DNA from: a virus
DNA length: 64,000 bases
Virus record (IMG/VR): IMGVR_UViG_3300027969_000073
Coordinates: 27,084-91,083 of that record
Direction: 5' to 3' (one strand)
Below, piece after piece: positions 1 to 64,000 of the stretch. The notes beneath the pieces are model-generated. The model was not told the origin of the DNA, did not search any database, and saw only the letters and a program-made list of their open reading frames with translations. A program made the position numbers and the translations under genes. Positions within the stretch are counted from its first letter, which is position 1, and each line of letters opens with the position of its first letter.

Positions 1-3000
1 TACAAAATTTTGAGACATACTTACTACTCCTGTATTAGCTTTTTGATTCTTTACTGCCTTATCTAAAATATTATAAATAGAAGCTAATTCTTCTTGAGCA
101 AGTTTAACAAAACTATTAATAGCTATATCATACTCTCCCATAGTAATTTTAGCGTCTAGTAATTTAATTTCATATTCAATTTTAGATATAGTATCTTGGC
201 TTTTAGCTCCTTTTTTGAGCATAGCCATACGTTCAATCAATTGATCACGGGCTTCTTTTAAAAAGGTTTCTTTTTGAGTAAGTAATTTATTCTTTTTTGC
301 TTCATCAATTTCTTCTATTTCTTCCTCTGGTTCTGCTTGTTCTGCTTCTTCACTCAGCTGATATAAAATTTCTGCTTCTTGTTTTTGCTGCGCAATTCTT
401 GCGTTAGTCTTTTCTATTCTTTCATTGTTCAGAATAGAAGTAGCAATTGGATTAATAGTATTCTGTAAGTCAATTCTAGCTTTAGCGTTTTTGCTAAAAA
501 TACCTTTTACCCAATTAATGAATTTAGTTTTGATAGCATTTACATAAGCAGCAATTCCTTTACTAGCATTATTGGCAGTTTCACTATTTTGGAATTGATT
601 AACAATTTCTTTAGCTAAAACTTTACCTAATGCTTCTTCACGAAATTCTTCATCTGTAGTATAGACATCTTTGTATTCTTCTAGAACTTCTCCATACTCG
701 CTTGTCAAATGAATATTTTGTATAGCTCGAAGTACAGAAATATCTCCTCTATCTTTTAAAATTCTAATAGCAAAGTGAGCTACCTCTTCAGGTAAAGTGT
801 CGATATTTCTACCGTCAGCTAAACCTATAAGTTGATTCATGAAATCTACTACTCCTAAAATGTTATTTTCGTAGCGTCCTTCAAAGCGCACCATCAAATC
901 TTCAACAGCTTCAATAGCAATATCATTATTTTTTGCCCAAACTCTAAGTTTGTCTTCTAGTTCTTTAACAGGAGCTTTAGTCTCTTGTGTAGTATTTTGC
1001 TGAGCTAAACTAGTTCCTGCTGGTACAATGTAATAACTTCCATTGGCAGCTTTTTTAAAACTTAAAGTCCCTGCACCGTTTACTTTATTGAAATCTCCTA
1101 CTAATTGTAAAGCTTCTCCATATTTCATTGGATTAATGAAGCCTTCTTTATTAGCATTTACTTTTTTAAGAATTCTTGCTTTAGCTTGAATTGCAGTTTC
1201 TTTTTGGTATAAAATAGTAGCTCGATCTCTTAGAGGAATAATTTCTACTTCATTCCAAGTATTACCATTTTCGTCTGTAACTTGTTTTACACTGTTTTTA
1301 CCAAATTGTTTATTAAGAACATTAGTTACTACATTTTCGTAAAAGTTGTAAATAGGTTTAAGAGCACCAAATCCTTCTGGTCCTTCAACTCTTTCAAGTT
1401 CTTGTTTAAGTTGGTTTATTTCATTATTATTTTTTTCTTTTTGTTCAGATAAATGTCTGTTATATGCATCAAGCAATACATTAGTAGCAGTAACAGGCTT
1501 AGTTTCATTTGTATCTAAATATGTAGCAATAAAATTATAATTACCATTTTCATTTTTTAAATAATCAACTTGGACTTTTCTATTTCTTTGAGATGTGAAT
1601 TTAAAACTTATTCTAGGAACTTGATTAGCATCTGTTACTGGCTTATTAAAATGATTATTTTCTTCTAATTCTTTAATTCTATCTTCTTTCTCTTTTTTAA
1701 ATTCTTCTAAAGTAGTATGTCCTTCAACTTTACTAGCTGTATTACCACTAGGGAATAACACTTTCTCATAGCCTTTTTTAGCAGAGTCTTGAATAATTGA
1801 TTTAACAAAGAATGTTACCCAGTTAGAATCTTTATTTAGAAGTTGTAAAAAATCATTTTTTGATACTGGGTTTTTACCTATTTTATTTTTATAAGCAGTT
1901 ATGAAAGTATCTCTATCTAAATATTGAGAAGTTCCAATAGTTAGATTTTTTATATTTATTGTTTGAGATCCTTCTAATATATCAGTTACTTCAATTAAGC
2001 CTTTATCTGTTTCAAAAGTATCTCCTACTTTTAAATCATAAGATGTTAAATCAAAACGTTTTCTACCTTTTTGAAACAAATCAGATTGCATCTCTAGTAT
2101 TCTACGAGTAGTAGGATTTTTAACAAAATCATAATTTTGACTACCGTAATTATACATCTCTAAAATTTCATTTTCATCGGTTTCAATTTCATCAGCTTGA
2201 TCAGGATTTTCAATTAACCATCCATTATCTTGTTTTGAAATAGTGTAGTTATTAACACCAACAAAAAAATTTGGAACCTCAGAAATATTTTTAGCAGGAG
2301 TTCTTAATGTTTTTGATTGGTCATCTGAACGAAACCATCCAATACCTTTATCTGTAGCAAACTGAGCATGTCCTTTAATAGAAGGTGTAATAGCTGGTGT
2401 AGCTATTTCATTCTCTGTATAATTAGTTCCTCCTGGAACTGTTAGGTTAGAGTAATATTGAGTATTTGGATTTGTAAAAGCATCATTTTTAGCTGTTTCA
2501 TACTCAATAAAATCAATAAATTCATCATCTTTTAAATACTCATTATCTTTATACTCATAAATAGAACCCGCAAAAGTAAATTCTTCGTTATTTCCTTCTT
2601 GTATTACTTGTTTTTCTTCGTTAGTTTTAGCAGTATTAATCTCAACAGTATAACTATAATTAGCAGCAATAGCCGTAGCTATTTCGTCCTTAGTCATTCC
2701 TTCTTTAGCTTCTTGTCTAAATAACTCAAGTTGTTGGCTAGAAATTCCTTGTTTTTGAAGGTCATTTATCCATCCTTGAAGTTTGTCTTTAGTAAAAACG
2801 TTTCGTTGAATTTTAGGAAGAGCTGTAACAACTCTTAAAGTTTGATTAATTTGTGAAGGGTCAATATTCAATTCCCCTAATGTAGGAAATCTGTCAACAT
2901 TATTTTCCTCCATCCAAGTACTAATTTTAGCTTTTAGTACAGAAGGATCTAATTCAGTACTTGCTAGTAAATCTAAGTACTCAGGATGAGAAGTGTTTAT

Positions 3001-3012
3001 ACAGAATGCCAT
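1..3012 (-). CDS. Giant virion cargo protein (partial, runs off the window) with degenerate zincin-like motif
   Basis: Not in the ORF track. ATG at 3012 (MAFCINTSHPEYLDLL...); spot-checked in frame at ~781 (DTLPEEVAHFAIRIL). Directly follows the RNAP gene, as in crAss-like cargo gene arrays. Confidence 0.8.
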   Translation of the reverse strand, partial: MAFCINTSHPEYLDLLASTELDPSVLKAKISTWMEENNVDRFPTLGELNIDPSQINQTLRVVTALPKIQRNVFTKDKLQGWINDLQKQGISSQQLELFRQEAKEGMTKDEIATAIAANYSYTVEINTAKTNEEKQVIQEGNNEEFTFAGSIYEYKDNEYLKDDEFIDFIEYETAKNDAFTNPNTQYYSNLTVPGGTNYTENEIATPAITPSIKGHAQFATDKGIGWFRSDDQSKTLRTPAKNISEVPNFFVGVNNYTISKQDNGWLIENPDQADEIETDENEILEMYNYGSQNYDFVKNPTTRRILEMQSDLFQKGRKRFDLTSYDLKVGDTFETDKGLIEVTDILEGSQTINIKNLTIGTSQYLDRDTFITAYKNKIGKNPVSKNDFLQLLNKDSNWVTFFVKSIIQDSAKKGYEKVLFPSGNTASKVEGHTTLEEFKKEKEDRIKELEENNHFNKPVTDANQVPRISFKFTSQRNRKVQVDYLKNENGNYNFIATYLDTNETKPVTATNVLLDAYNRHLSEQKEKNNNEINQLKQELERVEGPEGFGALKPIYNFYENVVTNVLNKQFGKNSVKQVTDENGNTWNEVEIIPLRDRATILYQKETAIQAKARILKKVNANKEGFINPMKYGEALQLVGDFNKVNGAGTLSFKKAANGSYYIVPAGTSLAQQNTTQETKAPVKELEDKLRVWAKNNDIAIEAVEDLMVRFEGRYENNILGVVDFMNQLIGLADGRNIDTLPEEVAHFAIRILKDRGDISVLRAIQNIHLTSEYGEVLEEYKDVYTTDEEFREEALGKVLAKEIVNQFQNSETANNASKGIAAYVNAIKTKFINWVKGIFSKNAKARIDLQNTINPIATSILNNERIEKTNARIAQQKQEAEILYQLSEEAEQAEPEEEIEEIDEAKKNKLLTQKETFLKEARDQLIERMAMLKKGAKSQDTISKIEYEIKLLDAKITMGEYDIAINSFVKLAQEELASIYNILDKAVKNQKANTGVVSMSQNFV

Positions 3013-3015
3013 AAT

Positions 3016-6000
3016 TTATTCTTTACAATTTTTAGCTTGCCAAATAGCAGTTTGCTGTTCATTTGGTGATAAAGATAAGAAATTTTCTTTATTCATCTTT
3101 CCTCCAGCTGCTGTGTATTCATCGTAATCTTTATTTCCAATTGTTTCAAATATTCCTAGTCTTTGAGATAAAGAAGTATCTACCATACTTGATAAAGCAT
3201 TTGGTTTATTAACAACTGATTTAGTATTTAAATTTTCTTCAGCTAATTTATTTAAACCAATCATAAACTTAATATCATATCCTGCATCTTTGATTGATAA
3301 TTCTGCAATTTTTTGTGGTATTTTATTGTATGAAACTGATCCATCTTTACTAATTGAAATACTGAAATCAGAATATTTAAAATCAATAGAATTAGCATTA
3401 TAAGATATATTTGGTATACCTAATTTATCTAAAACATATTGTTTGTATTCTTCTCTTTTTTGTTCAGATACATTTGACGGATTATAATTATAATCAGCAT
3501 TTACTTTTCCTGTACTAGTAACTCCTTTAATATCTGCTAAATTTTGAGTAACAGGTGCTACAGTAGTAGGAATTGTCTTAGTTTCATCAGGTTCTAATGC
3601 AGCTGCTGTTATTTGGTCCATGAAAGAATCTTGCATACTTTGAATAGGAGATTTAGGAGTTTCTGTTTTGTTTTCTTTTAAACTAGAAACATTAAGGTCT
3701 CTATTGTAGTCAAACTCAATTGCAAAATTACTCTCTCCTAAACTTGTTAATGGTACATAAGTAGCAGTAGTTAAATTAGTTCTTCCATCAAAATCAGCAA
3801 AATCATTTTTAACATCGAAGTCTGTTTTTACTAATTGGTAAATAGTAAATTGCTTACCTTTTTTAGCTACTTTAATAAATTCTACTGGTTGAGAGTTATT
3901 AGTTGTTGGAGTAAGTTGACGATTTTTAGACAAATTAACAATTAAGTTTCCTTTTGCAGTTTTAACTATTCCATTTTTAGATTCTTTAGCAGCTAAAGTT
4001 AAAACAGAATTTTCTTGTTCAGGAGTTAAGCCTTTCTCTAAAGGATTTGTTGTTACATCTACTTTTACAGTATGAGTGAAAGTTTCTTTTCCACCATGAT
4101 TCTGCATAAATTGTCTCTTAAATCTTTTCTTTATTTCCTCGTTTTTATTAATACCTGCAGCTAACGCAGTTTCTAAGAATTTATTAAAGGTTCTTCCATT
4201 AACATCAACAATGTTATTAGCTTCTTGATAAGCATCTGACCAGAATAAAACTGGTACAAGATTAGAAAAAGTAAAAGGCCCAAAGCCGTAACCAGCTGAG
4301 AAGTAAGTGTACTTAACTAATTTAAGTGCCATTTCTCTTACTTTAGGGTCAGAATCTTGTAACATGCGTTCCCAAGATTGTCTAGCATATTGACGGTCTA
4401 GTGTATCTTTTCCTGTTGCGTAGTATTGAATTCTTTTAATAGGAGAATAATCATTACTATCTACTACATATAAAGAATCAAGTAACTTTCTATAAGGAGA
4501 GTTAATAGGAGTTTCTTTTTGCCATTTAACTAATTCATCAGGAAGTTTAGTCAAAATCTCATTACTTTGAGAATGCTTAAAGAATGGGAAAGCAGAAGCT
4601 AAGAAATTGATGTAGTTGATATCAATTAAACTTGCTTCTTTTTCTGTCAAAGAATACATTTCTCCTTTTTGGTCAGAGAATTCATTCTTTAATTCTCCTA
4701 AAGCAGAATATTTTATACGACCTGTAGTACTGTCTACTTTTCCAATTGCAGAATAGATTTTATCGAAAATGTTAATAGGTTCAATAAGACCGTATTTAGT
4801 AAATGCAGGCATCATTATTTGTTCAGAAAAAGGACTTTCTATAAATGCTTCTTCTAATCCTTGAATACTATTAGTATCTTTCTCTATCTTACGAAGTAAA
4901 CGATCTTGTTTATTAATAGTAGTATAGTTATTTGCACTTGCAGGTCCTACTCCTTTAGTATCACTTTTAGAAGCTTGAATACCCATAGCTAACTCTGAAG
5001 CAATGCTGTGGTATGTTTCAAATGCTTGTAGAACATTAAGTTGATTTTGATAATATTCTAATGTACCTGAAGGTAATAAATCTCTTTCTAAAATTTCATT
5101 ACTAAAATCTGTACTTGTGTCTGCTTCTACTTCAACTCCTGCTTCTTTAATTTTATTTGCTAACAAAGTTTTCCATCTACTCATAGTAGTTCTAAAGTTT
5201 TTGTCATCTGACAAAGAACCTTTATCGTTAAAGTAGTTTCGAGTTAACTCTAAAATTACAGGCTGATTTAAGAATGCAAATACAGTTCTTTCTTCTACTC
5301 CTAAACGTTGTAACATACTTTGCACATTGGCAGTATATGTATTCATGTTTAAGAATGATGCTACTGGGTCATTGGCATTATCCACAGCTGCTGCTACGTT
5401 ACTTGCTAAAGCTTTTGAAATACGAGTTCCCGTAGGACTTTTAATTTGATTTAACTCTGTGTAAGGAATTCCATTAAAATAAATAGGAACTTTTAGCTTC
5501 ATATTAGTATACTGAGCTTTAGCATGGTGTACGTTATGATTAGCATAAATACCAATTAACTCTTTACCCGTCATACCTCTACGGAATAACTCTGATTGTG
5601 TAGAAGGATAGTTGATATTAAAGTTATCTCCTTCATCTAAAACACTTGCAGCATCTAATAGTTCACTACCTGTTAAAGTAGCTTCTTTCTTTTTACCTGC
5701 TTGAATCAAACGAATTCTTGCAGCATTTTCTTTTAGAACATCAAAGTTTCCTGGATTTAAAATAGCACTAGCTGTATTTTTGTTTGCCAAAATTCCTTGA
5801 ATAATTTCAATTTTCTTATTGTCTCTTGCAGCAGTACTATTATATTGAACAGCATTGAACTTTTCTGACATTAATTTTTTAGCAATAACGTCTATAACAT
5901 CTTGGTGTTTTTTCTGAATCTCTTGAGAAGTCTCATTGAATGGTAAGTCATTAGAAATTGCTTTATACAAAGTATCAATTTCATCTTGAATAGTTTGTAC

Positions 6001-9000
6001 AAAAGCACTATCTGGGCCATACATTAATATAGCTTGCTTCTTACTATCTTTTAATATTTTAACATCATCAAATAATTCTGATTTTTCTTCTTTAGTAAGT
6101 TTTTCAGGCAGACTGTCCATTAGTTCTCTACGAACATTCAGCATTTTTTCAAGGTTATTTCCTTCAAAATTAGTTTTTACAAATCGAGAAAAATCTCCAA
6201 AGTTTTGGAAGATGCTTTTTGCTAATTCCTTAGCTTCTGACTCACTATCTAAAGTGCTTTGGAACTTAGTATACTTTGGCTTTCCTTTAGTATCTACAGT
6301 GAAAGAACGCGTCATCAGATACGTTTTATCAATATCGAAATCGAGACCTGCAAGAGTAGTAATTTCTCTAGGTAAGATTAGCATACCTCCCATTTCAGGG
6401 GGAGTAAACCCTACAATTTTAATATTAAAAGTAGAATACTTATCCTCATTAGGAATACGTAAACCAATTATTTCTAATAGCTCAGGAGCTGTTTCTCTAA
6501 TAGTGTCAATATCTACTTCTCCATCAGCATTTAATGGGAAATATTTTCTTGAAGTCCAAGGCATCATTGCTTCAAAAGTAATGGTCCCTGTTTTTTCATC
6601 TACAATAAAATCTAAATTATCTGCTATTCCATAAGAACTGGCATTGACTACTGCTCCACCAGATATTTTCTGTTTAGTAACTCTGTTTTTAAAGAAAGAG
6701 TTCATCACTGCTTCCATTTTATAGGAAATTAATGGATGATAAAGAGGTAAAGTAGTACGATAATCTTTGTCTCCATTCTTTAAGGTAACTTCAATTGGAG
6801 CTAAAGCATCTAAATACTCTTGGCCCATATTTCTAGAAATCACTTCTTTTCTAAGTTCTTTAGCTAATTTCTGATAATCAATATTACCATCTGGCTTTAA
6901 GAACATTTCTTTAACATCCTCAAAAGAAGTACGTAAATCTTCCACAACTAGTTCTTGATATAGTCTTACTACATCTTTACCTTTCATAGTTTGATTATTG
7001 ATAGTATAATCTCCTTCAAGATCCATATCAGCAATAATCAAGTTACGTAATTGAGTACTAAAGTTTCCTTCTGAATCTATAAAGTGCTCAGGGGTTTCTT
7101 GTTGTAGTCGATAATCTGCTGCATTTAATACTACAATTTCAGGATTTGAACTTAATTTATAAGAACCATCTTTTTGTTTTGTATAAGTAGCATAGTCTTC
7201 GTTACCGTTTATAAACGACTTACTACCACCTACTTTAATTGCTGATTCAAAAATAGCACTGTCAACAGTTGTTGTTGTACCATCTTCATTTTTAATACCA
7301 TTCATTAAAGTATCGTATACAGCTTCTAGTTTTGCAAATTTAGCAGCTAATGCTCTTGTAAGTACTACTTCAGAGTTTTTAATTTGCGCAGGTACTACTG
7401 TACCATTAGAAATTCTATGGGCAAAATAGTAAGGTTTTTCAGGTCTAAATAAATCAAACTCAGTGATATCTAAAGGAATACCTTTTAATTCTTTATTATA
7501 AGCAATTTGATGTGCATCTGTCCAACGATTTAATCCTTCAAGCTGTGCTTTTCTACGATGAATACTAATCATAGTAGCACCGTCAGTAGTATTGTTTCCT
7601 TTATATTCACTACTCTTAACATCAGTTAATCCTGCTGTCCAAAGAGTAATTAATTTTTTCTTTTCTTCTGCAGTTAAATCTGAACTTTTAATAATTTCTA
7701 CAATAGCTTTGCTAGTAGCAGCTTTTGTAGGAAGTATTTCATCTTTTAAAATGATACTATTAAATGTATCAGGAATTCCTTCAGTGTTAGTAAACATACC
7801 AGGACTCATTACTTGCTTGTAACGTTTCTGGAAGTTGTCTGTATTTTTATAGAATGCTAAATCACCTGCAAAAACTGTAGTTAATTGCGTGTTCATGTAG
7901 TAAGCATTGTATAAATAGTCTGTAAAAAATGCAGCTTGGTCTTTTATCTTGTTGCTGAGTAATTTATCTGCAAAAGTAATAGCGCCTGTAACAGGGTTAA
8001 TTGATTTAATTACACCTGTTTTAAGATAAGATTGGTATTGCAACTGCAAGTAATCTTTCTCCATAAATTCTTTGATAGCTTCTTTAACTTTTTTCTCATC
8101 AAATCCTTTTTTGAAATCTAATTTATTTAAAAAAGACATTGATTGAAACTTAACTCCTCTTTTTACATAATTAGGAACTAATCTTAAAGGACTATTTGCA
8201 GGCAAGTTCTTTACCTTTACTATTCGAGAATATTCTGCTTTAGCATTTTGTAATAATCTATTTACAATTTCTTCTTTATCAAATCTTCTTGCAGTGATAA
8301 AAGGAATTGTAGGGGAATCTGCAGGAATAGGGAGTTTGAAACGACTGATTCCTCTAGCACTTTTTCCTGAATTATAGAACATACCTAACTCAGTAACCAT
8401 TAACTCGATATCAGACATTTCAGTATAGTTTACTGAACGATTCTTTCCTTTTCGTACTAGACCATCTAAGACTACTGCTTCTAAAAGACTTCCTAAATCT
8501 TCTTCAGGATTTGCTAAGTCTTTCAAGAAAGGAAGATTTTTCATATACTCATCTCCCTTAATTTCCTCCATGTATTGAGCAAACTTTTTAGGGTCCTTGA
8601 ATTTATTTAACTGCTTATTTAAGAAGTTAGATAAAATTAAGTTATAAGTAGTTTTACCTTTAATACTACGGAAAACTGCTACTACTTCTTGCTCTAAAGC
8701 AGGTTGTAGAATAGTAGCTAATCTTTCGATATTGTTTTTATTTTTCTTAACTTTTGGATCTACTACTAATTGTTCAGGTCTTGCATACAAAAATGGATTA
8801 TTTCCTAATTCTAATTCATGTGCAATGTCTGAAACTACATTGATTAAGTTGATAATATTTCCCCAAGAAGCTTTTCTAGTTTTACCTTTAGTAGGTTTCC
8901 AAACGTTAACCAAATCTTCTGGTGTCAAGTTGATATAAAGTTCTGCAAAATCTTTTGACATCATTTGAAATAGAAGGTCTACAGCTTTTTCAAATGTTTC

Positions 9001-12000
9001 ATTTTCAACACGATTATTAACATCAGCAGCTTTTTCTTTTAAACTTTGTATTTTATCAAAAATTGCTCCTGCTTTTTCTGTATTTACATTTTCAAAATTT
9101 CTAGCACCATTTTTATCTTTGCCAAATAATGCATTTTCTTGTACTAAAAAATTAGCAACAATAGTATCTTTAATAATTGCATCGTATGTTTGACGGTTAG
9201 AATTTACTACACTATAGTCTCCGTCTTTTTCATAAACAAAAGAAAATGTAGCAAAATTCTTTTGACCAATTGCTAACCATAAATCTGTTTTTAATCCAGG
9301 GTCTAAAGCAATTTGGTCTGCAATATGAGGCATAAATGTTTTATCATTTATGATTCCATCAATTTTAGCCATCATATCTGCAACAGAATAGCTGTCTGAG
9401 ATACGAGATAATAAGTATCCAAAAATATAACTAGGGCTTTCTTTCTCTTGAACGTTAAACTCATTCAATAAAGGTTTCCCATTTGCATTATATTTAGGGA
9501 TTGTAGCAAAGAAACTTTTTAGTTTTTGACTCATAGAAATTTTAGGGTCCATTTCTATGTAACCTTTCATCCATGAATTCTCTACAGTGTTTTCTTCTTG
9601 AGCATCCATGAAATCTTCTTCATCAGGTTTAAAGTCTACTGCACTTTCTTCTACTGTGTTAAGAGACATTGTAATTCCTCGAAGAGTCAAAGACTGATTA
9701 AATCTTTCTAATAAATCTGTAGGACGTTTGAATTGTAAGAATTTACTTCCTTGAATATCTACTTCTTCAACGTCTTTTAAGTTATTGGTTAAAACCCCAA
9801 CAAGTTTTTTCAAAGGCAAAGCAGCACTTGTGTTTGCTGCAATGTTAGCTTTAGTATCTGCGTAAATCTGAGAAACTAACATAGTGTAGAATTTATCTAC
9901 TCCTAAGTCTTTAATAATTTGTACATCACCTTTGAATTGATTTTCTTCTTTGCTACGAATAACATTGAAGAGTTCATCCATTACTGTTTGCATGTATACA
10001 AAAGCTTGACGTTCTTCTTCTGCAGAATTATATTTTTTATCAGTATTAACGTCCTTAGACATCATTCGAGCACTAGTAGGAAGTACTGTATTTCTAAATT
10101 GAATAGAATTTTTATATGCTCCTAAATCAATGTTTTCAAAAATTTGTTCAATATCAAATTGACGATTACGACTAAAGAAGATTTGAATCATTCTATTCAT
10201 CCCTTTAAAAGTTTTGAAAATCTCTTTAGCTTTTGATTTTTCAGCTGGGTCTACTTGCTCTTTAGCTTGCATGTATTCCATAAACTTATCTGCAAGTACT
10301 TCTTCTATTTCAATATAAGTTGGATATTCATAAGTGGTATTGCCCTCAGAGTCTACAATCTTTTTCAATGGTAACTCATCAGGATATTTTTCCATTGCTT
10401 CGTTAAGAATACGAATTCTTGAACGTAATGGCAATGCTAAATTAAATACAATGTGAAAAGCTTCGTGAAATTCTACACCAGCATCTGCATTCTTACTTAA
10501 AAATAAAGCAGCTTGAGTAAATAGACCGTGAAGTTCTTTTCCATTTTTACGTGCTTCTAAAAGCATTTCATAGGTTTCTTTAGGCAAATAGTTTTCTAAT
10601 GCTTCTAAAGAATGGAAAATGCGTACTGTGCCCTTACGGCCACTTCCTCTTTTGTATGCTTTTCCTAAAGTTCTTTTTAACCATTCTAAAGCTTCTTGTT
10701 GATTCCATTTTGTACCATCAACTTTAGGCTTTAACATAGTACGTACCTTGTCTGATTCAGGGCCGTTTTGTCTTTCTGTGCCTGTAGAATCAATATCAAA
10801 ACCTAAATCAAAATCATCAAAATTATCTACAGAAGTAGGCTCTTCTGGAGCAATTTCTGTACTGCTTGCAATAATACTATCTAAACTTTGTTGCTCTGCC
10901 ACAGGAGGAGCATCAGGTCTATTAGCTGCACTTTCTGAAGCTGCTACATCTACAGCACTTTTTAAGAAATTACTTGTAGCAGTTTTGATAATTGACTTTT
11001 TCTCTTCTGTTGGAGCTTCTGTAGGAGTTTCTTCTTTTTTTACAGACTGAGGAGTTTGTAATTTTTTTATATCTTCTCTAGCAAAGAAAGCTTTAGTAGC
11101 TTCTTGTGATTCTTTATTGTTTATAGAAAGTACCTGAACAGTTGGGTTTCCTCCTTTTCTAGGAGTTATAGCTAGTTTTTGAATAGACTTAATCGTTACT
11201 ACTCCATTTTCTACAGATGCAATTACTCTTGCAACTAAATTAGAATTTGGAATATTAATATCTCGAACTACTTCTTTATTAGCTATATCAACAGCTGCTG
11301 TAACATCATTGATTGGCGCACTAAAGATAGGGCTCTCATTTTTCTTATCTTTTGTGTTATTAACAGGCATTGTTCTAGACAATGCAAGATTAGAAAATTC
11401 GACAGAAGCTTTAGAAGTAGGCATTTTTGCCTCCATAATTAGCTCTACATTAGCTCTGTCTTCAGGGGACATTTGGTATGCCTCAATTACAAAAGAGCTT
11501 GAGCTAAAAAAGTTTCCATCTTCTGAATATAAATCTGTAGTAACAGCTCCAATTTGTGCTAAAGTTTGATTATAAGTTCCACTGTTAATCTTATCCCAAT
11601 CACAACGATATAGTAATTCTCCAATATAGTTTTGTGCCTCTTCAGCAGTATCAAATAATTGACTTACTACTTTACCTAAATTATTATCTTGTTTACTTAC
11701 TAAGATTTTATTTGTAGTAGTTCTTTCTACAGTAGTGTGGTAAAGCATTTTTTCAATTTTTCTACGTGCATTAAGAATGTCTTGGCTTTCTACAGCTTTT
11801 AACAAATTGGCTAAAGCTAATTTAACATCATTAAATTCTGTAGTTTCTTTAACTTTACTAGAACGTATTCGCATAGGATATAAACCATATGCAGAAGGAA
11901 CCATCATGTATGGAATACCTTCTTCTAAATTTTCTTTAATGTTTGCAAAAATTTCAGATTTCTCTAAAGCTTTTAATAACGCTTTGTTCTCTACATTTTC

Positions 12001-12375
12001 TTTTCCTATTTTGATTACCCCATTTACTTTGATAATCATTTTAAAAGCAATGTCTTGAGACTTAGAATCTCTATTTTTTCTTTCTTTATTGGCTTTGTCT
12101 AGTACTTCAATAGGATTATTATTGACATAATTTAAATCTCCAGGAGTACGCTCGTTATTAATTACACGTTGAATCTTTCTAAGGATTCGTAATTTAATTG
12201 GCTGTTTTTTAATTTGTTCTTTTGCAAATTCTTTAGCTTTTCTACTGTCAACTTCTAATTCAGGAATAGTCACTTTGCCTTCCTGAATTAAAGAATCTAA
12301 TAGTCCATTATTAAGAATTTGTTTAAATTCTTCTTCTGAACGCCATTTGTTATCGTACCAATACTGACAAGCCAT
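3016..12375 (-). CDS. Virion-packaged RNA polymerase (crAss-like, phi14:2 gp66 type) with N-terminal zincin HExxH domain
   Basis: 3119 aa; catalytic loop LAGLDFDIDK, preceded by LRIPNEDK; EFHEAFH zincin motif; position in the cargo array. Confidence 0.9.
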   Translation of the reverse strand: MACQYWYDNKWRSEEEFKQILNNGLLDSLIQEGKVTIPELEVDSRKAKEFAKEQIKKQPIKLRILRKIQRVINNERTPGDLNYVNNNPIEVLDKANKERKNRDSKSQDIAFKMIIKVNGVIKIGKENVENKALLKALEKSEIFANIKENLEEGIPYMMVPSAYGLYPMRIRSSKVKETTEFNDVKLALANLLKAVESQDILNARRKIEKMLYHTTVERTTTNKILVSKQDNNLGKVVSQLFDTAEEAQNYIGELLYRCDWDKINSGTYNQTLAQIGAVTTDLYSEDGNFFSSSSFVIEAYQMSPEDRANVELIMEAKMPTSKASVEFSNLALSRTMPVNNTKDKKNESPIFSAPINDVTAAVDIANKEVVRDINIPNSNLVARVIASVENGVVTIKSIQKLAITPRKGGNPTVQVLSINNKESQEATKAFFAREDIKKLQTPQSVKKEETPTEAPTEEKKSIIKTATSNFLKSAVDVAASESAANRPDAPPVAEQQSLDSIIASSTEIAPEEPTSVDNFDDFDLGFDIDSTGTERQNGPESDKVRTMLKPKVDGTKWNQQEALEWLKRTLGKAYKRGSGRKGTVRIFHSLEALENYLPKETYEMLLEARKNGKELHGLFTQAALFLSKNADAGVEFHEAFHIVFNLALPLRSRIRILNEAMEKYPDELPLKKIVDSEGNTTYEYPTYIEIEEVLADKFMEYMQAKEQVDPAEKSKAKEIFKTFKGMNRMIQIFFSRNRQFDIEQIFENIDLGAYKNSIQFRNTVLPTSARMMSKDVNTDKKYNSAEEERQAFVYMQTVMDELFNVIRSKEENQFKGDVQIIKDLGVDKFYTMLVSQIYADTKANIAANTSAALPLKKLVGVLTNNLKDVEEVDIQGSKFLQFKRPTDLLERFNQSLTLRGITMSLNTVEESAVDFKPDEEDFMDAQEENTVENSWMKGYIEMDPKISMSQKLKSFFATIPKYNANGKPLLNEFNVQEKESPSYIFGYLLSRISDSYSVADMMAKIDGIINDKTFMPHIADQIALDPGLKTDLWLAIGQKNFATFSFVYEKDGDYSVVNSNRQTYDAIIKDTIVANFLVQENALFGKDKNGARNFENVNTEKAGAIFDKIQSLKEKAADVNNRVENETFEKAVDLLFQMMSKDFAELYINLTPEDLVNVWKPTKGKTRKASWGNIINLINVVSDIAHELELGNNPFLYARPEQLVVDPKVKKNKNNIERLATILQPALEQEVVAVFRSIKGKTTYNLILSNFLNKQLNKFKDPKKFAQYMEEIKGDEYMKNLPFLKDLANPEEDLGSLLEAVVLDGLVRKGKNRSVNYTEMSDIELMVTELGMFYNSGKSARGISRFKLPIPADSPTIPFITARRFDKEEIVNRLLQNAKAEYSRIVKVKNLPANSPLRLVPNYVKRGVKFQSMSFLNKLDFKKGFDEKKVKEAIKEFMEKDYLQLQYQSYLKTGVIKSINPVTGAITFADKLLSNKIKDQAAFFTDYLYNAYYMNTQLTTVFAGDLAFYKNTDNFQKRYKQVMSPGMFTNTEGIPDTFNSIILKDEILPTKAATSKAIVEIIKSSDLTAEEKKKLITLWTAGLTDVKSSEYKGNNTTDGATMISIHRRKAQLEGLNRWTDAHQIAYNKELKGIPLDITEFDLFRPEKPYYFAHRISNGTVVPAQIKNSEVVLTRALAAKFAKLEAVYDTLMNGIKNEDGTTTTVDSAIFESAIKVGGSKSFINGNEDYATYTKQKDGSYKLSSNPEIVVLNAADYRLQQETPEHFIDSEGNFSTQLRNLIIADMDLEGDYTINNQTMKGKDVVRLYQELVVEDLRTSFEDVKEMFLKPDGNIDYQKLAKELRKEVISRNMGQEYLDALAPIEVTLKNGDKDYRTTLPLYHPLISYKMEAVMNSFFKNRVTKQKISGGAVVNASSYGIADNLDFIVDEKTGTITFEAMMPWTSRKYFPLNADGEVDIDTIRETAPELLEIIGLRIPNEDKYSTFNIKIVGFTPPEMGGMLILPREITTLAGLDFDIDKTYLMTRSFTVDTKGKPKYTKFQSTLDSESEAKELAKSIFQNFGDFSRFVKTNFEGNNLEKMLNVRRELMDSLPEKLTKEEKSELFDDVKILKDSKKQAILMYGPDSAFVQTIQDEIDTLYKAISNDLPFNETSQEIQKKHQDVIDVIAKKLMSEKFNAVQYNSTAARDNKKIEIIQGILANKNTASAILNPGNFDVLKENAARIRLIQAGKKKEATLTGSELLDAASVLDEGDNFNINYPSTQSELFRRGMTGKELIGIYANHNVHHAKAQYTNMKLKVPIYFNGIPYTELNQIKSPTGTRISKALASNVAAAVDNANDPVASFLNMNTYTANVQSMLQRLGVEERTVFAFLNQPVILELTRNYFNDKGSLSDDKNFRTTMSRWKTLLANKIKEAGVEVEADTSTDFSNEILERDLLPSGTLEYYQNQLNVLQAFETYHSIASELAMGIQASKSDTKGVGPASANNYTTINKQDRLLRKIEKDTNSIQGLEEAFIESPFSEQIMMPAFTKYGLIEPINIFDKIYSAIGKVDSTTGRIKYSALGELKNEFSDQKGEMYSLTEKEASLIDINYINFLASAFPFFKHSQSNEILTKLPDELVKWQKETPINSPYRKLLDSLYVVDSNDYSPIKRIQYYATGKDTLDRQYARQSWERMLQDSDPKVREMALKLVKYTYFSAGYGFGPFTFSNLVPVLFWSDAYQEANNIVDVNGRTFNKFLETALAAGINKNEEIKKRFKRQFMQNHGGKETFTHTVKVDVTTNPLEKGLTPEQENSVLTLAAKESKNGIVKTAKGNLIVNLSKNRQLTPTTNNSQPVEFIKVAKKGKQFTIYQLVKTDFDVKNDFADFDGRTNLTTATYVPLTSLGESNFAIEFDYNRDLNVSSLKENKTETPKSPIQSMQDSFMDQITAAALEPDETKTIPTTVAPVTQNLADIKGVTSTGKVNADYNYNPSNVSEQKREEYKQYVLDKLGIPNISYNANSIDFKYSDFSISISKDGSVSYNKIPQKIAELSIKDAGYDIKFMIGLNKLAEENLNTKSVVNKPNALSSMVDTSLSQRLGIFETIGNKDYDEYTAAGGKMNKENFLSLSPNEQQTAIWQAKNCKE

Positions 12376-12386
12376 ATTTTTTATTT

Positions 12387-12869
12387 TTACCCTTCACTTC
12401 TTTCTAACATGTCTGCATCAAATAGCAACATGTTATCTGTAAGTTTAAGACGGTTAATTAAATCACCATATTCCCCTACTGCTGATACTTGTATCATAAT
12501 AAAGTCCTGTAGCAAAATTAACACTTTTCTTGATATATTCATACTAGCAGTCTTCTCATATTCTGCTAACAAGTCTGCTTCCATTTGGTAAGCCAATTCT
12601 AAAGCGTCTCCAATAGAAGCTACACTAGTTGTTACTGGATCTAAAGACTCTGTAGAAAGCTCGCAATTCATGTCATTCATAAACTGTTCTAACTTATTAT
12701 AATGAGTACGCTCGTCCAAAGATTCTGACAAAAAGAATTTCTCTGCACCAAAGTATCCTAATGACTTCATGCGATTAGTAAGATGTTGGTAAACATGAGA
12801 AGCTGTTAATTCTAATTTACCAAACTTATTCAATTCTTTTTCTTCTATTTCTGTAAGTAATTTTTCCAT
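12387..12869 (-). CDS. Ferritin-like protein
   Basis: 160 aa four-helix pattern ELTASHVY...GAEKFF..ESLDERTH...YQME...FIMIQ..VGEY resembling the ferroxidase centre. Confidence 0.8.
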   Translation of the reverse strand: MEKLLTEIEEKELNKFGKLELTASHVYQHLTNRMKSLGYFGAEKFFLSESLDERTHYNKLEQFMNDMNCELSTESLDPVTTSVASIGDALELAYQMEADLLAEYEKTASMNISRKVLILLQDFIMIQVSAVGEYGDLINRLKLTDNMLLFDADMLERSEG

Positions 12870-12880
12870 TGTGATTTATT

Positions 12881-15800
12881 TTATTTACAACCTTGTGTAC
12901 TAATTTCTGCTTGTGCAGCAATATCTTTGAGGTACTTTTCTATTAATTCTTTTCTCTTACTTTGAGTATCTACTATTTCAAAAGTGTTTTTGATATCTTC
13001 TAATTTAGATTCTATATCAGCTCTTAAAGTGTCACTGATATCTGCTTCTAAGTCAAACATATAATTACCTACTACTGTATTGTATTCTTCTATAGTAGGA
13101 TTAGGATTATTTAATAATTTTTGAGCTTCTAAATCAAAATCAGTAATACGATTTTTAAGTTCTATTCGTTTTTTAATAATAGTTTTTTCTACTTTCTGAT
13201 TTGCAGTAGCTTGAGCAGCAAGTGTTATTTTTCTATTATACTCTTCATAAATAGGTTTATAGATAGCATATAAATTATCAGGCATGTTACCTTGCTTTTC
13301 TCCGTATGTATCTGGATAATCTTTTATGTTAGGAATAGCTTTAGCTAATTCTACTTGTTCTTGCGCTCTTAATGTTTCTATTGTCTGATTAGTATTAGTA
13401 CCTTTAGAAATTGTTTTTTCTTTAACAGTAGTACCAGTTTGCTGTGCCACAATGGCTTTTCTAAGTGCTAAAAAATTTGACGGCATACTTTCTTTGAAAG
13501 CTGGCAATCTTCCTAAAAATACTCCATCATTGTAAACTTCTATAATAACATTTTTATCAGATATTTCTACTAGTTCTCCTGTTTCTTTATCTCTGTAAGG
13601 TTGAGTTTCTTTTACTACAAAAGTAGCCTCAATGTTATTTTTTTCTAGTTTTTCGTTAGATAAAAAGTCAGCATCATTAATTAAAGCAGTATTAACCTTT
13701 TGGTCAGTTTGCATTTTTTTGTACTTACCTTTTTCTTTATTATAAATAGGTTTATAATTTTCGTCTAATTCTACATCGTTAAGTATTGGTATAATTCTAG
13801 CGCTTGAAACAGGACTTCCTTTTACAAATTCTGAAGTTCCAGGACCCATAAGGCTAGCAAACTGCTCTTCTAATGATAATTCTTTAGGGTTTGCTTGTGC
13901 AATATCATTAGGGTCTGCAAAGTTTAGATGAGGGTCTTTATTACTCTTTTCAACTTTTGCTTCTTGATGTAGTTGTTCAAGTGCTCCTAATACTTGTGGT
14001 ATTAAAGATGGGTTCTCACCAACTAGTTCTTCAAATGCTTCAAAACTATTTCCAATATAAATATCTTGTTCATTTAAGATATTTTTAATCTTAAGAAATA
14101 CTGCAGGCTTATGACGTAATGCTTCTAAAGAAGTAGTGTCAGAAATATGTCCTGTTAAAGTACTTAAGTCTTGTACAGGTACTCCATTTTGTATAGCTTC
14201 TTGAGTATGTCTATCTAAAATGTCTTCAATTTCTTGTAATTCATTTTTAGCTTTTTTGTCTAAAATAACATTTTCACCTGTTAATGATTTCTCATCAGCA
14301 GCTCCTTTATCAGCTCTAGAACCAGTTTTACTTTTTTCAATAGTTTCTTTAACTTTTTCTAAAGCTAATTTGGTCATATTTTCTATGTATTGTTCCTCTA
14401 ATTTTTCATAGACGTCCATATACTTTTCTGCTCCTTTTGTAGTAAATAACATGCTGTACATGCTAGCTACTTCTGCTTCTCTAGACTTAATTGAAATTAA
14501 ATCTTTGATAAGAGGAATTACCTGTTTGCTTGTAGTTTTATAACCAATAGGGTCTTCAGCTTTCCATTCATTAACTATTTGCTTAAATCTATCTTTAGCA
14601 TTAGTAATAATCTCAGCTTTGCCATCAGAAGTTGCATCTACAATTGTAGCTAATATTTTATCAGCTGTAGTAGGGTCAACTTTGTTATTAGTTATTTTAC
14701 GAATATCATCTTCTAGAACAGCTTTTCTTTCATTCAAATTTTTGTTTACTGAACGTAAGTAAGTCATTTGATCTTTTAGTCCTTCAACAGCTGCTTCATT
14801 TTTTAAGAATGGAGAGAATTTTCTATTAAAGATTTTATCCACAAAATATTTATCAGCATTAAATACTGCTTCTACTTCTTTAGTAGATTCAAGAATATCT
14901 TTAACTCTTTTTCTAGTTTTGCCTAAAGATTCTTTTCTACTTTCTTCTGTAAACTCTTGAACTCCTTCAACAGCAAACTGCTCGTTGAATTTTTTCAAAG
15001 GAATTTTTTCAAAAGAATCTAAATCTTGTAGGATAGTATCAGCTACTCCTAACTTATCACGAGTAGTAACAAAGGAATGAAGTAAGTCGTGTTCTTTATT
15101 TTTGTAATTATATATATCTCCTCTAGCTTCATAATCATCTAACTCACTTTGAATAGTAAGACTAGTGGCCATGTTTTTAAAGTTGGTTGCTAAGACTTCA
15201 TTAGTAGAAACCCCATCATTTATTTTTTGAGCTACTGCACGAGATTCTTCAATGTCTCTTCTCATGCCTTTAATCTCTTCTCTTATACCTCCAAATTTTT
15301 TGATTCCTTCGTACTTAATACCTTCTGCTTTTCCTGTCTGAGCATTATATCTAACTCCTATAGTAGGCATACGCATTCCTAGTAATCCCATAAGAGCTCC
15401 AATACTCATAGAATCTTGTCCTTCTGTACTACCTGCATAATTACGAGCAGCTTTAGACATGGCATCTATAAAACTCATAGAAGTTTCCATAGAGCCTTTA
15501 GTGTGTTTAGCTGTGTAGTAATCACTTAAACCTTCTTGAAGTACTCCTTGTGAATACTCTTCAAATCCTTCAACAACTCCTGATTTTAATCCTCCTCCAT
15601 AAATAATAGCTTCACGAGACCATTTATTCATTTTGTCAGCATTAGCAATTGCTTTTCCCTCAACTAAACTTACTCCTTTTAATGGATTAAGTCTGCTTAA
15701 TGCTTGATTAATTTTATAGCCTCCTGTAAAAGCTTTAGAGAATTGAATCATGTTAGAGAATCCTACTAAAGGCACATTAGTAAACCAGGCTGTTTCTGAA

Positions 15801-16975
15801 GCTTCCTCTGCTTTACTTTTATATAAAGCTGTTTCCGCTTCTGAAGGAGCTTTACCATTTATCTTAGTATGATTGTCTATTAAACTTTGTAAAGTTTGGT
15901 CATAAGTATCACGAGCAATTAAAGAAGATTCATATGCACCTGAACGTACCATTGAGGTAGCTGTACCTATTCCTTTTCTCCATTTCTCTGTATAAGCTTC
16001 TAGTTTAGCAGCTTTGCCTAAATCGTCTAGTTTATCTATACCTCTAAGCAATCGCATACTTTTTCCAAAGGTAATAAAGTTAGTTCCTTTGGCTGCTAAA
16101 TTTACTCCCTGTACTCCAAGTCTAGTTGCTTGAGCTCCTAATCTTGCAGTGTTAGCTGCAACTGAAGCACCTCCTGTAAAAGGAGCAGCTGCTGTTGCTA
16201 GTAACTCTGTAGCAATTGCTCCTGCTACAAAAGATATTGCAGGTGCTATATCTTCATTAATAGATTTTAATGGATGTGTCCATATACGAGAAAAGAAATT
16301 TCTATTGGTTCCATTTTCATCTTGATAATATTTGGAACCACCATAAACAAATGTACCTTCGTCAATACCACGGTCCATTGATTCCCATGCATCAAATGCT
16401 CCATTATTAAATAGCTTAGCGCTATCCCAATTAAATAGTGCAGAACCCATACCATATACTGTAGGAATAACTCCTCCAATTGCTGTTAAAGTTCTACCTA
16501 ATAATTTACCAACAGTTTTAGTGGCAGCTTCCAAGACTCCCTGATTTTCATCTAAGTCGTCTAGGTATTGGTTAACTCTTTTATTGTAAGCCTTTTCGTG
16601 GTAACGAGCAAAATCTTTTATCTCGTCGTTAAAACGAATTCCGTATTTATCTTTGTCAAGTAGTTGAACCATTTTAGGCCCATAATCATCTAAAGCTGCT
16701 GCTCTTTCTATAGGATTAGGAATAGCTTTAACTAAGTCAACTGGTGTATATAATAAAGCTGCTTTAGGGTCAATAATGAAATTAGTCTTTTGAGTAAACC
16801 CTCTTGTAGGAGCAATACTTCCAATAGAACCTAAGTTCTTTAGAAACTCTTCTTGAGGAGTATTAACAGGTCTATAATCAGAATAGGGGTCATACTTGGA
16901 AGGACGATAATCAGAAATATCACCTTTGCTAGTGTCTATACCTTTTACCTTAACTGGTTTTTCTTCTTCTTCCAT
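12881..16975 (-). CDS. Large virion cargo (ejected) protein
   Basis: 1364 aa, largely helical, with Ala/Gly-rich hydrophobic segments (FVAGAIATELLATAAAPFTGG) and an EGFEEYSQ motif; position in the cargo array. Confidence 0.65.
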   Translation of the reverse strand: MEEEEKPVKVKGIDTSKGDISDYRPSKYDPYSDYRPVNTPQEEFLKNLGSIGSIAPTRGFTQKTNFIIDPKAALLYTPVDLVKAIPNPIERAAALDDYGPKMVQLLDKDKYGIRFNDEIKDFARYHEKAYNKRVNQYLDDLDENQGVLEAATKTVGKLLGRTLTAIGGVIPTVYGMGSALFNWDSAKLFNNGAFDAWESMDRGIDEGTFVYGGSKYYQDENGTNRNFFSRIWTHPLKSINEDIAPAISFVAGAIATELLATAAAPFTGGASVAANTARLGAQATRLGVQGVNLAAKGTNFITFGKSMRLLRGIDKLDDLGKAAKLEAYTEKWRKGIGTATSMVRSGAYESSLIARDTYDQTLQSLIDNHTKINGKAPSEAETALYKSKAEEASETAWFTNVPLVGFSNMIQFSKAFTGGYKINQALSRLNPLKGVSLVEGKAIANADKMNKWSREAIIYGGGLKSGVVEGFEEYSQGVLQEGLSDYYTAKHTKGSMETSMSFIDAMSKAARNYAGSTEGQDSMSIGALMGLLGMRMPTIGVRYNAQTGKAEGIKYEGIKKFGGIREEIKGMRRDIEESRAVAQKINDGVSTNEVLATNFKNMATSLTIQSELDDYEARGDIYNYKNKEHDLLHSFVTTRDKLGVADTILQDLDSFEKIPLKKFNEQFAVEGVQEFTEESRKESLGKTRKRVKDILESTKEVEAVFNADKYFVDKIFNRKFSPFLKNEAAVEGLKDQMTYLRSVNKNLNERKAVLEDDIRKITNNKVDPTTADKILATIVDATSDGKAEIITNAKDRFKQIVNEWKAEDPIGYKTTSKQVIPLIKDLISIKSREAEVASMYSMLFTTKGAEKYMDVYEKLEEQYIENMTKLALEKVKETIEKSKTGSRADKGAADEKSLTGENVILDKKAKNELQEIEDILDRHTQEAIQNGVPVQDLSTLTGHISDTTSLEALRHKPAVFLKIKNILNEQDIYIGNSFEAFEELVGENPSLIPQVLGALEQLHQEAKVEKSNKDPHLNFADPNDIAQANPKELSLEEQFASLMGPGTSEFVKGSPVSSARIIPILNDVELDENYKPIYNKEKGKYKKMQTDQKVNTALINDADFLSNEKLEKNNIEATFVVKETQPYRDKETGELVEISDKNVIIEVYNDGVFLGRLPAFKESMPSNFLALRKAIVAQQTGTTVKEKTISKGTNTNQTIETLRAQEQVELAKAIPNIKDYPDTYGEKQGNMPDNLYAIYKPIYEEYNRKITLAAQATANQKVEKTIIKKRIELKNRITDFDLEAQKLLNNPNPTIEEYNTVVGNYMFDLEADISDTLRADIESKLEDIKNTFEIVDTQSKRKELIEKYLKDIAAQAEISTQGCK

Positions 16976-16991
16976 AACGTATTTTATTATT

Positions 16992-16999
16992 CAAAGATA
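16992..16999 (-). promoter_or_regulatory. Bacteroidota-type -7 element TATCTTTG
   Basis: Intergenic match to TAnnTTTG; further intergenic matches at 33674-33681, 41166-41173, 54457-54464 and 55338-55345 (minus), and 55708-55715 and 57513-57520 (plus). Confidence 0.55.
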
Positions 17000-17005
17000 G
17001 TTAAA

Positions 17006-19882
17006 TTATTGGCCCATTACACTTTCTAGACTAAACTGAGCAGGTACAAAGTATTGTTCAGAACCTAAACCTGACTGATAAACTACTGCATCCATTTCAT
17101 CTCCTGTGCCAAATATTAAATTGTTTTTCATTATTTGTACTGGCAAACTTCCTGACATATCTAATGGTTTAGAAACAACTGGTTGTCTTACATATTGACC
17201 ATTAGCATCTACAATTATTTTATCTACTGTCATCAATACTTCTCCTTTACTTACTTTGTAATTAATAGTAAATCCTGATTGAGTTCCATCTGCATTTTGT
17301 TGCCATACTGCAGGTGGCTCAGTAATTTCTGTAGCTAAATGATTATTTTCAATAGCATCATTTAATCGAGCTCCCATTTCTAAATAACGTTCTCTACGTT
17401 CAGGATTAGAAATAAGGGCAATGTTGGCGTAAGATTCTAAGTTTTTATTAAATGTTACTCCTGCTTCTGGGTCACTTGCTTGTGCTTCTAAAGCAGCTTT
17501 ACCAAATTTAATGTAATTATCTTTAGCTCTTTCTGCTGGGTTAATTGTAGTACCTTCTACTACTGTATATAGGTTTACAGGGTTAGCATCGTACCAAGCT
17601 TTTTTCTCAGCAGCACTAGCACTAATTTCAGTATCAGTTAAATCTTCTGCTTTTTTACCTAGTCTATGAGCACTAATCATTTTAGCAGCATAAGCATCAG
17701 CACTTTGAGAACCTGGTTGGAATTCTTTTTTAATATTGTATCTCAGAATAGGATTACCATTTTGATCATTTCCTGCATAATGAGGAGTTTCTTCGTAAGC
17801 ATTTAAATCAAATGTTTCTCTTAAATTAGGATTAGTAATTACACTAGTTTTACCTGTTCTATCATCAAAGTTTACTCGTTCAATTGAAGAGCCTCCTGTA
17901 GTATTACTCTTAGCATAGTTGATGATATCTGTAACTGCATTGCCTGTATATTTATCAAAACGTGTGTCCATATATATTTCAGGAGAAGCTACTGCAAATT
18001 GTGTTCTAAGGTTAACTAAATAATTATCCATTACAGATTGCCCAAATTTAGCTATTGCATCAGGCTGAACATTTTCTAATTTTTTCCAATCAAGACCTGT
18101 ACCTGCAACATTTAATCCTTTATTTACAATATCTGTAGTTAAGAAATCTTTATTATGCTCTTGAATAATTTGAATCATTTTTAATGGATCTTTTTGAGCT
18201 TTTTTTTCCCAAACTTCTTTCATAGTTTGGTCTGCAGTTAATTCAATAATATTTTCAAAAGTTTTAATATCAGAGCTTTTAGCAACACTAAGTTCGAATT
18301 TATCTCCTAACATTGTTTGTAACTCGTCTATAGCAGCTTCTTTTTCTGCTCCTGAAGCACTTGCTACTTTTTTCTTTTGCAATGCTATTTTAGAATCATA
18401 GTCAGCAAGTTTTTGGTCAAACGCTGAAATTCTAAGGTCAAGAATTTTATATTGAGAAAAAGTTTTTTCTGTCTCGTTAATTCTTTCTACAATTGGCTGG
18501 CCTATAGATAAAGTTGTATTTAAATCTTCTACTAACCAAGCTCCTTGACGAGCTCTTGCCATATCTGTTAACTCATCTAAAAACTCTGCTTCCATTCCCG
18601 TAGATTTTACACCATGTAAACGTGAATACAAATCTTGACTTACTCCAGCTTCTTTAATAGCTGCTCTGTTACCTGTAGCATCTGAAGAACTTGTAATTCC
18701 TTTAGTAGAAGATTTAACTATATCTGAGTTAATTCCCCCAATAGCATTAAACTCTTCTAAAGTTTTATTGTTCTTTTCTCTTCTTGCAGTTGCTGCTGGG
18801 TCAGTTAAATTATCTGTACTGTATTTAATATTACGATAGTCTACAATATCTGCTGCAGCATCGCCAATAACATCAAATTTATTTTGACCAAAGTCTACAT
18901 ACAATTTTTCTGAAAAATCATCTAAACGTCCTTGTGCAGCATACTCTTGGTATCCTTCAAGAATATTTGCTTGTAAAGATTTAGCTTCTTTTAATTTTGC
19001 TTCTAAAATTTCTCTTTCACTTTTATCTAAAGTAGGAATTTTTAATTTTTCATTTATTTGAGCAATTTGGTCATCTACTTGACCAAATGCTCCTCTAATA
19101 ACATTTTCTTTAAATTGTTCGCCTGTTGCTGCATTAGAGTTAGCATTATAGTACCATTCTCTACGATCATAATCCTCTTGCCAATTTTTGTATTTATCAG
19201 AAGTTTTTAAAAAATTTGTTATTTCTGTAGCAATTTGCTCTCGATTTTTTTCAGTAACTTCAACATTTAATCTTTGTAATGTATCAGCATTAAGTTGACC
19301 ATATTGACCTAAACTATTAATACGTTGTTCAGGAGTCATTCCTGCTAATTGTAAAGATTCTTTTCGAATGTTTTCTTCTTCATTAGCTAAAGGAGGCTGA
19401 ACATTAATTTGATTATAAGCCTCTTCTTTAGGGTCATAGTTAGTACCTTTAAATTGGTGATTAGTCTTAAATAACCAAGTGTCATAATCTCTTTGAGTAA
19501 TTCCATTCGGTTTACCAATTTTTTCTTTCATCTCTTTTTTAGCTTCTTGTAAAGCTGTATAATTTCCTTGAATAGAAACTAATTCAGGGTCTTTTGTATA
19601 CAGTTTTTGAAGCCCTGCTAATTGCTTAGCAGCTTGAGTATAATTTTTAGAGGTTGCTAAGTTTTGAGCAATCTCGTCTCTTTTTTCTTTAAGAGTTTGC
19701 ATTAACTCTTTACTTCTAGGATCGTCTTGATTTAATTTAGAAATTTCAAAGTCAGCTGCATCTAGAGCTGCTTTGGTAGTTTCTAATTTTTCATACATCT
19801 GAGATAAAGGTTCTGCAAACGCTTCGTATCCTAAAGGTTTGTACTCAGTTTTTACTGGAGTAGAAAATGGTGTAATTGCCAT
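17006..19882 (-). CDS. Virion cargo protein
   Basis: 958 aa, coiled-coil rich; lies between cargo genes. Confidence 0.55.
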   Translation of the reverse strand: MAITPFSTPVKTEYKPLGYEAFAEPLSQMYEKLETTKAALDAADFEISKLNQDDPRSKELMQTLKEKRDEIAQNLATSKNYTQAAKQLAGLQKLYTKDPELVSIQGNYTALQEAKKEMKEKIGKPNGITQRDYDTWLFKTNHQFKGTNYDPKEEAYNQINVQPPLANEEENIRKESLQLAGMTPEQRINSLGQYGQLNADTLQRLNVEVTEKNREQIATEITNFLKTSDKYKNWQEDYDRREWYYNANSNAATGEQFKENVIRGAFGQVDDQIAQINEKLKIPTLDKSEREILEAKLKEAKSLQANILEGYQEYAAQGRLDDFSEKLYVDFGQNKFDVIGDAAADIVDYRNIKYSTDNLTDPAATARREKNNKTLEEFNAIGGINSDIVKSSTKGITSSSDATGNRAAIKEAGVSQDLYSRLHGVKSTGMEAEFLDELTDMARARQGAWLVEDLNTTLSIGQPIVERINETEKTFSQYKILDLRISAFDQKLADYDSKIALQKKKVASASGAEKEAAIDELQTMLGDKFELSVAKSSDIKTFENIIELTADQTMKEVWEKKAQKDPLKMIQIIQEHNKDFLTTDIVNKGLNVAGTGLDWKKLENVQPDAIAKFGQSVMDNYLVNLRTQFAVASPEIYMDTRFDKYTGNAVTDIINYAKSNTTGGSSIERVNFDDRTGKTSVITNPNLRETFDLNAYEETPHYAGNDQNGNPILRYNIKKEFQPGSQSADAYAAKMISAHRLGKKAEDLTDTEISASAAEKKAWYDANPVNLYTVVEGTTINPAERAKDNYIKFGKAALEAQASDPEAGVTFNKNLESYANIALISNPERRERYLEMGARLNDAIENNHLATEITEPPAVWQQNADGTQSGFTINYKVSKGEVLMTVDKIIVDANGQYVRQPVVSKPLDMSGSLPVQIMKNNLIFGTGDEMDAVVYQSGLGSEQYFVPAQFSLESVMGQ

Positions 19883-19902
19883 AATATTTTATATTATTTT
19901 CC

Positions 19903-22900
19903 TTAAGCTTTTTTAGCTGCTCTTCTTTTTTGGTATTCCATTGCTATCTGCTGTAAATATGGATTAGCTTCTACTCCATACTCTCCTCCTCCATGCATGT
20001 TAGCATAAGCTAAAGCAGCTAAATTAGCTTTGTCAGCATTAGTTTTTTGTCCAATACCTTCTAGTCCTGCTTGCAAGTAATTTTGTTTAGCAGCATCAAT
20101 AGCAGATTTTAATTCAAATGCTTTTAAATTAGCTTGAGATTTGTTTTGACTATTAAACATGTCTGTTTGCATTTTACTTGTGCCATAAGCATTTTCAGCT
20201 TGAGTTCGAATACCTGCTTTAGTATCAGCTTCATTTTTAGCCAACATAGCTCTGTTAGTTAAATAAGCTCCTGCTCCTGGTGCAGCATTCATCATTCCTC
20301 TTGCTGCTCCTGCATAAGCCTCTTCAGCTGCTCTTAGTTGAGGATTAATATTCATTCTGTATGGGTCTACAGGTGTAAATAAATTTTTAGCATTAGGTAC
20401 TTTAGATTTTTTACCAAAAATTCCTTGGTATAAATTATATCCAGCTCCTAAATTACTTCCTACAAATTGCCCTAAAGTTTCATTCATAGAAAACTTATCT
20501 TTCATTGCATCTTGTTCAGTCTTGTAATCAGAGAATTGATTTTTCTTTTTTTCTTCTTCTTCTTTTTCAATCTCTTTTTCTTCTTTTTTTGTAAGATAGT
20601 TTGGCATTACTGGCATATTTCCTGTATTCCAGTCGTAGGCATTTCCTGTACCTGTTAGCAATGTACCATCATTATTTAAAACTACTCCTTTATTATTTTC
20701 TCCTAAAATTTCAGGAGCTTGATAGTTTCCAAAATCATTAGGAAGAGCATCCATATCTTCACTATAATTAAAAGAAGTAGGTAAAGTATTTTCTTGTGCA
20801 GAATAATAAGGATTGTTTAGATTAGGATTAAATTGTCCGTAATCAATGTTACTAGGACGTAATAATCCGCCTTTTGGATAAAGATTAGTTAATGGCTGCC
20901 CCATAGGACCTGCATTATGCATATATCCCCCTGCTCTAAATCCTTGATAAGAAGTATCTTGCATACCTGAAATAGGATTAGTTTCTTGCATTTTTGTAAA
21001 AGCTCCTAGAGCATCTGTTCCACCTTGTACAGCAGCTTGTCCTAATACTCCTAATGTATTATTAGAAGCTTCTTGTGGAATTTGTGTTTGTACTCCAGTT
21101 AATCTTTCTTGATTAGCAGCATCCATTATAGCTTGTTGTTCTGCTCTATCTTGTCTATTTCCTTCAATGCCTCCTTTAATACCTCCAGCAAATAGTCCAA
21201 CACCAGCACCTATTGCGCCCCCAATAGCAGTTCCAATTCCAGGAACTATACTACCAATAGTAGCTCCCATAGAAGCTCCCTTACCAGCTGCTTTTAAAGC
21301 ACCTGCGCCTGCTTGAGTAAAGGCATCGTTGTTTTCTTGCATAAATCCGCCAAAGTCGTACATGTTACCTCCTTTTTTAAATTTTTCTTGGTAATTTACA
21401 TTTTTTTGTATATAATCTTCTCTTTCTTGCGTGAATTTATCTAAATTAGAATTTGTAGGAGTAAGAACTTCAACCCACTTTCCCGTTTTTGAATTATATT
21501 GTTTTCCTATTGTCATAGAATTATTAGAAGGTTCTCGTACTAATTCATTAGATAAAGAATCAATTGCTCTTACAGGTAATGTAGGTAACGTAGAAAAAGT
21601 TTTAGGCATTCCTTGATATGTGCCATCTGGTAATAAAAATACATCAAAATATTTTAAAGGCATTCCATGCTTCATTGCAATATTATTGTCTTTTACAGGA
21701 ATAGCTTTAGGAGGTATAGTTTTAGGTTTTTTCTCATCTTCTGGGTCTCCCATTAATCCTCCACCGTATTCATACATAGTGCCTCCACATTTATAAGACA
21801 TAGGGCCTCCATATCTCATCATACCTTGTTGCGCTTGCATTTGCTCCATCATAGCAGGATCCATTTGTTGTCCTTGCATTGAAGGGTCCATTTGACCTTG
21901 TTGTTGCATCATAGCCATTTCTTCTGGAGAAGGCTGTTCCATTGGAGGTTGAGCTTGCTGTTCTTGAGCTTGCATCATTTGAGCCATAAACTCAGGATGT
22001 TTTTCAGCCATTTTAGCAATGTCTTTTTGTAACTCTTCTTCTTTTTGAGTCTCTTGAGCTTGTGCTAACTTGTCTAAATCTCTAGCAATAGCATTTTGCT
22101 CAATCGTATCAGTTTCTCTTCTAGAATCTGTTCTATTGGCTTTCTTAGATGCATCTGCATAAGTCTTTCCTACAAAACGAGAGTTTATATTAAACTGTTT
22201 TGCAATACCTTTTGAAATAGTAATGTCGTCAGAATAAATAAATTCTTGGGCATTGTTTTTAGTTTCACCTTCTTGTACAAGGTTCATCCCTCCATTTGGA
22301 TTCATACCTTGTGGTATTCCTCCTAAAGGATTTTCTTCATGAGAACCTCCTTCATTAAATTCTGTTAATTGATTCATAAGGCCTCCTTGTGCAAATTTCT
22401 TTTCTTTGTTTCCTCCAAAAATAGTATTACCTCCTCCAAACCATCCTTTAGGAATTGAAGGCGCTTTTCCACTTAAATCAGGCATTTGATTTGTAGGACT
22501 AGCAGTAGTTGTGTACGGTACTATTTCTGGAGTAGTTTGCATATTCATTGGAATGTCTATAGGTCTTAAAGGCCTAATGCCTAAATTATTTATAGGTTGC
22601 ATTCCTTGTTGTATTTCTTCTTGTGGGATTATAGGAGTTTCTGTAGTAGTTGCTGCAGGGATTGCAAATTTAGTCATGTCAACTTTTGCAAGTCTTTTAG
22701 GAATAGAATTTACCATGCCCATGCCAGCGCTAACATAATTTTTTGCTTCTGCATAACCTGCTCTTTGAACTGCTTCAAAATGTTCTTTAGGAGTTTTTGC
22801 ATCAAATACACCGTTTTTTCTATAACGAGGATTGTTGATGTAAAAATCTATTTGAGCTTTTAATCCTTCTTCTGGGGTATTGTATAAACGGTATTGCCCT

Positions 22901-24555
22901 GTTTTAGGACCTGTCCAATTATCATCAGCTTTAATACCTCCAAAATTATTAGCACGTTTTACTAATGAAGAAGTACCATTTCCTGTTTCTAAAAGGATTT
23001 GTGCAACTACTCCATCAATACTTAAATTATCATTAGGACCTAATCGTCCCTCTGCTTTAGCTTGGTTTACATACTGAGTAACAGTTTGATAAATCAATGC
23101 TGTTTTTTCTGCAACACTCATATTAGCCATAGAAGCTAAAGTAGGAGTATCTAATTCTCCTCCTCCTTCAAAAATATTAACATAAGGGTTTCCTAAAAAA
23201 CCTCCCATTTCATGTTGTACTTTATGAGGGTGTCCTTGAACACTTACTGCTTGATTTCCTGGAGTTTTTTCAAAAGCTCCTGATGCATGTCCGTATCCTA
23301 GCCATGCTTTGTATGCTGCGTTTGACTTAAAGTTCATATGTCCTCCTTTTGCGTAAACTGCTGGGTATTGTTCTAAAGAAGAAGAATAGATACTATCATG
23401 TAATCCATTACCACCTTTTTTAAAACTGTCTTCAGGTAAATTAAATTTTCTATTAAATTGTCCACCGTTTTTAAATTCTCTTGAATCATCAGGCATTATA
23501 ATATTTCCAAATAAAGAATGAGTACCATTGTCTCCTTTATATATAGTAGGATATTCTTCTCCTATTCCAAAAGAAACGGGTTTTATATTAAATTCATTAG
23601 GACGACCATCTTCTTTAATAGGTAAAGAAAATTTTCTTAATCTATCAGTATCTATATCAGAAAAATTATTGTCTTTTGGAGCAATATCATTCTTTTTAAC
23701 TCTTTCTAAATTTTGTTGAATTTTATTAATTCCATAATTAATAGGGTATTTAGCGTATACCTCAGCATTAATTACAGGAGTCATTTCTACTCTTCCTGAT
23801 TCTGATTGGTCTGCATAACGATAATTATTTTTACCTTGAGTCATGTCTGCCATAACACTTCCTCTTGCTCCTAATGTTAAGTTACTATGGGGTTTAGTAT
23901 AATTTATATCACCTTTTAACCCATACCCCCAAGTAGCTTTATTTTGTCCTACATTTCCTGCAATATGACCTGCTTGACCAGGAATTACTCTATCTTGTAA
24001 AGTTCCGTAAAGGTCTTTATTTTGTAATATAGCTTTTAAAAAAGCTCCTGATGAACCTCCTAAGCCATTTCTTGTTTCAAACTTATAACCCCCTCCTGCT
24101 TCTACATTTCCGTATCCTTGACGCAATTTACTATAACCTGCTCCTAAATCAAATCTACCATATGGTCCTGACCAATCAGGATCAGGATTCATGTTAGTAG
24201 CACCTGCTTTAAATTCTAAGCCCATGTCTGCTTCACGAGGTCCTCTAGTGTAATCTGTGTATGTAGTAGGTTGCCCAAATTGTATATTAGAAACTACCTC
24301 TTGAGGATTTTCAAATTTACTTGGGTCAGCATTATATGCTCTAGAGTTATCAGCATAACTTTGAGTAAAATCCAAACTCATTGGATAATATAATCCACCT
24401 GGACTAGGTTTATGAAGAAAATTTCCTGTAGATATTCCTGCTCTATATCCTAATGAATTTAAATAATTATCATAGTTATATACCAGAGGAGAAGTATCAA
24501 ATCTCCAAGCATCTGCTTTAGGTTTTCGAATGAATTTCTTTTTATCGTCTGGCAT
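19903..24555 (-). CDS. Multidomain virion cargo protein with GH73 (FlgJ-like glucosaminidase) domain and glycine-zipper TM hairpin
   Basis: AQILLETGNG...NNFGGIKA...AGYAEAKNY (GH73); GATIGSIVPGIGTAIGGAIGAGVG; Q/M-rich linker; many xxGG motifs. Confidence 0.75.
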   Translation of the reverse strand: MPDDKKKFIRKPKADAWRFDTSPLVYNYDNYLNSLGYRAGISTGNFLHKPSPGGLYYPMSLDFTQSYADNSRAYNADPSKFENPQEVVSNIQFGQPTTYTDYTRGPREADMGLEFKAGATNMNPDPDWSGPYGRFDLGAGYSKLRQGYGNVEAGGGYKFETRNGLGGSSGAFLKAILQNKDLYGTLQDRVIPGQAGHIAGNVGQNKATWGYGLKGDINYTKPHSNLTLGARGSVMADMTQGKNNYRYADQSESGRVEMTPVINAEVYAKYPINYGINKIQQNLERVKKNDIAPKDNNFSDIDTDRLRKFSLPIKEDGRPNEFNIKPVSFGIGEEYPTIYKGDNGTHSLFGNIIMPDDSREFKNGGQFNRKFNLPEDSFKKGGNGLHDSIYSSSLEQYPAVYAKGGHMNFKSNAAYKAWLGYGHASGAFEKTPGNQAVSVQGHPHKVQHEMGGFLGNPYVNIFEGGGELDTPTLASMANMSVAEKTALIYQTVTQYVNQAKAEGRLGPNDNLSIDGVVAQILLETGNGTSSLVKRANNFGGIKADDNWTGPKTGQYRLYNTPEEGLKAQIDFYINNPRYRKNGVFDAKTPKEHFEAVQRAGYAEAKNYVSAGMGMVNSIPKRLAKVDMTKFAIPAATTTETPIIPQEEIQQGMQPINNLGIRPLRPIDIPMNMQTTPEIVPYTTTASPTNQMPDLSGKAPSIPKGWFGGGNTIFGGNKEKKFAQGGLMNQLTEFNEGGSHEENPLGGIPQGMNPNGGMNLVQEGETKNNAQEFIYSDDITISKGIAKQFNINSRFVGKTYADASKKANRTDSRRETDTIEQNAIARDLDKLAQAQETQKEEELQKDIAKMAEKHPEFMAQMMQAQEQQAQPPMEQPSPEEMAMMQQQGQMDPSMQGQQMDPAMMEQMQAQQGMMRYGGPMSYKCGGTMYEYGGGLMGDPEDEKKPKTIPPKAIPVKDNNIAMKHGMPLKYFDVFLLPDGTYQGMPKTFSTLPTLPVRAIDSLSNELVREPSNNSMTIGKQYNSKTGKWVEVLTPTNSNLDKFTQEREDYIQKNVNYQEKFKKGGNMYDFGGFMQENNDAFTQAGAGALKAAGKGASMGATIGSIVPGIGTAIGGAIGAGVGLFAGGIKGGIEGNRQDRAEQQAIMDAANQERLTGVQTQIPQEASNNTLGVLGQAAVQGGTDALGAFTKMQETNPISGMQDTSYQGFRAGGYMHNAGPMGQPLTNLYPKGGLLRPSNIDYGQFNPNLNNPYYSAQENTLPTSFNYSEDMDALPNDFGNYQAPEILGENNKGVVLNNDGTLLTGTGNAYDWNTGNMPVMPNYLTKKEEKEIEKEEEEKKKNQFSDYKTEQDAMKDKFSMNETLGQFVGSNLGAGYNLYQGIFGKKSKVPNAKNLFTPVDPYRMNINPQLRAAEEAYAGAARGMMNAAPGAGAYLTNRAMLAKNEADTKAGIRTQAENAYGTSKMQTDMFNSQNKSQANLKAFELKSAIDAAKQNYLQAGLEGIGQKTNADKANLAALAYANMHGGGEYGVEANPYLQQIAMEYQKRRAAKKA

Positions 24556-24598
24556 AATACTAAATTTGAAGTAAAGTTACAACTTTTTTTCTTATTTT

Positions 24599-27040
24599 TT
24601 AATCTTGTTTTGTTTGTTGCCAAGGATTAGCTAATAAAGCTGTTCCTCCTACTGCACCTGTTATAGGAACTAGCGCAGGAAGTGTTCTTGCTTTTTCTGC
24701 AAGAAATTTAGCAGGCCATCTTTTTAATAATTCTTGAGTATCTTCTGATGTTTTTGTTTTTCCTATTTGACTTTCTAAATTATTAATATTATTGAAATAT
24801 TGATTTTTTATTTTTTCCAAATCTGCTTCAGAACCTCCTGCATTTTTTATAGCACGATATTCTGCTTTCATATTATTAAATAATAAATCACCTTCTTTTT
24901 TTAATTTAGCTGCATCTAATTGGTTAATATGTTCTTCTGTAATTGGAGTAGTAAAATAATCATTAATACCTTGAGTTTTTAAATCCTCTTTAAGTTGACG
25001 TAATCTTACTTCAAATTCTGTAGGTTTTGCATGATAATCTAATCCTGTTACATAAGGATCTAAAGTGTTTTCTTCTAGATGAGATCTAGTAAGCCAATTA
25101 GGAAGAAGTTCATCAGAATTAGTTCTTTGATGGCTTAATTCATGCCAAGTTGCTACTGGATTACTTATTTGAGCAGTTCCATTATCTTCTTGATACATGT
25201 ATTCGTTAGTATTAGCATTTGCTACTTTTTGCTTAAATGTAGGAGTATGTCCTGGCATATAAGCAGCATTTGAACTATGCTTACTAGTGTAAACTCCTGA
25301 AGCTCCTTCAGGAACTTGACTAGGATTATATTCTAATTCATTTTTAAGATTTTCTAGTGTAACCTTTTTGTATTGTTCAATATCTACATCAGGATATTCT
25401 TCTTTCATTATTCTTTTAAACTCAGGACTATCATAATATGACTTCATATTTTCAACATACTCTTCTTGCAAAGATTTGTTAGTCTTAGTATTAAAAGGAA
25501 TTATTTTTCCACTTTCAGATTCTTTATAAATAATATTTGGATTAGTCTCTAAATCATGTCCGTAAGTACCAAATACTTTTTCTTCCTGACTTATTTTTTT
25601 AAGGTCCTTAAGTTTATCTGTTGCTTTTAATACTCCTTTTGCATCTTGTGCTAGAGATTTTACTCCTGTTTTTGTTGCACCTATTGAAGGTATAAATCTT
25701 AATCCTTCTAATCCTGCATTCATATAATTACCTGCTTGTAAATTTCTATATACTTTATCTCCTGCATCTAGTAAATTAAGATTAGAATTTAATGCATTTC
25801 CTACAAGATTTCTTCCTTGAACTACTCCTGGATCTATGCCTGCCATACGCATTTCATTAATATTACGAGGCATGTTTTCTACTCCTCCTCCTGATACAGC
25901 ATACTCAAAAGCAGTAAAAGGATTAGTAGCTATTTCCCAAGCTCTACTTGGTCTATCATCAGGGTTAAATTCTTTTATAGTTCCTTGATTAGGATTTCCA
26001 TAAACAACGTTTTCCCCTAAGTATTTATATTCTTCTATTTTTTTTGGATTTAAAAGAATTTCGTTTTTTTGTTCTTTAGTAAGGGTAGCAGAATTTTTTA
26101 TTGCATTAATAGTTTCTGCTCTAACAGCTTGGTTTTCTGCAGCACCTTGATTTAATTTATTTTGCATACTTTTTTGCATGCCTACATCAAAACTATTTTT
26201 AGGTACAGTACTCTCGGCTACTTGTGGCTTGTTATCTAATAACGGGGCATAAGTACGTTGGTACTTATTAGTAGTTGTTGTCATTGGAGTAGCTTGTGCA
26301 TTTAATAACGCAGTACGCTTTCCTGTTGGGTCTTTTACAGGAATAAAACCTTTAGTATGTTCAGTTTGAATATACCATTGATTGTTTACTTTTTGATAAG
26401 TAGCTCCTGGTCTACCTTTGTATGTATACAATTGGCCTCCATCAGCATATTCTCTATTAATCTTTTTTTCTTGTTTTAGCATTTGCTCAGTAGGTTCTTT
26501 TCCTGAACCTGCGTTAGCTCTGATATTATCCCACAATCCTCTTGGAGAGTAGCTACCGTCTGCACGTTTTAGCATACCTCCTTGAGCATATACATTAGGA
26601 TTATCAGCATGCCATTTTTTAGTTGCAGCAACTCCTTCTGCAATAGTATTAGCGTTTGCTTTATTTGTTAAATTAATAGTGTCCCATTGGCCTTTATCTT
26701 CAGCAGGATGATTAACCATTATATTTCCGTCTGCACTTCTGTAAATTCTATGGTACTCACCATTAGCAGTTAAAAACTTTCCTCCATTTTTGTAATAGTT
26801 TCCTAATGCTGATGCATAAATGCTGTCTCTAATTTTACCTTGACTAGTTCTATCTACTAATGGACCTCCATCTAAAAAAGGTAAACTAGTAGTGTCTCTA
26901 AAGATTTGAGTTCCTTTATCAAAATGCATTGGCAATATTGGGGCCATGTATCCTCCGCCTTTATAGTAAGCATCTTGGGCATTCTCACTAGAGAATATGC
27001 TGTGACCATTTAATGTTTGTCTAGGTTGCGCTTTTTTCAT
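24599..27040 (-). CDS. Modular virion cargo protein with C-terminal zincin metallopeptidase-like domain
   Basis: WHELSH...PTEFEVRL (HExxH plus distal E); repeated YxxGG motifs; hydrophobic C-terminus. Confidence 0.6.
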   Translation of the reverse strand: MKKAQPRQTLNGHSIFSSENAQDAYYKGGGYMAPILPMHFDKGTQIFRDTTSLPFLDGGPLVDRTSQGKIRDSIYASALGNYYKNGGKFLTANGEYHRIYRSADGNIMVNHPAEDKGQWDTINLTNKANANTIAEGVAATKKWHADNPNVYAQGGMLKRADGSYSPRGLWDNIRANAGSGKEPTEQMLKQEKKINREYADGGQLYTYKGRPGATYQKVNNQWYIQTEHTKGFIPVKDPTGKRTALLNAQATPMTTTTNKYQRTYAPLLDNKPQVAESTVPKNSFDVGMQKSMQNKLNQGAAENQAVRAETINAIKNSATLTKEQKNEILLNPKKIEEYKYLGENVVYGNPNQGTIKEFNPDDRPSRAWEIATNPFTAFEYAVSGGGVENMPRNINEMRMAGIDPGVVQGRNLVGNALNSNLNLLDAGDKVYRNLQAGNYMNAGLEGLRFIPSIGATKTGVKSLAQDAKGVLKATDKLKDLKKISQEEKVFGTYGHDLETNPNIIYKESESGKIIPFNTKTNKSLQEEYVENMKSYYDSPEFKRIMKEEYPDVDIEQYKKVTLENLKNELEYNPSQVPEGASGVYTSKHSSNAAYMPGHTPTFKQKVANANTNEYMYQEDNGTAQISNPVATWHELSHQRTNSDELLPNWLTRSHLEENTLDPYVTGLDYHAKPTEFEVRLRQLKEDLKTQGINDYFTTPITEEHINQLDAAKLKKEGDLLFNNMKAEYRAIKNAGGSEADLEKIKNQYFNNINNLESQIGKTKTSEDTQELLKRWPAKFLAEKARTLPALVPITGAVGGTALLANPWQQTKQD

Positions 27041-30000
27041 TATAGTACTTGTGGGTCGTAATACGAAATTAAACGATTCATTATAAACTCTTTATTGATA
27101 TTATTATCAAAATACAAAGTTACTATAAAATGAGTACTTCTAAATCTTCCTTGTTGAGATACAGAATTTATATCTCTAGGAAGTTTAACTCTCCATTTAT
27201 CAAATCTTCTTTTAATTCTCCCTGAAGAAAAAGGTATAATACCTGAATCTTGTACTTGTGTTTGGATTCTAAATCCTGTGATAGTTTTAGTTCTATCTAC
27301 TTGTTTTAAATCATCACGCACAATAGAATTAAACTCTAATGTACGTAAAATTTTATTAATATCAGCATTAGGATTAATTACTAATGTAATAGACGCTTCT
27401 TCTACATTACCATAAAATTCTCCCCAATTACCAATATTATGAGTATATACAATGTTTCCTTTTTTAGGATTTGCTGATAAAAGTATATCACCATTTTCTA
27501 TCCACATTTTAGGAGTAGCGCTATACTTTGAAGAAAATTGTTGCATTAATTCATCGTATACTATTGAAGTAGCATTTAATCTAGAAATTATATTTACTAA
27601 ATCTGCATATCTATCTAACTGTTCTTTTAAATCATCTGGAATACTAGAAGCAATAAATTCAATAGTAACTACATAATATAATCCTCCGCTTGTAATAATA
27701 TCTCCTGGATAATAAGTGTCACCTCCTATTACTACTAACACTCTAGGAGTAGTAGATAAGAAAGTGAAGATTACCTCGTCATTAATTCTGTCTTTTCCAA
27801 TAGTAACTCCGTAACCTTTTATTGGGTTATCTCCTTGATTTTCTTTTCTATAAAACACTCCATCAGGTAGTGCTTGTAAAAAACTGTGTATTCCTTTTAA
27901 TTCAGAAAGAGGATTATTTCCTTGTCCGTTAAATACAAAAATCTTTCTGTGAATACCATCAAATAAATATATACCAGAGTCTGTAGTTTTTATACCCCAT
28001 TGGTGAATAGCTCCATGTTCTTTTGAAATATATTGATGCTTACCAAATCCTTGACCTGTACCTAATTGCGTAGGAACTCCATCATTAGTAGAAGTAATAG
28101 CTGCACGATTGATAGCATAAGCTCCAAATCCTCTATCTTGAATAAAATAAACTGTATCTTTCCAATTGACGATTTTATTAATTGGACCATAGTCATCTAT
28201 ATCATAATAATTATTTACACCAAATTTTGTCCATGCATCAATTTTATCTCCATTGATTTTTACATTTGATAAATATGCTCGGATGTCATTAGCAGCTGAG
28301 GTATTATCAAAGTTTAATGGTTTAGTAAAAAATACTACATTACTATTTTCTTGAGAATACACTGTATTATAAGCGTACATGTACAAGTTTTCTCCGTACT
28401 GTGTATAAGTATTATTAGTTTCTTGTCTAAGTACTGTATTTTGAGTATCGTTTAAAGCTTCTGTATATTTAACTCCAGTTTTTAAAGTAGCTCCTTGTGC
28501 TAAATCAATATTTATAGAAGACTCTACTGGGAAAGCTCCTGTTGTAGAATAAGAAGTTCCAAAAGCATCAGGAGTACCTGTACCAGCATTTTTATAAAAT
28601 ATCGTATTTAACTCAAGAGTAGTTCCTTGAAAAGTAAACATGTTTATAAAAATGTCTCCTCCAAATACTTTAGGATTAGTTTCTGTTACAGGAATAATTG
28701 GAGAAGCAGAAATAAAAGTATTAGCCGCTAATACATCATCTGTGTAACCTCCGTAAACTTCTTCTTTAGGAAGAACAATATCTACAATAGGAGTATATAA
28801 ATAATTAGCTCCTGAATATGGAGTTGATGTAGAGGCTGCTACATCTGGTCCAAAATTATCATAAGCTGAAGAAGCTGGAATTGGCTGTAAAGGGTCAATT
28901 GGATCAAATAATAATTTTCCTATTCTACCTATAATTCCTGTAGCTCCTTTATTAATTAAACGAGCAGGGTCAGCTGGACCAGGTCCGTTTTGTGGGTCAT
29001 TTATTCCTGAGCCTCCTACATTATAAGTTGCAGAGTAATTTCGTAGATAAGTTGCTGTACCTCCTACATCAAATGGCCCAATTATATTATCAGTGTATTC
29101 TGAAGTAGAATACATTCCTACTTTTGATTTACCATTTGCCCAGATTTTAATATTTTCAGGAGATAAACTATCAAGATTATAAGTAGTTCTCATAGTCAAT
29201 CTGTAATCTTCTGCAAATGCGCATAAATCTTCAGGACCTGATAAATCTACTGAAGGTATATAAGTTCCTCCAGGCTGATAAAATGCTCCTGTAACAAGTA
29301 CACATGCATTATTAGAGGAGGTAATTAATTCAGGTATATTATCAAAATTGTAAGAAATATCTGCACTATGGTAAGCAATAAAGTCTCCTGGAATACTTCC
29401 ATAAGTATCGACTGCTCCATGTAAATGCTCAAAATGAGTTCCTATTACATTTTCAGGGTAAATATGATAAATATCACTACCTCCTGATATTACTGTTCCT
29501 CCTACAGGTTGAGTTAAATCAAAATCTAATCCACTACCAGTAGGTCCAATTTCAATGTCTGCAAAAGCTTTTATAATACCTGAAGTAATACGTCTTTTAT
29601 CTACATCAGTTCTTTCTAATCTTACTATTTGATAACTTTCAACTTCTGATAAAAAGTCTGGGCAAGTAGAAAAGTCTAAAGTAAATTCTACTCCTAAAGC
29701 ATACCCATAAGTAGTAGTGCCGCTAGAAGTAGTTAATGGAAAATAATTAGTACCTGAATTATTGGTTGTTCCATCTTGATCGGAAATATCTGGAAATTTA
29801 ATATCACATAAGTGCTCTACAAAAGAACTTTCTCCTTTTTTATTGTAAAACACTATTCCAAAACGATAAGTTTCTCCACGTTTATATCCTCGAAGTAATC
29901 CTGATATAAAAGGTGAAGCATTATTTGGAAAAGTAATATTTTGATAAACACCTGCTCCATCATCTAAATCATGAGGAGGAGGAGTAGGACCATAGTCAGG

Positions 30001-31299
30001 AACATTAGCCTGGTTTACAAAACCATTTGTAGGACTTCCGTCTAAAGTAAATTGTTGTAAGTGAAATTTAAAACTAATATTAGAACTTTCCCCTCCTAAA
30101 GTTACACCGTCAGATTGATATTTAAACTGGTCATCACTAAACCATCCGTCACTCCATTGAGCATCACGATTGTAACGTTGACAAAATTTATCTCCATCTG
30201 TAATAGCTCCTGAATCGTAACGTACAATAGAAGTATCAAAAGTTTCTTCTAATTCTGCTAGTCGATCTTGAATAGAAAAATTAGAGGATTTTAAATTAGC
30301 AATTACTAGTGAGCTATCTTTTTGAGTAATACTTTTAGCTGTTTTAAAAGCAAAAGATTTTAATATATATTCTGAATACTCTATAATATAAGCAGTCTCT
30401 TCATTTCCTGTAATTAGGAAATTTACTAGAGAACCTGTAATAGCTTTTGTTTCTATAAAACTTACTTTAGGAGTTCCTCTAAAGTCTTCATGAAAAATTA
30501 AAAATATATCTATTTCTGAAAAATCAGAATAGTTAGTTACATTTACATTAATGCTTAAAGCTTTTCCTGAATTAGTTCCTTTAGGCATTCCAATATATTG
30601 AGCAGACTGAGTCAGTAATTCAGACTTAGAAGTAACATGTATTAAGTTACTTGGTGGAGATATTAAAGATTCTTTACCATCAGCTGTTCTTACTCTATAA
30701 GCTACTTGATATTCTCCTACTAATAAATTACCTCCATTAAGAATGTTATTTAATAAAGGCTGAACAAAAATAGTATCTGGATAAATATCAATTAATCCTG
30801 TAGGAGTTGTTAATAGTACAGGTGAGCTAATATTTATAGAGCGTAAGTAGTTATTATAGTCTGTCCAATAAACTCTTTGAATTCCTGCTTGTTCGTATCT
30901 TCCTAATGCTTCTATTGGAAAGTTTTTGCTAAAGTTTAAATCAGCACTATAGTAAAGTAAATTAGGATAACTGGGTAATATTTCTCTAGTAGCTTCATCA
31001 TATTGAACTTCATAAATCCAACCGTTAGTATTAGAGTCATCTGCAACAAATAAAATAATTCTACTTCTAATTGTAGTGTATCCAATAATTTCTGGAATAC
31101 CTACAGCAGTTCCCCATTCTCCTGTTTTAGGAATTTCAAAAGATTCTACGTTACCTTGAATATTAGTAAATGCTCCCATAGATTCTCCTTTAGTAGTGGA
31201 GATTCTAATATCAACGGCATCTATATATAAATTAGGGGGAAGACTGTCGTAAGCAGCATCCATGTTCATTCCTCCGTATGTAGTAACGTGTGCTTCCAT
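27040..31299 (-). CDS. Tail stabilisation / muzzle protein (P22 gp10-like, crAss-like)
   Basis: 1419 aa; N-terminal TYGGMNMD, VYWTDYNN, YKRGETYRFGIVFY; adjacent to tail tubular gene. Confidence 0.8.
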   Translation of the reverse strand: MEAHVTTYGGMNMDAAYDSLPPNLYIDAVDIRISTTKGESMGAFTNIQGNVESFEIPKTGEWGTAVGIPEIIGYTTIRSRIILFVADDSNTNGWIYEVQYDEATREILPSYPNLLYYSADLNFSKNFPIEALGRYEQAGIQRVYWTDYNNYLRSINISSPVLLTTPTGLIDIYPDTIFVQPLLNNILNGGNLLVGEYQVAYRVRTADGKESLISPPSNLIHVTSKSELLTQSAQYIGMPKGTNSGKALSINVNVTNYSDFSEIDIFLIFHEDFRGTPKVSFIETKAITGSLVNFLITGNEETAYIIEYSEYILKSFAFKTAKSITQKDSSLVIANLKSSNFSIQDRLAELEETFDTSIVRYDSGAITDGDKFCQRYNRDAQWSDGWFSDDQFKYQSDGVTLGGESSNISFKFHLQQFTLDGSPTNGFVNQANVPDYGPTPPPHDLDDGAGVYQNITFPNNASPFISGLLRGYKRGETYRFGIVFYNKKGESSFVEHLCDIKFPDISDQDGTTNNSGTNYFPLTTSSGTTTYGYALGVEFTLDFSTCPDFLSEVESYQIVRLERTDVDKRRITSGIIKAFADIEIGPTGSGLDFDLTQPVGGTVISGGSDIYHIYPENVIGTHFEHLHGAVDTYGSIPGDFIAYHSADISYNFDNIPELITSSNNACVLVTGAFYQPGGTYIPSVDLSGPEDLCAFAEDYRLTMRTTYNLDSLSPENIKIWANGKSKVGMYSTSEYTDNIIGPFDVGGTATYLRNYSATYNVGGSGINDPQNGPGPADPARLINKGATGIIGRIGKLLFDPIDPLQPIPASSAYDNFGPDVAASTSTPYSGANYLYTPIVDIVLPKEEVYGGYTDDVLAANTFISASPIIPVTETNPKVFGGDIFINMFTFQGTTLELNTIFYKNAGTGTPDAFGTSYSTTGAFPVESSINIDLAQGATLKTGVKYTEALNDTQNTVLRQETNNTYTQYGENLYMYAYNTVYSQENSNVVFFTKPLNFDNTSAANDIRAYLSNVKINGDKIDAWTKFGVNNYYDIDDYGPINKIVNWKDTVYFIQDRGFGAYAINRAAITSTNDGVPTQLGTGQGFGKHQYISKEHGAIHQWGIKTTDSGIYLFDGIHRKIFVFNGQGNNPLSELKGIHSFLQALPDGVFYRKENQGDNPIKGYGVTIGKDRINDEVIFTFLSTTPRVLVVIGGDTYYPGDIITSGGLYYVVTIEFIASSIPDDLKEQLDRYADLVNIISRLNATSIVYDELMQQFSSKYSATPKMWIENGDILLSANPKKGNIVYTHNIGNWGEFYGNVEEASITLVINPNADINKILRTLEFNSIVRDDLKQVDRTKTITGFRIQTQVQDSGIIPFSSGRIKRRFDKWRVKLPRDINSVSQQGRFRSTHFIVTLYFDNNINKEFIMNRLISYYDPQVL

Positions 31300-32124
31300 T
31301 TATGATGTTGCTGGATTGCTACCTTGCGCAGTAGCAGATAATACATTAATTGTTGATACCAAACCAATACCTGCTTTAGGTCTAAACTTACGCATTTCAG
31401 GTAATTGCATGTTAGCAAAGAAATTGCTGTGGTCTTGTAAACTTGGAATAGTACGTACCCAAGAATTTTTTACAGTTTCTGCTTCATCTACACCGTTCCA
31501 TTGTTTAGAATGATTAACTGCTTGAGCAAAATACCAATCTCTATCTCTTTCAATAATTTGATATTTGTCTCCTGTTAATTCATTACGTAGCCAAAGTTTA
31601 AATGCTACTTTATGTCCAACATAAAAAGAAGCTGCTGCTAACCATTGTTGTTCTGCAGGGATTGTAGGATAACCACACTCGTCTGTAGGAATAGCTTCAT
31701 ACGATATTGCTAAGAATCCTTTATCAAATGAAGGAAAAACAAATCCTTGGCCTACTGTATAAGTTTCTCTAGATTCAGTTGTATAATCACGGTTGTCTTT
31801 GTGATATCTTGTATGGAAGTTATCTGTTGCCCAACGCATTGGATACATTCTTCCTTGACCGCATTCTGCTTCTTCTAAAGTATCAATACCTTCAAGATGA
31901 GCTGTTTGTTTGATTTTATGCAAATCAAATGGCAAATCTCCTCTACCGTCACATACTTGTATGTAGCCAATTTTATCTTCCATAACTACACCTGAGTTAG
32001 TGTGAGCCATGAATTCTGCTAACCATTCTACTCCTTCTTCTTCATTAATTTCATAATTAAATCCGAAGTCACGAATAACTTTGTCAATGATAGCTTTATA
32101 TGAAACGGTATTTCCTGAATGCAT
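31300..32124 (-). CDS. Tail tubular / ring protein (crAss-like)
   Basis: 274 aa; VSYKAIIDKV, YEAIPTDECGYPTIP; conserved position upstream of the stabilisation gene. Confidence 0.7.
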   Translation of the reverse strand: MHSGNTVSYKAIIDKVIRDFGFNYEINEEEGVEWLAEFMAHTNSGVVMEDKIGYIQVCDGRGDLPFDLHKIKQTAHLEGIDTLEEAECGQGRMYPMRWATDNFHTRYHKDNRDYTTESRETYTVGQGFVFPSFDKGFLAISYEAIPTDECGYPTIPAEQQWLAAASFYVGHKVAFKLWLRNELTGDKYQIIERDRDWYFAQAVNHSKQWNGVDEAETVKNSWVRTIPSLQDHSNFFANMQLPEMRKFRPKAGIGLVSTINVLSATAQGSNPATS

Positions 32125-32414
32125 TATCCTAAGTTTTTAAGTATTGATTCTAATCTGTTGGCGATACCTTCAGAAGAATTATCTTTCATAGGGTCTTCTG
32201 TATGAACTGATTTATCTTCATCATATTGCCAACATCCGTCTTTGTCTTTTTTACGAGTACAAATAGTTTTAATGTAGCCTCCTTCAACTTGTTCTACTTT
32301 TACTTCTTCGTAGCTTCCGTCTTCAAACTCTTTACGAGTTGAACGAACTAACGATTCTACTTCTTTTGAAGAACCTTCGTTCTCTTCTTTTCCTATACTA
32401 AACATATTATCCAT
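32124..32414 (-). CDS. Hypothetical acidic protein
   Basis: ORF coupled to neighbours by overlaps. Confidence 0.55.
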   Translation of the reverse strand: MDNMFSIGKEENEGSSKEVESLVRSTRKEFEDGSYEEVKVEQVEGGYIKTICTRKKDKDGCWQYDEDKSVHTEDPMKDNSSEGIANRLESILKNLG

Positions 32415-32955
32415 AATAAAATACTTTACGATTTGGATCCTTAACCACTTTGGCTAATAATCTTGAGTATTGTCTTGATGCTTTAAAATTATAGAAGACT
32501 TGGAACTTTACATTAGACGAAGTCTTATCCCAAAAGTGTCTATAAAATTCTTGTTGCGAGTGATCATTTTCATGAAATATTAAAATCTTTTTTTCAATTG
32601 CAACTATCTCTTCATCAGATACTTTATATTTATCTCTCCAATATTTCCAAGTAGCTTCCCAATTAGGCTTTAAACTAAATGAGCGTCTACCATCTTTTCT
32701 GAAGAAATTTAATTTTGTACTTTTAATTCTAATTCTTCCTACTCTACCTAATTTTAATTCTAAACCTGTAGCTACAATCTGAGTGCTAAACTCATTTAGT
32801 AATTCTTTTAGAAAAGCGTTATATTTAGGTTGAGATATTACTTTTTCTTTGGCATTATTCTTATAGTGCAAGAAGAAATTTCTTTTCTTAACATCACCAG
32901 AAAGTTTTCCTTTCCCACGTTTTAAATGCGCATTATTGCTGTGCTGGTCGTTCAT
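32407..32955 (-). CDS. IHF/HU-like protein of crAss-like tail module
   Basis: Basic; LELKLGRVGRIRIK and FKASR motifs; conserved position. Confidence 0.65.
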   Translation of the reverse strand: MNDQHSNNAHLKRGKGKLSGDVKKRNFFLHYKNNAKEKVISQPKYNAFLKELLNEFSTQIVATGLELKLGRVGRIRIKSTKLNFFRKDGRRSFSLKPNWEATWKYWRDKYKVSDEEIVAIEKKILIFHENDHSQQEFYRHFWDKTSSNVKFQVFYNFKASRQYSRLLAKVVKDPNRKVFYYG

Positions 32956-33667
32956 CTAAATTTCCTCTTGATAATCCTCTACTACCTGCCACACTATCTT
33001 GAGCATCATTTGCATCATCATTAGAGAATGCCATTTTTTGTACAAGTTGCTGAACAATGTATGGCTTCATATATGCCCACATCCATTGATTTAGTGGATA
33101 AGGACTTGCAGGACTCCAACATGTATTACCTGTAGTACAATTAATAAAATCTCCAAGTACAGTAGGGTCTTCAAAAATACCAAGCATATTAATATATCTT
33201 AAGTTTAAGACAATTGGGTCTTTACTCATAACATACATATATCCTTGATACAAGAAAGCATAAATAGAACGTGCAGTTGTACGTCCATTTCCTACATAAG
33301 GTGCGCGTGAATAAGTGATTATGTTAAATCGAGGCTTCATCATATCCACTGGTCCTATTGAAGTAATTCCTTTGTTAAAATTAAACTCAATAGTATTTGG
33401 GATAGGTTTTACAGTTCTAAGTATTTTACATCCTGTTGGAACAGTAATGCAGCAATTATGTGGGTCTACTAATTCTAATTCTACACAAGGTAATTCTTGG
33501 AGAATGTAAGGGTCAATAGAACGATTTTTGTTGTATTCATTACGAATCCATAGAGATCTTTGCTCATTAATTAAATCTGTAAAGTACTCAAAAGTAAATA
33601 CAGACTCAATAGAGTTGATATTAAGAGCTTCTAAAAGCTGTGCATGTAAGTCTTCTAACTTCAACAT
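32933..33667 (-). CDS. Head-tail ring (neck) protein
   Basis: ELPCVELELVD, GIFEDP, YPL motifs; synteny. ATG at 33667 preferred over the TTG in the track. Confidence 0.6.
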   Translation of the reverse strand: MLKLEDLHAQLLEALNINSIESVFTFEYFTDLINEQRSLWIRNEYNKNRSIDPYILQELPCVELELVDPHNCCITVPTGCKILRTVKPIPNTIEFNFNKGITSIGPVDMMKPRFNIITYSRAPYVGNGRTTARSIYAFLYQGYMYVMSKDPIVLNLRYINMLGIFEDPTVLGDFINCTTGNTCWSPASPYPLNQWMWAYMKPYIVQQLVQKMAFSNDDANDAQDSVAGSRGLSRGNLDERPAQQ

Positions 33668-33694
33668 AATAAGCAAATATACAATTTATTTTAA

Positions 33695-33835
33695 TTACTT
33701 ACCTTGGCCACGGTAAGCTTTCTTATAATTTCTAGACTTCTTACATTTAGAAGTTTTAGTTTTAGCATGTACTCCTGGTCTAGAAACTTTTGGTGTTGCT
33801 AATTTACCAATTCCACTTTCTTTTACTTTTGCCAT
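33695..33835 (-). CDS. Small basic protein (46 aa)
   Basis: MAKVKESGIGKLATPKVSRPGVHAKTKTSKCKKSRNYKKAYRGQGK; fills the gap on the coding strand; below the ORF-track cut-off. Confidence 0.7.
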   Translation of the reverse strand: MAKVKESGIGKLATPKVSRPGVHAKTKTSKCKKSRNYKKAYRGQGK

Positions 33836-33840
33836 AATAC

Positions 33841-34452
33841 TTAACTTAAAAGTTGATAATATTTTTTAGTTAATTCTGTTCTATGAGATAAACCATTTGT
33901 TCCTCCGTTAATTCTTTTAGTAACTGTAAGAATAGATGCATCATCCATTTTTAAACATAATGGCCAAAGTTTATTTCTTTCAAAATAAAATAAAGCTGAA
34001 GCAAATGCATAATCAGTAGCTACTACATTAGGATTAGAGATTATTTCAGGTTTATCAAGATATTTAGAAAATGCTATATAATTATCTTTTCCAGTTAATT
34101 GTAGAGCACCTCTTCCACGATACTTATAGCCTTCTCCTGTATTCTCAGGACCGTTACCCATTCTGTTAGCATAAACTTTGTTAGCAATTTTTTCAGGCTG
34201 TCTTTGGTAAGCCATTGCTATTACTTTTGTAGGAAAATACTTTTTAAATATTTTCATTAATCCGTCTGCAGAATAGTTTAAGTTTTCTGTAAATATACTA
34301 AAGCTTCCTGTTTCATGTGCTAATTGTCCAAAGAAATGTGCCGTTTGTTCTTTGGACAATTTGTAATAAACCATTGCTTTAGTTAAAGTTTCTTTACCAA
34401 ATACTCCATCAGGAGTAGCTCCTATAATTTCTTGAAATTTTGCTAAGCTCAT
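33841..34452 (-). CDS. Endolysin, GH19 family
   Basis: HFFGQLAHETG, YRGRGALQLTGKDNY, TKRINGG; short N-terminal peptidoglycan-binding-like DGVFGKET. Confidence 0.9.
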   Translation of the reverse strand: MSLAKFQEIIGATPDGVFGKETLTKAMVYYKLSKEQTAHFFGQLAHETGSFSIFTENLNYSADGLMKIFKKYFPTKVIAMAYQRQPEKIANKVYANRMGNGPENTGEGYKYRGRGALQLTGKDNYIAFSKYLDKPEIISNPNVVATDYAFASALFYFERNKLWPLCLKMDDASILTVTKRINGGTNGLSHRTELTKKYYQLLS

Positions 34453-34952
34453 TATTTAAGTATTGCGACTCCCGTCATTAATAATCCATAGATTGTAAGT
34501 CCTAATCTCTGTTTCTTTAATTTCTTGATATCAAATTTTTGAGTAGTAATAATAGTATCTTTTGAGTCAATAATGTAGCGCTGTGCGAGGATTATAGTAT
34601 CTTGTCGAGCAATTACATCATCTTTAAATTTATCACGCGCGTATAGCACATGAATCATTGTATCTTGAATTTGTATAATATTAAAAGTATCTCGACTATT
34701 TCTAACTTTTTCTAATTCTTGTTCTAGGTCTAAAAGACCTGCATTTAAAGTAGCAATGATTTTTTTATCATTGTTAACTCCTATTGTTTGTTTTTCAATA
34801 ATTGTTTCTTTTCCTTGTATTCTATGTTCAATAGTTTTTTGCTTAGTTACAGGATAAACTTGTTTAGGATTTTTAAGTAAAAGCAACAAAACTCCTACTC
34901 CTAAAATTAATTGAAAAATTAATGTAATATTGTGTTTTATTTTAATATCCAT
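34452..34952 (-). CDS. Spanin-like membrane-anchored coiled-coil protein
   Basis: N- and C-terminal hydrophobic segments with coiled coil between; lies between holin and lysin. Confidence 0.5.
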   Translation of the reverse strand: MDIKIKHNITLIFQLILGVGVLLLLLKNPKQVYPVTKQKTIEHRIQGKETIIEKQTIGVNNDKKIIATLNAGLLDLEQELEKVRNSRDTFNIIQIQDTMIHVLYARDKFKDDVIARQDTIILAQRYIIDSKDTIITTQKFDIKKLKKQRLGLTIYGLLMTGVAILK

Positions 34953-35003
34953 ATTAGAAAGTATAATACTAAATAAGTAGTAAATAAAAGCCAGAATAAT
35001 TGT

Positions 35004-35516
35004 TTAAGGTTGAAGTTCATCTTTAGTATTTTTAATAAATGAAGTAGTGTCTTTTATACCGCTACGGATTTTTTTAACCATAGCAAATACTTTACTTAGC
35101 ATATTATTGCCAGTGATGTCAATCCAATTTTCATTTATCGAAGATACTTCAATTAAACTAAAGATAATAAGTAAAAGGTTTGTAAATAAGGCAGTTGTTA
35201 AAATAGTAATCTTATAGGATGGGGCAAATAAATCAATTCCTTTTTGTAAAAATGGAGTTAAAAAGTAAAAATCTATAGGAAAAATAGCTCCTGCTAAAAT
35301 AAAATAACCAGCTGCTTTATAGATATATCCAGTTCTAAGAACTCTTGAATTAAAAACATCTTTAAATTTGCGTCCTGTTTTTTTAGCAATACTTTTAATT
35401 GCAAATAATTTAACTAAAGTATCTATTCCCATTACTATCATTAGAATGATAACACATAATTCAATAGGAGCAAATACTCCAAAAATTCCGATTAACCAAA
35501 TAATTGCTTTTTTCAT
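35004..35516 (-). CDS. Holin
   Basis: Several TM helices; IEVSSINENW motif typical of holin-4-like families; in lysis cassette. Confidence 0.7.
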   Translation of the reverse strand: MKKAIIWLIGIFGVFAPIELCVIILMIVMGIDTLVKLFAIKSIAKKTGRKFKDVFNSRVLRTGYIYKAAGYFILAGAIFPIDFYFLTPFLQKGIDLFAPSYKITILTTALFTNLLLIIFSLIEVSSINENWIDITGNNMLSKVFAMVKKIRSGIKDTTSFIKNTKDELQP

Positions 35517-35542
35517 GAGGATAAATTTACAAAATTAATTCT

Positions 35543-35773
35543 TTATATTTCGTATTTAGTAAGTTCTACCATTGTCCATATTTTTACTTCTTTATCATTC
35601 CAATCTGTTACATAAGTAAACCCCCCAAGAGTAACTCCAAAGTTTGCTGTTGTTGTAGAAAGTAATACATCAACACTACAAGTTTTTTGTGCAATAGTAT
35701 CATGTATTGTAATTACTTCTATTGTAGGGTCAATAATTTCTACATTAAATTGAGGAAATTTATAAGTTGCCAT
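35543..35773 (-). CDS. Small tail-fibre-associated protein (chaperone-like)
   Basis: 76 aa, directly downstream of the fibre genes. Confidence 0.45.
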   Translation of the reverse strand: MATYKFPQFNVEIIDPTIEVITIHDTIAQKTCSVDVLLSTTTANFGVTLGGFTYVTDWNDKEVKIWTMVELTKYEI

Positions 35774-35779
35774 AATATC

Positions 35780-36373
35780 TTAAGTTAGTGTTGTTCCTGT
35801 TACTGTGAATGTTCTACATGGTATATATCTACCACCAATATCAGCTTTTGCAGTTAAATTCATCCAACTACCTGCTAATGTATGTGCTATAATATTAACT
35901 GCTGCGTATGTTGTTGAACACCAAAATGTAATTCCTGAGTAATTAAATGGTGCATAATTCAACAATTGAGTTAATTGATAGTTGCAAATGTTCTCAAGTT
36001 CTCTTTTGTTTGTCAATCTACAACCGCTAAATCCTCCAAAAGTACCTTGTGCTGCATCAATAGCAGCATTCCATGTTATATTTGGTAGACCTAAAGAAGT
36101 TATGTAGTAACCTAATACAGTTGTACCATTAGAAGTACTCCAATCAATCACCCAATTATTAGCATATGTAGTGCCACCTAAAGTATCAGTGAATCTATTT
36201 GTATTTCCAAATGGATTATTTGAAATTAATGTAAAAAAATCTGAACCTCTACCCTTTTCTAAATCACCATCATCACCAGTTCTATAAGACGTAGTTTGTC
36301 CTGTCTTCATCAACTCAGCACTAGAATAAGTTGGCGGGCTACTACTTTGTTTTATATCTATTCTTGTTGACAT
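35780..36373 (-). CDS. Lcl/DUF1566-like (C-type lectin fold) receptor-binding protein
   Basis: KTGQTTSYRTGDDGD, NRFTD, TWNAAI, CRLTNKREL, FWCSTT. Confidence 0.7.
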   Translation of the reverse strand: MSTRIDIKQSSSPPTYSSAELMKTGQTTSYRTGDDGDLEKGRGSDFFTLISNNPFGNTNRFTDTLGGTTYANNWVIDWSTSNGTTVLGYYITSLGLPNITWNAAIDAAQGTFGGFSGCRLTNKRELENICNYQLTQLLNYAPFNYSGITFWCSTTYAAVNIIAHTLAGSWMNLTAKADIGGRYIPCRTFTVTGTTLT

Positions 36374-36387
36374 TAGTAATTTTTATT

Positions 36388-36876
36388 TTAAGGTATGAAA
36401 GTTAATGTTCCTGCACCTGCATTAGGGAATGCATTTCCAACAACTATTGTCCCATCAAATGAGCAATATGTACCATTATCTACAAAGTTTGAAACAATCA
36501 TTATAGAATTTGGATTTGCATTAGTTGGAATATTTATTAATAATGCTGTATTATTAAGTCTATTTGTTAGATAGCCATTTATGCCTAAACTATTAAAAGT
36601 AGTATAGTTAATTCTAATTCCAATTACATCTCCTTCTGAAGTAGAAAAATTAGCTTGCCCACTAGTAGGTGCAGCAGAAAGATTTGTGACATTATATTGG
36701 AAAGCATTAAATGGACTTGAAGAAGCTCCTCCTGAAACTGTAACAGTAACATTATTTCCAACTGTAGTAGCTGTTACACCTGCACCAACAAAATTAATAC
36801 TAGAAGCATCAGTAGTTAGACTTGAACTTTCATCTAGTATTGCGAGTCTTTTTTTTATGTTAATTCCTGTACTCAT
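36388..36876 (-). CDS. Tail fibre/spike subunit
   Basis: SINFVGAGVTATTVGNNVTVTV fibre-shaft motif. Confidence 0.55.
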   Translation of the reverse strand: MSTGINIKKRLAILDESSSLTTDASSINFVGAGVTATTVGNNVTVTVSGGASSSPFNAFQYNVTNLSAAPTSGQANFSTSEGDVIGIRINYTTFNSLGINGYLTNRLNNTALLINIPTNANPNSIMIVSNFVDNGTYCSFDGTIVVGNAFPNAGAGTLTFIP

Positions 36877-36888
36877 TAGTATGTCTTA

Positions 36889-37371
36889 TTATGCTACATT
36901 AAATATGGTAATGTTAACAGACGGAGACAATGGTCTTGTTGGGTTAGTTCCAGCAGCAGTTGGTATAAGTCTCATTCCTGTAGCTTGTGACCACCAAAAG
37001 AATTTAATATTATCACCTGCGTTTAATTGTATTGTATCCGTTATAACAGCTAGTGTTTGATCATTTTGTGCTCCAGTAGTAGTAAACGTGTATGATGAAT
37101 TAGGAACAATATTATCATTAATTGTAAACCACACAGTTACATTATAGTTAGAAGCCCCGCCAGTAAATGCAAGTTGGAGGCTAGCAGATATAAAATACAT
37201 GGCACTATTAAGTATGTTAATACTATCTGTGCCTAACGTCATGCCAGTAGCTTGCTGCGTTGTATTAATTTTTACCTGATTAGCAGTTGTTGCTCCAGCA
37301 TTTGTCTGTAACGTAGTGTCAAAAAAAGTTCCTGAGTACAAACTTTTTGACAGTGTGATTGAGGCACTCAT
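36889..37371 (-). CDS. Tail fibre subunit, C1q/BclA-like beta-sandwich
   Basis: MYFISASLQL, VWFTIND, QLNAGDNIKFFW. Confidence 0.55.
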   Translation of the reverse strand: MSASITLSKSLYSGTFFDTTLQTNAGATTANQVKINTTQQATGMTLGTDSINILNSAMYFISASLQLAFTGGASNYNVTVWFTINDNIVPNSSYTFTTTGAQNDQTLAVITDTIQLNAGDNIKFFWWSQATGMRLIPTAAGTNPTRPLSPSVNITIFNVA

Positions 37372-37763
37372 TATGTAAGAGTAATAACAAGTAATTCTGC
37401 ACCTGAAGTAGTTGCATCATAAGCAACAGCTGCAAGTGTATTATTTAAAGTTCCTGCATCAAAACTAACAGTTTCTCCTGGCTTAAGAGTTATTGTTTTA
37501 ACAGTTGCATTTGCTGTACCTACATTAGCAATAGACATGCTGTATGCACCTGCAGCAATAGTTCCTGAATTAGTATATCTAAAGATATTAGGAGTTCGTG
37601 TGCCTGCTGTTAATTTAGTATTGACAGCTGCGAGAGTTGTTTCTGTTGCAGCATTAGAACTAGAAGCTACACTGTTAACTTTAACCAACAATTCTTGTTG
37701 GCCTGTTACCATTGCTTCTGTGTTATTAGGTCCGCCTGATAAGGCTACTTTTCTATTTGGCAT
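37371..37763 (-). CDS. Tail fibre subunit
   Basis: AATETTL, LKPGETVSFDAG; T/A-rich. Confidence 0.5.
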   Translation of the reverse strand: MPNRKVALSGGPNNTEAMVTGQQELLVKVNSVASSSNAATETTLAAVNTKLTAGTRTPNIFRYTNSGTIAAGAYSMSIANVGTANATVKTITLKPGETVSFDAGTLNNTLAAVAYDATTSGAELLVITLT

Positions 37764-37783
37764 GATATCTTATTTTAAAATTA

Positions 37784-39484
37784 TTAAGCTTCGTTTCTTG
37801 TTTTGATAACTGTAAATGTAAAAGGACCTTCAAGTGCATCATTATTAGCCCATTGATATCCTGAATCTACCATAGTTAAAGTGCTTCCACAAGGATCTCC
37901 TCCTAAATTAGTTGCCCCTAATAATGTGGTATCTCCACCGCCTGCAATCCATGTTTCTACTCTACCATCAAAATGATCGTTGACAATAAGCATTCCTGAA
38001 AAATTATCAATTAATTGTGTGAATTCATCTGGATTACCTCCTCTAATGGTAACTAAATTATCAGAAGTATCATCAATAATACTATTTCCATAATTATCAA
38101 TAGTAATTTCGTGTCCTGCAGTATTAGGCGCAGTATCTAATTCTGTTCCATCAGCAAATTTAACAGCATCTCCTTGAGGAATAACTTCACGATAATAAGA
38201 ATACGCTCCTATAGCATATACAGCTGTTATTGTTATTGTTAATGGGTCTTCTGTAACACCGTCACTAAAAGTTAAAATATCTCCAACAGTGTAATTATTA
38301 CCTGGGTTTAAATATGTAACATCAGGAATTCCATCTGTAATAGTTACATAAACAAAACAACTTTCTCCTGTTCCTCCTGTAGCAATAAGCATTGCTTCTC
38401 CATCTTCATAATCTGAACCTGCATTTTCGATTGACCAAGTGTCAATTCCTCCAGGATTTTCTTCTGAATTATCCCAACTATTAAAATTAATTTTCCAATA
38501 TAAATCAGTAGTTAAATCATGCATTACTAAATTAGTCTCTATATAAGTAAATGCATCTCCATTCATAGCATTATCAAAATCTGTATAAACACGAGATTTT
38601 ACATTTGTTAAATCCTCAAAACCATTATATCCTGCACGGGTATCTGTGTATTGACTATTCCAACGAGTGTTTTTTGGAGATACTCCTTGAACGCCATTTC
38701 CTTCTATTAAAGCATTATATAGAATATTTCCACTATGATTTTTTGCTAAATGCACTCCAGCAGAAATAACATCAACAGTTACGGGAGTATTATAATTAGT
38801 GACATTTGGTTGCTCAAAAAAAACTGAAGGAAAAATTTCATAGCGGTCATAACCAAAACCGTAATCATTTTCATTTCCTATTCCCCAATAAGTAAATTCA
38901 ATTAACCAATAACGAGTTTCTCCTGATTCAGGATATGTAAACTGCATTACAGTTTTTATTCCTACATATTGAGGAGGCACTCTTTCTCCTGTTGAAGGTG
39001 CTTGAATAGCGTTTCTCCAAGTAGTAAATGTTCTATTAGCAATATTTGTTAAAGGCGCCCAATTAGTATTTGTAGCATCTATATATTGAGTATTCCAAGC
39101 AGTATATGCAGGAGCATTGTTACTATATCCTTCATCTAAAGGATAATTAAAAATACCTCCACCACTATTTCCACGAGTAATTTCTAGTAATCCTGGGATA
39201 ATAATATCTCTATTTTCGGGCTCGTCAATGTTAGCTCCACTAACTTTTATAAAACTTACTTTAGGTCCTACTGAATCTTTTTTAAAATCTAAATTAAAAC
39301 CATCTTGAATATTATCTAAAACTTCTTCCATACTTTTTTTTACAAAAGCTTGGTCAGCCATAGCAACTTCTTTACCATATTCGGTTTTATACATCAAGTC
39401 TCCAGTATTGTTGCTTTTGAATAAATCTATTCCTGTAGCAGTTTCGTGCTCTCCGTTTTGACTAAGTTTTTTATTAATATTCAT
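37784..39484 (-). CDS. Tail fibre/structural protein with internal duplicated domain
   Basis: Two similar units (ITRGNSGGGIFN...TAWNTQY..D...NIANRTF vs LAKNHSGNILYN...TRWNSQY.D...NVKSRVY); PGNNYTVGD. Confidence 0.55.
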   Translation of the reverse strand: MNINKKLSQNGEHETATGIDLFKSNNTGDLMYKTEYGKEVAMADQAFVKKSMEEVLDNIQDGFNLDFKKDSVGPKVSFIKVSGANIDEPENRDIIIPGLLEITRGNSGGGIFNYPLDEGYSNNAPAYTAWNTQYIDATNTNWAPLTNIANRTFTTWRNAIQAPSTGERVPPQYVGIKTVMQFTYPESGETRYWLIEFTYWGIGNENDYGFGYDRYEIFPSVFFEQPNVTNYNTPVTVDVISAGVHLAKNHSGNILYNALIEGNGVQGVSPKNTRWNSQYTDTRAGYNGFEDLTNVKSRVYTDFDNAMNGDAFTYIETNLVMHDLTTDLYWKINFNSWDNSEENPGGIDTWSIENAGSDYEDGEAMLIATGGTGESCFVYVTITDGIPDVTYLNPGNNYTVGDILTFSDGVTEDPLTITITAVYAIGAYSYYREVIPQGDAVKFADGTELDTAPNTAGHEITIDNYGNSIIDDTSDNLVTIRGGNPDEFTQLIDNFSGMLIVNDHFDGRVETWIAGGGDTTLLGATNLGGDPCGSTLTMVDSGYQWANNDALEGPFTFTVIKTRNEA

Positions 39485-39486
39485 GA

Positions 39487-39771
39487 TTATGCGTTTAAAA
39501 GTTTTTTCATTTGATTATATGTCAAGAAGTTGTAATCTGTAGTATCATTAGGAATGTCTCTAACATCATAACAATTTAAGATTTCTAAAGCTCTTCTTTT
39601 ATTTTTTAGCATTTCTAAAGCTTCACAATTAAAAGAACCAAACTGCATGTTAGTTAAATAAGACTGAACACATTGTGCAAATTCACATTGTGTTTGCCAT
39701 ACTAAAGTAATAAAGCATGCAACTTCAGGATTCATATCTTCAGTTATTTCTATAGTAGTAGAACAACTCAT
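39487..39771 (-). CDS. Small Cys-rich structural protein (tail hub-like)
   Basis: 94 aa; structural module context. Confidence 0.45.
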   Translation of the reverse strand: MSCSTTIEITEDMNPEVACFITLVWQTQCEFAQCVQSYLTNMQFGSFNCEALEMLKNKRRALEILNCYDVRDIPNDTTDYNFLTYNQMKKLLNA

Positions 39772-40304
39772 TATGCTAATATTACAATTCTAACTCTAGT
39801 TTCTGTTACTTCAGGTAATTGTAGATAAATAGTAATTAATCCTGAAGTAGCATTTATTTCAGTGTATGCTCCTGCTACTGAAACATCATAAGAAGGAGTC
39901 ATTTGTATCCATTTAGTTCCTGCAGGATTTTTAAAATAAACTGCAATATGTAAATCGCAATATTCTGGGTCTAAACCTCCTTGAATATATCCTTCAGGAA
40001 TTACTCCTGCTGCAGCTAATTCTAATTGAGTAACAGTAAAACTTTCTCCATCAAAAATAGAATCAACTTCTTTTATAAATTTATAAGCGTTTGTTCCATC
40101 TGTTCCGTCAGTACCGTCTGTACCATCTGCTCCTGGATCACCTGGGTCACCTTGAGGACCTGTTAAATCAGGTGAAATATAAGTTGTACCGTCTGTATAT
40201 AGAAAAGTAAATGTACCGTCTTCATTATCTGTAATAGAAACAATTCCTCTACCATCGCTTCCTTTTAAAAGTGTTAAACCTTTACAATCTTTACATTTAC
40301 ACAT
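39771..40304 (-). CDS. Collagen-like repeat fibre protein
   Basis: GPQGDPGDPGADGTDGTDGTDG; N-terminus MCKCKDC. Confidence 0.65.
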   Translation of the reverse strand: MCKCKDCKGLTLLKGSDGRGIVSITDNEDGTFTFLYTDGTTYISPDLTGPQGDPGDPGADGTDGTDGTDGTNAYKFIKEVDSIFDGESFTVTQLELAAAGVIPEGYIQGGLDPEYCDLHIAVYFKNPAGTKWIQMTPSYDVSVAGAYTEINATSGLITIYLQLPEVTETRVRIVILA

Positions 40305-40315
40305 AATACATTATA

Positions 40316-41149
40316 TTAACATCCTCCACAGCCACAACCGCTGCAATCAGATACTGTTTTACAATAAGTTGAAGCTGCTGTTAAAATGTTTTCAGCAGTG
40401 TCGAAATCTCCACAACTAAAAGCTGATTCAATTCCGTAAATAAACATTTCCATTTGGTCAACTTGTTCTTTAAGTTTAATAGTAGAAGGTGAAGAACAAG
40501 CATTAAGAAGTTTCATTACTAAATTATCTTTACAACTACAAAGATTGCATAAGAATAATTGGTGTTGAGTTTCATTTGTATATATGTCTACACCGTCAGT
40601 AACAATGTAAACAATTTCGTAAATTCCATCTGGATTAGACCAAGGTTGGTCTGCTAGAGCAATAAATGGTGCAGGTGTAGGAGCAGTAACATTGCCTGAG
40701 TAAACGTCTACTGTATCATTTTTTAATATGTAAGTACCCATTATAGGAGTACCACTAATTGTGATAGGTCCTACTGTTTGTGAGTAATTTACTACATAAG
40801 TTCCTCCGTTATTATTACCTGTTCCTGTGATTACAGCAATAATCATTGTTCCTGGTAGTATACCAGTTCCTGTAAGCATTTGGCCTACAGCAAAATTACC
40901 TGAAAGGTGAGTTGTATCTGTGAATAAAGTTCCTGAGATTGTTCCTGTGCCTATGGCAGTGACTATAGCTCCTGTTGAAGGAAATACATTTACTGCTGCA
41001 TAAGTAACATCGGCATCTATTGTAGTAATATTAGGACCGCCCCATCCGCCAACGTTAGTAGTTGAAACATATACTCCTGTCAATTCTTCAATTGTAACAG
41101 TATTACATTTGTTGCCTAATGATAAAGATATTTGAGGAATTAAACTCAT
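40316..41149 (-). CDS. Structural protein (tail hub-like) with Cys-rich C-terminus
   Basis: Ends CKTVSDCSGCGCGGC; internal VGQMLTGTGILPGTMI beta module. Confidence 0.5.
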   Translation of the reverse strand: MSLIPQISLSLGNKCNTVTIEELTGVYVSTTNVGGWGGPNITTIDADVTYAAVNVFPSTGAIVTAIGTGTISGTLFTDTTHLSGNFAVGQMLTGTGILPGTMIIAVITGTGNNNGGTYVVNYSQTVGPITISGTPIMGTYILKNDTVDVYSGNVTAPTPAPFIALADQPWSNPDGIYEIVYIVTDGVDIYTNETQHQLFLCNLCSCKDNLVMKLLNACSSPSTIKLKEQVDQMEMFIYGIESAFSCGDFDTAENILTAASTYCKTVSDCSGCGCGGC

Positions 41150-41239
41150 AGGAATAAAATTTTATCAAAGATAAGGAAAAATATAGTAGCCCACCACTCG
41201 ACAGCAAAATTTCGTGGCAGGCTACTGGGGGTTGGAGAA

Positions 41240-42571
41240 TTACGCGTTAAAGTCAGAAGGGGTAAGTCCTAAAGAAGTTACCAATTCTTTTCCTGTATTA
41301 GCTGTTCCAGAAAGACTTCCAGTTGTACTCAAGTTTAAGTACACTAATACATTTCCTTTTGCTCCTGCATTAGTCACAAGACCTTTAATGTCTTCTGTCC
41401 ATGCAATATCCAAAGATGAGTAAGTACAGTTAGCAGCTACATAACCAGCAACACCTGGGATTTTAACTACTTGGTCACGTAATGCAGGTGGAACACCTAA
41501 CATACCGTTTTGTCCTTCGAAACCGTAGTTCATGTACTCATCCATAGCAACTTGTTGCCATACACCGTTACCGTTACGAGCTCCTGTAGTCAATGTAACT
41601 AATACAGTTGAATCAGAGAAAGTTGCAGTAAAACGATTAGCATAGTAATCACGGAAAGAGTTCACGTTAAATGGAGCTTCTTTACCAGTCAAACGGATAC
41701 CAAAGTTTGCAGAAGCTGCATTAGCAGCAGTAATGTATTCTGTTGTACCAGTTCCTGCTGATGGAGCAAAACTTGCTGTTACAGGACGATCTACAGTAAG
41801 GATACCACCGTCTGCTACAGTTACAGTTGTTGCTGTAATTTTATATACAGGGTCAGAGTAGGCTGTTCCTAAACGAATAAAATCTCCTACTACAAACAAG
41901 TAAGGTAATACACCTCCTGTTTCAGTAATAACAATTTGTCTTGAACCTTCTGTTGCTACAATAGTATCAGATGCTCCTAAAGCTTCTGTACCAGCATCGC
42001 TACAAAGTAAATCAAATTTCAAATAACCATTTGCAGGTTCTCTTTTGAAATTTTGATTTCCACTTAATGCTAATAAACAAGCTAATTCTGCTTGGTTACC
42101 TGTTGCATCAGTACGAACTGGACCTGCAAACAAAGACATTGGCTGAGAACGGTTAGCCGCATCATTATCTCTTTTACGAATTTTAATCCAGAAATCTGTG
42201 TTGCTTGCTACAGGCAAAGCACCTGTTGTACCATTGTAACCAATAGTAGTAACTTGCTGAACTGCTGTTTTGTACTTAGCAATTGTTGTTTTAGTACTAC
42301 CTTTAGTAAGTACTGGAGATTTCATCAACGGTTGGTTAGCTCCTTTTCCTTGAACTATCATGAATTGATCACCGTTAGCAAGTGCTGCATACGCAGTGTT
42401 GTCCATTCTACGCAATCCTGCATCCACTAATACTACTGCTCCTGCTTCAATATTAGAAGAAGTTACCACAGTTCCTACTGGGCAAGTTGCATCTAAACCT
42501 GAACCGCCTGATGTTAATTTAGTTACGTCACTCAAAAGGACACTAAATACGTTGTTAGCTTTTCTTAACAT
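41240..42571 (-). CDS. Auxiliary capsid / structural protein
   Basis: 443 aa, A/T/G-rich, codon usage resembling MCP; position three genes after MCP. Confidence 0.55.
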   Translation of the reverse strand: MLRKANNVFSVLLSDVTKLTSGGSGLDATCPVGTVVTSSNIEAGAVVLVDAGLRRMDNTAYAALANGDQFMIVQGKGANQPLMKSPVLTKGSTKTTIAKYKTAVQQVTTIGYNGTTGALPVASNTDFWIKIRKRDNDAANRSQPMSLFAGPVRTDATGNQAELACLLALSGNQNFKREPANGYLKFDLLCSDAGTEALGASDTIVATEGSRQIVITETGGVLPYLFVVGDFIRLGTAYSDPVYKITATTVTVADGGILTVDRPVTASFAPSAGTGTTEYITAANAASANFGIRLTGKEAPFNVNSFRDYYANRFTATFSDSTVLVTLTTGARNGNGVWQQVAMDEYMNYGFEGQNGMLGVPPALRDQVVKIPGVAGYVAANCTYSSLDIAWTEDIKGLVTNAGAKGNVLVYLNLSTTGSLSGTANTGKELVTSLGLTPSDFNA

Positions 42572-42598
42572 TTCTGTTTGTTTTTAAATTAATAATCT

Positions 42599-43351
42599 TT
42601 ATTCTAAATCTTTAAAGGATTCTCTTATTTGTAATTTTTGTTCTTTTACACGTTCTAACATTAAGTCAGTTGCTATATCAACTATAACAACGTGTGTAGA
42701 GTAATCTAGCTCACAATTAACTTGATTTGCAGGAGTATCTCTATCGACAACTATAGCTGTTGGATTTTTAAGGTATCTCATATAATATGTAGAAACATTA
42801 AAAGTACCATCAGTTATAATTTCATGACGTTTTGCTGTTGCTGGTGATGCAGGGTTAACTCCAGATATTAATCTAGAATATTCTGCTCGCCAAACTCTAG
42901 CGTCGCCATAAGTCTTATAAAAGGGTTTTTTGTATTTACTACTTTGAAATTGTTGAATTTCATTGTAAGCAATAACTCTTATATAAGCCTTTATGAACTC
43001 TTGTGTATTACAGTCTTTTTTATCAATTGTACATTCTTCAAAGACTGTGTACATATGGTCCATCGGTAAATCAAAGAACTTTCCATTAGTATAGATTCCA
43101 ACTTGTGAAGCAGAAACCGTAAGAGCAGGAGCCGTTTTAATTAAGGCTCCTAACCCTTGGTCTCTAATTTCAGTTTCTTGAAAGCCTTTACCCTTTCTAT
43201 TGTTCATCTCATCAATAAACTTTTTGACATAAAAATGGTATGCTTCTGTAAGCACTGAAGAATAATCGAAATCTTCGTACCCCGCTGACGCAAAACTATC
43301 TACTCTATCTAGTTTTTGGTCTAATGCATCTGCCATTTCATTTGCCGTCAT
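42599..43351 (-). CDS. crAss-like conserved ring protein (gene 74-like)
   Basis: YYMRYLKNP, CELDYSTH..IVDIA; synteny. Confidence 0.65.
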   Translation of the reverse strand: MTANEMADALDQKLDRVDSFASAGYEDFDYSSVLTEAYHFYVKKFIDEMNNRKGKGFQETEIRDQGLGALIKTAPALTVSASQVGIYTNGKFFDLPMDHMYTVFEECTIDKKDCNTQEFIKAYIRVIAYNEIQQFQSSKYKKPFYKTYGDARVWRAEYSRLISGVNPASPATAKRHEIITDGTFNVSTYYMRYLKNPTAIVVDRDTPANQVNCELDYSTHVVIVDIATDLMLERVKEQKLQIRESFKDLE

Positions 43352-43354
43352 AGT

Positions 43355-44293
43355 CTATTTTTTCTGAGCTAACTCAATTTTTGCTTTAATTCTTAATTTA
43401 ACTTCTTGATTGTCAGGATTCAAAAGGTAATTAATTACATCTGTAATTTCTCCTAATTCTGCACCATTATCAAGTGTATATCTTTTTTCTCCTTTACGAA
43501 TGATAGCTCCTGCTTCTACAGCTTCTTGAACAAAAATTCTTTCGTTGTATTGAGGGTGATTTACAATTTCTAAGAAGAATTTTGGATCTTTTTCAACTAC
43601 ACTAAGAACTTCATTTTTCATCCAGTCTTCTGTAGCGCTTACTGGAATAGTTCTTCCAAGAGATTTGATAAAGCCAATAGTAGTTTTCTTACTATTAGTA
43701 ACTTCTGCAAACTTAATATAAGCTTGAGATTTTACACCTGCTTCTTCTAATTTCTTAGTAGTAACTCTGCTTTCGTCTACCATCATAAACTCATAAGTTG
43801 CTTTTAATTTTCTGTCGTCATAAGACGGACAAATAAGCATCTTATTAGATAATAAGATAAGGTATTTTAACATATCTAAAGGCAGATTTAAGTTTAAACT
43901 TGTTCCTTCTTTTGACAAAGCAACACGTCCTCTTTTATCTGTTCTCCAGAAATTTGTATCTTGAGGAGCGTATGGATTTAAGTCCACACCCAACTCTTTT
44001 TCAAAGAACTCTTTTTGAGTCATTCCATTAGGAAAGGACTCCATGTATTTTTGAATCTTAACTCTACGTTGGTCATCTAAAATACTTTTTACTCCACCAC
44101 CAAGGTTTGCATTGTTAAGAGGCACTTGATAACTTCGTTTTGTTTTGTTGTACATGAAAGGGTCTTTCGATCTGTCCTGTCCTGCAACTAATAATGTATT
44201 CCATTTCCCCGATGACTCTACTGGTTTTACTGCTACAATTCTGTCTTGTAGGAATGACCCGTAAGCCACTTTTTCTTTTTCTGCTGTCTCCAT
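43355..44293 (-). CDS. crAss-like conserved protein (gene 75-like)
   Basis: NFW, LNLNLPLD..KY, AVEAGAI; directly follows MCP. Confidence 0.65.
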   Translation of the reverse strand: METAEKEKVAYGSFLQDRIVAVKPVESSGKWNTLLVAGQDRSKDPFMYNKTKRSYQVPLNNANLGGGVKSILDDQRRVKIQKYMESFPNGMTQKEFFEKELGVDLNPYAPQDTNFWRTDKRGRVALSKEGTSLNLNLPLDMLKYLILLSNKMLICPSYDDRKLKATYEFMMVDESRVTTKKLEEAGVKSQAYIKFAEVTNSKKTTIGFIKSLGRTIPVSATEDWMKNEVLSVVEKDPKFFLEIVNHPQYNERIFVQEAVEAGAIIRKGEKRYTLDNGAELGEITDVINYLLNPDNQEVKLRIKAKIELAQKK

Positions 44294-44325
44294 TTTTTGC
44301 TGTCTTAATTAATTCTCTTTTAAAA

Positions 44326-44362
44326 ATGTCCCCTCGAGGCTTTCAACTCCGAGGGGATACAT
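44326..44362 (-). terminator. Stem-loop after MCP (terminator/attenuator)
   Basis: TCCCCTCG...CGAGGGGA stem followed by CATTTTT on the minus strand. Confidence 0.6.
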
Positions 44363-44374
44363 TTCTATAATTTA

Positions 44375-45886
44375 CTATCTTTCGATATTCAATTTAAGGT
44401 CTACAACTTTTGTAGGGTCTTCAATCATCATACCACCCCATTTTTGGAAGTGTACGGAATAACCGTCAATTGGTGATGCTACCATTTTAGGTGAACCTTT
44501 TCCTGCAGGAGAGAATGGATCTCTCATACCTGGGATATAAGCCCAATTGTAATCAGGAACTCCTTTTGGTTTAACACGGTAGATACCTGCGTTATCTCCA
44601 TAATCCAAAGCAAGGATACGGTGAGATTCTACGATACCTTTTCCATCTGGGTGACGTTGTGGGAAGTACACATCATCATCAAAGAAATCAACGATTTCAA
44701 CTTTGATAACAACACCATTGTACCATTCGTAAACGTTCCATTGTGGTTCCATTAAACCTTTAGTGTTTGTACCACCTAAGTTTCCTGCATCTGTATTAGA
44801 CATTAAGAATTTGTCAGAGATTACAGTGAATTTACCTGTTCCAGATTTAGCATTGATTTGTTTCGAAATTTCGATTGCACCAAATTCTCCCGTTAACAAG
44901 TGAATAACACGTTTTCCTCTTTCAATTTTCCCAACACCCATATCTAACAACAATTCTAAATGCCAATCAAGGTCATAAGTATTGTAGTAGTGAACGTTTG
45001 ATGGAGCGATTTGCTCGAAGAAACCTGAACCTGATTCGATAGCATATTTTGTCTTATCGTCTTTGTTCAAGTATTTGTGGTCAGCTGTCCAGTTTTTCTT
45101 ACCGTACATCAACATACGAGCAAACATTTCCTCACATTGGTGGTGTGCTACCAAATCTTGGTAGTTAATCCAAATAGACTCTTGTTGTCCTTTGTAGTTA
45201 AATCCAAACTCTAATGGTTCGTTTTTACCTTTGTTGATTGTGTTACCCGCAACTTCGTATTCCATACGTAAAGTAGCAGGACGGTTTTCCATTCTCCAAG
45301 GAGAAGTGAAATACGGTTTAGAACCTTCATAAGATAACGTTGAAGGAGCTAAAGAATAGAATTTAGACCAACGGCTTCCAATTATTAATTCTTCAGAAGG
45401 GACAGACATTGTAGGATTGTCAGTTACTAATTCAACTTCGAATTTGTAACGAGAACCTGCGTCCATTGCTTTTTTCACTAATAAGTGATAATCATCTACC
45501 TCTCCACGAATAACGTTTGTTGGTTCAAACAATGGTTCGTCGAAAATCATGTAGAAACGCTCACCGTTAGCTCCTATGTTTGCTGGGAAAGTACCTGCAG
45601 AAATAGTAAGACCGTTGATTGTTTCAGCATCTACTAAAGGAAGATTTTTATCGTGTTGTCCTTGCAACATCCAGTTATAAAATCCGTTTTCTTGTTCCAC
45701 TTCTTTAACAGGGAAACGATCTACGAATTCACGTAATTTACCTTGTAAATTAGTTTTGTAAATCTGGCGAATTACATTACTAATTAATTCAGGCTTTTGT
45801 TGATACAAAGCGTGGAAGTGGTTGTCTGTAACCAAACCATTGTAATCTACTGCTTCATACTTTTGTAATGGAAGTAATTGAGCCAT
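44375..45886 (-). CDS. Major capsid protein (crAss-like HK97 fold)
   Basis: 503 aa; GSGFFEQI, LLTGEFG, YIPGMRDPF; strongly biased codon usage; order terminase-portal-X-MCP. Confidence 0.85.
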   Translation of the reverse strand: MAQLLPLQKYEAVDYNGLVTDNHFHALYQQKPELISNVIRQIYKTNLQGKLREFVDRFPVKEVEQENGFYNWMLQGQHDKNLPLVDAETINGLTISAGTFPANIGANGERFYMIFDEPLFEPTNVIRGEVDDYHLLVKKAMDAGSRYKFEVELVTDNPTMSVPSEELIIGSRWSKFYSLAPSTLSYEGSKPYFTSPWRMENRPATLRMEYEVAGNTINKGKNEPLEFGFNYKGQQESIWINYQDLVAHHQCEEMFARMLMYGKKNWTADHKYLNKDDKTKYAIESGSGFFEQIAPSNVHYYNTYDLDWHLELLLDMGVGKIERGKRVIHLLTGEFGAIEISKQINAKSGTGKFTVISDKFLMSNTDAGNLGGTNTKGLMEPQWNVYEWYNGVVIKVEIVDFFDDDVYFPQRHPDGKGIVESHRILALDYGDNAGIYRVKPKGVPDYNWAYIPGMRDPFSPAGKGSPKMVASPIDGYSVHFQKWGGMMIEDPTKVVDLKLNIER

Positions 45887-45914
45887 TTTGTTTTTTTATT
45901 AATTGTTAAACGAA

Positions 45915-47090
45915 TTATTTTCTAGCTTTCGTTGCCTGTTCTAGCAATGAAAGAATGTTATCTGTTTTTGGAGAAGTTTCTATGGATGTGTTACGTCCTA
46001 CTCCTCTTTGTTCTTCTGCAGAAATCACTTTGTCTAACTCTGTGATTGCTGCTGTCTTAGCAACTGCTTTTATTTTAGAAATGTCAGGTCTGAACTTTCC
46101 TTCCTTTGTAATATTAAATAATCCTAGAGTATCGTAGTAGTTAATTAACATCTCGAACTCAGATGGATTTTTCATCTGCTTGTACATAAGGCTGTTAAAT
46201 TCTCTACCACTTTTAGGGTCTTTATAAACAGGCTCAATAATATTGTTTTTTAATTTATCCTTTGAAATTTTATTAAGGTTTAATCCATCAATAAAACTAT
46301 CTCTAGAATCAATATCATTAAGCAATGATTCAAAAGCTTTTGTTTGTTCTTCTTGAGCTTTTGTATTCATTTCTTGCTTAGCTGTTCTGCTTTGTTCTAC
46401 AATAGCTGCTGACTGAGCTTTTAATTTAGGAACTGCTTCAAAAGCTTTTTGTTCTAACTTTCCTACTGCATCTGCATCTTCTACGGACTCCATTGCTTCT
46501 TGGTCACTAAAGTTTTTAGACTTTAAATGCTCAAAATACAATTGTTTTTGGAGCGTAGTATCTGCTGATATAGCATCAGTTGTAAGATTGTCAAAGAACT
46601 CTAGTCGTTGAGCCATTATAATTGCTTGGTCAGTTTGGTCAAAAGCATCTTCAATTTCTAAGAATCTTTTCTTATCACTTGGTAAACTTTTTTTCCAATC
46701 TTGCTGTTTAGCATCTACTCCTTGCTCAATGGTTTTATTTAACAACTCTTTAATAGTATCTAAGTTTCCTGGAAGTTCATCTAAGTTGTCAGCTTCTGAC
46801 GCGGTGATGATTCCTCCTAAAACTAGTTCTTTTAAAAGAGCTTTATAAACTACTTCATTGTTACCTTTCTGTCCCTCGTTAGGAACAGATTTTTTTTCTG
46901 TTGGAACTTCTTTATTCTCAGGTACATCATCTCCTACTTCTGCACGTACTGGTTCTAAAGTAAACTCCTCTTTTTCTTCAGTCTTAGGAGCTTCAGGAGT
47001 ATCCTTGTTCTCAATAGTCTGATTTAGTTCTTGGGGTGTCATAATTTGTAGACCTTCCCATAATTCATCTGAACTCATATTTGCTGTCAT
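45915..47090 (-). CDS. Acidic conserved protein between portal and MCP (scaffold-like, gene 77-like)
   Basis: Acidic helical 391 aa; synteny. Confidence 0.6.
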   Translation of the reverse strand: MTANMSSDELWEGLQIMTPQELNQTIENKDTPEAPKTEEKEEFTLEPVRAEVGDDVPENKEVPTEKKSVPNEGQKGNNEVVYKALLKELVLGGIITASEADNLDELPGNLDTIKELLNKTIEQGVDAKQQDWKKSLPSDKKRFLEIEDAFDQTDQAIIMAQRLEFFDNLTTDAISADTTLQKQLYFEHLKSKNFSDQEAMESVEDADAVGKLEQKAFEAVPKLKAQSAAIVEQSRTAKQEMNTKAQEEQTKAFESLLNDIDSRDSFIDGLNLNKISKDKLKNNIIEPVYKDPKSGREFNSLMYKQMKNPSEFEMLINYYDTLGLFNITKEGKFRPDISKIKAVAKTAAITELDKVISAEEQRGVGRNTSIETSPKTDNILSLLEQATKARK

Positions 47091-47166
47091 TAATTAGTTA
47101 CAATATTAAAATTATTTTTATACATAGAATCTATAAATTTTATAATTCTACTATAATCCTATAGCT

Positions 47167-49623
47167 TTATTTTGCTGTACCAGCTGGTTTATTTTTATCA
47201 ATCATCAATTTTTCTTTAGCTAGCTTTTCTTTAGCTAAATTAGATCTTTTAGTTTCTTCTAATTTTTGTGCATCTAAAGCCATTCTTTCTTGATTATTGT
47301 TTTCAATAATTTCTGTACGTCTTAAATCTAATTCGTCTCCAATACCATTACTATCTGTATCTATCATTAAAGAGTTACGAATATCTTTAACATGTCCATT
47401 AGCATAACCCATTTCTGCAAGATATTCTTTAGATGCAATTTCTTCACGCTTGATAGTCATCTCGTCTTCATGTTTTTTCATTTCGAAATCTCTATCTGCT
47501 TTTTGACTTGCTTCTAACATTTTAGCTTGTTCTTGCTGAGCTTGCATTTGTTGTTGTTGCATTTGGTCATTTTGTTCCTTAATCTTTTTAGCAGACTCTT
47601 CCAGTTTTCTAGCAATTTCTTGCACTGATTCTGATTGTCTAATTGCGATTAAGTCACTAATAGTAGCTTGACCATTTTGAATAGCAGCTTGAGATAATTG
47701 ACGTAAATCATTGTACAATTCTGTATCTGCATTTGAGTTGCTTAAATGGATATCGTATTCAGTAGAAACAAACTCATCAAAGTTGTTTACCATTTCTTGT
47801 CCCATATCGTCTAATAAGAACTGTCCTTTTTTAGGGTTCTTTTTATAAGAGTACTTACAACATTCTAAGAATTTAGTAAGTACACGCTTACGGAAATTAT
47901 TGTCAATAGCAAACCATTTTTCAGTAATATGGGAAGTTTGTGCAACTTCTCTTTCTACATTATTTACTGCTTCTCTATTTTGAATTTGCCCCTCACGTGC
48001 GCCTGATACTCCAGCTAGTTTACCCAGTGTGTTCTCGATATCGAGTAGTAAGTTGGTATACATGCCTATTTCTTGAGCGTCGCCCATTTGAATTTGCTGA
48101 GCAGTTAACGTATTAAATGCTCCTGCAGATTTACCTTGAGAAGGTCCTTTTAATATTTCATTAGTTGGGTCTAACCATGCAAACTTATTAATAGTTACAT
48201 ATCTCATCCATTCTTTAGGGTCCCAACCTGATGGAACTAAAGATGCATTCAATGCTGTGAAAGATCCTTTGTATGTAGCAATTGCTAGCTCACGTTTGTA
48301 GTAAGCAATATCGTATGAATATGCTAAAGGTTTCATCACATCCATTAATGATTGTACTTTATAATCATTAGTACTGTTTACACTTCCTACGTAAGGAGGA
48401 GTTCCTTTAGATTTGTTGACAATAGATTTAGATGCATATGGTACAGGTCTCATTACTGTATAAATATGGTCAGCAATTTTTGTACCTTCCATCCACTCAT
48501 TTACCCATACCCATTTAATAGTTTCACCTTTATCTTTATCAAGTACATAGTCTTCTGGAACCCAGTCTTTTTGTTCCTGGCCGTCTTCATCAAAGTAAGT
48601 AAGCTCTCCAATTTTTCTACGAGATCTCCAACATACTTTCAAGACTCTAACGTTTCCGTAAGTATCAAAAGCTCCTGCAAAAGTTCTTGTTCCCATTTCA
48701 TTAGGATGGAAAATAGAAAGAGCTCCTTGCTCTCCGTAATAGTCATACACAGAAATATCTCTGTTTAATCCTATTCCTCCACCTCCTGCTGAGGCATCTA
48801 CTTTTCCAATTTCTAAGAAATCAATATCTTCAGCTGAAATTTCGTCCCAATAATCATCAACTACTTGTCCTACAGATTTGTATCCATATTCTACAATGAT
48901 GTCTGCATCCTCAATATACATAGAGTTTCCTCCCATTGTATAAAGGTTCATTGGATTTACACGTCTCATTACAGGATTGCCTCCTAGTACTCCACAATAC
49001 ATAATCTCTTCGCCACTAGTAAGTAAATCTTCAAATGTGCGTAAGAAAGTAAAATCAAAGTCTCCTTCTTTGTATTCTTTCTTTAAGATTTTGTTTGCAG
49101 TGATTTCTGCGAGGTCTTGAAATTCGTATGTTCTGTAGTGGTTTAGTTGTTCAAGTTCTTTTTTAATTTGCTCTTCAGAAACTGCTTCTCTTTTAATGAT
49201 GTCAGTTACTGTAGCAGTAATGTGCTCCATTAATGCTTGCTCTTTTCTTGAAATACTTTCGTTATCGTTTGAAGAGATGTAGGCTTTAAATTCTTTTCGT
49301 CTTTTTGAATATTCTCCTAATAGCAAATTAATCTTAGAATTTTCTATTCCTACATGTTGAAGAGAAGCTGGTAAAGATTCTAAATCTAGATTATCAGGGT
49401 TAATAAATCTTTCAAAATCTTTAACGTTGATAATATTAGCTCTTAGATTATAATTAGCTTTTTTGTTTTTAAAGTTAGAACGAAGATTAACATCAGATGT
49501 TAATAAATGTTCAGCAAAATCAATATTTTTCTTATACCAATTATCGTCTTTTTTACTATCAGATAGTTTCTGTCTAGGGAAACTAATATAGCCTTGCATT
49601 TTAATAGGAGAACTCTGACTCAT
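47167..49623 (-). CDS. Portal protein
   Basis: 818 aa; FPRQKL..K.DNW, KINLLLGE, WVNEWMEGTKI, AGVSGAREGQI. Confidence 0.9.
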   Translation of the reverse strand: MSQSSPIKMQGYISFPRQKLSDSKKDDNWYKKNIDFAEHLLTSDVNLRSNFKNKKANYNLRANIINVKDFERFINPDNLDLESLPASLQHVGIENSKINLLLGEYSKRRKEFKAYISSNDNESISRKEQALMEHITATVTDIIKREAVSEEQIKKELEQLNHYRTYEFQDLAEITANKILKKEYKEGDFDFTFLRTFEDLLTSGEEIMYCGVLGGNPVMRRVNPMNLYTMGGNSMYIEDADIIVEYGYKSVGQVVDDYWDEISAEDIDFLEIGKVDASAGGGGIGLNRDISVYDYYGEQGALSIFHPNEMGTRTFAGAFDTYGNVRVLKVCWRSRRKIGELTYFDEDGQEQKDWVPEDYVLDKDKGETIKWVWVNEWMEGTKIADHIYTVMRPVPYASKSIVNKSKGTPPYVGSVNSTNDYKVQSLMDVMKPLAYSYDIAYYKRELAIATYKGSFTALNASLVPSGWDPKEWMRYVTINKFAWLDPTNEILKGPSQGKSAGAFNTLTAQQIQMGDAQEIGMYTNLLLDIENTLGKLAGVSGAREGQIQNREAVNNVEREVAQTSHITEKWFAIDNNFRKRVLTKFLECCKYSYKKNPKKGQFLLDDMGQEMVNNFDEFVSTEYDIHLSNSNADTELYNDLRQLSQAAIQNGQATISDLIAIRQSESVQEIARKLEESAKKIKEQNDQMQQQQMQAQQEQAKMLEASQKADRDFEMKKHEDEMTIKREEIASKEYLAEMGYANGHVKDIRNSLMIDTDSNGIGDELDLRRTEIIENNNQERMALDAQKLEETKRSNLAKEKLAKEKLMIDKNKPAGTAK

Positions 49624-49649
49624 AGTAATAATTTATTTAAGATACAAAT

Positions 49650-51827
49650 CTATGAATAAAAATTTGAACTTGGCGTAATTATAGGGGCCTTTTTTAAAAC
49701 TCCCATATCTCTCCAATAGGGATCATCTAGAAATGTTTTAGTATTTTCTAGTTTTTTTTCTTGTTCTTTGAACATAGTACTGTCTAACCACATTAACATA
49801 CCTAACGCAGATACACGGTCAAAGTTGCCGTCCTTGTTCCACATAATTAATTCTGTAATCATTGCAGGAGAATAGAGTGTTTCATATACACGAGTTTCTG
49901 AGTTTGATGATATCTTTTCTTGCAACCACGATTTAATCATGTTACGTGCTTCACTGTTTATTGTTCCAGAAGCATTAATCCCTTTAGATGTGTTAGTACC
50001 TGCTTTATATGTATCAGTACTTCTTAATTGATAAGGTGTATCTGCTAGTAGATAAGTACATTTATGATGGTCAAAGTGATTATATAATCCAATAAGGTTT
50101 TTCTCATACATCCCTATTGCATTGTAGTACATTAACATCTTTCTACAAATCTCATAGAAATCTTTTGCTTCACTTGTTCTACCTGTATACTCAGCAACTA
50201 CTTGACGTGTGTAACGATTTATAATTATGATAGAAGGTAAAGAACTAGTAGTAGCTAAATCTTTATCTACAACGTCAATTCCTGCAATGTATACTCCTCG
50301 AGGAACTATTCCCTCATCACTTTTTTGAGGCTTAACCCATAATTCTATACAGCCAGTTTTCTCTTCATTTTTTCCTATAGGATACTTTCTAATAGGTAGA
50401 GCATCCTGAACTGTAATAAATTCTAGTTCATCTTTTTCTCCAAATCTTAAGTGCCCCTTAAATGATGCTTCTGTATACTTAAAGTATTTACCTCCTTCAA
50501 CTTCAGCTAGTTGTTCTTTAAGCTGTAATGTAGGGAAGAATGCTCCTTCAAGTACAAGGAAAGCTTCACTTGGAACCATTGGTCTATTGATGACTTCTGT
50601 TTGGTAAACACGTTGGTCAGTAGATTTTTTAGCTAAAGTTCTATCGTGCTCTATAGCCATGGTAGCTAATTCCATATTAGTTTCCATATTAGGACCCTCT
50701 TTAAACTCATTGAGGGTTTTACTAATAGGAACAAAGTATCCAATTTTACCACGGTTCTCAAATATATCCTCGAATTCCACGCAGTTATAATCTGGTGGAT
50801 TTCTAAAAATAGTTTCTGCGTATAAGGCTGCTTGTCCAGAAACTAAACCTCCCGTACCTAGAGCCCAAATAACAAGGTTTTTCTTTTTCTTAGATGCCTG
50901 TAAGGCTTCAATTGCTCCCCAAGATTCTATGATGTTGTACATGAAACCTACCTCATCTAGGGATACTAAATTGGCACGAGTACCATTGGCAGCAAGTGGA
51001 TTATCTTTAAATGTTCTGTGATATAGTTTTGATTTACTTAAGTTTGCCGTTACAATTTTGTTAGACATAAATGACCCTGAAAATTCAGAGTGTAAAGGTG
51101 AAGGCCAAAATTCTTCTCCTTCTGTATACGATCCAGGCAATAGTTCTAAACCTACTTTTACCTTAGCCATTAATGGTTCAGAATATTTAGTGTCAATGGC
51201 GCCAATGATAGTTTCAGATGAAGTGTATTGTTTATTTTTTTTTCTGTCTAAGTAATCGTCAAAATCCGTAGCTCCATCAAAAAGAAAGTTATGTGTACTA
51301 ATTCCTGCAGATGAATATGATTTACCAGAACCACGAGCTTGTATACTCATAAAATGTTTTGCAGAGTTTTTATACAAAGGCTTTCCTAAATCTTTACCAT
51401 GGTTTTTTCGAAGGTATTCTCTTGCAGGAACATACGTCATAGACTCTGATTCTGCTTGAGTAATTCTTTTAAGCTTAAGAGATATCTCTTTTTCTGGGCC
51501 AAACTTTCTATCACATGTGAATTTAGTGTCATTACTAAAACCTGAGAAACCTCTACATTCTTCATAGATAAGAAATAGTTCCCAATCTATATCACGTAGA
51601 AAAGGTAGTCCAATAGCTTGTGCTACAGATGAATCATCCTCAAATAAGATATTGTGAAAATTGATGTAGTAGTATAAAGGCCCTGGCATCCATTTTCCAG
51701 AAACCCAGTATCCTTCAATACATCTACGTTTGTGTATTAACCAAAAATCCAAACGATCATAATACTCTAAGTCAGGATGAAAGTTTGGAATCTCTTTTAT
51801 TCGAAAATTGGAATTCTCTATCAACAT
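49650..51827 (-). CDS. terL: Terminase large subunit
   Basis: Walker A ARGSGKS, Walker B VSLDEVG, GTGG, nuclease YIAGIDVVD, NFDRVSA. Confidence 0.92.
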   Translation of the reverse strand: MLIENSNFRIKEIPNFHPDLEYYDRLDFWLIHKRRCIEGYWVSGKWMPGPLYYYINFHNILFEDDSSVAQAIGLPFLRDIDWELFLIYEECRGFSGFSNDTKFTCDRKFGPEKEISLKLKRITQAESESMTYVPAREYLRKNHGKDLGKPLYKNSAKHFMSIQARGSGKSYSSAGISTHNFLFDGATDFDDYLDRKKNKQYTSSETIIGAIDTKYSEPLMAKVKVGLELLPGSYTEGEEFWPSPLHSEFSGSFMSNKIVTANLSKSKLYHRTFKDNPLAANGTRANLVSLDEVGFMYNIIESWGAIEALQASKKKKNLVIWALGTGGLVSGQAALYAETIFRNPPDYNCVEFEDIFENRGKIGYFVPISKTLNEFKEGPNMETNMELATMAIEHDRTLAKKSTDQRVYQTEVINRPMVPSEAFLVLEGAFFPTLQLKEQLAEVEGGKYFKYTEASFKGHLRFGEKDELEFITVQDALPIRKYPIGKNEEKTGCIELWVKPQKSDEGIVPRGVYIAGIDVVDKDLATTSSLPSIIIINRYTRQVVAEYTGRTSEAKDFYEICRKMLMYYNAIGMYEKNLIGLYNHFDHHKCTYLLADTPYQLRSTDTYKAGTNTSKGINASGTINSEARNMIKSWLQEKISSNSETRVYETLYSPAMITELIMWNKDGNFDRVSALGMLMWLDSTMFKEQEKKLENTKTFLDDPYWRDMGVLKKAPIITPSSNFYS

Positions 51828-51828
51828 A

Positions 51829-52083
51829 TTATTCTTCTAAAGCTGGCCATTTGTGTATAGGACAATGTGATGCTAAACTTCTTGTTTTAAATTCTAAAGA
51901 ACATCCACAAATATTACAGCATGCTTTAATTAGTGCCGCGCATCCGTCAGTCTTTCTTTCAGTGCATTGGTTACATATAGCCATTCTTTCTGCAGCAACT
52001 TCTTCTACAAACTTATCCTTGATAAGTGTATTTGTAATACCCTCAAGAATCTCTTTCTTATGTTTCCAAATTTCTGATATCAT
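51829..52083 (-). CDS. Small Cys-rich (Zn-binding) protein
   Basis: RMAICNQC...CNICGC...CPIHKW. Confidence 0.7.
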   Translation of the reverse strand: MISEIWKHKKEILEGITNTLIKDKFVEEVAAERMAICNQCTERKTDGCAALIKACCNICGCSLEFKTRSLASHCPIHKWPALEE

Positions 52084-52601
52084 ATGTCTCCTGTGTCTGA
52101 TAGTGATAAATTTCTTTTTCCTTTCTTTAGAGTCTTTTCTTCTTCGTAGTCCTTTTTAATCTTTTTATAATCTTCAAACATTTTAGGAGTATTAGCTAAC
52201 ATCTTATCAATCTTAACTAACTCATCAGTGTCAGAATCTTCTAACGCTTTTCTATAAAGCTCTTTAATAGAAGTATCTCTCATAGACATAATCTCTCCCC
52301 AGTTTCCAAGAGCTCTTTCTGCATCTGAAAGTACTAAATTTTTAAATATAATCACAATATCTTTTACAGAATCCCATTTAAATTTAGGATTCTTTATGAA
52401 ATTATTTTCAATAATATCAAATTTATTAGGTAGATTATAAAATTTAGACTCAGGATGATAGCAATAATAAAGACCCCACATTACTATAGAGCTTTCTGTT
52501 TTATTTTTGCTTTTATCTTTAGAATAGTAAGATTGGAACTCCTTGATAATTAAAAGTTCAGAGTTTACTTCCCAATAATTATTTTCGTGCAGAGCTTTCA
52601 T
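52080..52601 (-). CDS. Hypothetical protein (possible terminase small subunit)
   Basis: Helical 173 aa; position-based inference only. Confidence 0.4.
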   Translation of the reverse strand: MKALHENNYWEVNSELLIIKEFQSYYSKDKSKNKTESSIVMWGLYYCYHPESKFYNLPNKFDIIENNFIKNPKFKWDSVKDIVIIFKNLVLSDAERALGNWGEIMSMRDTSIKELYRKALEDSDTDELVKIDKMLANTPKMFEDYKKIKKDYEEEKTLKKGKRNLSLSDTGDI

Positions 52602-52779
52602 TTTTTATTGCTTTAAGTTTTGACCACAATTCTGCAGCAGGCATGTTACATTCAAATTGCATCCCATTAGAATAGACGATGCAAGTTTGTGGATTACTAC
52701 TTTTTCCAATAGCAGTAATATCATAAAAAGTTACACTAGTTACTTCTTGGTTGTTTATAATCTCTAGGGTGATGTCCAT
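52579..52779 (-). CDS. Hypothetical protein
   Basis: Overlap-coupled ORF. Confidence 0.5.
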   Translation of the reverse strand: MDITLEIINNQEVTSVTFYDITAIGKSSNPQTCIVYSNGMQFECNMPAAELWSKLKAIKNESSARK

Positions 52780-53023
52780 CTTTTTTTAATTTTAAGCAGT
52801 GATTTGCGTAGTTTATATTTTTAACATTAGGAACAAACTTTCCAAAGTTATCTACGTGGATAACAGGAAACTTTTCTATGTCATATAAGTCATCTGTTTT
52901 TTTATCAGGGTTAGAAATCTCTGTAGCTATCTTCTGAAGAAATAATCCCCAGACTTCTTCTGCCTGGCCAATAGTTAGTCCGTGACGTTTAGCTACATGA
53001 TGAAGAATTTCTTTTTGTGTCAT
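52736..53023 (-). CDS. HU/IHF-like DNA-binding protein
   Basis: MTQKEILHHVAKRHGLT...IHVDNFGKF. Confidence 0.7.
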   Translation of the reverse strand: MTQKEILHHVAKRHGLTIGQAEEVWGLFLQKIATEISNPDKKTDDLYDIEKFPVIHVDNFGKFVPNVKNINYANHCLKLKKDGHHPRDYKQPRSN

Positions 53024-53601
53024 TTGTTTACAGGTTCTATTGTAATATCAAAATCTTCTTCCTCAATAACAGGTGCTTGTGAAGCATCATGTTTATATTC
53101 AGTAGGAGGTTTTATAGCTTCTACAGCTGTTGCCATTTCTTGTCTAAGAGCTTCACTTTCTTCTTGATGCTTTTCTAAAATAGCTTCATCTAGTTCTTGC
53201 ACAAAAGGCTTAGGTTTCACTGCAGTCATCACTAAATTAACCTCTATTCTAAAACCATCTTCATCAGGAGTAAATAAAAGGTCTTTATGAATCTCATTAT
53301 TTTCTCCTAGTAAAGGTTTGCCTACAAAAACCTTTTTCTTTAATCGAGAAATGATAATATTAAACTGTTTTTCTTCAATTTTAAGTGCAGTTCTAATTTC
53401 TTTTCTAATATCTGTAGATAGAATAAACTTACCTCTTTTTTCTTGAGGAAGCGCTGAGTATTCATTATCTAGCCTAATAAGTTCTGCTAATACATCACGT
53501 TCTTGAGGAGTCACATTTAACATGAACCCCATAAATGCTAGAATTTGACGATAAATCTTTCCTTCATCAGTAGGAAGACTAATTACTTTTCTTTGCTTCA
53601 T
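53020..53601 (-). CDS. Winged-HTH-like protein
   Basis: TPQERDVLAEL...RKEIRTALKI...FNIIISRLKKK. Confidence 0.5.
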   Translation of the reverse strand: MKQRKVISLPTDEGKIYRQILAFMGFMLNVTPQERDVLAELIRLDNEYSALPQEKRGKFILSTDIRKEIRTALKIEEKQFNIIISRLKKKVFVGKPLLGENNEIHKDLLFTPDEDGFRIEVNLVMTAVKPKPFVQELDEAILEKHQEESEALRQEMATAVEAIKPPTEYKHDASQAPVIEEEDFDITIEPVNK

Positions 53602-53974
53602 CCTTAATCGCTTTTTGTAGTTCAGAATCTACTGCTAACATTTTAGATACTTCGTACCAAGTAGTTAGAGCTCCTTGAACTAGATTAGAAATTACATCTA
53701 AGATAACATGAAACTCCATATTTTTAGGGTCAATGTTGTTATCTCTTTGATATCTAAATTGTTGAATATCTCTTTCACCATAACCTGCCTCTTTTACCTT
53801 GATATCTACTACCCAACCTTTAATAGGTTCAGCACTTTTACCAAAACTAATATCGTCACATGGATAAGACTTATATCCAAAAGATAATCCTGATGCTAAA
53901 GCTTTTTCTGTAGCATTAATAAATGATGTTGCTAAAATCTCTTTAGCAATTGTTAACTTCTCCGCTGTTCCCAT
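53579..53974 (-). CDS. Hypothetical protein
   Basis: Overlap-coupled ORF. Confidence 0.55.
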   Translation of the reverse strand: MGTAEKLTIAKEILATSFINATEKALASGLSFGYKSYPCDDISFGKSAEPIKGWVVDIKVKEAGYGERDIQQFRYQRDNNIDPKNMEFHVILDVISNLVQGALTTWYEVSKMLAVDSELQKAIKDEAKKSN

Positions 53975-54143
53975 TAATTTGTAATTTTAAAATAAATAGA
54001 ACAGGATTTTCTGCTGCAATAAGATAAGTAAATTCTAATGTTTTACTGTGCATGGCACAATAGTGAATAAACTTCCTTCTTAAATCCTGTTCTTTGTTAA
54101 ACAATTCTTCAAACTCAGTTGATGTAAACTCTCCAATCTCCAT
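53943..54143 (-). CDS. Hypothetical protein
   Basis: Overlap-coupled ORF. Confidence 0.45.
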   Translation of the reverse strand: MEIGEFTSTEFEELFNKEQDLRRKFIHYCAMHSKTLEFTYLIAAENPVLFILKLQINGNSGEVNNC

Positions 54144-54151
54144 CCCAGTAG

Positions 54152-54454
54152 CTAAGTCGATAATAATTCTAAATTAATTCTGTATCTGCCTCTTACTTCA
54201 GCAGGTATTATGAATCCTCTTTCTTTAAGAGAAGCAATATGTTTGTCTAATCCAGGAGCAGATATGCCTAGTTTATTCATGATATACGTTTTATTTATTT
54301 TATCAGCGTACCACAAGTTAGTTTCAAAATTAGCTTGCTTAAGTACCCAATATAATACATGAAACGTTCTGTCATTAGACTTTAAAAGAATACTATCTTT
54401 CGTATCTAAATAAACTACAACCATTTTTCTCCCTTTTTTATTTCTATTAAACAT
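54152..54454 (-). CDS. HTH DNA-binding protein (RepL-like)
   Basis: IMNKLGISAPGLDKHIASLKERGFI...RGRYRIN; start uncertain (ATG 54454 or 54424, downstream of a TATATTTG motif). Confidence 0.6.
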   Translation of the reverse strand: MFNRNKKGRKMVVVYLDTKDSILLKSNDRTFHVLYWVLKQANFETNLWYADKINKTYIMNKLGISAPGLDKHIASLKERGFIIPAEVRGRYRINLELLST

Positions 54455-54532
54455 TGCAAATATACAAATTTGATAGTACAAATATCAAAATTAATAAGTT
54501 ACTATCCAAATTTTATAGGAAGATTGTTTTAC

Positions 54533-55315
54533 TTAGATTTCTTTTGAAGAGTTTTTTAGTTGGTATTCTACCATTTTAACGTAGGTTCTGTTGCTTACAG
54601 GATAATTTGTGTGACATCCTTTTACTTTACATTGTAAGTAGTAACGTCTTACTCCCATAGGAGTAGTATAGGATTTGGTTACTCTAGGTGTTAGTGATCC
54701 GCATTCAGGGCAAGCAAAGTTGTGGTCTCCATATAATTTACCGTAATTAAATTGGGCTTTGCCGTAAGGTCTTAATTTATCAAATACTCTCTCTAGTAAT
54801 CTAACATCCTCATCACAGTATATCCCCATTTCTTCAAGAGCCTCTGGGTCTTTACTTAAAATGATTCTATCCCATAACTCGTAATTAGTTTCTATTTTTT
54901 CACCAACTTTTAAAAACTTACCTAGTTCATCTAATTTATTTGAGTGAAATTTAAATTGAGCTTTAGCTATTTTGAGTGTATCAATGGTTTCATATCTAGG
55001 ACTCATTTGTATGCCGTGGTAAACTGCTCTACCTCTTATCCACTTTAAATCAAATCTATCTCCATTGTGAGCTACTATTTGATTTGCTTTATTTAACTCT
55101 GGTACAAACTTTTCTATTATTTGTTTGTCTGATTGCTCATCGTCCCATGATACTCTGTGGACTTTGTCTTCTCCCTCCCATTTCCAACTTATACAAATAA
55201 TCTCAGGGTATTTTATAATTTGATGTGGCCCTAATCTTTGTTCTCCTAATCTCCAAGCACTGACAATAAAGTAACTTGTTTCGATATCATAAAATAATCT
55301 TTTACGTACACTCAT
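54533..55315 (-). CDS. DEDD/RNase H-like 3'-5' exonuclease with C-terminal Zn ribbon
   Basis: FYDIET, AHNGDRFD, YCDEDV; CPECG...CKVKGC. Confidence 0.85.
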   Translation of the reverse strand: MSVRKRLFYDIETSYFIVSAWRLGEQRLGPHQIIKYPEIICISWKWEGEDKVHRVSWDDEQSDKQIIEKFVPELNKANQIVAHNGDRFDLKWIRGRAVYHGIQMSPRYETIDTLKIAKAQFKFHSNKLDELGKFLKVGEKIETNYELWDRIILSKDPEALEEMGIYCDEDVRLLERVFDKLRPYGKAQFNYGKLYGDHNFACPECGSLTPRVTKSYTTPMGVRRYYLQCKVKGCHTNYPVSNRTYVKMVEYQLKNSSKEI

Positions 55316-55424
55316 AAGGTTTGAGTTTAAATTCCTCCAAATTTAGTAAATTCTTTTAGAATAGAATGGTTAAAAATAAATTTAATTATTTCTTGACATT
55401 ACAAAATATTTTAGTTATGAGACG

Positions 55425-55491
55425 TACTATAGCTCTAGGTATAGTAATAACATACCCCTAGAGGTATGCTGTTACTATAGCTCCAGGTATA
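55425..55491. repeat. 19-bp direct repeat interlocked with a 17-bp imperfect inverted repeat
   Basis: TACTATAGCTC(T/C)AGGTATA at 55425 and 55473; TATAGTAATAACATACC / GGTATGCTGTTACTATA at 55440-55479. Confidence 0.85.
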
Positions 55492-55691
55492 ATAGTAGCG
55501 ACGGAAGAACTATAGTAAAATCTTGTAACTTATTCATTCTAAACATTTTACATTTTTAAATAGTAGTATAGGTAAACCTACAACGTAGGTGGCCATACCT
55601 ATCCCACTATGGATACGGTATTGTCACGATATATTTCCTTTATTTTATACCCCTTATAATTTTATTTTTTAGGGTATGTGATTTCTTAGTC

Positions 55692-55855
55692 GTGGTTAGA
55701 ATATACCTATCTTTGAAGTCGAAATTTGCGACCTCAAGAATTCAGCCTTGGTGTTTTCTCAAAAGTGGTTAGTACATTTTTTTACACACCCCATGATATC
55801 TCGACAGTGGTTAGTGTATTTTTTTGACACTTTGTAGTTTCGCAGTAGTGGTTAG
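55692..55855. repeat. Four (A)GTGGTTAG iteron-like repeats
   Basis: Copies at 55692, 55764, 55806 and 55847; two are followed by T7 tracts. Confidence 0.8.
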
Positions 55856-55923
55856 TAACACAGTCAGCAACCCCCTCTTAATCTTGGACGGGGAACTCTC
55901 CCCCCACTAAAAAACCCTTTAGT

Positions 55924-56199
55924 ATGAAACTTCACGCAATTAAAATCGTAGACTGCCCAGTATGGGAGAACGATGAAATGACAGACGCAACAGAACCTCG
56001 TGTTCTCGTAGTGTTCAAGGAATCTAAAACTCTTAACGGTCTAGCAACTGGCGCTAGCAAAATTGGCTCTCTATTCCTACACAAAGGAATCACATTGGAG
56101 GAAGCTGAAGCTGCATTACCAGTAGACGATGACTACTCAGACCGAGTAGAACTCGTAGCTAAGCCAGGCTCGGACTTCTACAAGGCTGTACTCAAGTGA
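55924..56199 (+). CDS. First early gene, hypothetical
   Basis: ATG after AAACCCTTTAGT leader; strong C/A-ending codon bias; stop codon inside a 12-bp hairpin (56182-56209). Confidence 0.7.
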   Translation: MKLHAIKIVDCPVWENDEMTDATEPRVLVVFKESKTLNGLATGASKIGSLFLHKGITLEEAEAALPVDDDYSDRVELVAKPGSDFYKAVLK

Positions 56200-56434
56200 G
56201 TACAGCTTTGCTGACTCCCAATTGTTGGATAAACTTCCTTAAATCCTTGTATAAAGAAGGCGTAATCACTACGAGAGTGTGATACTTTTTCCCTTTTAAC
56301 TTATTGATACTCAACACTATGGATACTTTAGTCGTTATGTCAGGTGTGGTTACTAATCTCAACTGGATTCTTAACCCTAATGCTTAAAGCATTGATAAGC
56401 CATATTCACTAACTGGATATGGCTTAATAAAAAA

Positions 56435-56528
56435 TACTCTCATCCAAGCAGGTAATGTGAGGCTACCAGAAATGGTGTCCTGCTATAAATGTATCACATA
56501 CTTCAAGGGTTGCAACCTTGTGAGAGTA
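56435..56528 (+). ncRNA. Structured RNA candidate with pseudoknot
   Basis: TACTCTCA/TGAGAGTA closing stem; AGCAGG/CCTGCT; ATGTGA/TCACAT pseudoknot; CAAGG-GTTGCAA-CCTTG hairpin. Confidence 0.55.
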
Positions 56529-56618
56529 CTAATAAGTAGGTTTGTGTTGCAAATGCAGCAATTTAAGGAAATGTAATTGTAAAGGATCGCAACCTTTTTA
56601 CAGAGTACTACTACTTAT

Positions 56619-56739
56619 TTATTAATGCACCATTTCTACTTCCCAAGGGTAGACAGTTGTAATCAAGTGAACAGTATCCTTAGTAGAAATACAAGATAGG
56701 ACAGTATTCCAAGTATTACAACTGAGTGCAGAGGGGTAA
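56619..56739 (+). ncRNA. Twister ribozyme (type P1, with extended P5)
   Basis: TTAT-TAA-TGCA-CC-ATT-TCTAC-TTCCCAAGG-GTAGA-[CAGTTGTAAT...ATTACAACTG]-AG-TGCA-GAGGG-GTAA: P1, P2, P4, T1 (UCCC/GGG) and T2 (CC/GG) are all present. Confidence 0.8.
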
Positions 56740-56772
56740 TTTAACTTAACTTTAAACTTAAAACTATAACTT

Positions 56773-56847
56773 ATGGAAATTTTAATTTGTTGGCTAGCAG
56801 TAGCAGCTGTAGTTTACTTGAAATATTATTTATTAATGAAACTTTAA
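56773..56847 (+). CDS. Small membrane peptide (24 aa)
   Basis: MEILICWLAVAAVVYLKYYLLMKL after an A-rich leader. Confidence 0.4.
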   Translation: MEILICWLAVAAVVYLKYYLLMKL

Positions 56848-56996
56848 TTATATGTTCTCTTTTACATATAAATATTACAGAAATGGAGTAGAATGTGTAA
56901 CTAATTCACTCTTAGTAGCATTAAGATCTGACTGTGGTTATTTCTTAATGCTTAATGATGAAGATTATTATTATATGAAACGTAAAATATCTTAAT

Positions 56997-57224
56997 ATGG
57001 AAACTGTTTATTGGACTATGAAGAATGGTCAAAAGATTGATGTTGATACAATGGATATTAAACATTTACGCAATACTCTTAAAATGATTATTAGGAATCA
57101 AGTAAGAGTAAATGTATCTGCACCTGTAAAACCTAAGTTTGAAATACAAGGTGAAATAGCACAAAACTTTCTTGAGCAAATGCTTGAAGAAGACTATGAT
57201 TTAGATTATGATGATGAATATTAA
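56997..57224 (+). CDS. Hypothetical early protein
   Basis: YWTMKNGQKIDVDTMDIKHLRNTLKM; acidic tail. Confidence 0.7.
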   Translation: METVYWTMKNGQKIDVDTMDIKHLRNTLKMIIRNQVRVNVSAPVKPKFEIQGEIAQNFLEQMLEEDYDLDYDDEY

Positions 57225-57247
57225 AAACCCTTTAAACAAATAACAGC

Positions 57248-57412
57248 ATGAAAAATATTGCATTAATTCTATCAATAGTATTTGCAATGCTAGTAGTTTT
57301 TGGAACTATACTAGCATTAGGAGGTAATTGTATAGGTGATTACTCAATAATAATTGGCTCTATTGGAGCTATATTTGCTTTAAAAAAATTAGATAAAAAC
57401 CTATCTAAATAA
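57248..57412 (+). CDS. Small two-TM membrane protein (54 aa)
   Basis: MKNIALILSIVFAMLVVFGTILALGG...; AAACCCTTTA leader. Confidence 0.55.
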   Translation: MKNIALILSIVFAMLVVFGTILALGGNCIGDYSIIIGSIGAIFALKKLDKNLSK

Positions 57413-57555
57413 AACAAGGTACAAAGGATGATTTCATACCTCACTGTAGTTCTTGTAGACTTTATAAGTCAGAAAGAATATCCATATTATAGCTTAATGT
57501 GGATATTCTTATTATATTTGATTAAATACAAGTTTAACTCTTAAACCCTTTAAGT

Positions 57556-57828
57556 ATGCCAACTTATCAAATAACTATCAAGTTTGCTACAAATGTAGCA
57601 TTTATGACATATATCGAAGCTCCATGGGAAAATGAAGATATATTAAAAGATTTCTTTTATCAGCAGTTTGAACATGAGCAGCCTGATAAAAATGCTTATT
57701 CCGTAGTAAATTTAGAAAAAAATCCAAATGCTTTTATTGAAGCATTATTAGGTAAAGTACCTAAGAAAATTACATTAGAAAGTAGACTTGCAAATAAAGC
57801 ATTTTGCTATGCAGACAAGTATCAATAA
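57556..57828 (+). CDS. Hypothetical early protein
   Basis: AAACCCTTTAAGTATG leader. Confidence 0.65.
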   Translation: MPTYQITIKFATNVAFMTYIEAPWENEDILKDFFYQQFEHEQPDKNAYSVVNLEKNPNAFIEALLGKVPKKITLESRLANKAFCYADKYQ

Positions 57829-58062
57829 TATTGTTTTAAAGGGGGGAAATGCTAGGAAATTGTGAATAAAGTACTAGCATTTTTTTATTCTTTACAAAAT
57901 CTTTTCTTTGACATAATAGACACAGTTGTTAGCATCGTCAAAAAAATACAACTAGTCATTATTTTATGGATACTAAGGATTGCTCTGCCTTATTATCCAA
58001 GACTTTATAAGTCTGAACTGGGAGCATAGTGTATATATAAAAAATCGTTTAAAAAAATCATT

Positions 58063-58575
58063 ATGAAAAATTTAGTTTTAGAATCAGCAAAAGCAGTAAA
58101 AGGTGGAAAAGTTCAACTTTGTTTCTCTCAAATCGTTCAAACAGGTCGTACTAATACTTCAGTATTAGGAATTTTAAATGCAAGCGATGATCGCTTTGCT
58201 CAACAAAAACCACGCTTCTGCTGGGTAACTGCTGAACCAACAGACGTTCAAAATACATTTGGTATTGACGTTTCTGGATTAGTAGAAGGTGAAACTATTG
58301 AGATTGGTATGGAAAACCCAACAATCAATGGAAATGCACTTAATATTCAAATCCTTGAGACAATTGAGGGTACTGAGTATGAAGTTGCAAACTTTGCTAA
58401 AACAGCAAAACGTGCAGGTAAAGACGGAGATTTCATCAAAACAAAAGATGGAATGTTCATTTATCAAAGAACTTCTTTGGTGATGGGTGATGCAAATCAC
58501 GTATTGATTGAAGAAACAGTACGTGTTAAAGCTGATGATGCTTCAGCTACTATTAATGAGGCATTTGGTGCTTAA
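58063..58575 (+). CDS. Hypothetical protein, probably highly expressed
   Basis: Biased codon usage; followed by terminator-like hairpin at ~58599-58633. Confidence 0.7.
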   Translation: MKNLVLESAKAVKGGKVQLCFSQIVQTGRTNTSVLGILNASDDRFAQQKPRFCWVTAEPTDVQNTFGIDVSGLVEGETIEIGMENPTINGNALNIQILETIEGTEYEVANFAKTAKRAGKDGDFIKTKDGMFIYQRTSLVMGDANHVLIEETVRVKADDASATINEAFGA

Positions 58576-58671
58576 TTAATTTCATAAACATGAATTTAAA
58601 GGGGGAGATACTTAATCGTATCTTCCTCTTTATTTTCTTAAAAAAAATTTGACGTTTTTACTTGAATATTT

Positions 58672-58935
58672 ATGAAGATAAAATCAAAACCAAGAGTAAC
58701 TCTGGAAGAAATAGGGCTTTATTTAAGAACAATCGAAATAGATTATAAGCCAAAAAACAATGCTCATAGAGCTAAGTTAATAACTGAATATTTTCCTGTA
58801 ATATGTTTAGAAGAAGATGTAGATAACTACGAAGAACTTTGTAATATACGTCAAGAAATAGTAGAAGATTATGAATTAGAAGACCGTAGACACAATTATT
58901 TTCAATCATTAAATACAAAAAATCCTTTTTTATGA
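58672..58935 (+). CDS. Hypothetical protein
   Basis: ORF coupled to the next gene. Confidence 0.6.
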   Translation: MKIKSKPRVTLEEIGLYLRTIEIDYKPKNNAHRAKLITEYFPVICLEEDVDNYEELCNIRQEIVEDYELEDRRHNYFQSLNTKNPFL

Positions 58936-59375
58936 AAAAATTAATTTTACTAATAATGTTGATTGTTCCCATATTGGGAGCAGCACAATGGAGTTACGAA
59001 ATTGTAGATAACGGTTTTGATGAGCCTTATAAAATTGCTTACACTAAAAAAACAGATGGAGCTTTTCTTAAAATGGAAAATATTAATGGAAGCATTATTT
59101 TTTACATTCAAGGAGAATACTTTTGTGATACAGAAGCAGAAGTAGTACTAGCTTTTAAAACTTTAGGAAGCTATCAAAGATATAATACTATTGGTACAGT
59201 ATCTAATGATGGTAATGCTATTTTTTTAGACCCTGATTTAGCTAATAGTGAAGCAAATTATCAATTTTTACACTGTGATATATTAAGAATTAAAATTGTA
59301 GAAGGCTCATGTGCTGAACAAATTTATGAATTCAATATGACAGGAAGTACTAGAGCTTTTAATTATATGAAATAA
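58932..59375 (+). CDS. Secreted/periplasmic protein with Sec signal peptide
   Basis: MKKLILLIMLIVPILGAA|QW: signal peptide with Gln at +1. Confidence 0.7.
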   Translation: MKKLILLIMLIVPILGAAQWSYEIVDNGFDEPYKIAYTKKTDGAFLKMENINGSIIFYIQGEYFCDTEAEVVLAFKTLGSYQRYNTIGTVSNDGNAIFLDPDLANSEANYQFLHCDILRIKIVEGSCAEQIYEFNMTGSTRAFNYMK

Positions 59376-59533
59376 TGCCAGATATATCAATGTGCCAAAA
59401 CACAGCTTGTCCATTAAGAGAAGTATGTTATAGGTTTAAAGCTGTACCTAATGAACGTCAGGCATATGCAAATTTTGAACCTGATGATGATGGAAAATGC
59501 GAGTATTTTATAAAACTAAAAAAAGAAACATGA
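59375..59533 (+). CDS. Small Cys-rich phage protein (52 aa)
   Basis: MPDISMCQNTACPLREVCYRFKA...GKCEYF; overlaps both neighbours. Confidence 0.7.
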   Translation: MPDISMCQNTACPLREVCYRFKAVPNERQAYANFEPDDDGKCEYFIKLKKET

Positions 59534-60417
59534 TAGAAAAAGTAACAAGAAAGACTTTTACTATTAGGGAATCAGGAAGATCTAGTGATTATATTACTCC
59601 TTCATTTGGTTATGGATGCCTGTTAAAGTGTGGTTATTGTTACATGAAAAGACATAAACCTGAAGGTTTAAGTATTGCTAAAAATGTAGGAGATATACTC
59701 ACCAGCATTAATGACCATGCATATTTCTATTCTGATGTAGAAAAGCCTAATCAAACTGATGCAGAATATATCACCTATGATATAGCTTGCAATGAAGATT
59801 TTGCTCTGCATTCTAAGTATTACAATTGGGAATACATCTTTGAGTTCTTTAGAGACCATCCTGTTGCTAAAGCAACATTTGCTACTAAGATTATACCTAT
59901 TAACTTTCTAAGTTTTGACCCTCAGAATAAAGTTAGGATTAGATTTAGTCTTATGCCTCAAAAGATATCTGATGTTTTAGAGCCCAAAACTAGTAAGATT
60001 ATAGACAGAATCAAAGCAATTGATGCATTTATAGATGCTGGATATGATGTGCATGTAAACTTTTCACCTGTAGTAATTTATAAAGGTTGGGAAGAAGACT
60101 ATGAAGAGTTATTTCATATGCTAAATGATTATGTAGACTATAAATCAACAGTAAAAGCTGAAGTTATATTCTTGACTCATAATGAAAAAAAGCATTTGTA
60201 TAACTTAGAAAACAATATTTCTGGAGAAGAATTAATGTGGACACCTAGTATTCAAGAAAGTAAAACTTCTCAATATGGTGGTAAAAATGTAAGATACAGA
60301 TATGACCTTAAAAAAGATTTTATTAGTAATTTTATAAAAATCCACGATGAAATAATTCCTTGGAATACAATTAGGTATTGTTTTACTTTTTTAGTACTTT
60401 TATCTCAAATTATATAA
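59530..60417 (+). CDS. Spore photoproduct lyase-like radical SAM protein
   Basis: GYGCLLKCGYCYM (CxxxCxxC), FATK, RIRFSLMP, NFSPV; start at ATG 59530 (ATGA overlap). Confidence 0.85.
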   Translation: MIEKVTRKTFTIRESGRSSDYITPSFGYGCLLKCGYCYMKRHKPEGLSIAKNVGDILTSINDHAYFYSDVEKPNQTDAEYITYDIACNEDFALHSKYYNWEYIFEFFRDHPVAKATFATKIIPINFLSFDPQNKVRIRFSLMPQKISDVLEPKTSKIIDRIKAIDAFIDAGYDVHVNFSPVVIYKGWEEDYEELFHMLNDYVDYKSTVKAEVIFLTHNEKKHLYNLENNISGEELMWTPSIQESKTSQYGGKNVRYRYDLKKDFISNFIKIHDEIIPWNTIRYCFTFLVLLSQII

Positions 60418-60418
60418 T

Positions 60419-61006
60419 ATGGGAACAAAAGAATTAGACATCAAAGGACAGAAATTTAATAAATTAACAGCAATTAAATATGTTGGTAATGAAAAATGGG
60501 AATTTGAATGTGAATGTGGAAAGATTATTATAAAAACAACTAGTGATGTAAAAAGAGGCAAAACAAAATCTTGTTCCAGAATATGTACTACAGGAAATCC
60601 TAGTAAACACCCTTTATACCAAACCTGGGATGGTATTAAAAAAAGATGTTATCAAATTGGAGCAACTGGATATAATAATTATGGAGGCAGAGGTATTAAA
60701 ATGTGTGATGAATGGAAAAATTCATTTTGGACTTTTGTATTTGATATGGGTAATAAGCCTTTTATAGCTTCAACACTTGAAAGAATTGATAATAATTCTG
60801 ATTATTGTAAAGAAAATTGTATTTGGGCAAGTCCTAAAGAACAGGCTTCAAATAGAAGAAATAATATTTATATTACTTATCAAAATAAAATCTATACACT
60901 TTATAGTATTTGTAACCTTTTAAAACTTAAACACAGTACAATTTATTGGAGATTACAAAAAACTAATTTATCTCCTCAAAAATATTTTGAAAAGAATATT
61001 TTTTAA
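60419..61006 (+). CDS. HNH-type homing endonuclease
   Basis: GQKFNKLT, CECG, YGGRGIKMCDEW, TLERIDNNSDYCKENCIWA..EQASNRR. Confidence 0.85.
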   Translation: MGTKELDIKGQKFNKLTAIKYVGNEKWEFECECGKIIIKTTSDVKRGKTKSCSRICTTGNPSKHPLYQTWDGIKKRCYQIGATGYNNYGGRGIKMCDEWKNSFWTFVFDMGNKPFIASTLERIDNNSDYCKENCIWASPKEQASNRRNNIYITYQNKIYTLYSICNLLKLKHSTIYWRLQKTNLSPQKYFEKNIF

Positions 61007-61010
61007 AATA

Positions 61011-61452
61011 TTAACCTGCTGAAGATAGACATGGTGATTTTATACTCTTAGGCAGTATCTAATTGCTTTTATGCACGCCAAGTAACGTGGTAATGTGTAT
61101 TGGACGGTGAGTCTAAATATCTTTCCTCTCTGCAGAGCGACATAAGAAAGAATCTCATTCCACTTGGGGACAGGTTAAAAAATTGTAAGTAGATGACCAT
61201 GAAGCGCAACTAAACAAACTAAAAGTGCCCACGGTAGTACATGGATCAGGCACTTTATCTACTTATATTGTGTTGTTCCCTTGAGAAAGGAGGTATTGAT
61301 AAAAAAGGAAGTTGTTAAAAGTAACAATATGCTTACAACACAGAGGACTTCTCATCCTTAAGACACATAAACTTCAGTTCCCGCACAGCAGTGAGATGGG
61401 CTAAGTTATATACAATTTCTCGGAGCTGGAAGTAGAAAGCTGAAGAATGTGT
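61011..61452 (+). ncRNA. Four tandem structured RNA modules
   Basis: Closing stems TTAACCTG/CAGGTTAA (61011-61178), GTAAGTAGAT/ATCTACTTAT (61185-61266), TGTGTTGT/ACAACACA (61269-61342), ACACAT..CTTCAG/CTGAAG..ATGTGT (61363-61452). Confidence 0.55.
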
Positions 61453-61458
61453 TTTTAT

Positions 61459-61568
61459 AGTCAGGTGGCGGAATGGTAGACGCAACCAATTGAAGGGTCG
61501 GAGATAGTGGGAACCTAGTTGTTCTAGTTGTGAACCCCTCCATACAGGTTCAAATCCTGTCCTGACTA
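61459..61568 (+). tRNA. tRNA-like RNA (Leu-type scaffold, non-canonical anticodon/variable region)
   Basis: AGTCAGG/CCTGACT acceptor stem; TGGCGGAATGGTAGACGC D-arm; ACAGG-TTCAAAT-CCTGT T-arm; about 60-nt middle; no encoded CCA. Confidence 0.7.
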
Positions 61569-61698
61569 CGCCTTTGCAGTATGGGTAATATAGAAGCTGT
61601 AAGGTCTATGGGGTATTGCCGCCCTCGATAGATAGTGTAGTGGTATGCTACGTTTTAGCTACTCAATGCTAAATGACAGCGTGGAAAGACACGCATAT

Positions 61699-61793
61699 AG
61701 TCAGGTGGCGAAATGGTAGACGCTATCGTTACAAAGGTAGAATGGTAAATAGTTTACGCTCCATTCATATAGGTTCAAGTCCTGTCCTGACTA
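61699..61793 (+). tRNA. tRNA-like RNA, second copy of the same scaffold
   Basis: Same acceptor, D and T arms; unrelated ~45-nt middle (CTATC-GTTACAAA-GGTAG plus long arm). Confidence 0.7.
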
Positions 61794-61883
61794 CGGAGTC
61801 TGAAGTAACAGATACCTTACTCCCATATGGCACTCAGTCCGTTAAGCTGGGGAAACAGGTTGACTGCTAGGAAAGACTAGTGT

Positions 61884-61951
61884 AGGCTATTCCTCTAGTG
61901 GAAAGATACTATTTTATAGTAAACCCATGGTTCGATTCCATGGATAGCCTC
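61884..61951 (+). tRNA. Short degenerate tRNA-like RNA (possible TTT anticodon)
   Basis: AGGCTAT/ATAGCCT acceptor; AGTGG D-loop; TACT-ATTTTAT-AGTA; CATGG-TTCGATT-CCATG T-arm. Confidence 0.55.
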
Positions 61952-61976
61952 TCATGTTTCATGGTGGTTACATGTT

Positions 61977-62009
61977 GGCAGTCGGGAGTGGTTACTCGGC
62001 TGCCTTTTT
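61977..62009 (+). terminator. Intrinsic terminator closing the RNA array
   Basis: GGCAGTCGGG-AGTGGTTA-CTCGGCTGCC-TTTTT. Confidence 0.75.
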
Positions 62010-62104
62010 CTAAAATTAAATCAAATGGTAAGAAGACAGATAGTATCAATACTCATGCTGATGGTGCTTGTAGCATTTCATCTAGCATGCATTAAATTCA
62101 CGTT

Positions 62105-62578
62105 ATGGTTAGTAAGTATTTAATTATACCAATAGGTATAGCCTTATTCCTAACGACTAGGCACGAGGTGAGGTATGTAGAACGAGAGGTCTACGTACAG
62201 AAAATTATTCCAAAGACAGAGTTCAGTCCTGACAACCTAATAAAAAAACTCAAGCGAATGAACATCAGGCACTATAAGGTAGCGTACGCCCAGGCCTTAC
62301 TAGAGACCGGTCGGTTTACCTCAAGCATGTTTGCTAGGAACAACAACTTGTTTGGCATGAAGGTGAGCCGTCAGAGGGCTAACACGTGTAGTGGTGAGGT
62401 GATGGGTCATGCCTACTATAGGACGTGGGAGGAGTCGGTGGTTGACTATGCTCTGTACTACAACAAGTACTTGTCTCGGATGAGCGAGGATGAGCTGTAT
62501 AGCTACATGGGCAGGAACTATGCGGAGGACAAAAATTATGTAACTAAATTAAAACAAATAGTATGCGAAGTAAAATAA
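62105..62578 (+). CDS. Membrane-anchored GH73 glucosaminidase-like protein
   Basis: N-terminal TM; YAQALLETG..S..FARNNNLFGMK, YAEDKNY. Confidence 0.8.
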   Translation: MVSKYLIIPIGIALFLTTRHEVRYVEREVYVQKIIPKTEFSPDNLIKKLKRMNIRHYKVAYAQALLETGRFTSSMFARNNNLFGMKVSRQRANTCSGEVMGHAYYRTWEESVVDYALYYNKYLSRMSEDELYSYMGRNYAEDKNYVTKLKQIVCEVK

Positions 62579-62754
62579 TCAAGGACAAGGACGGGAAGTA
62601 TTTCGTCATGACGAAGGGACGATTCTTCTTTAATCGTTGGAGGTATGCACGTAGCAAGTTTGACAAGCTCGTGCTGGAGTTCAAGTCTGTAGCTCAGGCT
62701 GAGGAGTATATAGTGTACGGCAAGGAGCCAAGCAGGGTGAAGGTATGCAAGTAG
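62563..62754 (+). CDS. Hypothetical protein
   Basis: Overlap-coupled ORF. Confidence 0.55.
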   Translation: MRSKIIKDKDGKYFVMTKGRFFFNRWRYARSKFDKLVLEFKSVAQAEEYIVYGKEPSRVKVCK

Positions 62755-63041
62755 GGTCAGTTGTAAAATGCATCGATGATTCGATCAAGGCTGAGGAGAT
62801 AGTGTTCGTCAGTAAGGCATATCGGCAGTGGGTTAAGAAGGACATGGAGTACACTGTTCGCCAAATCTTTGACAACGAGGGCATAGTGACTGGATGTGTG
62901 CTTGAGGAGATTGTCAACGGCCCGATACCTCAGAAGTTATTGGGCGGTAGATGGCAGGAGCCTGCGTTCAGGCTGTCACGTTTTGTTGAATGTGAAGAAG
63001 TTGAGCAGATGAGAAACGAATATATTAAAGAGATGATATGA
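62745..63041 (+). CDS. Hypothetical SH3-like phage protein
   Basis: MQVGSVVKCIDD...YTVR...LEEI...F..SRF. Confidence 0.6.
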   Translation: MQVGSVVKCIDDSIKAEEIVFVSKAYRQWVKKDMEYTVRQIFDNEGIVTGCVLEEIVNGPIPQKLLGGRWQEPAFRLSRFVECEEVEQMRNEYIKEMI

Positions 63042-63166
63042 AAGCAACACGAGAACGAAGAGTAAAGCAGTTGATTAAAGAAGATTGGAAAGAACGAAAA
63101 TTAACGAGAAAAAGTACTATAGATGATAATAGATTTAATTATAAAAACAACGAAGAAGGAGCATGA
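63038..63166 (+). CDS. Small basic hypothetical protein (42 aa)
   Basis: ATGA overlaps at both ends. Confidence 0.5.
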   Translation: MKATRERRVKQLIKEDWKERKLTRKSTIDDNRFNYKNNEEGA

Positions 63167-63519
63167 CAGATATAGAGAGTTATATAATGAGAAACACAGA
63201 GATCGAGCCGGAGGACTTGTCTCTGTACTTCACGTGCAAGAGGTACAAGGGTAAGTACTTCGCTCAGATGAAGAAGGAGGCCGTTAAGCACCTTAGATTG
63301 ATGGGCATGACCCACATGCAGATAGCACCGATAGTAGGCTATGCACAGCACTCGATGATATCGCATGTGCTGAACACACATGTAGACATCGAGAGGGACA
63401 ATTTGAACATCATCAGAGAGAACTGGCAAGCATGGGTTAGGAAGGGTCTGTACCCGAAGACTGGCAGAGATTCGTACGGATACACGGAGATTAAACTAGT
63501 AACAAAGGAAGAGTTATGA
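63163..63519 (+). CDS. HTH protein (DnaA domain IV-like)
   Basis: MTHMQIAPIVGYAQHSMISH resembles the xIGxxxxxDHSTVxH signature. Confidence 0.5.
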   Translation: MTDIESYIMRNTEIEPEDLSLYFTCKRYKGKYFAQMKKEAVKHLRLMGMTHMQIAPIVGYAQHSMISHVLNTHVDIERDNLNIIRENWQAWVRKGLYPKTGRDSYGYTEIKLVTKEEL

Positions 63520-64000
63520 AAGGATTTATTAAGCGTTACTATGGTGATGACATCGTAAATGGAAAGGGTTTAGAGGACATGCTTAAGGCATACAGAGAGG
63601 AAGTCATTAAAGAGATTGAAAGCAAAAAGATGAAAGCAAAACTGATTAAAGAAAATGGAACATATTTTTTAAAAGGAGATGGTATTCCTAACCCTGCTAA
63701 ATTAAACTTTTATAACTGTGATGAGATATTTGGAGTATTTGATGTTGAGAAGTTGGCTGATGAATATTGTATTCATGAACCTAAAAATGTAATAGAATTA
63801 AGAGATGTTAATCTTATTAAACTAGGTTTTAGAGATGGCTTCAACAAAGCAATGGAGTTGAATAAAAACAAGGTGTTTACTTTAGGTCAACTTAAAACAG
63901 CTATGGATATGGCAAGAGTTATTATTAATGATAAATATGCACATAGCGGAGAAGAAATATTTCAATCCCTCCAACAACCAACAGAAATTGAAGTGATGAT
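63516..64000 (+). CDS. Hypothetical protein (partial)
   Basis: ATG 63516; frame open to the window end (MKGFIKRY...GFNKAMELNK...QSLQQPTEIEV). Confidence 0.6.
   Translation, partial: MKGFIKRYYGDDIVNGKGLEDMLKAYREEVIKEIESKKMKAKLIKENGTYFLKGDGIPNPAKLNFYNCDEIFGVFDVEKLADEYCIHEPKNVIELRDVNLIKLGFRDGFNKAMELNKNKVFTLGQLKTAMDMARVIINDKYAHSGEEIFQSLQQPTEIEVM

Follow-up and report, generated by a model that had tools for sequence, protein, structure and literature searches.

The heptad Tyr/Phe-x-x-Gly-Gly-x-Met/Leu is a real and widespread feature, present at almost every module joint of two cargo proteins encoded in the 64,000-nucleotide stretch of crAss-like phage DNA analysed here (the window). No paper describing this Gly-Gly junction motif was found in the literature, and it is apparently undescribed. 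We tentatively read it, with a probability of about 0.4, as an uncut joint that is recognised by a partner, and prefer this to the idea that it is a processing site.

The strict pattern [YFHM]xxGGx[MLF] occurs 12 times in the 1550-aa ORF and 5 times in the 813-aa ORF, but not once in the 46 remaining ORFs of at least 80 aa in the window, which confirms the observation made in an earlier note on this DNA. Composition-preserving shuffles (5000) gave means of 0.34 (maximum 4) and 0.06 (maximum 2) copies, respectively, so that the 17 strict copies of the two proteins compare with about 0.4 expected. A slightly wider pattern, applied to the 118 ORFs of at least 60 aa in the whole 91,083-bp genome, returned the same 17 copies and one other match, and a scan of small ORFs found no credible carrier. 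The 14 + 5 peptides listed in the earlier note, from YKGGGYM to YPKGGLL, are all where it had placed them (Table 1); in FKKGGNG and FNEGGSH the last position is not hydrophobic, and FNEGGSH lies inside the conserved, folded portal-binding domain, not in a linker. Since the codons of the copies differ from one another and the short arrays reported by Tandem Repeats Finder overlap no motif site, the copies are not recent DNA duplications.

On sequence grounds, the 1550-aa protein (P0001) is the crassvirus cargo protein C1: it matches PF25725 (E 1.7e-25) and PF01832 (E 9.4e-16), and its residues 723-862 align to residues 433-564 of PDB chain 7qog_M, crAss001 gp45 (E 1.3e-15), whose PF25725 domain binds the portal inside the capsid (PMC10172136). 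Both P0001 and the 813-aa protein (P0002) are most likely packed in the particle and injected. The order of ring R1, muzzle, motif-bearing cargo gene or genes and motif-free cargo is the same in 9 related loci, and the C2 position in relatives holds a 904-997-aa protein with 0-2 motifs. P0002 consists of a string of mini-modules with its 5 motifs (aa 1-210), folded modules and a C-terminal HELxHQRTN domain. Its residues 37-468 match the N-terminal portion of C1 in relatives whose gene is not split, such as the single 1809-aa gene of locus L008, which aligns first to this region and further on to modules of P0001. In the AF2 model of P0002, 4 of the 5 motifs lie in stretches with pLDDT <50 between confident modules, and YKNGGKF straddles the edge of such a stretch, which places the motif in predicted disordered linkers.

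Table 1. Motif copies, modules and neighbouring genes in the window
Feature	Position	Strand	Remarks
Muzzle protein	27040..31299	-	PF25731, E 3.8e-135; directly upstream of P0002; no strict motif
P0002, 813-aa cargo protein	24599..27040	-	
Five P0002 motifs, span	26429..26965	-	
P0002 motifs 1-3	YKGGGYM 26945-26965, FLDGGPL 26858-26878, YKNGGKF 26774-26794	-	
P0002 motifs 4-5	YAQGGML 26570-26590, YADGGQL 26429-26449	-	
KRADG mini-module with its two bracketing motifs	26429..26590	-	aa 151-204 of P0002
P0002 C-terminal domain with HELSH (25130-25144)	24641..25573	-	candidate zincin-like
P0001, 1550-aa cargo protein C1	19903..24555	-	PF25725 + GH73
P0001 N-terminal module	aa 1-340		Gly/Tyr-rich
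P0001 mini-modules	aa 361-468		motif-rich
P0001 motif cluster 1	23152..23475	-	brackets mini-modules of 17, 23 and 47 aa
Cluster 1 copies, first part	FKNGGQF 23455-23475, FKKGGNG 23404-23424, YAKGGHM 23335-23355	-	
Cluster 1 copies, second part	HEMGGFL 23194-23214, FEGGGEL 23152-23172	-	
P0001 GH73	aa 516-617		flanked by motifs at 462 and 705/721
Motifs running into portal-binding domain	22339..22443	-	WFGGGNT 22423-22443, FAQGGLM 22375-22395, FNEGGSH 22339-22359
P0001 portal-binding CARG1 domain	aa 726-844		followed by Gln/Met-rich stretch
P0001 module little shared with relatives	aa 935-1058		
Triple MRYGGPM, YKCGGTM, YEYGGGL	21754..21819	-	starts 8 and 7 residues apart
Tandem pair FKKGGNM + YDFGGFM	21340..21381	-	precedes Gly-zipper module
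P0001 Gly-zipper segment	about aa 1080-1133		flanked by motifs at 1066 and 1206
FRAGGYM 20920-20940 + YPKGGLL 20860-20880	20860..20940	-	follow Gly-zipper module
P0001 C-terminal module	aa 1330-1520		conserved
958-aa cargo protein, C2 position	17006..19882	-	directly downstream; 0 motifs

Comparison of homologues indicates that the motif is a family trait. The core [YFW]xxGG was counted 1359 times in 120 C1 homologues (147.5 expected) and 779 times in 116 homologues of P0002 (86.8 expected), with up to 22 motif copies per protein. Its register is fixed: among 5395 GG dipeptides from 353 cargo homologues, 47% have Y/F/W exactly 3 residues before the first Gly, against a background of 8.7% and without enrichment at neighbouring offsets, and in 45% M/L/I follows the second Gly at a distance of two residues. 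The commonest motif spacing in the family is 7 (308 gaps), i.e. tandem heptads.

The motif also marks the borders of the modules. As the earlier note had anticipated, homology breaks there: in the set of 120 homologues, a motif contains 30% of the internal BLAST HSP ends against 7% of random positions (median distance to a motif of 9 aa vs 53 aa), and homologue coverage along P0001 changes stepwise at motif clusters, dropping from about 100 to 3 just past the MRYGGPM/YKCGGTM/YEYGGGL triple. Natural N-termini of relatives lie no more than 6 aa from a motif in 159 of 229 queries (11% at random). Gene splits and fusions coincide with motif sites as well, the same module string being encoded by one, two or three genes, and in locus L070 the gene boundary is at the position matching ...FGGNK, ahead of the portal-binding domain. 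Effector domains vary among relatives (ADP-ribosyltransferases, including PF18760 ART-PolyVal, SET, YkuD, SLT and lysozymes in precomputed Pfam annotation), and at least 14 mini-module families recur at variable positions; those of cluster 1 are found in many homologues, and ..NAGPMGQxLTNLYxxGG, from the 20860..20940 region, in 51. By phmmer, the most conserved unit of these cargo proteins is the KRADG mini-module (MLKRADGSYSPRGLWDNIRAN..., between the motifs at 151 and 198 of P0002), which matches 1031 representative clusters at E <= 1e-3 (852 at E <= 1e-10); the proteins range from 61 to 2000 aa, and the module may stand anywhere in them. This 47-aa module is a free-standing, motif-free ORF of 46-65 aa in 61 of 80 other viral loci, and the one checked (L028) is crass-like.

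The earlier note had seen in the two genes plug-and-play polyproteins, cut at the motif or loaded by it. Cassettes with motif borders are upheld, because at least one inter-motif module, KRADG, stands alone elsewhere and because breakpoints, starts and splits fall on the motif; GH73, the Gly-zipper and short units such as KRADG are indeed flanked, and PF25725, HSP ends, N-termini, gene splits and variable effectors together describe a virion cargo built of such cassettes. Cleavage after GG, by a cargo zincin or otherwise, and loading into the capsid by the motif did not find support.

We propose that Phi-x-x-G-G-x-[M/L] (Phi = Tyr/Phe, sometimes Met/His) may be a short linear junction motif of Crassvirales C1-type cargo (ejection) proteins. 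These would be beads on a string: small autonomous modules (10-70 aa, probably docking peptides), larger modules of enzymatic or membrane type (GH73, the portal-binding CARG1 domain and the Gly-zipper) and variable effectors, joined nearly everywhere by disordered linkers that contain the motif, often as 2-3 tandem heptads. The joints would stay uncut, with the Gly-Gly pair as hinge and the hydrophobic residues at the two fixed positions as a handle for a putative phage partner; the modules might be placed one after another inside the portal and the tail barrel, on their twelve-fold inner surfaces, for which two motif-flanked segments of crAss001 gp45 offer a precedent (PMC10172136), and the chain would pass the portal and tail channel N-terminus first. 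Such a seam would be permissive and in-frame, so that modules could be gained, lost, swapped or split into separate genes. Tandem heptads fit multivalent recognition better than single cuts. In the cultured crAss001 group (Steigviridae), the motif is found at lower density and in the flavours [SK]A[YF]GGxL and FA[ED]GGG[IL], with 1-7 copies per C1 protein (4-7 in 7 of 8) against 0.5-1.0 expected, and this lineage-specific flavour suggests a co-evolving partner.

The published structure of crAss001 bears on whether the joints are cut. The portal-bound segment of gp45, residues 425-552, was reported as one piece (PMC10172136); its first residues are the variant motif AFGGWL, and the reported chain thus runs unbroken across that Gly-Gly. 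This is the only uncut example, and there the variant motif borders a folded domain and may be protected. SAYGGPL (207-213) and FAEGGGL (260-266) lie on either side of the resolved helix 214-245 in the tail barrel, and gp45 was interpreted as a single chain threading the portal (PMC10172136). Most gp45 motif copies are outside the segments resolved in that work, and are therefore not stably, symmetrically docked in the mature virion. The paper mentions neither the motif nor processing, and the published text on crAss001 mass spectrometry gives no motif-spanning peptide and does not discriminate between cut and uncut chains.

A possible but rather doubtful alternative is that polyproteins are cut at the motif by a phage protease, during head maturation or after ejection, and that the freed mini-proteins and enzymes act separately in outer membrane, periplasm, inner membrane and cytoplasm. 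The bond between the two Gly would be the likeliest site, because Pro is tolerated right after them. The linkers are predicted to be accessible and disordered, a short basic N-terminal leader followed by the motif resembles a cleaved leader, and viruses and bacteriocins offer classical examples of processing at Gly-Gly. Crass-like phages are known to pack zincin-like domains of unknown role in their virions, and it has been proposed that such proteins are processed (10.1101/2020.03.07.982082; PMC5512222). Gene boundaries and free-standing module homologues suit a polyprotein equally and count against the uncut reading, as do two HExxH domains that travel with this phage's cargo. However, Pfam and PHROGs recognised no maturation protease in this genome, and no Peptidase_C48, which speaks against the earlier suggestion of cutting after GG and was counted as a pointer to uncut joints. 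Nor does a cargo zincin serve well as the cutter: in P0002 the HELxHQRTN sequence is invariant across 18 homologues and the HELSH domain has pLDDT >90 in the full-length AF2 model, but fold comparison gave no match to a zincin or other protease, and the domain is missing from about 98 of the 116 homologues that carry the motif, and occurs in some that do not. The RNA-polymerase-type cargo of the same phage, for which processing was proposed, has no strict motif, none of 375 cargo proteins ends in GG, and cuts at tandem heptads would release useless 7-mers.

It is unlikely that the motif is a passive hinge, with Gly-Gly as a flexible linker and the aromatic and Met/Leu residues as module end-caps that nothing recognises. 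End-caps would explain why the hydrophobics are kept at protein ends that lack Gly-Gly (N-terminal MAKKDLIKRADG..., C-terminal ...KKINKNYK) and why helices of the AF2 model tend to stop at the aromatic, with the +6 residue tending to open the element that follows, but they account neither for the rigid register and the lineage-specific flavour nor for tandem heptads, which enclose no module. Terminal copies point to more than a passive hinge: 40 of 375 cargo proteins have a motif within the first 17 residues, typically behind a short basic leader, and 14 within the last 13, and behind a 6-10-aa leader or before a short tail there is no module to cap.

More improbable still is a multivalent capsid-loading tag whose target would be the inside of the HK97-fold capsid or an assembly core, comparable to the cargo-loading peptides of encapsulins or to the capsid targeting sequence of T4; high copy number, terminal copies behind basic leaders and confinement to virion cargo genes would suit it, but the presumably packed 958-, 1364- and 3119-aa cargo proteins have no strict motif, 7 of 8 crAss001-group C2 orthologues have none, no peptide density on the capsid wall is described for crAss001 (PMC10172136), and heptads 7 aa apart cannot each reach separate capsid subunits. 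The missing strict motif in RNA-polymerase-type cargo means that the motif is not a general packaging tag.

Processing at Gly-Gly is known from the adenovirus protease (adenain), ASFV pS273R, potyviral HC-Pro (YxVG|G) and C39 double-glycine leader peptidases. The crassvirus motif resembles these sites in the hydrophobic residue at a fixed distance upstream of Gly-Gly and in being repeated in a multi-module string or set behind a short N-terminal leader, but no homologous protease was found in this genome, the hydrophobic residue would be at P5, not P4, if cut after GG, and those systems have no counterpart to tandem heptads or the fixed +6 Met/Leu. T4 has a capsid targeting sequence and internal proteins processed by its prohead protease. 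Prohead-protease processing of internal or ejection proteins is also reported for the giant phage SPN3US (PMC10052503), and the likeness would be a short peptide code common to head-packed, ejected proteins. For those codes (L/I-x-E, A/S/G-x-E), which lie mostly near the N-terminus, the prohead protease that cuts them is known. The crassvirus motif, in contrast, is built on Gly-Gly and recurs inside the chain, and no protease is known for it.

Polyvalent proteins of phages and conjugative elements (Iyer, Burroughs, Anand, de Souza, Aravind 2017, PMC5512222) are likewise large multidomain proteins delivered with DNA, with mosaic, fast-changing domains that include ADP-ribosyltransferases, cell-wall hydrolases and HExxH, and their processing by a zincin-like peptidase has been proposed. 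That work defines domains, whereas here a fixed heptad stands at the joints of many 10-70 aa mini-modules; a term search of that work found neither crAss nor linker nor glycine. With crAss001 gp45 (PF25725 crAss_CARG1; PDB 7QOG and related; Bayfield et al. 2023, PMC10172136), P0001 shares a homologous portal-binding domain and a Gly-rich hydrophobic segment; the gp45 gene follows the muzzle gene, as P0002/P0001 do, and both segments of gp45 that are resolved in the structure have motif variants at their flanks. P0001 is nearly twice as long, has a second motif-bearing gene alongside and contains GH73 and other modules absent from gp45. It also differs in copy number, 12-16 here vs about 5 in gp45, and in flavour, which is [YF]-x-x-G-G-x-[ML] here and A-[YF]-G-G-x-L or F-A-E-G-G-G in gp45.

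Our results show that two neighbouring virion-module genes of this phage code for proteins divided into modules by a fixed Gly-Gly heptad, [YFHM]xxGGx[MLF]. The window is filled by the virion module of a crAss-like phage, coded on the minus strand of a genome of 91,083 bp with ~32% G+C, and its features are collected in the table below; the P22-type portal gave a weak match, below the cutoff, in the family search. The 1550-aa protein (P0001) carries the portal-binding CARG1 domain at aa 726-844 (PF25725, E 1.7e-25, a score of 90 bits where the cutoff is 27) together with a GH73 glucosaminidase domain (E 9.4e-16), both found with Pfam. It was also aligned by phmmer to gp45 of Bacteroides phage crAss001 (7qog_M, E 1.3e-15); the aligned part of gp45 is the one bound to the portal wing within the capsid (PMC10172136). 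The gene order, muzzle followed by the 813-aa gene (P0002) and the 1550-aa gene, is the same in crAss001 and in nine related loci. The PF25725 domain and the gp45 alignment thus identify the P0001 and P0002 genes as coding for cargo (ejection) proteins, which an earlier note on this DNA had already supposed. Presence in the virion, bound to portal and tail barrel, was demonstrated for crAss001 gp45 only (PMC10172136), and homology suggests the same location for P0001. A scan of viral contigs with the CARG1 piece as query returned no relatives.

Features of the virion module and of its two motif-bearing cargo genes (window positions in nucleotides; residue numbers are those of the protein named)
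Feature	Window position	Family or match	Remark
Terminase		phrog_6681	
Major capsid protein, crassvirus		PF23898	
Ring proteins		R1 PF24228, R2 PF25702, R3/4 PF25710	
Endolysin-type gene	33841-34452	phrog_181, E 4.9e-57	separate gene, tail region
Muzzle protein	27040-31299	PF25731	
813-aa ORF (P0002)	24599-27040		directly after muzzle gene
KRADG unit, aa 151-204 of P0002	26429-26590		most conserved unit of P0002
Candidate zincin-like domain, aa 490-800 of P0002	24641-25573		confidently folded, mostly helical (AF2)
1550-aa ORF (P0001)	19903-24555		after 813-aa ORF
N-terminal module, aa 1-340 of P0001	23536-24555		
ORFs beyond P0001			in order: 958-aa ORF, 1364-aa ORF, ferritin-like gene, 3119-aa ORF with DFDID motif, ORF of >1004 aa
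Ferritin-like gene	12387-12869	PF00210, E 1.7e-11	between two giant cargo genes
3119-aa ORF	3016-12375		HEAFH at aa 637, DFDID at aa 2012

The phrog_181 gene is separate, and therefore a lysis enzyme exists besides the GH73 module of the cargo protein. The 3119-aa ORF has neither a Pfam match nor the Gly-Gly motif; its features fit a virion RNA polymerase with a zincin-like region, as described for crass-like phages. The N-terminal module of P0001 is rich in Gly, Tyr and Asn, has a beta-rich look and is common to only ~7 homologues. It could be an outer-membrane-inserting part of the ejection apparatus.

All the peptides that the earlier note had listed for the two proteins were confirmed at sequence level, and the enrichment is strong: the strict motif occurs 12 times in P0001 and five times in P0002, against none in the window's other 46 ORFs and shuffled-sequence means of 0.34 and 0.06, respectively. 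A slightly wider pattern adds a single match in the rest of the genome, and shuffles and rest of the genome together rule out chance or composition as the origin of the motif. Codons differ at the 17 sites and short tandem DNA arrays overlap none of them, so the copies are not recent DNA duplications. The pattern [YFW]xxGG was also found 1359 times in 120 C1 homologues (C1 being the cargo protein represented by P0001; 852-2305 aa, word-indexed search) against 147.5 expected, with up to 22 copies per protein, and 779 times in 116 P0002 homologues against 86.8 expected. The resulting logo reads [Y/F, less often M/H]-[A/N/K]-x-G-G-x-[M/L/I/F]. In 353 cargo homologues there are 5395 Gly-Gly dipeptides; for 47% of these the third residue upstream of the first Gly is aromatic (background 8.7%), an enrichment that is absent one position to either side, and for 45% the second residue after the second Gly is Met, Leu or Ile. 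This fixed register marks the signature as a defined short linear motif and not as Gly-rich composition. The distance from copy to copy is most commonly exactly 7, which corresponds to tandem heptads (308 gaps), with more peaks at 12, 17, 23, 27-28 and 47. Cultured Steigviridae (crAss001, DAC15 and six others) have a less dense motif of another flavour (SAYGGPL, KAFGGSL, NAFGGWL, FA[ED]GGG[IL]H), and their C1 proteins hold 1-7 copies (4-7 in seven of the eight, ~5 in crAss001 gp45) against 0.5-1.0 expected; zero copies were found in seven of eight orthologues of their second cargo protein, C2 (gp46). In the 90.8-kDa gp45 of crAss001, the copies lie at about residues 207, 260, 329, 424 and 559.

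It had been proposed that the motif cuts these proteins into cassettes, and its position at cassette borders is borne out by coverage steps, alignment ends, gene boundaries and natural N-termini alike. Homologue coverage of P0001 steps at motif clusters; for instance, it drops from ~100 proteins to 3 beyond aa 934 and recovers beyond aa 1059. Homology breakpoints also fall on the motif: all-against-all BLAST placed 30% of internal HSP ends inside a copy (7% for random positions) and 46% within 5 aa of one (14%), with a median distance of 9 aa against 53. When the 353 proteins were cut in silico after the Gly-Gly, 3581 segments were obtained, and the 1826 segments of 10-70 aa fell into 301 clusters. 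The larger clusters are recurrent families whose relative position in the protein differs widely. Examples of these mini-modules are QFPRPYSLPEDSFKQGG, the KRADG unit, an N-terminal MKK..GTxIFRDTTALPFADGG unit, PMGQLTEFNxGG (ahead of the portal-binding domain) and SFNNPGFxALPxxVQ. The nine related loci keep a constant order of ring R1, muzzle, motif-bearing gene or genes and then a 904-997-aa protein with 0-2 motifs. In some phages a single gene codes for the motif-bearing part (1809 or 1625 aa, with 20 and 19 motifs), and in others two or three genes do so; locus L003 has ORFs of 280 and 1392 aa. Alignment of the single 1809-aa gene starts with P0002 aa 37-468 and continues with modules of P0001; the 813-aa protein is therefore, in essence, the N-terminal portion of a C1 that has become a separate gene. 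Where a second gene exists, it begins exactly at a module that is internal and motif-preceded elsewhere, as in locus L004, where MNFKSDAAYKAWL... corresponds to YAKGGH-MNFKSNAAYKAWL of P0001. For 229 proteins, the first 40 residues also align inside other proteins, and in 159 of these cases the aligned start lies within 6 aa of a motif Gly-Gly (11% for random positions).

The units between sites can also be autonomous, as seen in the gene boundaries and natural N-termini at motif sites and in free-standing genes for the KRADG unit, a 47-aa mini-module that lies between two motifs in P0002 (YAQGG-MLKRADGSYSPRGLWDNIRANAGSGKEPTEQMLKQEKKI-NREYADGG; consensus MLKRADGSYSPRGLWDNIRANxGSGKKPTKEMLxQEKKI). 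In a phmmer search of 1.84 billion representatives, 1031 clusters contained it, 852 of them at E <= 1e-10, with 57-86% identity among the best 150 of the matches listed. It lies at the N-terminus, in the middle or at the C-terminus of proteins of 61-2000 aa. Almost all internal units have the motif on both sides; where the unit forms a natural N-terminus, the protein begins MAKKDLIKRADG..., without Gly-Gly, and where it forms a natural C-terminus, the protein ends ...KKINKNYK. A viral contig scan with the unit gave 229 relatives, and 61 of the 80 loci fetched had it as a separate ORF of 46-65 aa (26 distinct sequences, none with the motif), which provides one inter-motif module with the stand-alone homologue that cassettes would lead one to look for. 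The free-standing protein is basic and is present in many viral contigs (loci L016-L082), including that of a phage with crass-type terminase and portal (L028). The KRADG unit and the motif-rich pieces had no Pfam or PHROGs matches even at lax thresholds, and an Atlas search with the unit returned viral hypothetical clusters only.

At L028:5977-8156, a cluster of tiny genes with a common MKAKK/MKANKK leader includes the free-standing KRADG gene, which is located upstream of the terminase gene. Two of these genes have the Gly-Gly motif directly after the leader (MKAKKSVYQSGGKM..., MKAKKYNGGGKM...), and the cluster also encodes a 230-aa basic protein with several motif copies; no tiny basic motif-bearing protein was found in the 91,083-bp genome. 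In L053:3000-8700, ORFs are mirrored about position 5830 (e.g. 3525-3680 minus and 7983-8138 plus, both 51 aa), a pattern suggestive of a palindromic assembly artefact or of a terminal inverted repeat.

In the AlphaFold2 model of P0002 (52 sequences, mean pLDDT 68.5), four of the five motifs lie in stretches with pLDDT <50 (1-86, 149-165, 193-201) and the fifth, YKNGGKF (83-89), lies across the end of the first of these. The segments between are better defined: pLDDT is mostly 72-86 at aa 87-148, save for a short dip, aa 166-197 form a helical hairpin, and values reach 84 or higher at aa 204-250 and ~90 or higher at aa 500-790. The cryo-EM model of crAss001 resolves gp45 pieces 214-245, on tail-barrel rings R1/R2, and 425-552, on the portal (PMC10172136). 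Our reading of the gp45 sequence places SAYGGPL (207-213) and FAEGGGL (260-266) on the flanks of the first piece, while the second starts with AFGGWL (425-430) and is followed by FAYGGDT (559-565). Both experimentally seen docking segments are thus motif-bracketed modules. We favour the reading that the joint stays uncut and would be recognised by a partner, to which a probability of about 0.4 can be given.

Cutting of the joints at the motif ranks second and seems a tentative reading. Gly-Gly-directed viral proteases are well known, and the heptad may be the recognition code of a putative virion-associated protease that dices the C1-type cargo of many crassviruses into ~20 peptides, mini-proteins and enzymes, one being the 47-aa peptide that other crass-like phages code for in a separate 46-65-aa gene; we consider this doubtful. 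In favour of cutting, the motifs lie at accessible, disordered sites, modules and gene boundaries are equivalent, and a short basic N-terminal leader is followed by the motif in 40 of 375 proteins (MKRSLKKYDNGGK..., MKKAPKLKMADGGM...) and in the tiny L028 proteins. Cargo proteins also carry HExxH domains, HELSH in P0002 and HEAFH in the 3119-aa protein, and virion-packed zincin-like domains have been proposed to process such proteins (Drobysheva et al., 10.1101/2020.03.07.982082; Iyer et al., PMC5512222). The HELSH of P0002 belongs to a HELxHQRTN motif that does not vary across 18 homologues and maps to a predicted helix. However, no protease family was recognised: Peptidase_C48 had no match in the genome, and no protease PHROG that could point to a prohead protease was found among 10 virion-module ORFs. 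Neither did the P0002 domain, a candidate zincin, show a confirmed protease fold; Pfam, PDB sequences and fold comparison gave no match. Foldseek and VIA-align, with the whole P0002 model or the domain alone, returned hairpin-dominated results with helical-hairpin look-alikes only, a profile search of PDB sequences gave low-complexity noise, and the second AF2 model in this search was of middling confidence (pLDDT 68). The domain is also missing from ~98 of 116 motif-bearing homologues but present in some homologues without the motif (P0141, P0142, P0176). Further points against cutting are that RNA-polymerase-type cargo lacks the strict motif, that tandem heptads would be cut into 7-mers, and that none of 375 proteins has a Gly-Gly C-terminal end. 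Moreover, gp45 was reported as one resolved segment across a variant copy, AFGGWL at 425-430, in the mature virion (PMC10172136). The published crAss001 text holds no peptide that discriminates cut from uncut. The N4 virion RNA polymerase is packed unprocessed, as noted by Iyer et al. (PMC5512222).

The rigid register, the tandem heptads with no module between them, the terminal motif copies and the lineage-specific flavours make a purely passive hinge unlikely. A capsid-loading tag is less probable still, because motif-free cargo is presumably packed too. The arguments for and against cutting, together with those against a hinge, lead us to rank the partner-recognised, uncut joint first, followed by processing, hinge and tag.

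Crassviruses are among the most abundant human gut phages, and a general question about them is by what means several megadaltons of protein are stored and then ejected. A conserved heptad at the joints of the first-ejected cargo proteins offers a concrete, mutable handle on this question. It gives predicted places for bending, docking or cutting of the chain, and the idea is directly testable in cultured crAss001. It also explains the exchange of effector modules, such as cell-wall hydrolases and ADP-ribosyltransferases, from one phage to another. The motif-bracketed modules of 10-70 aa, one of them present in >1000 protein clusters, are candidate virion-docking or host-targeting peptides. 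If the protease code were true, a tailed phage would have a Gly-Gly polyprotein strategy to deliver a swappable effector set.

Regarding known systems, the C1 family (PF25725), injected multidomain 'polyvalent' proteins and the idea of processing them have already been described. Our literature search on the motif, the KRADG sequence and crassvirus cargo processing did not find the joint heptad, the catalogue of bracketed mini-modules or the free-standing KRADG form described; the FFxxGGxS motif of NRPS carrier domains was dropped as unrelated. Precomputed Pfam annotation shows effector domains that vary among relatives (P0008, P0099, P0153, P0166, P0168, P0185, P0204 and P0223), namely ART-PolyVal (PF18760), ADP-ribosylating exotoxin (PF03496), SET (PF00856), YkuD (PF03734), SLT (PF01464) and phage lysozyme (PF18013), and the injected set is therefore highly variable. 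Polyvalent proteins are defined by at least two unrelated domains (effector, enzymatic or structural) within a single phage or plasmid polypeptide and by a mosaic make-up among relatives (Iyer et al. 2017), and P0001 combines GH73, CARG1 and Gly-zipper modules. Its likeness to them lies in the mosaic coverage by homologues, with domains gained and lost from one relative to another.
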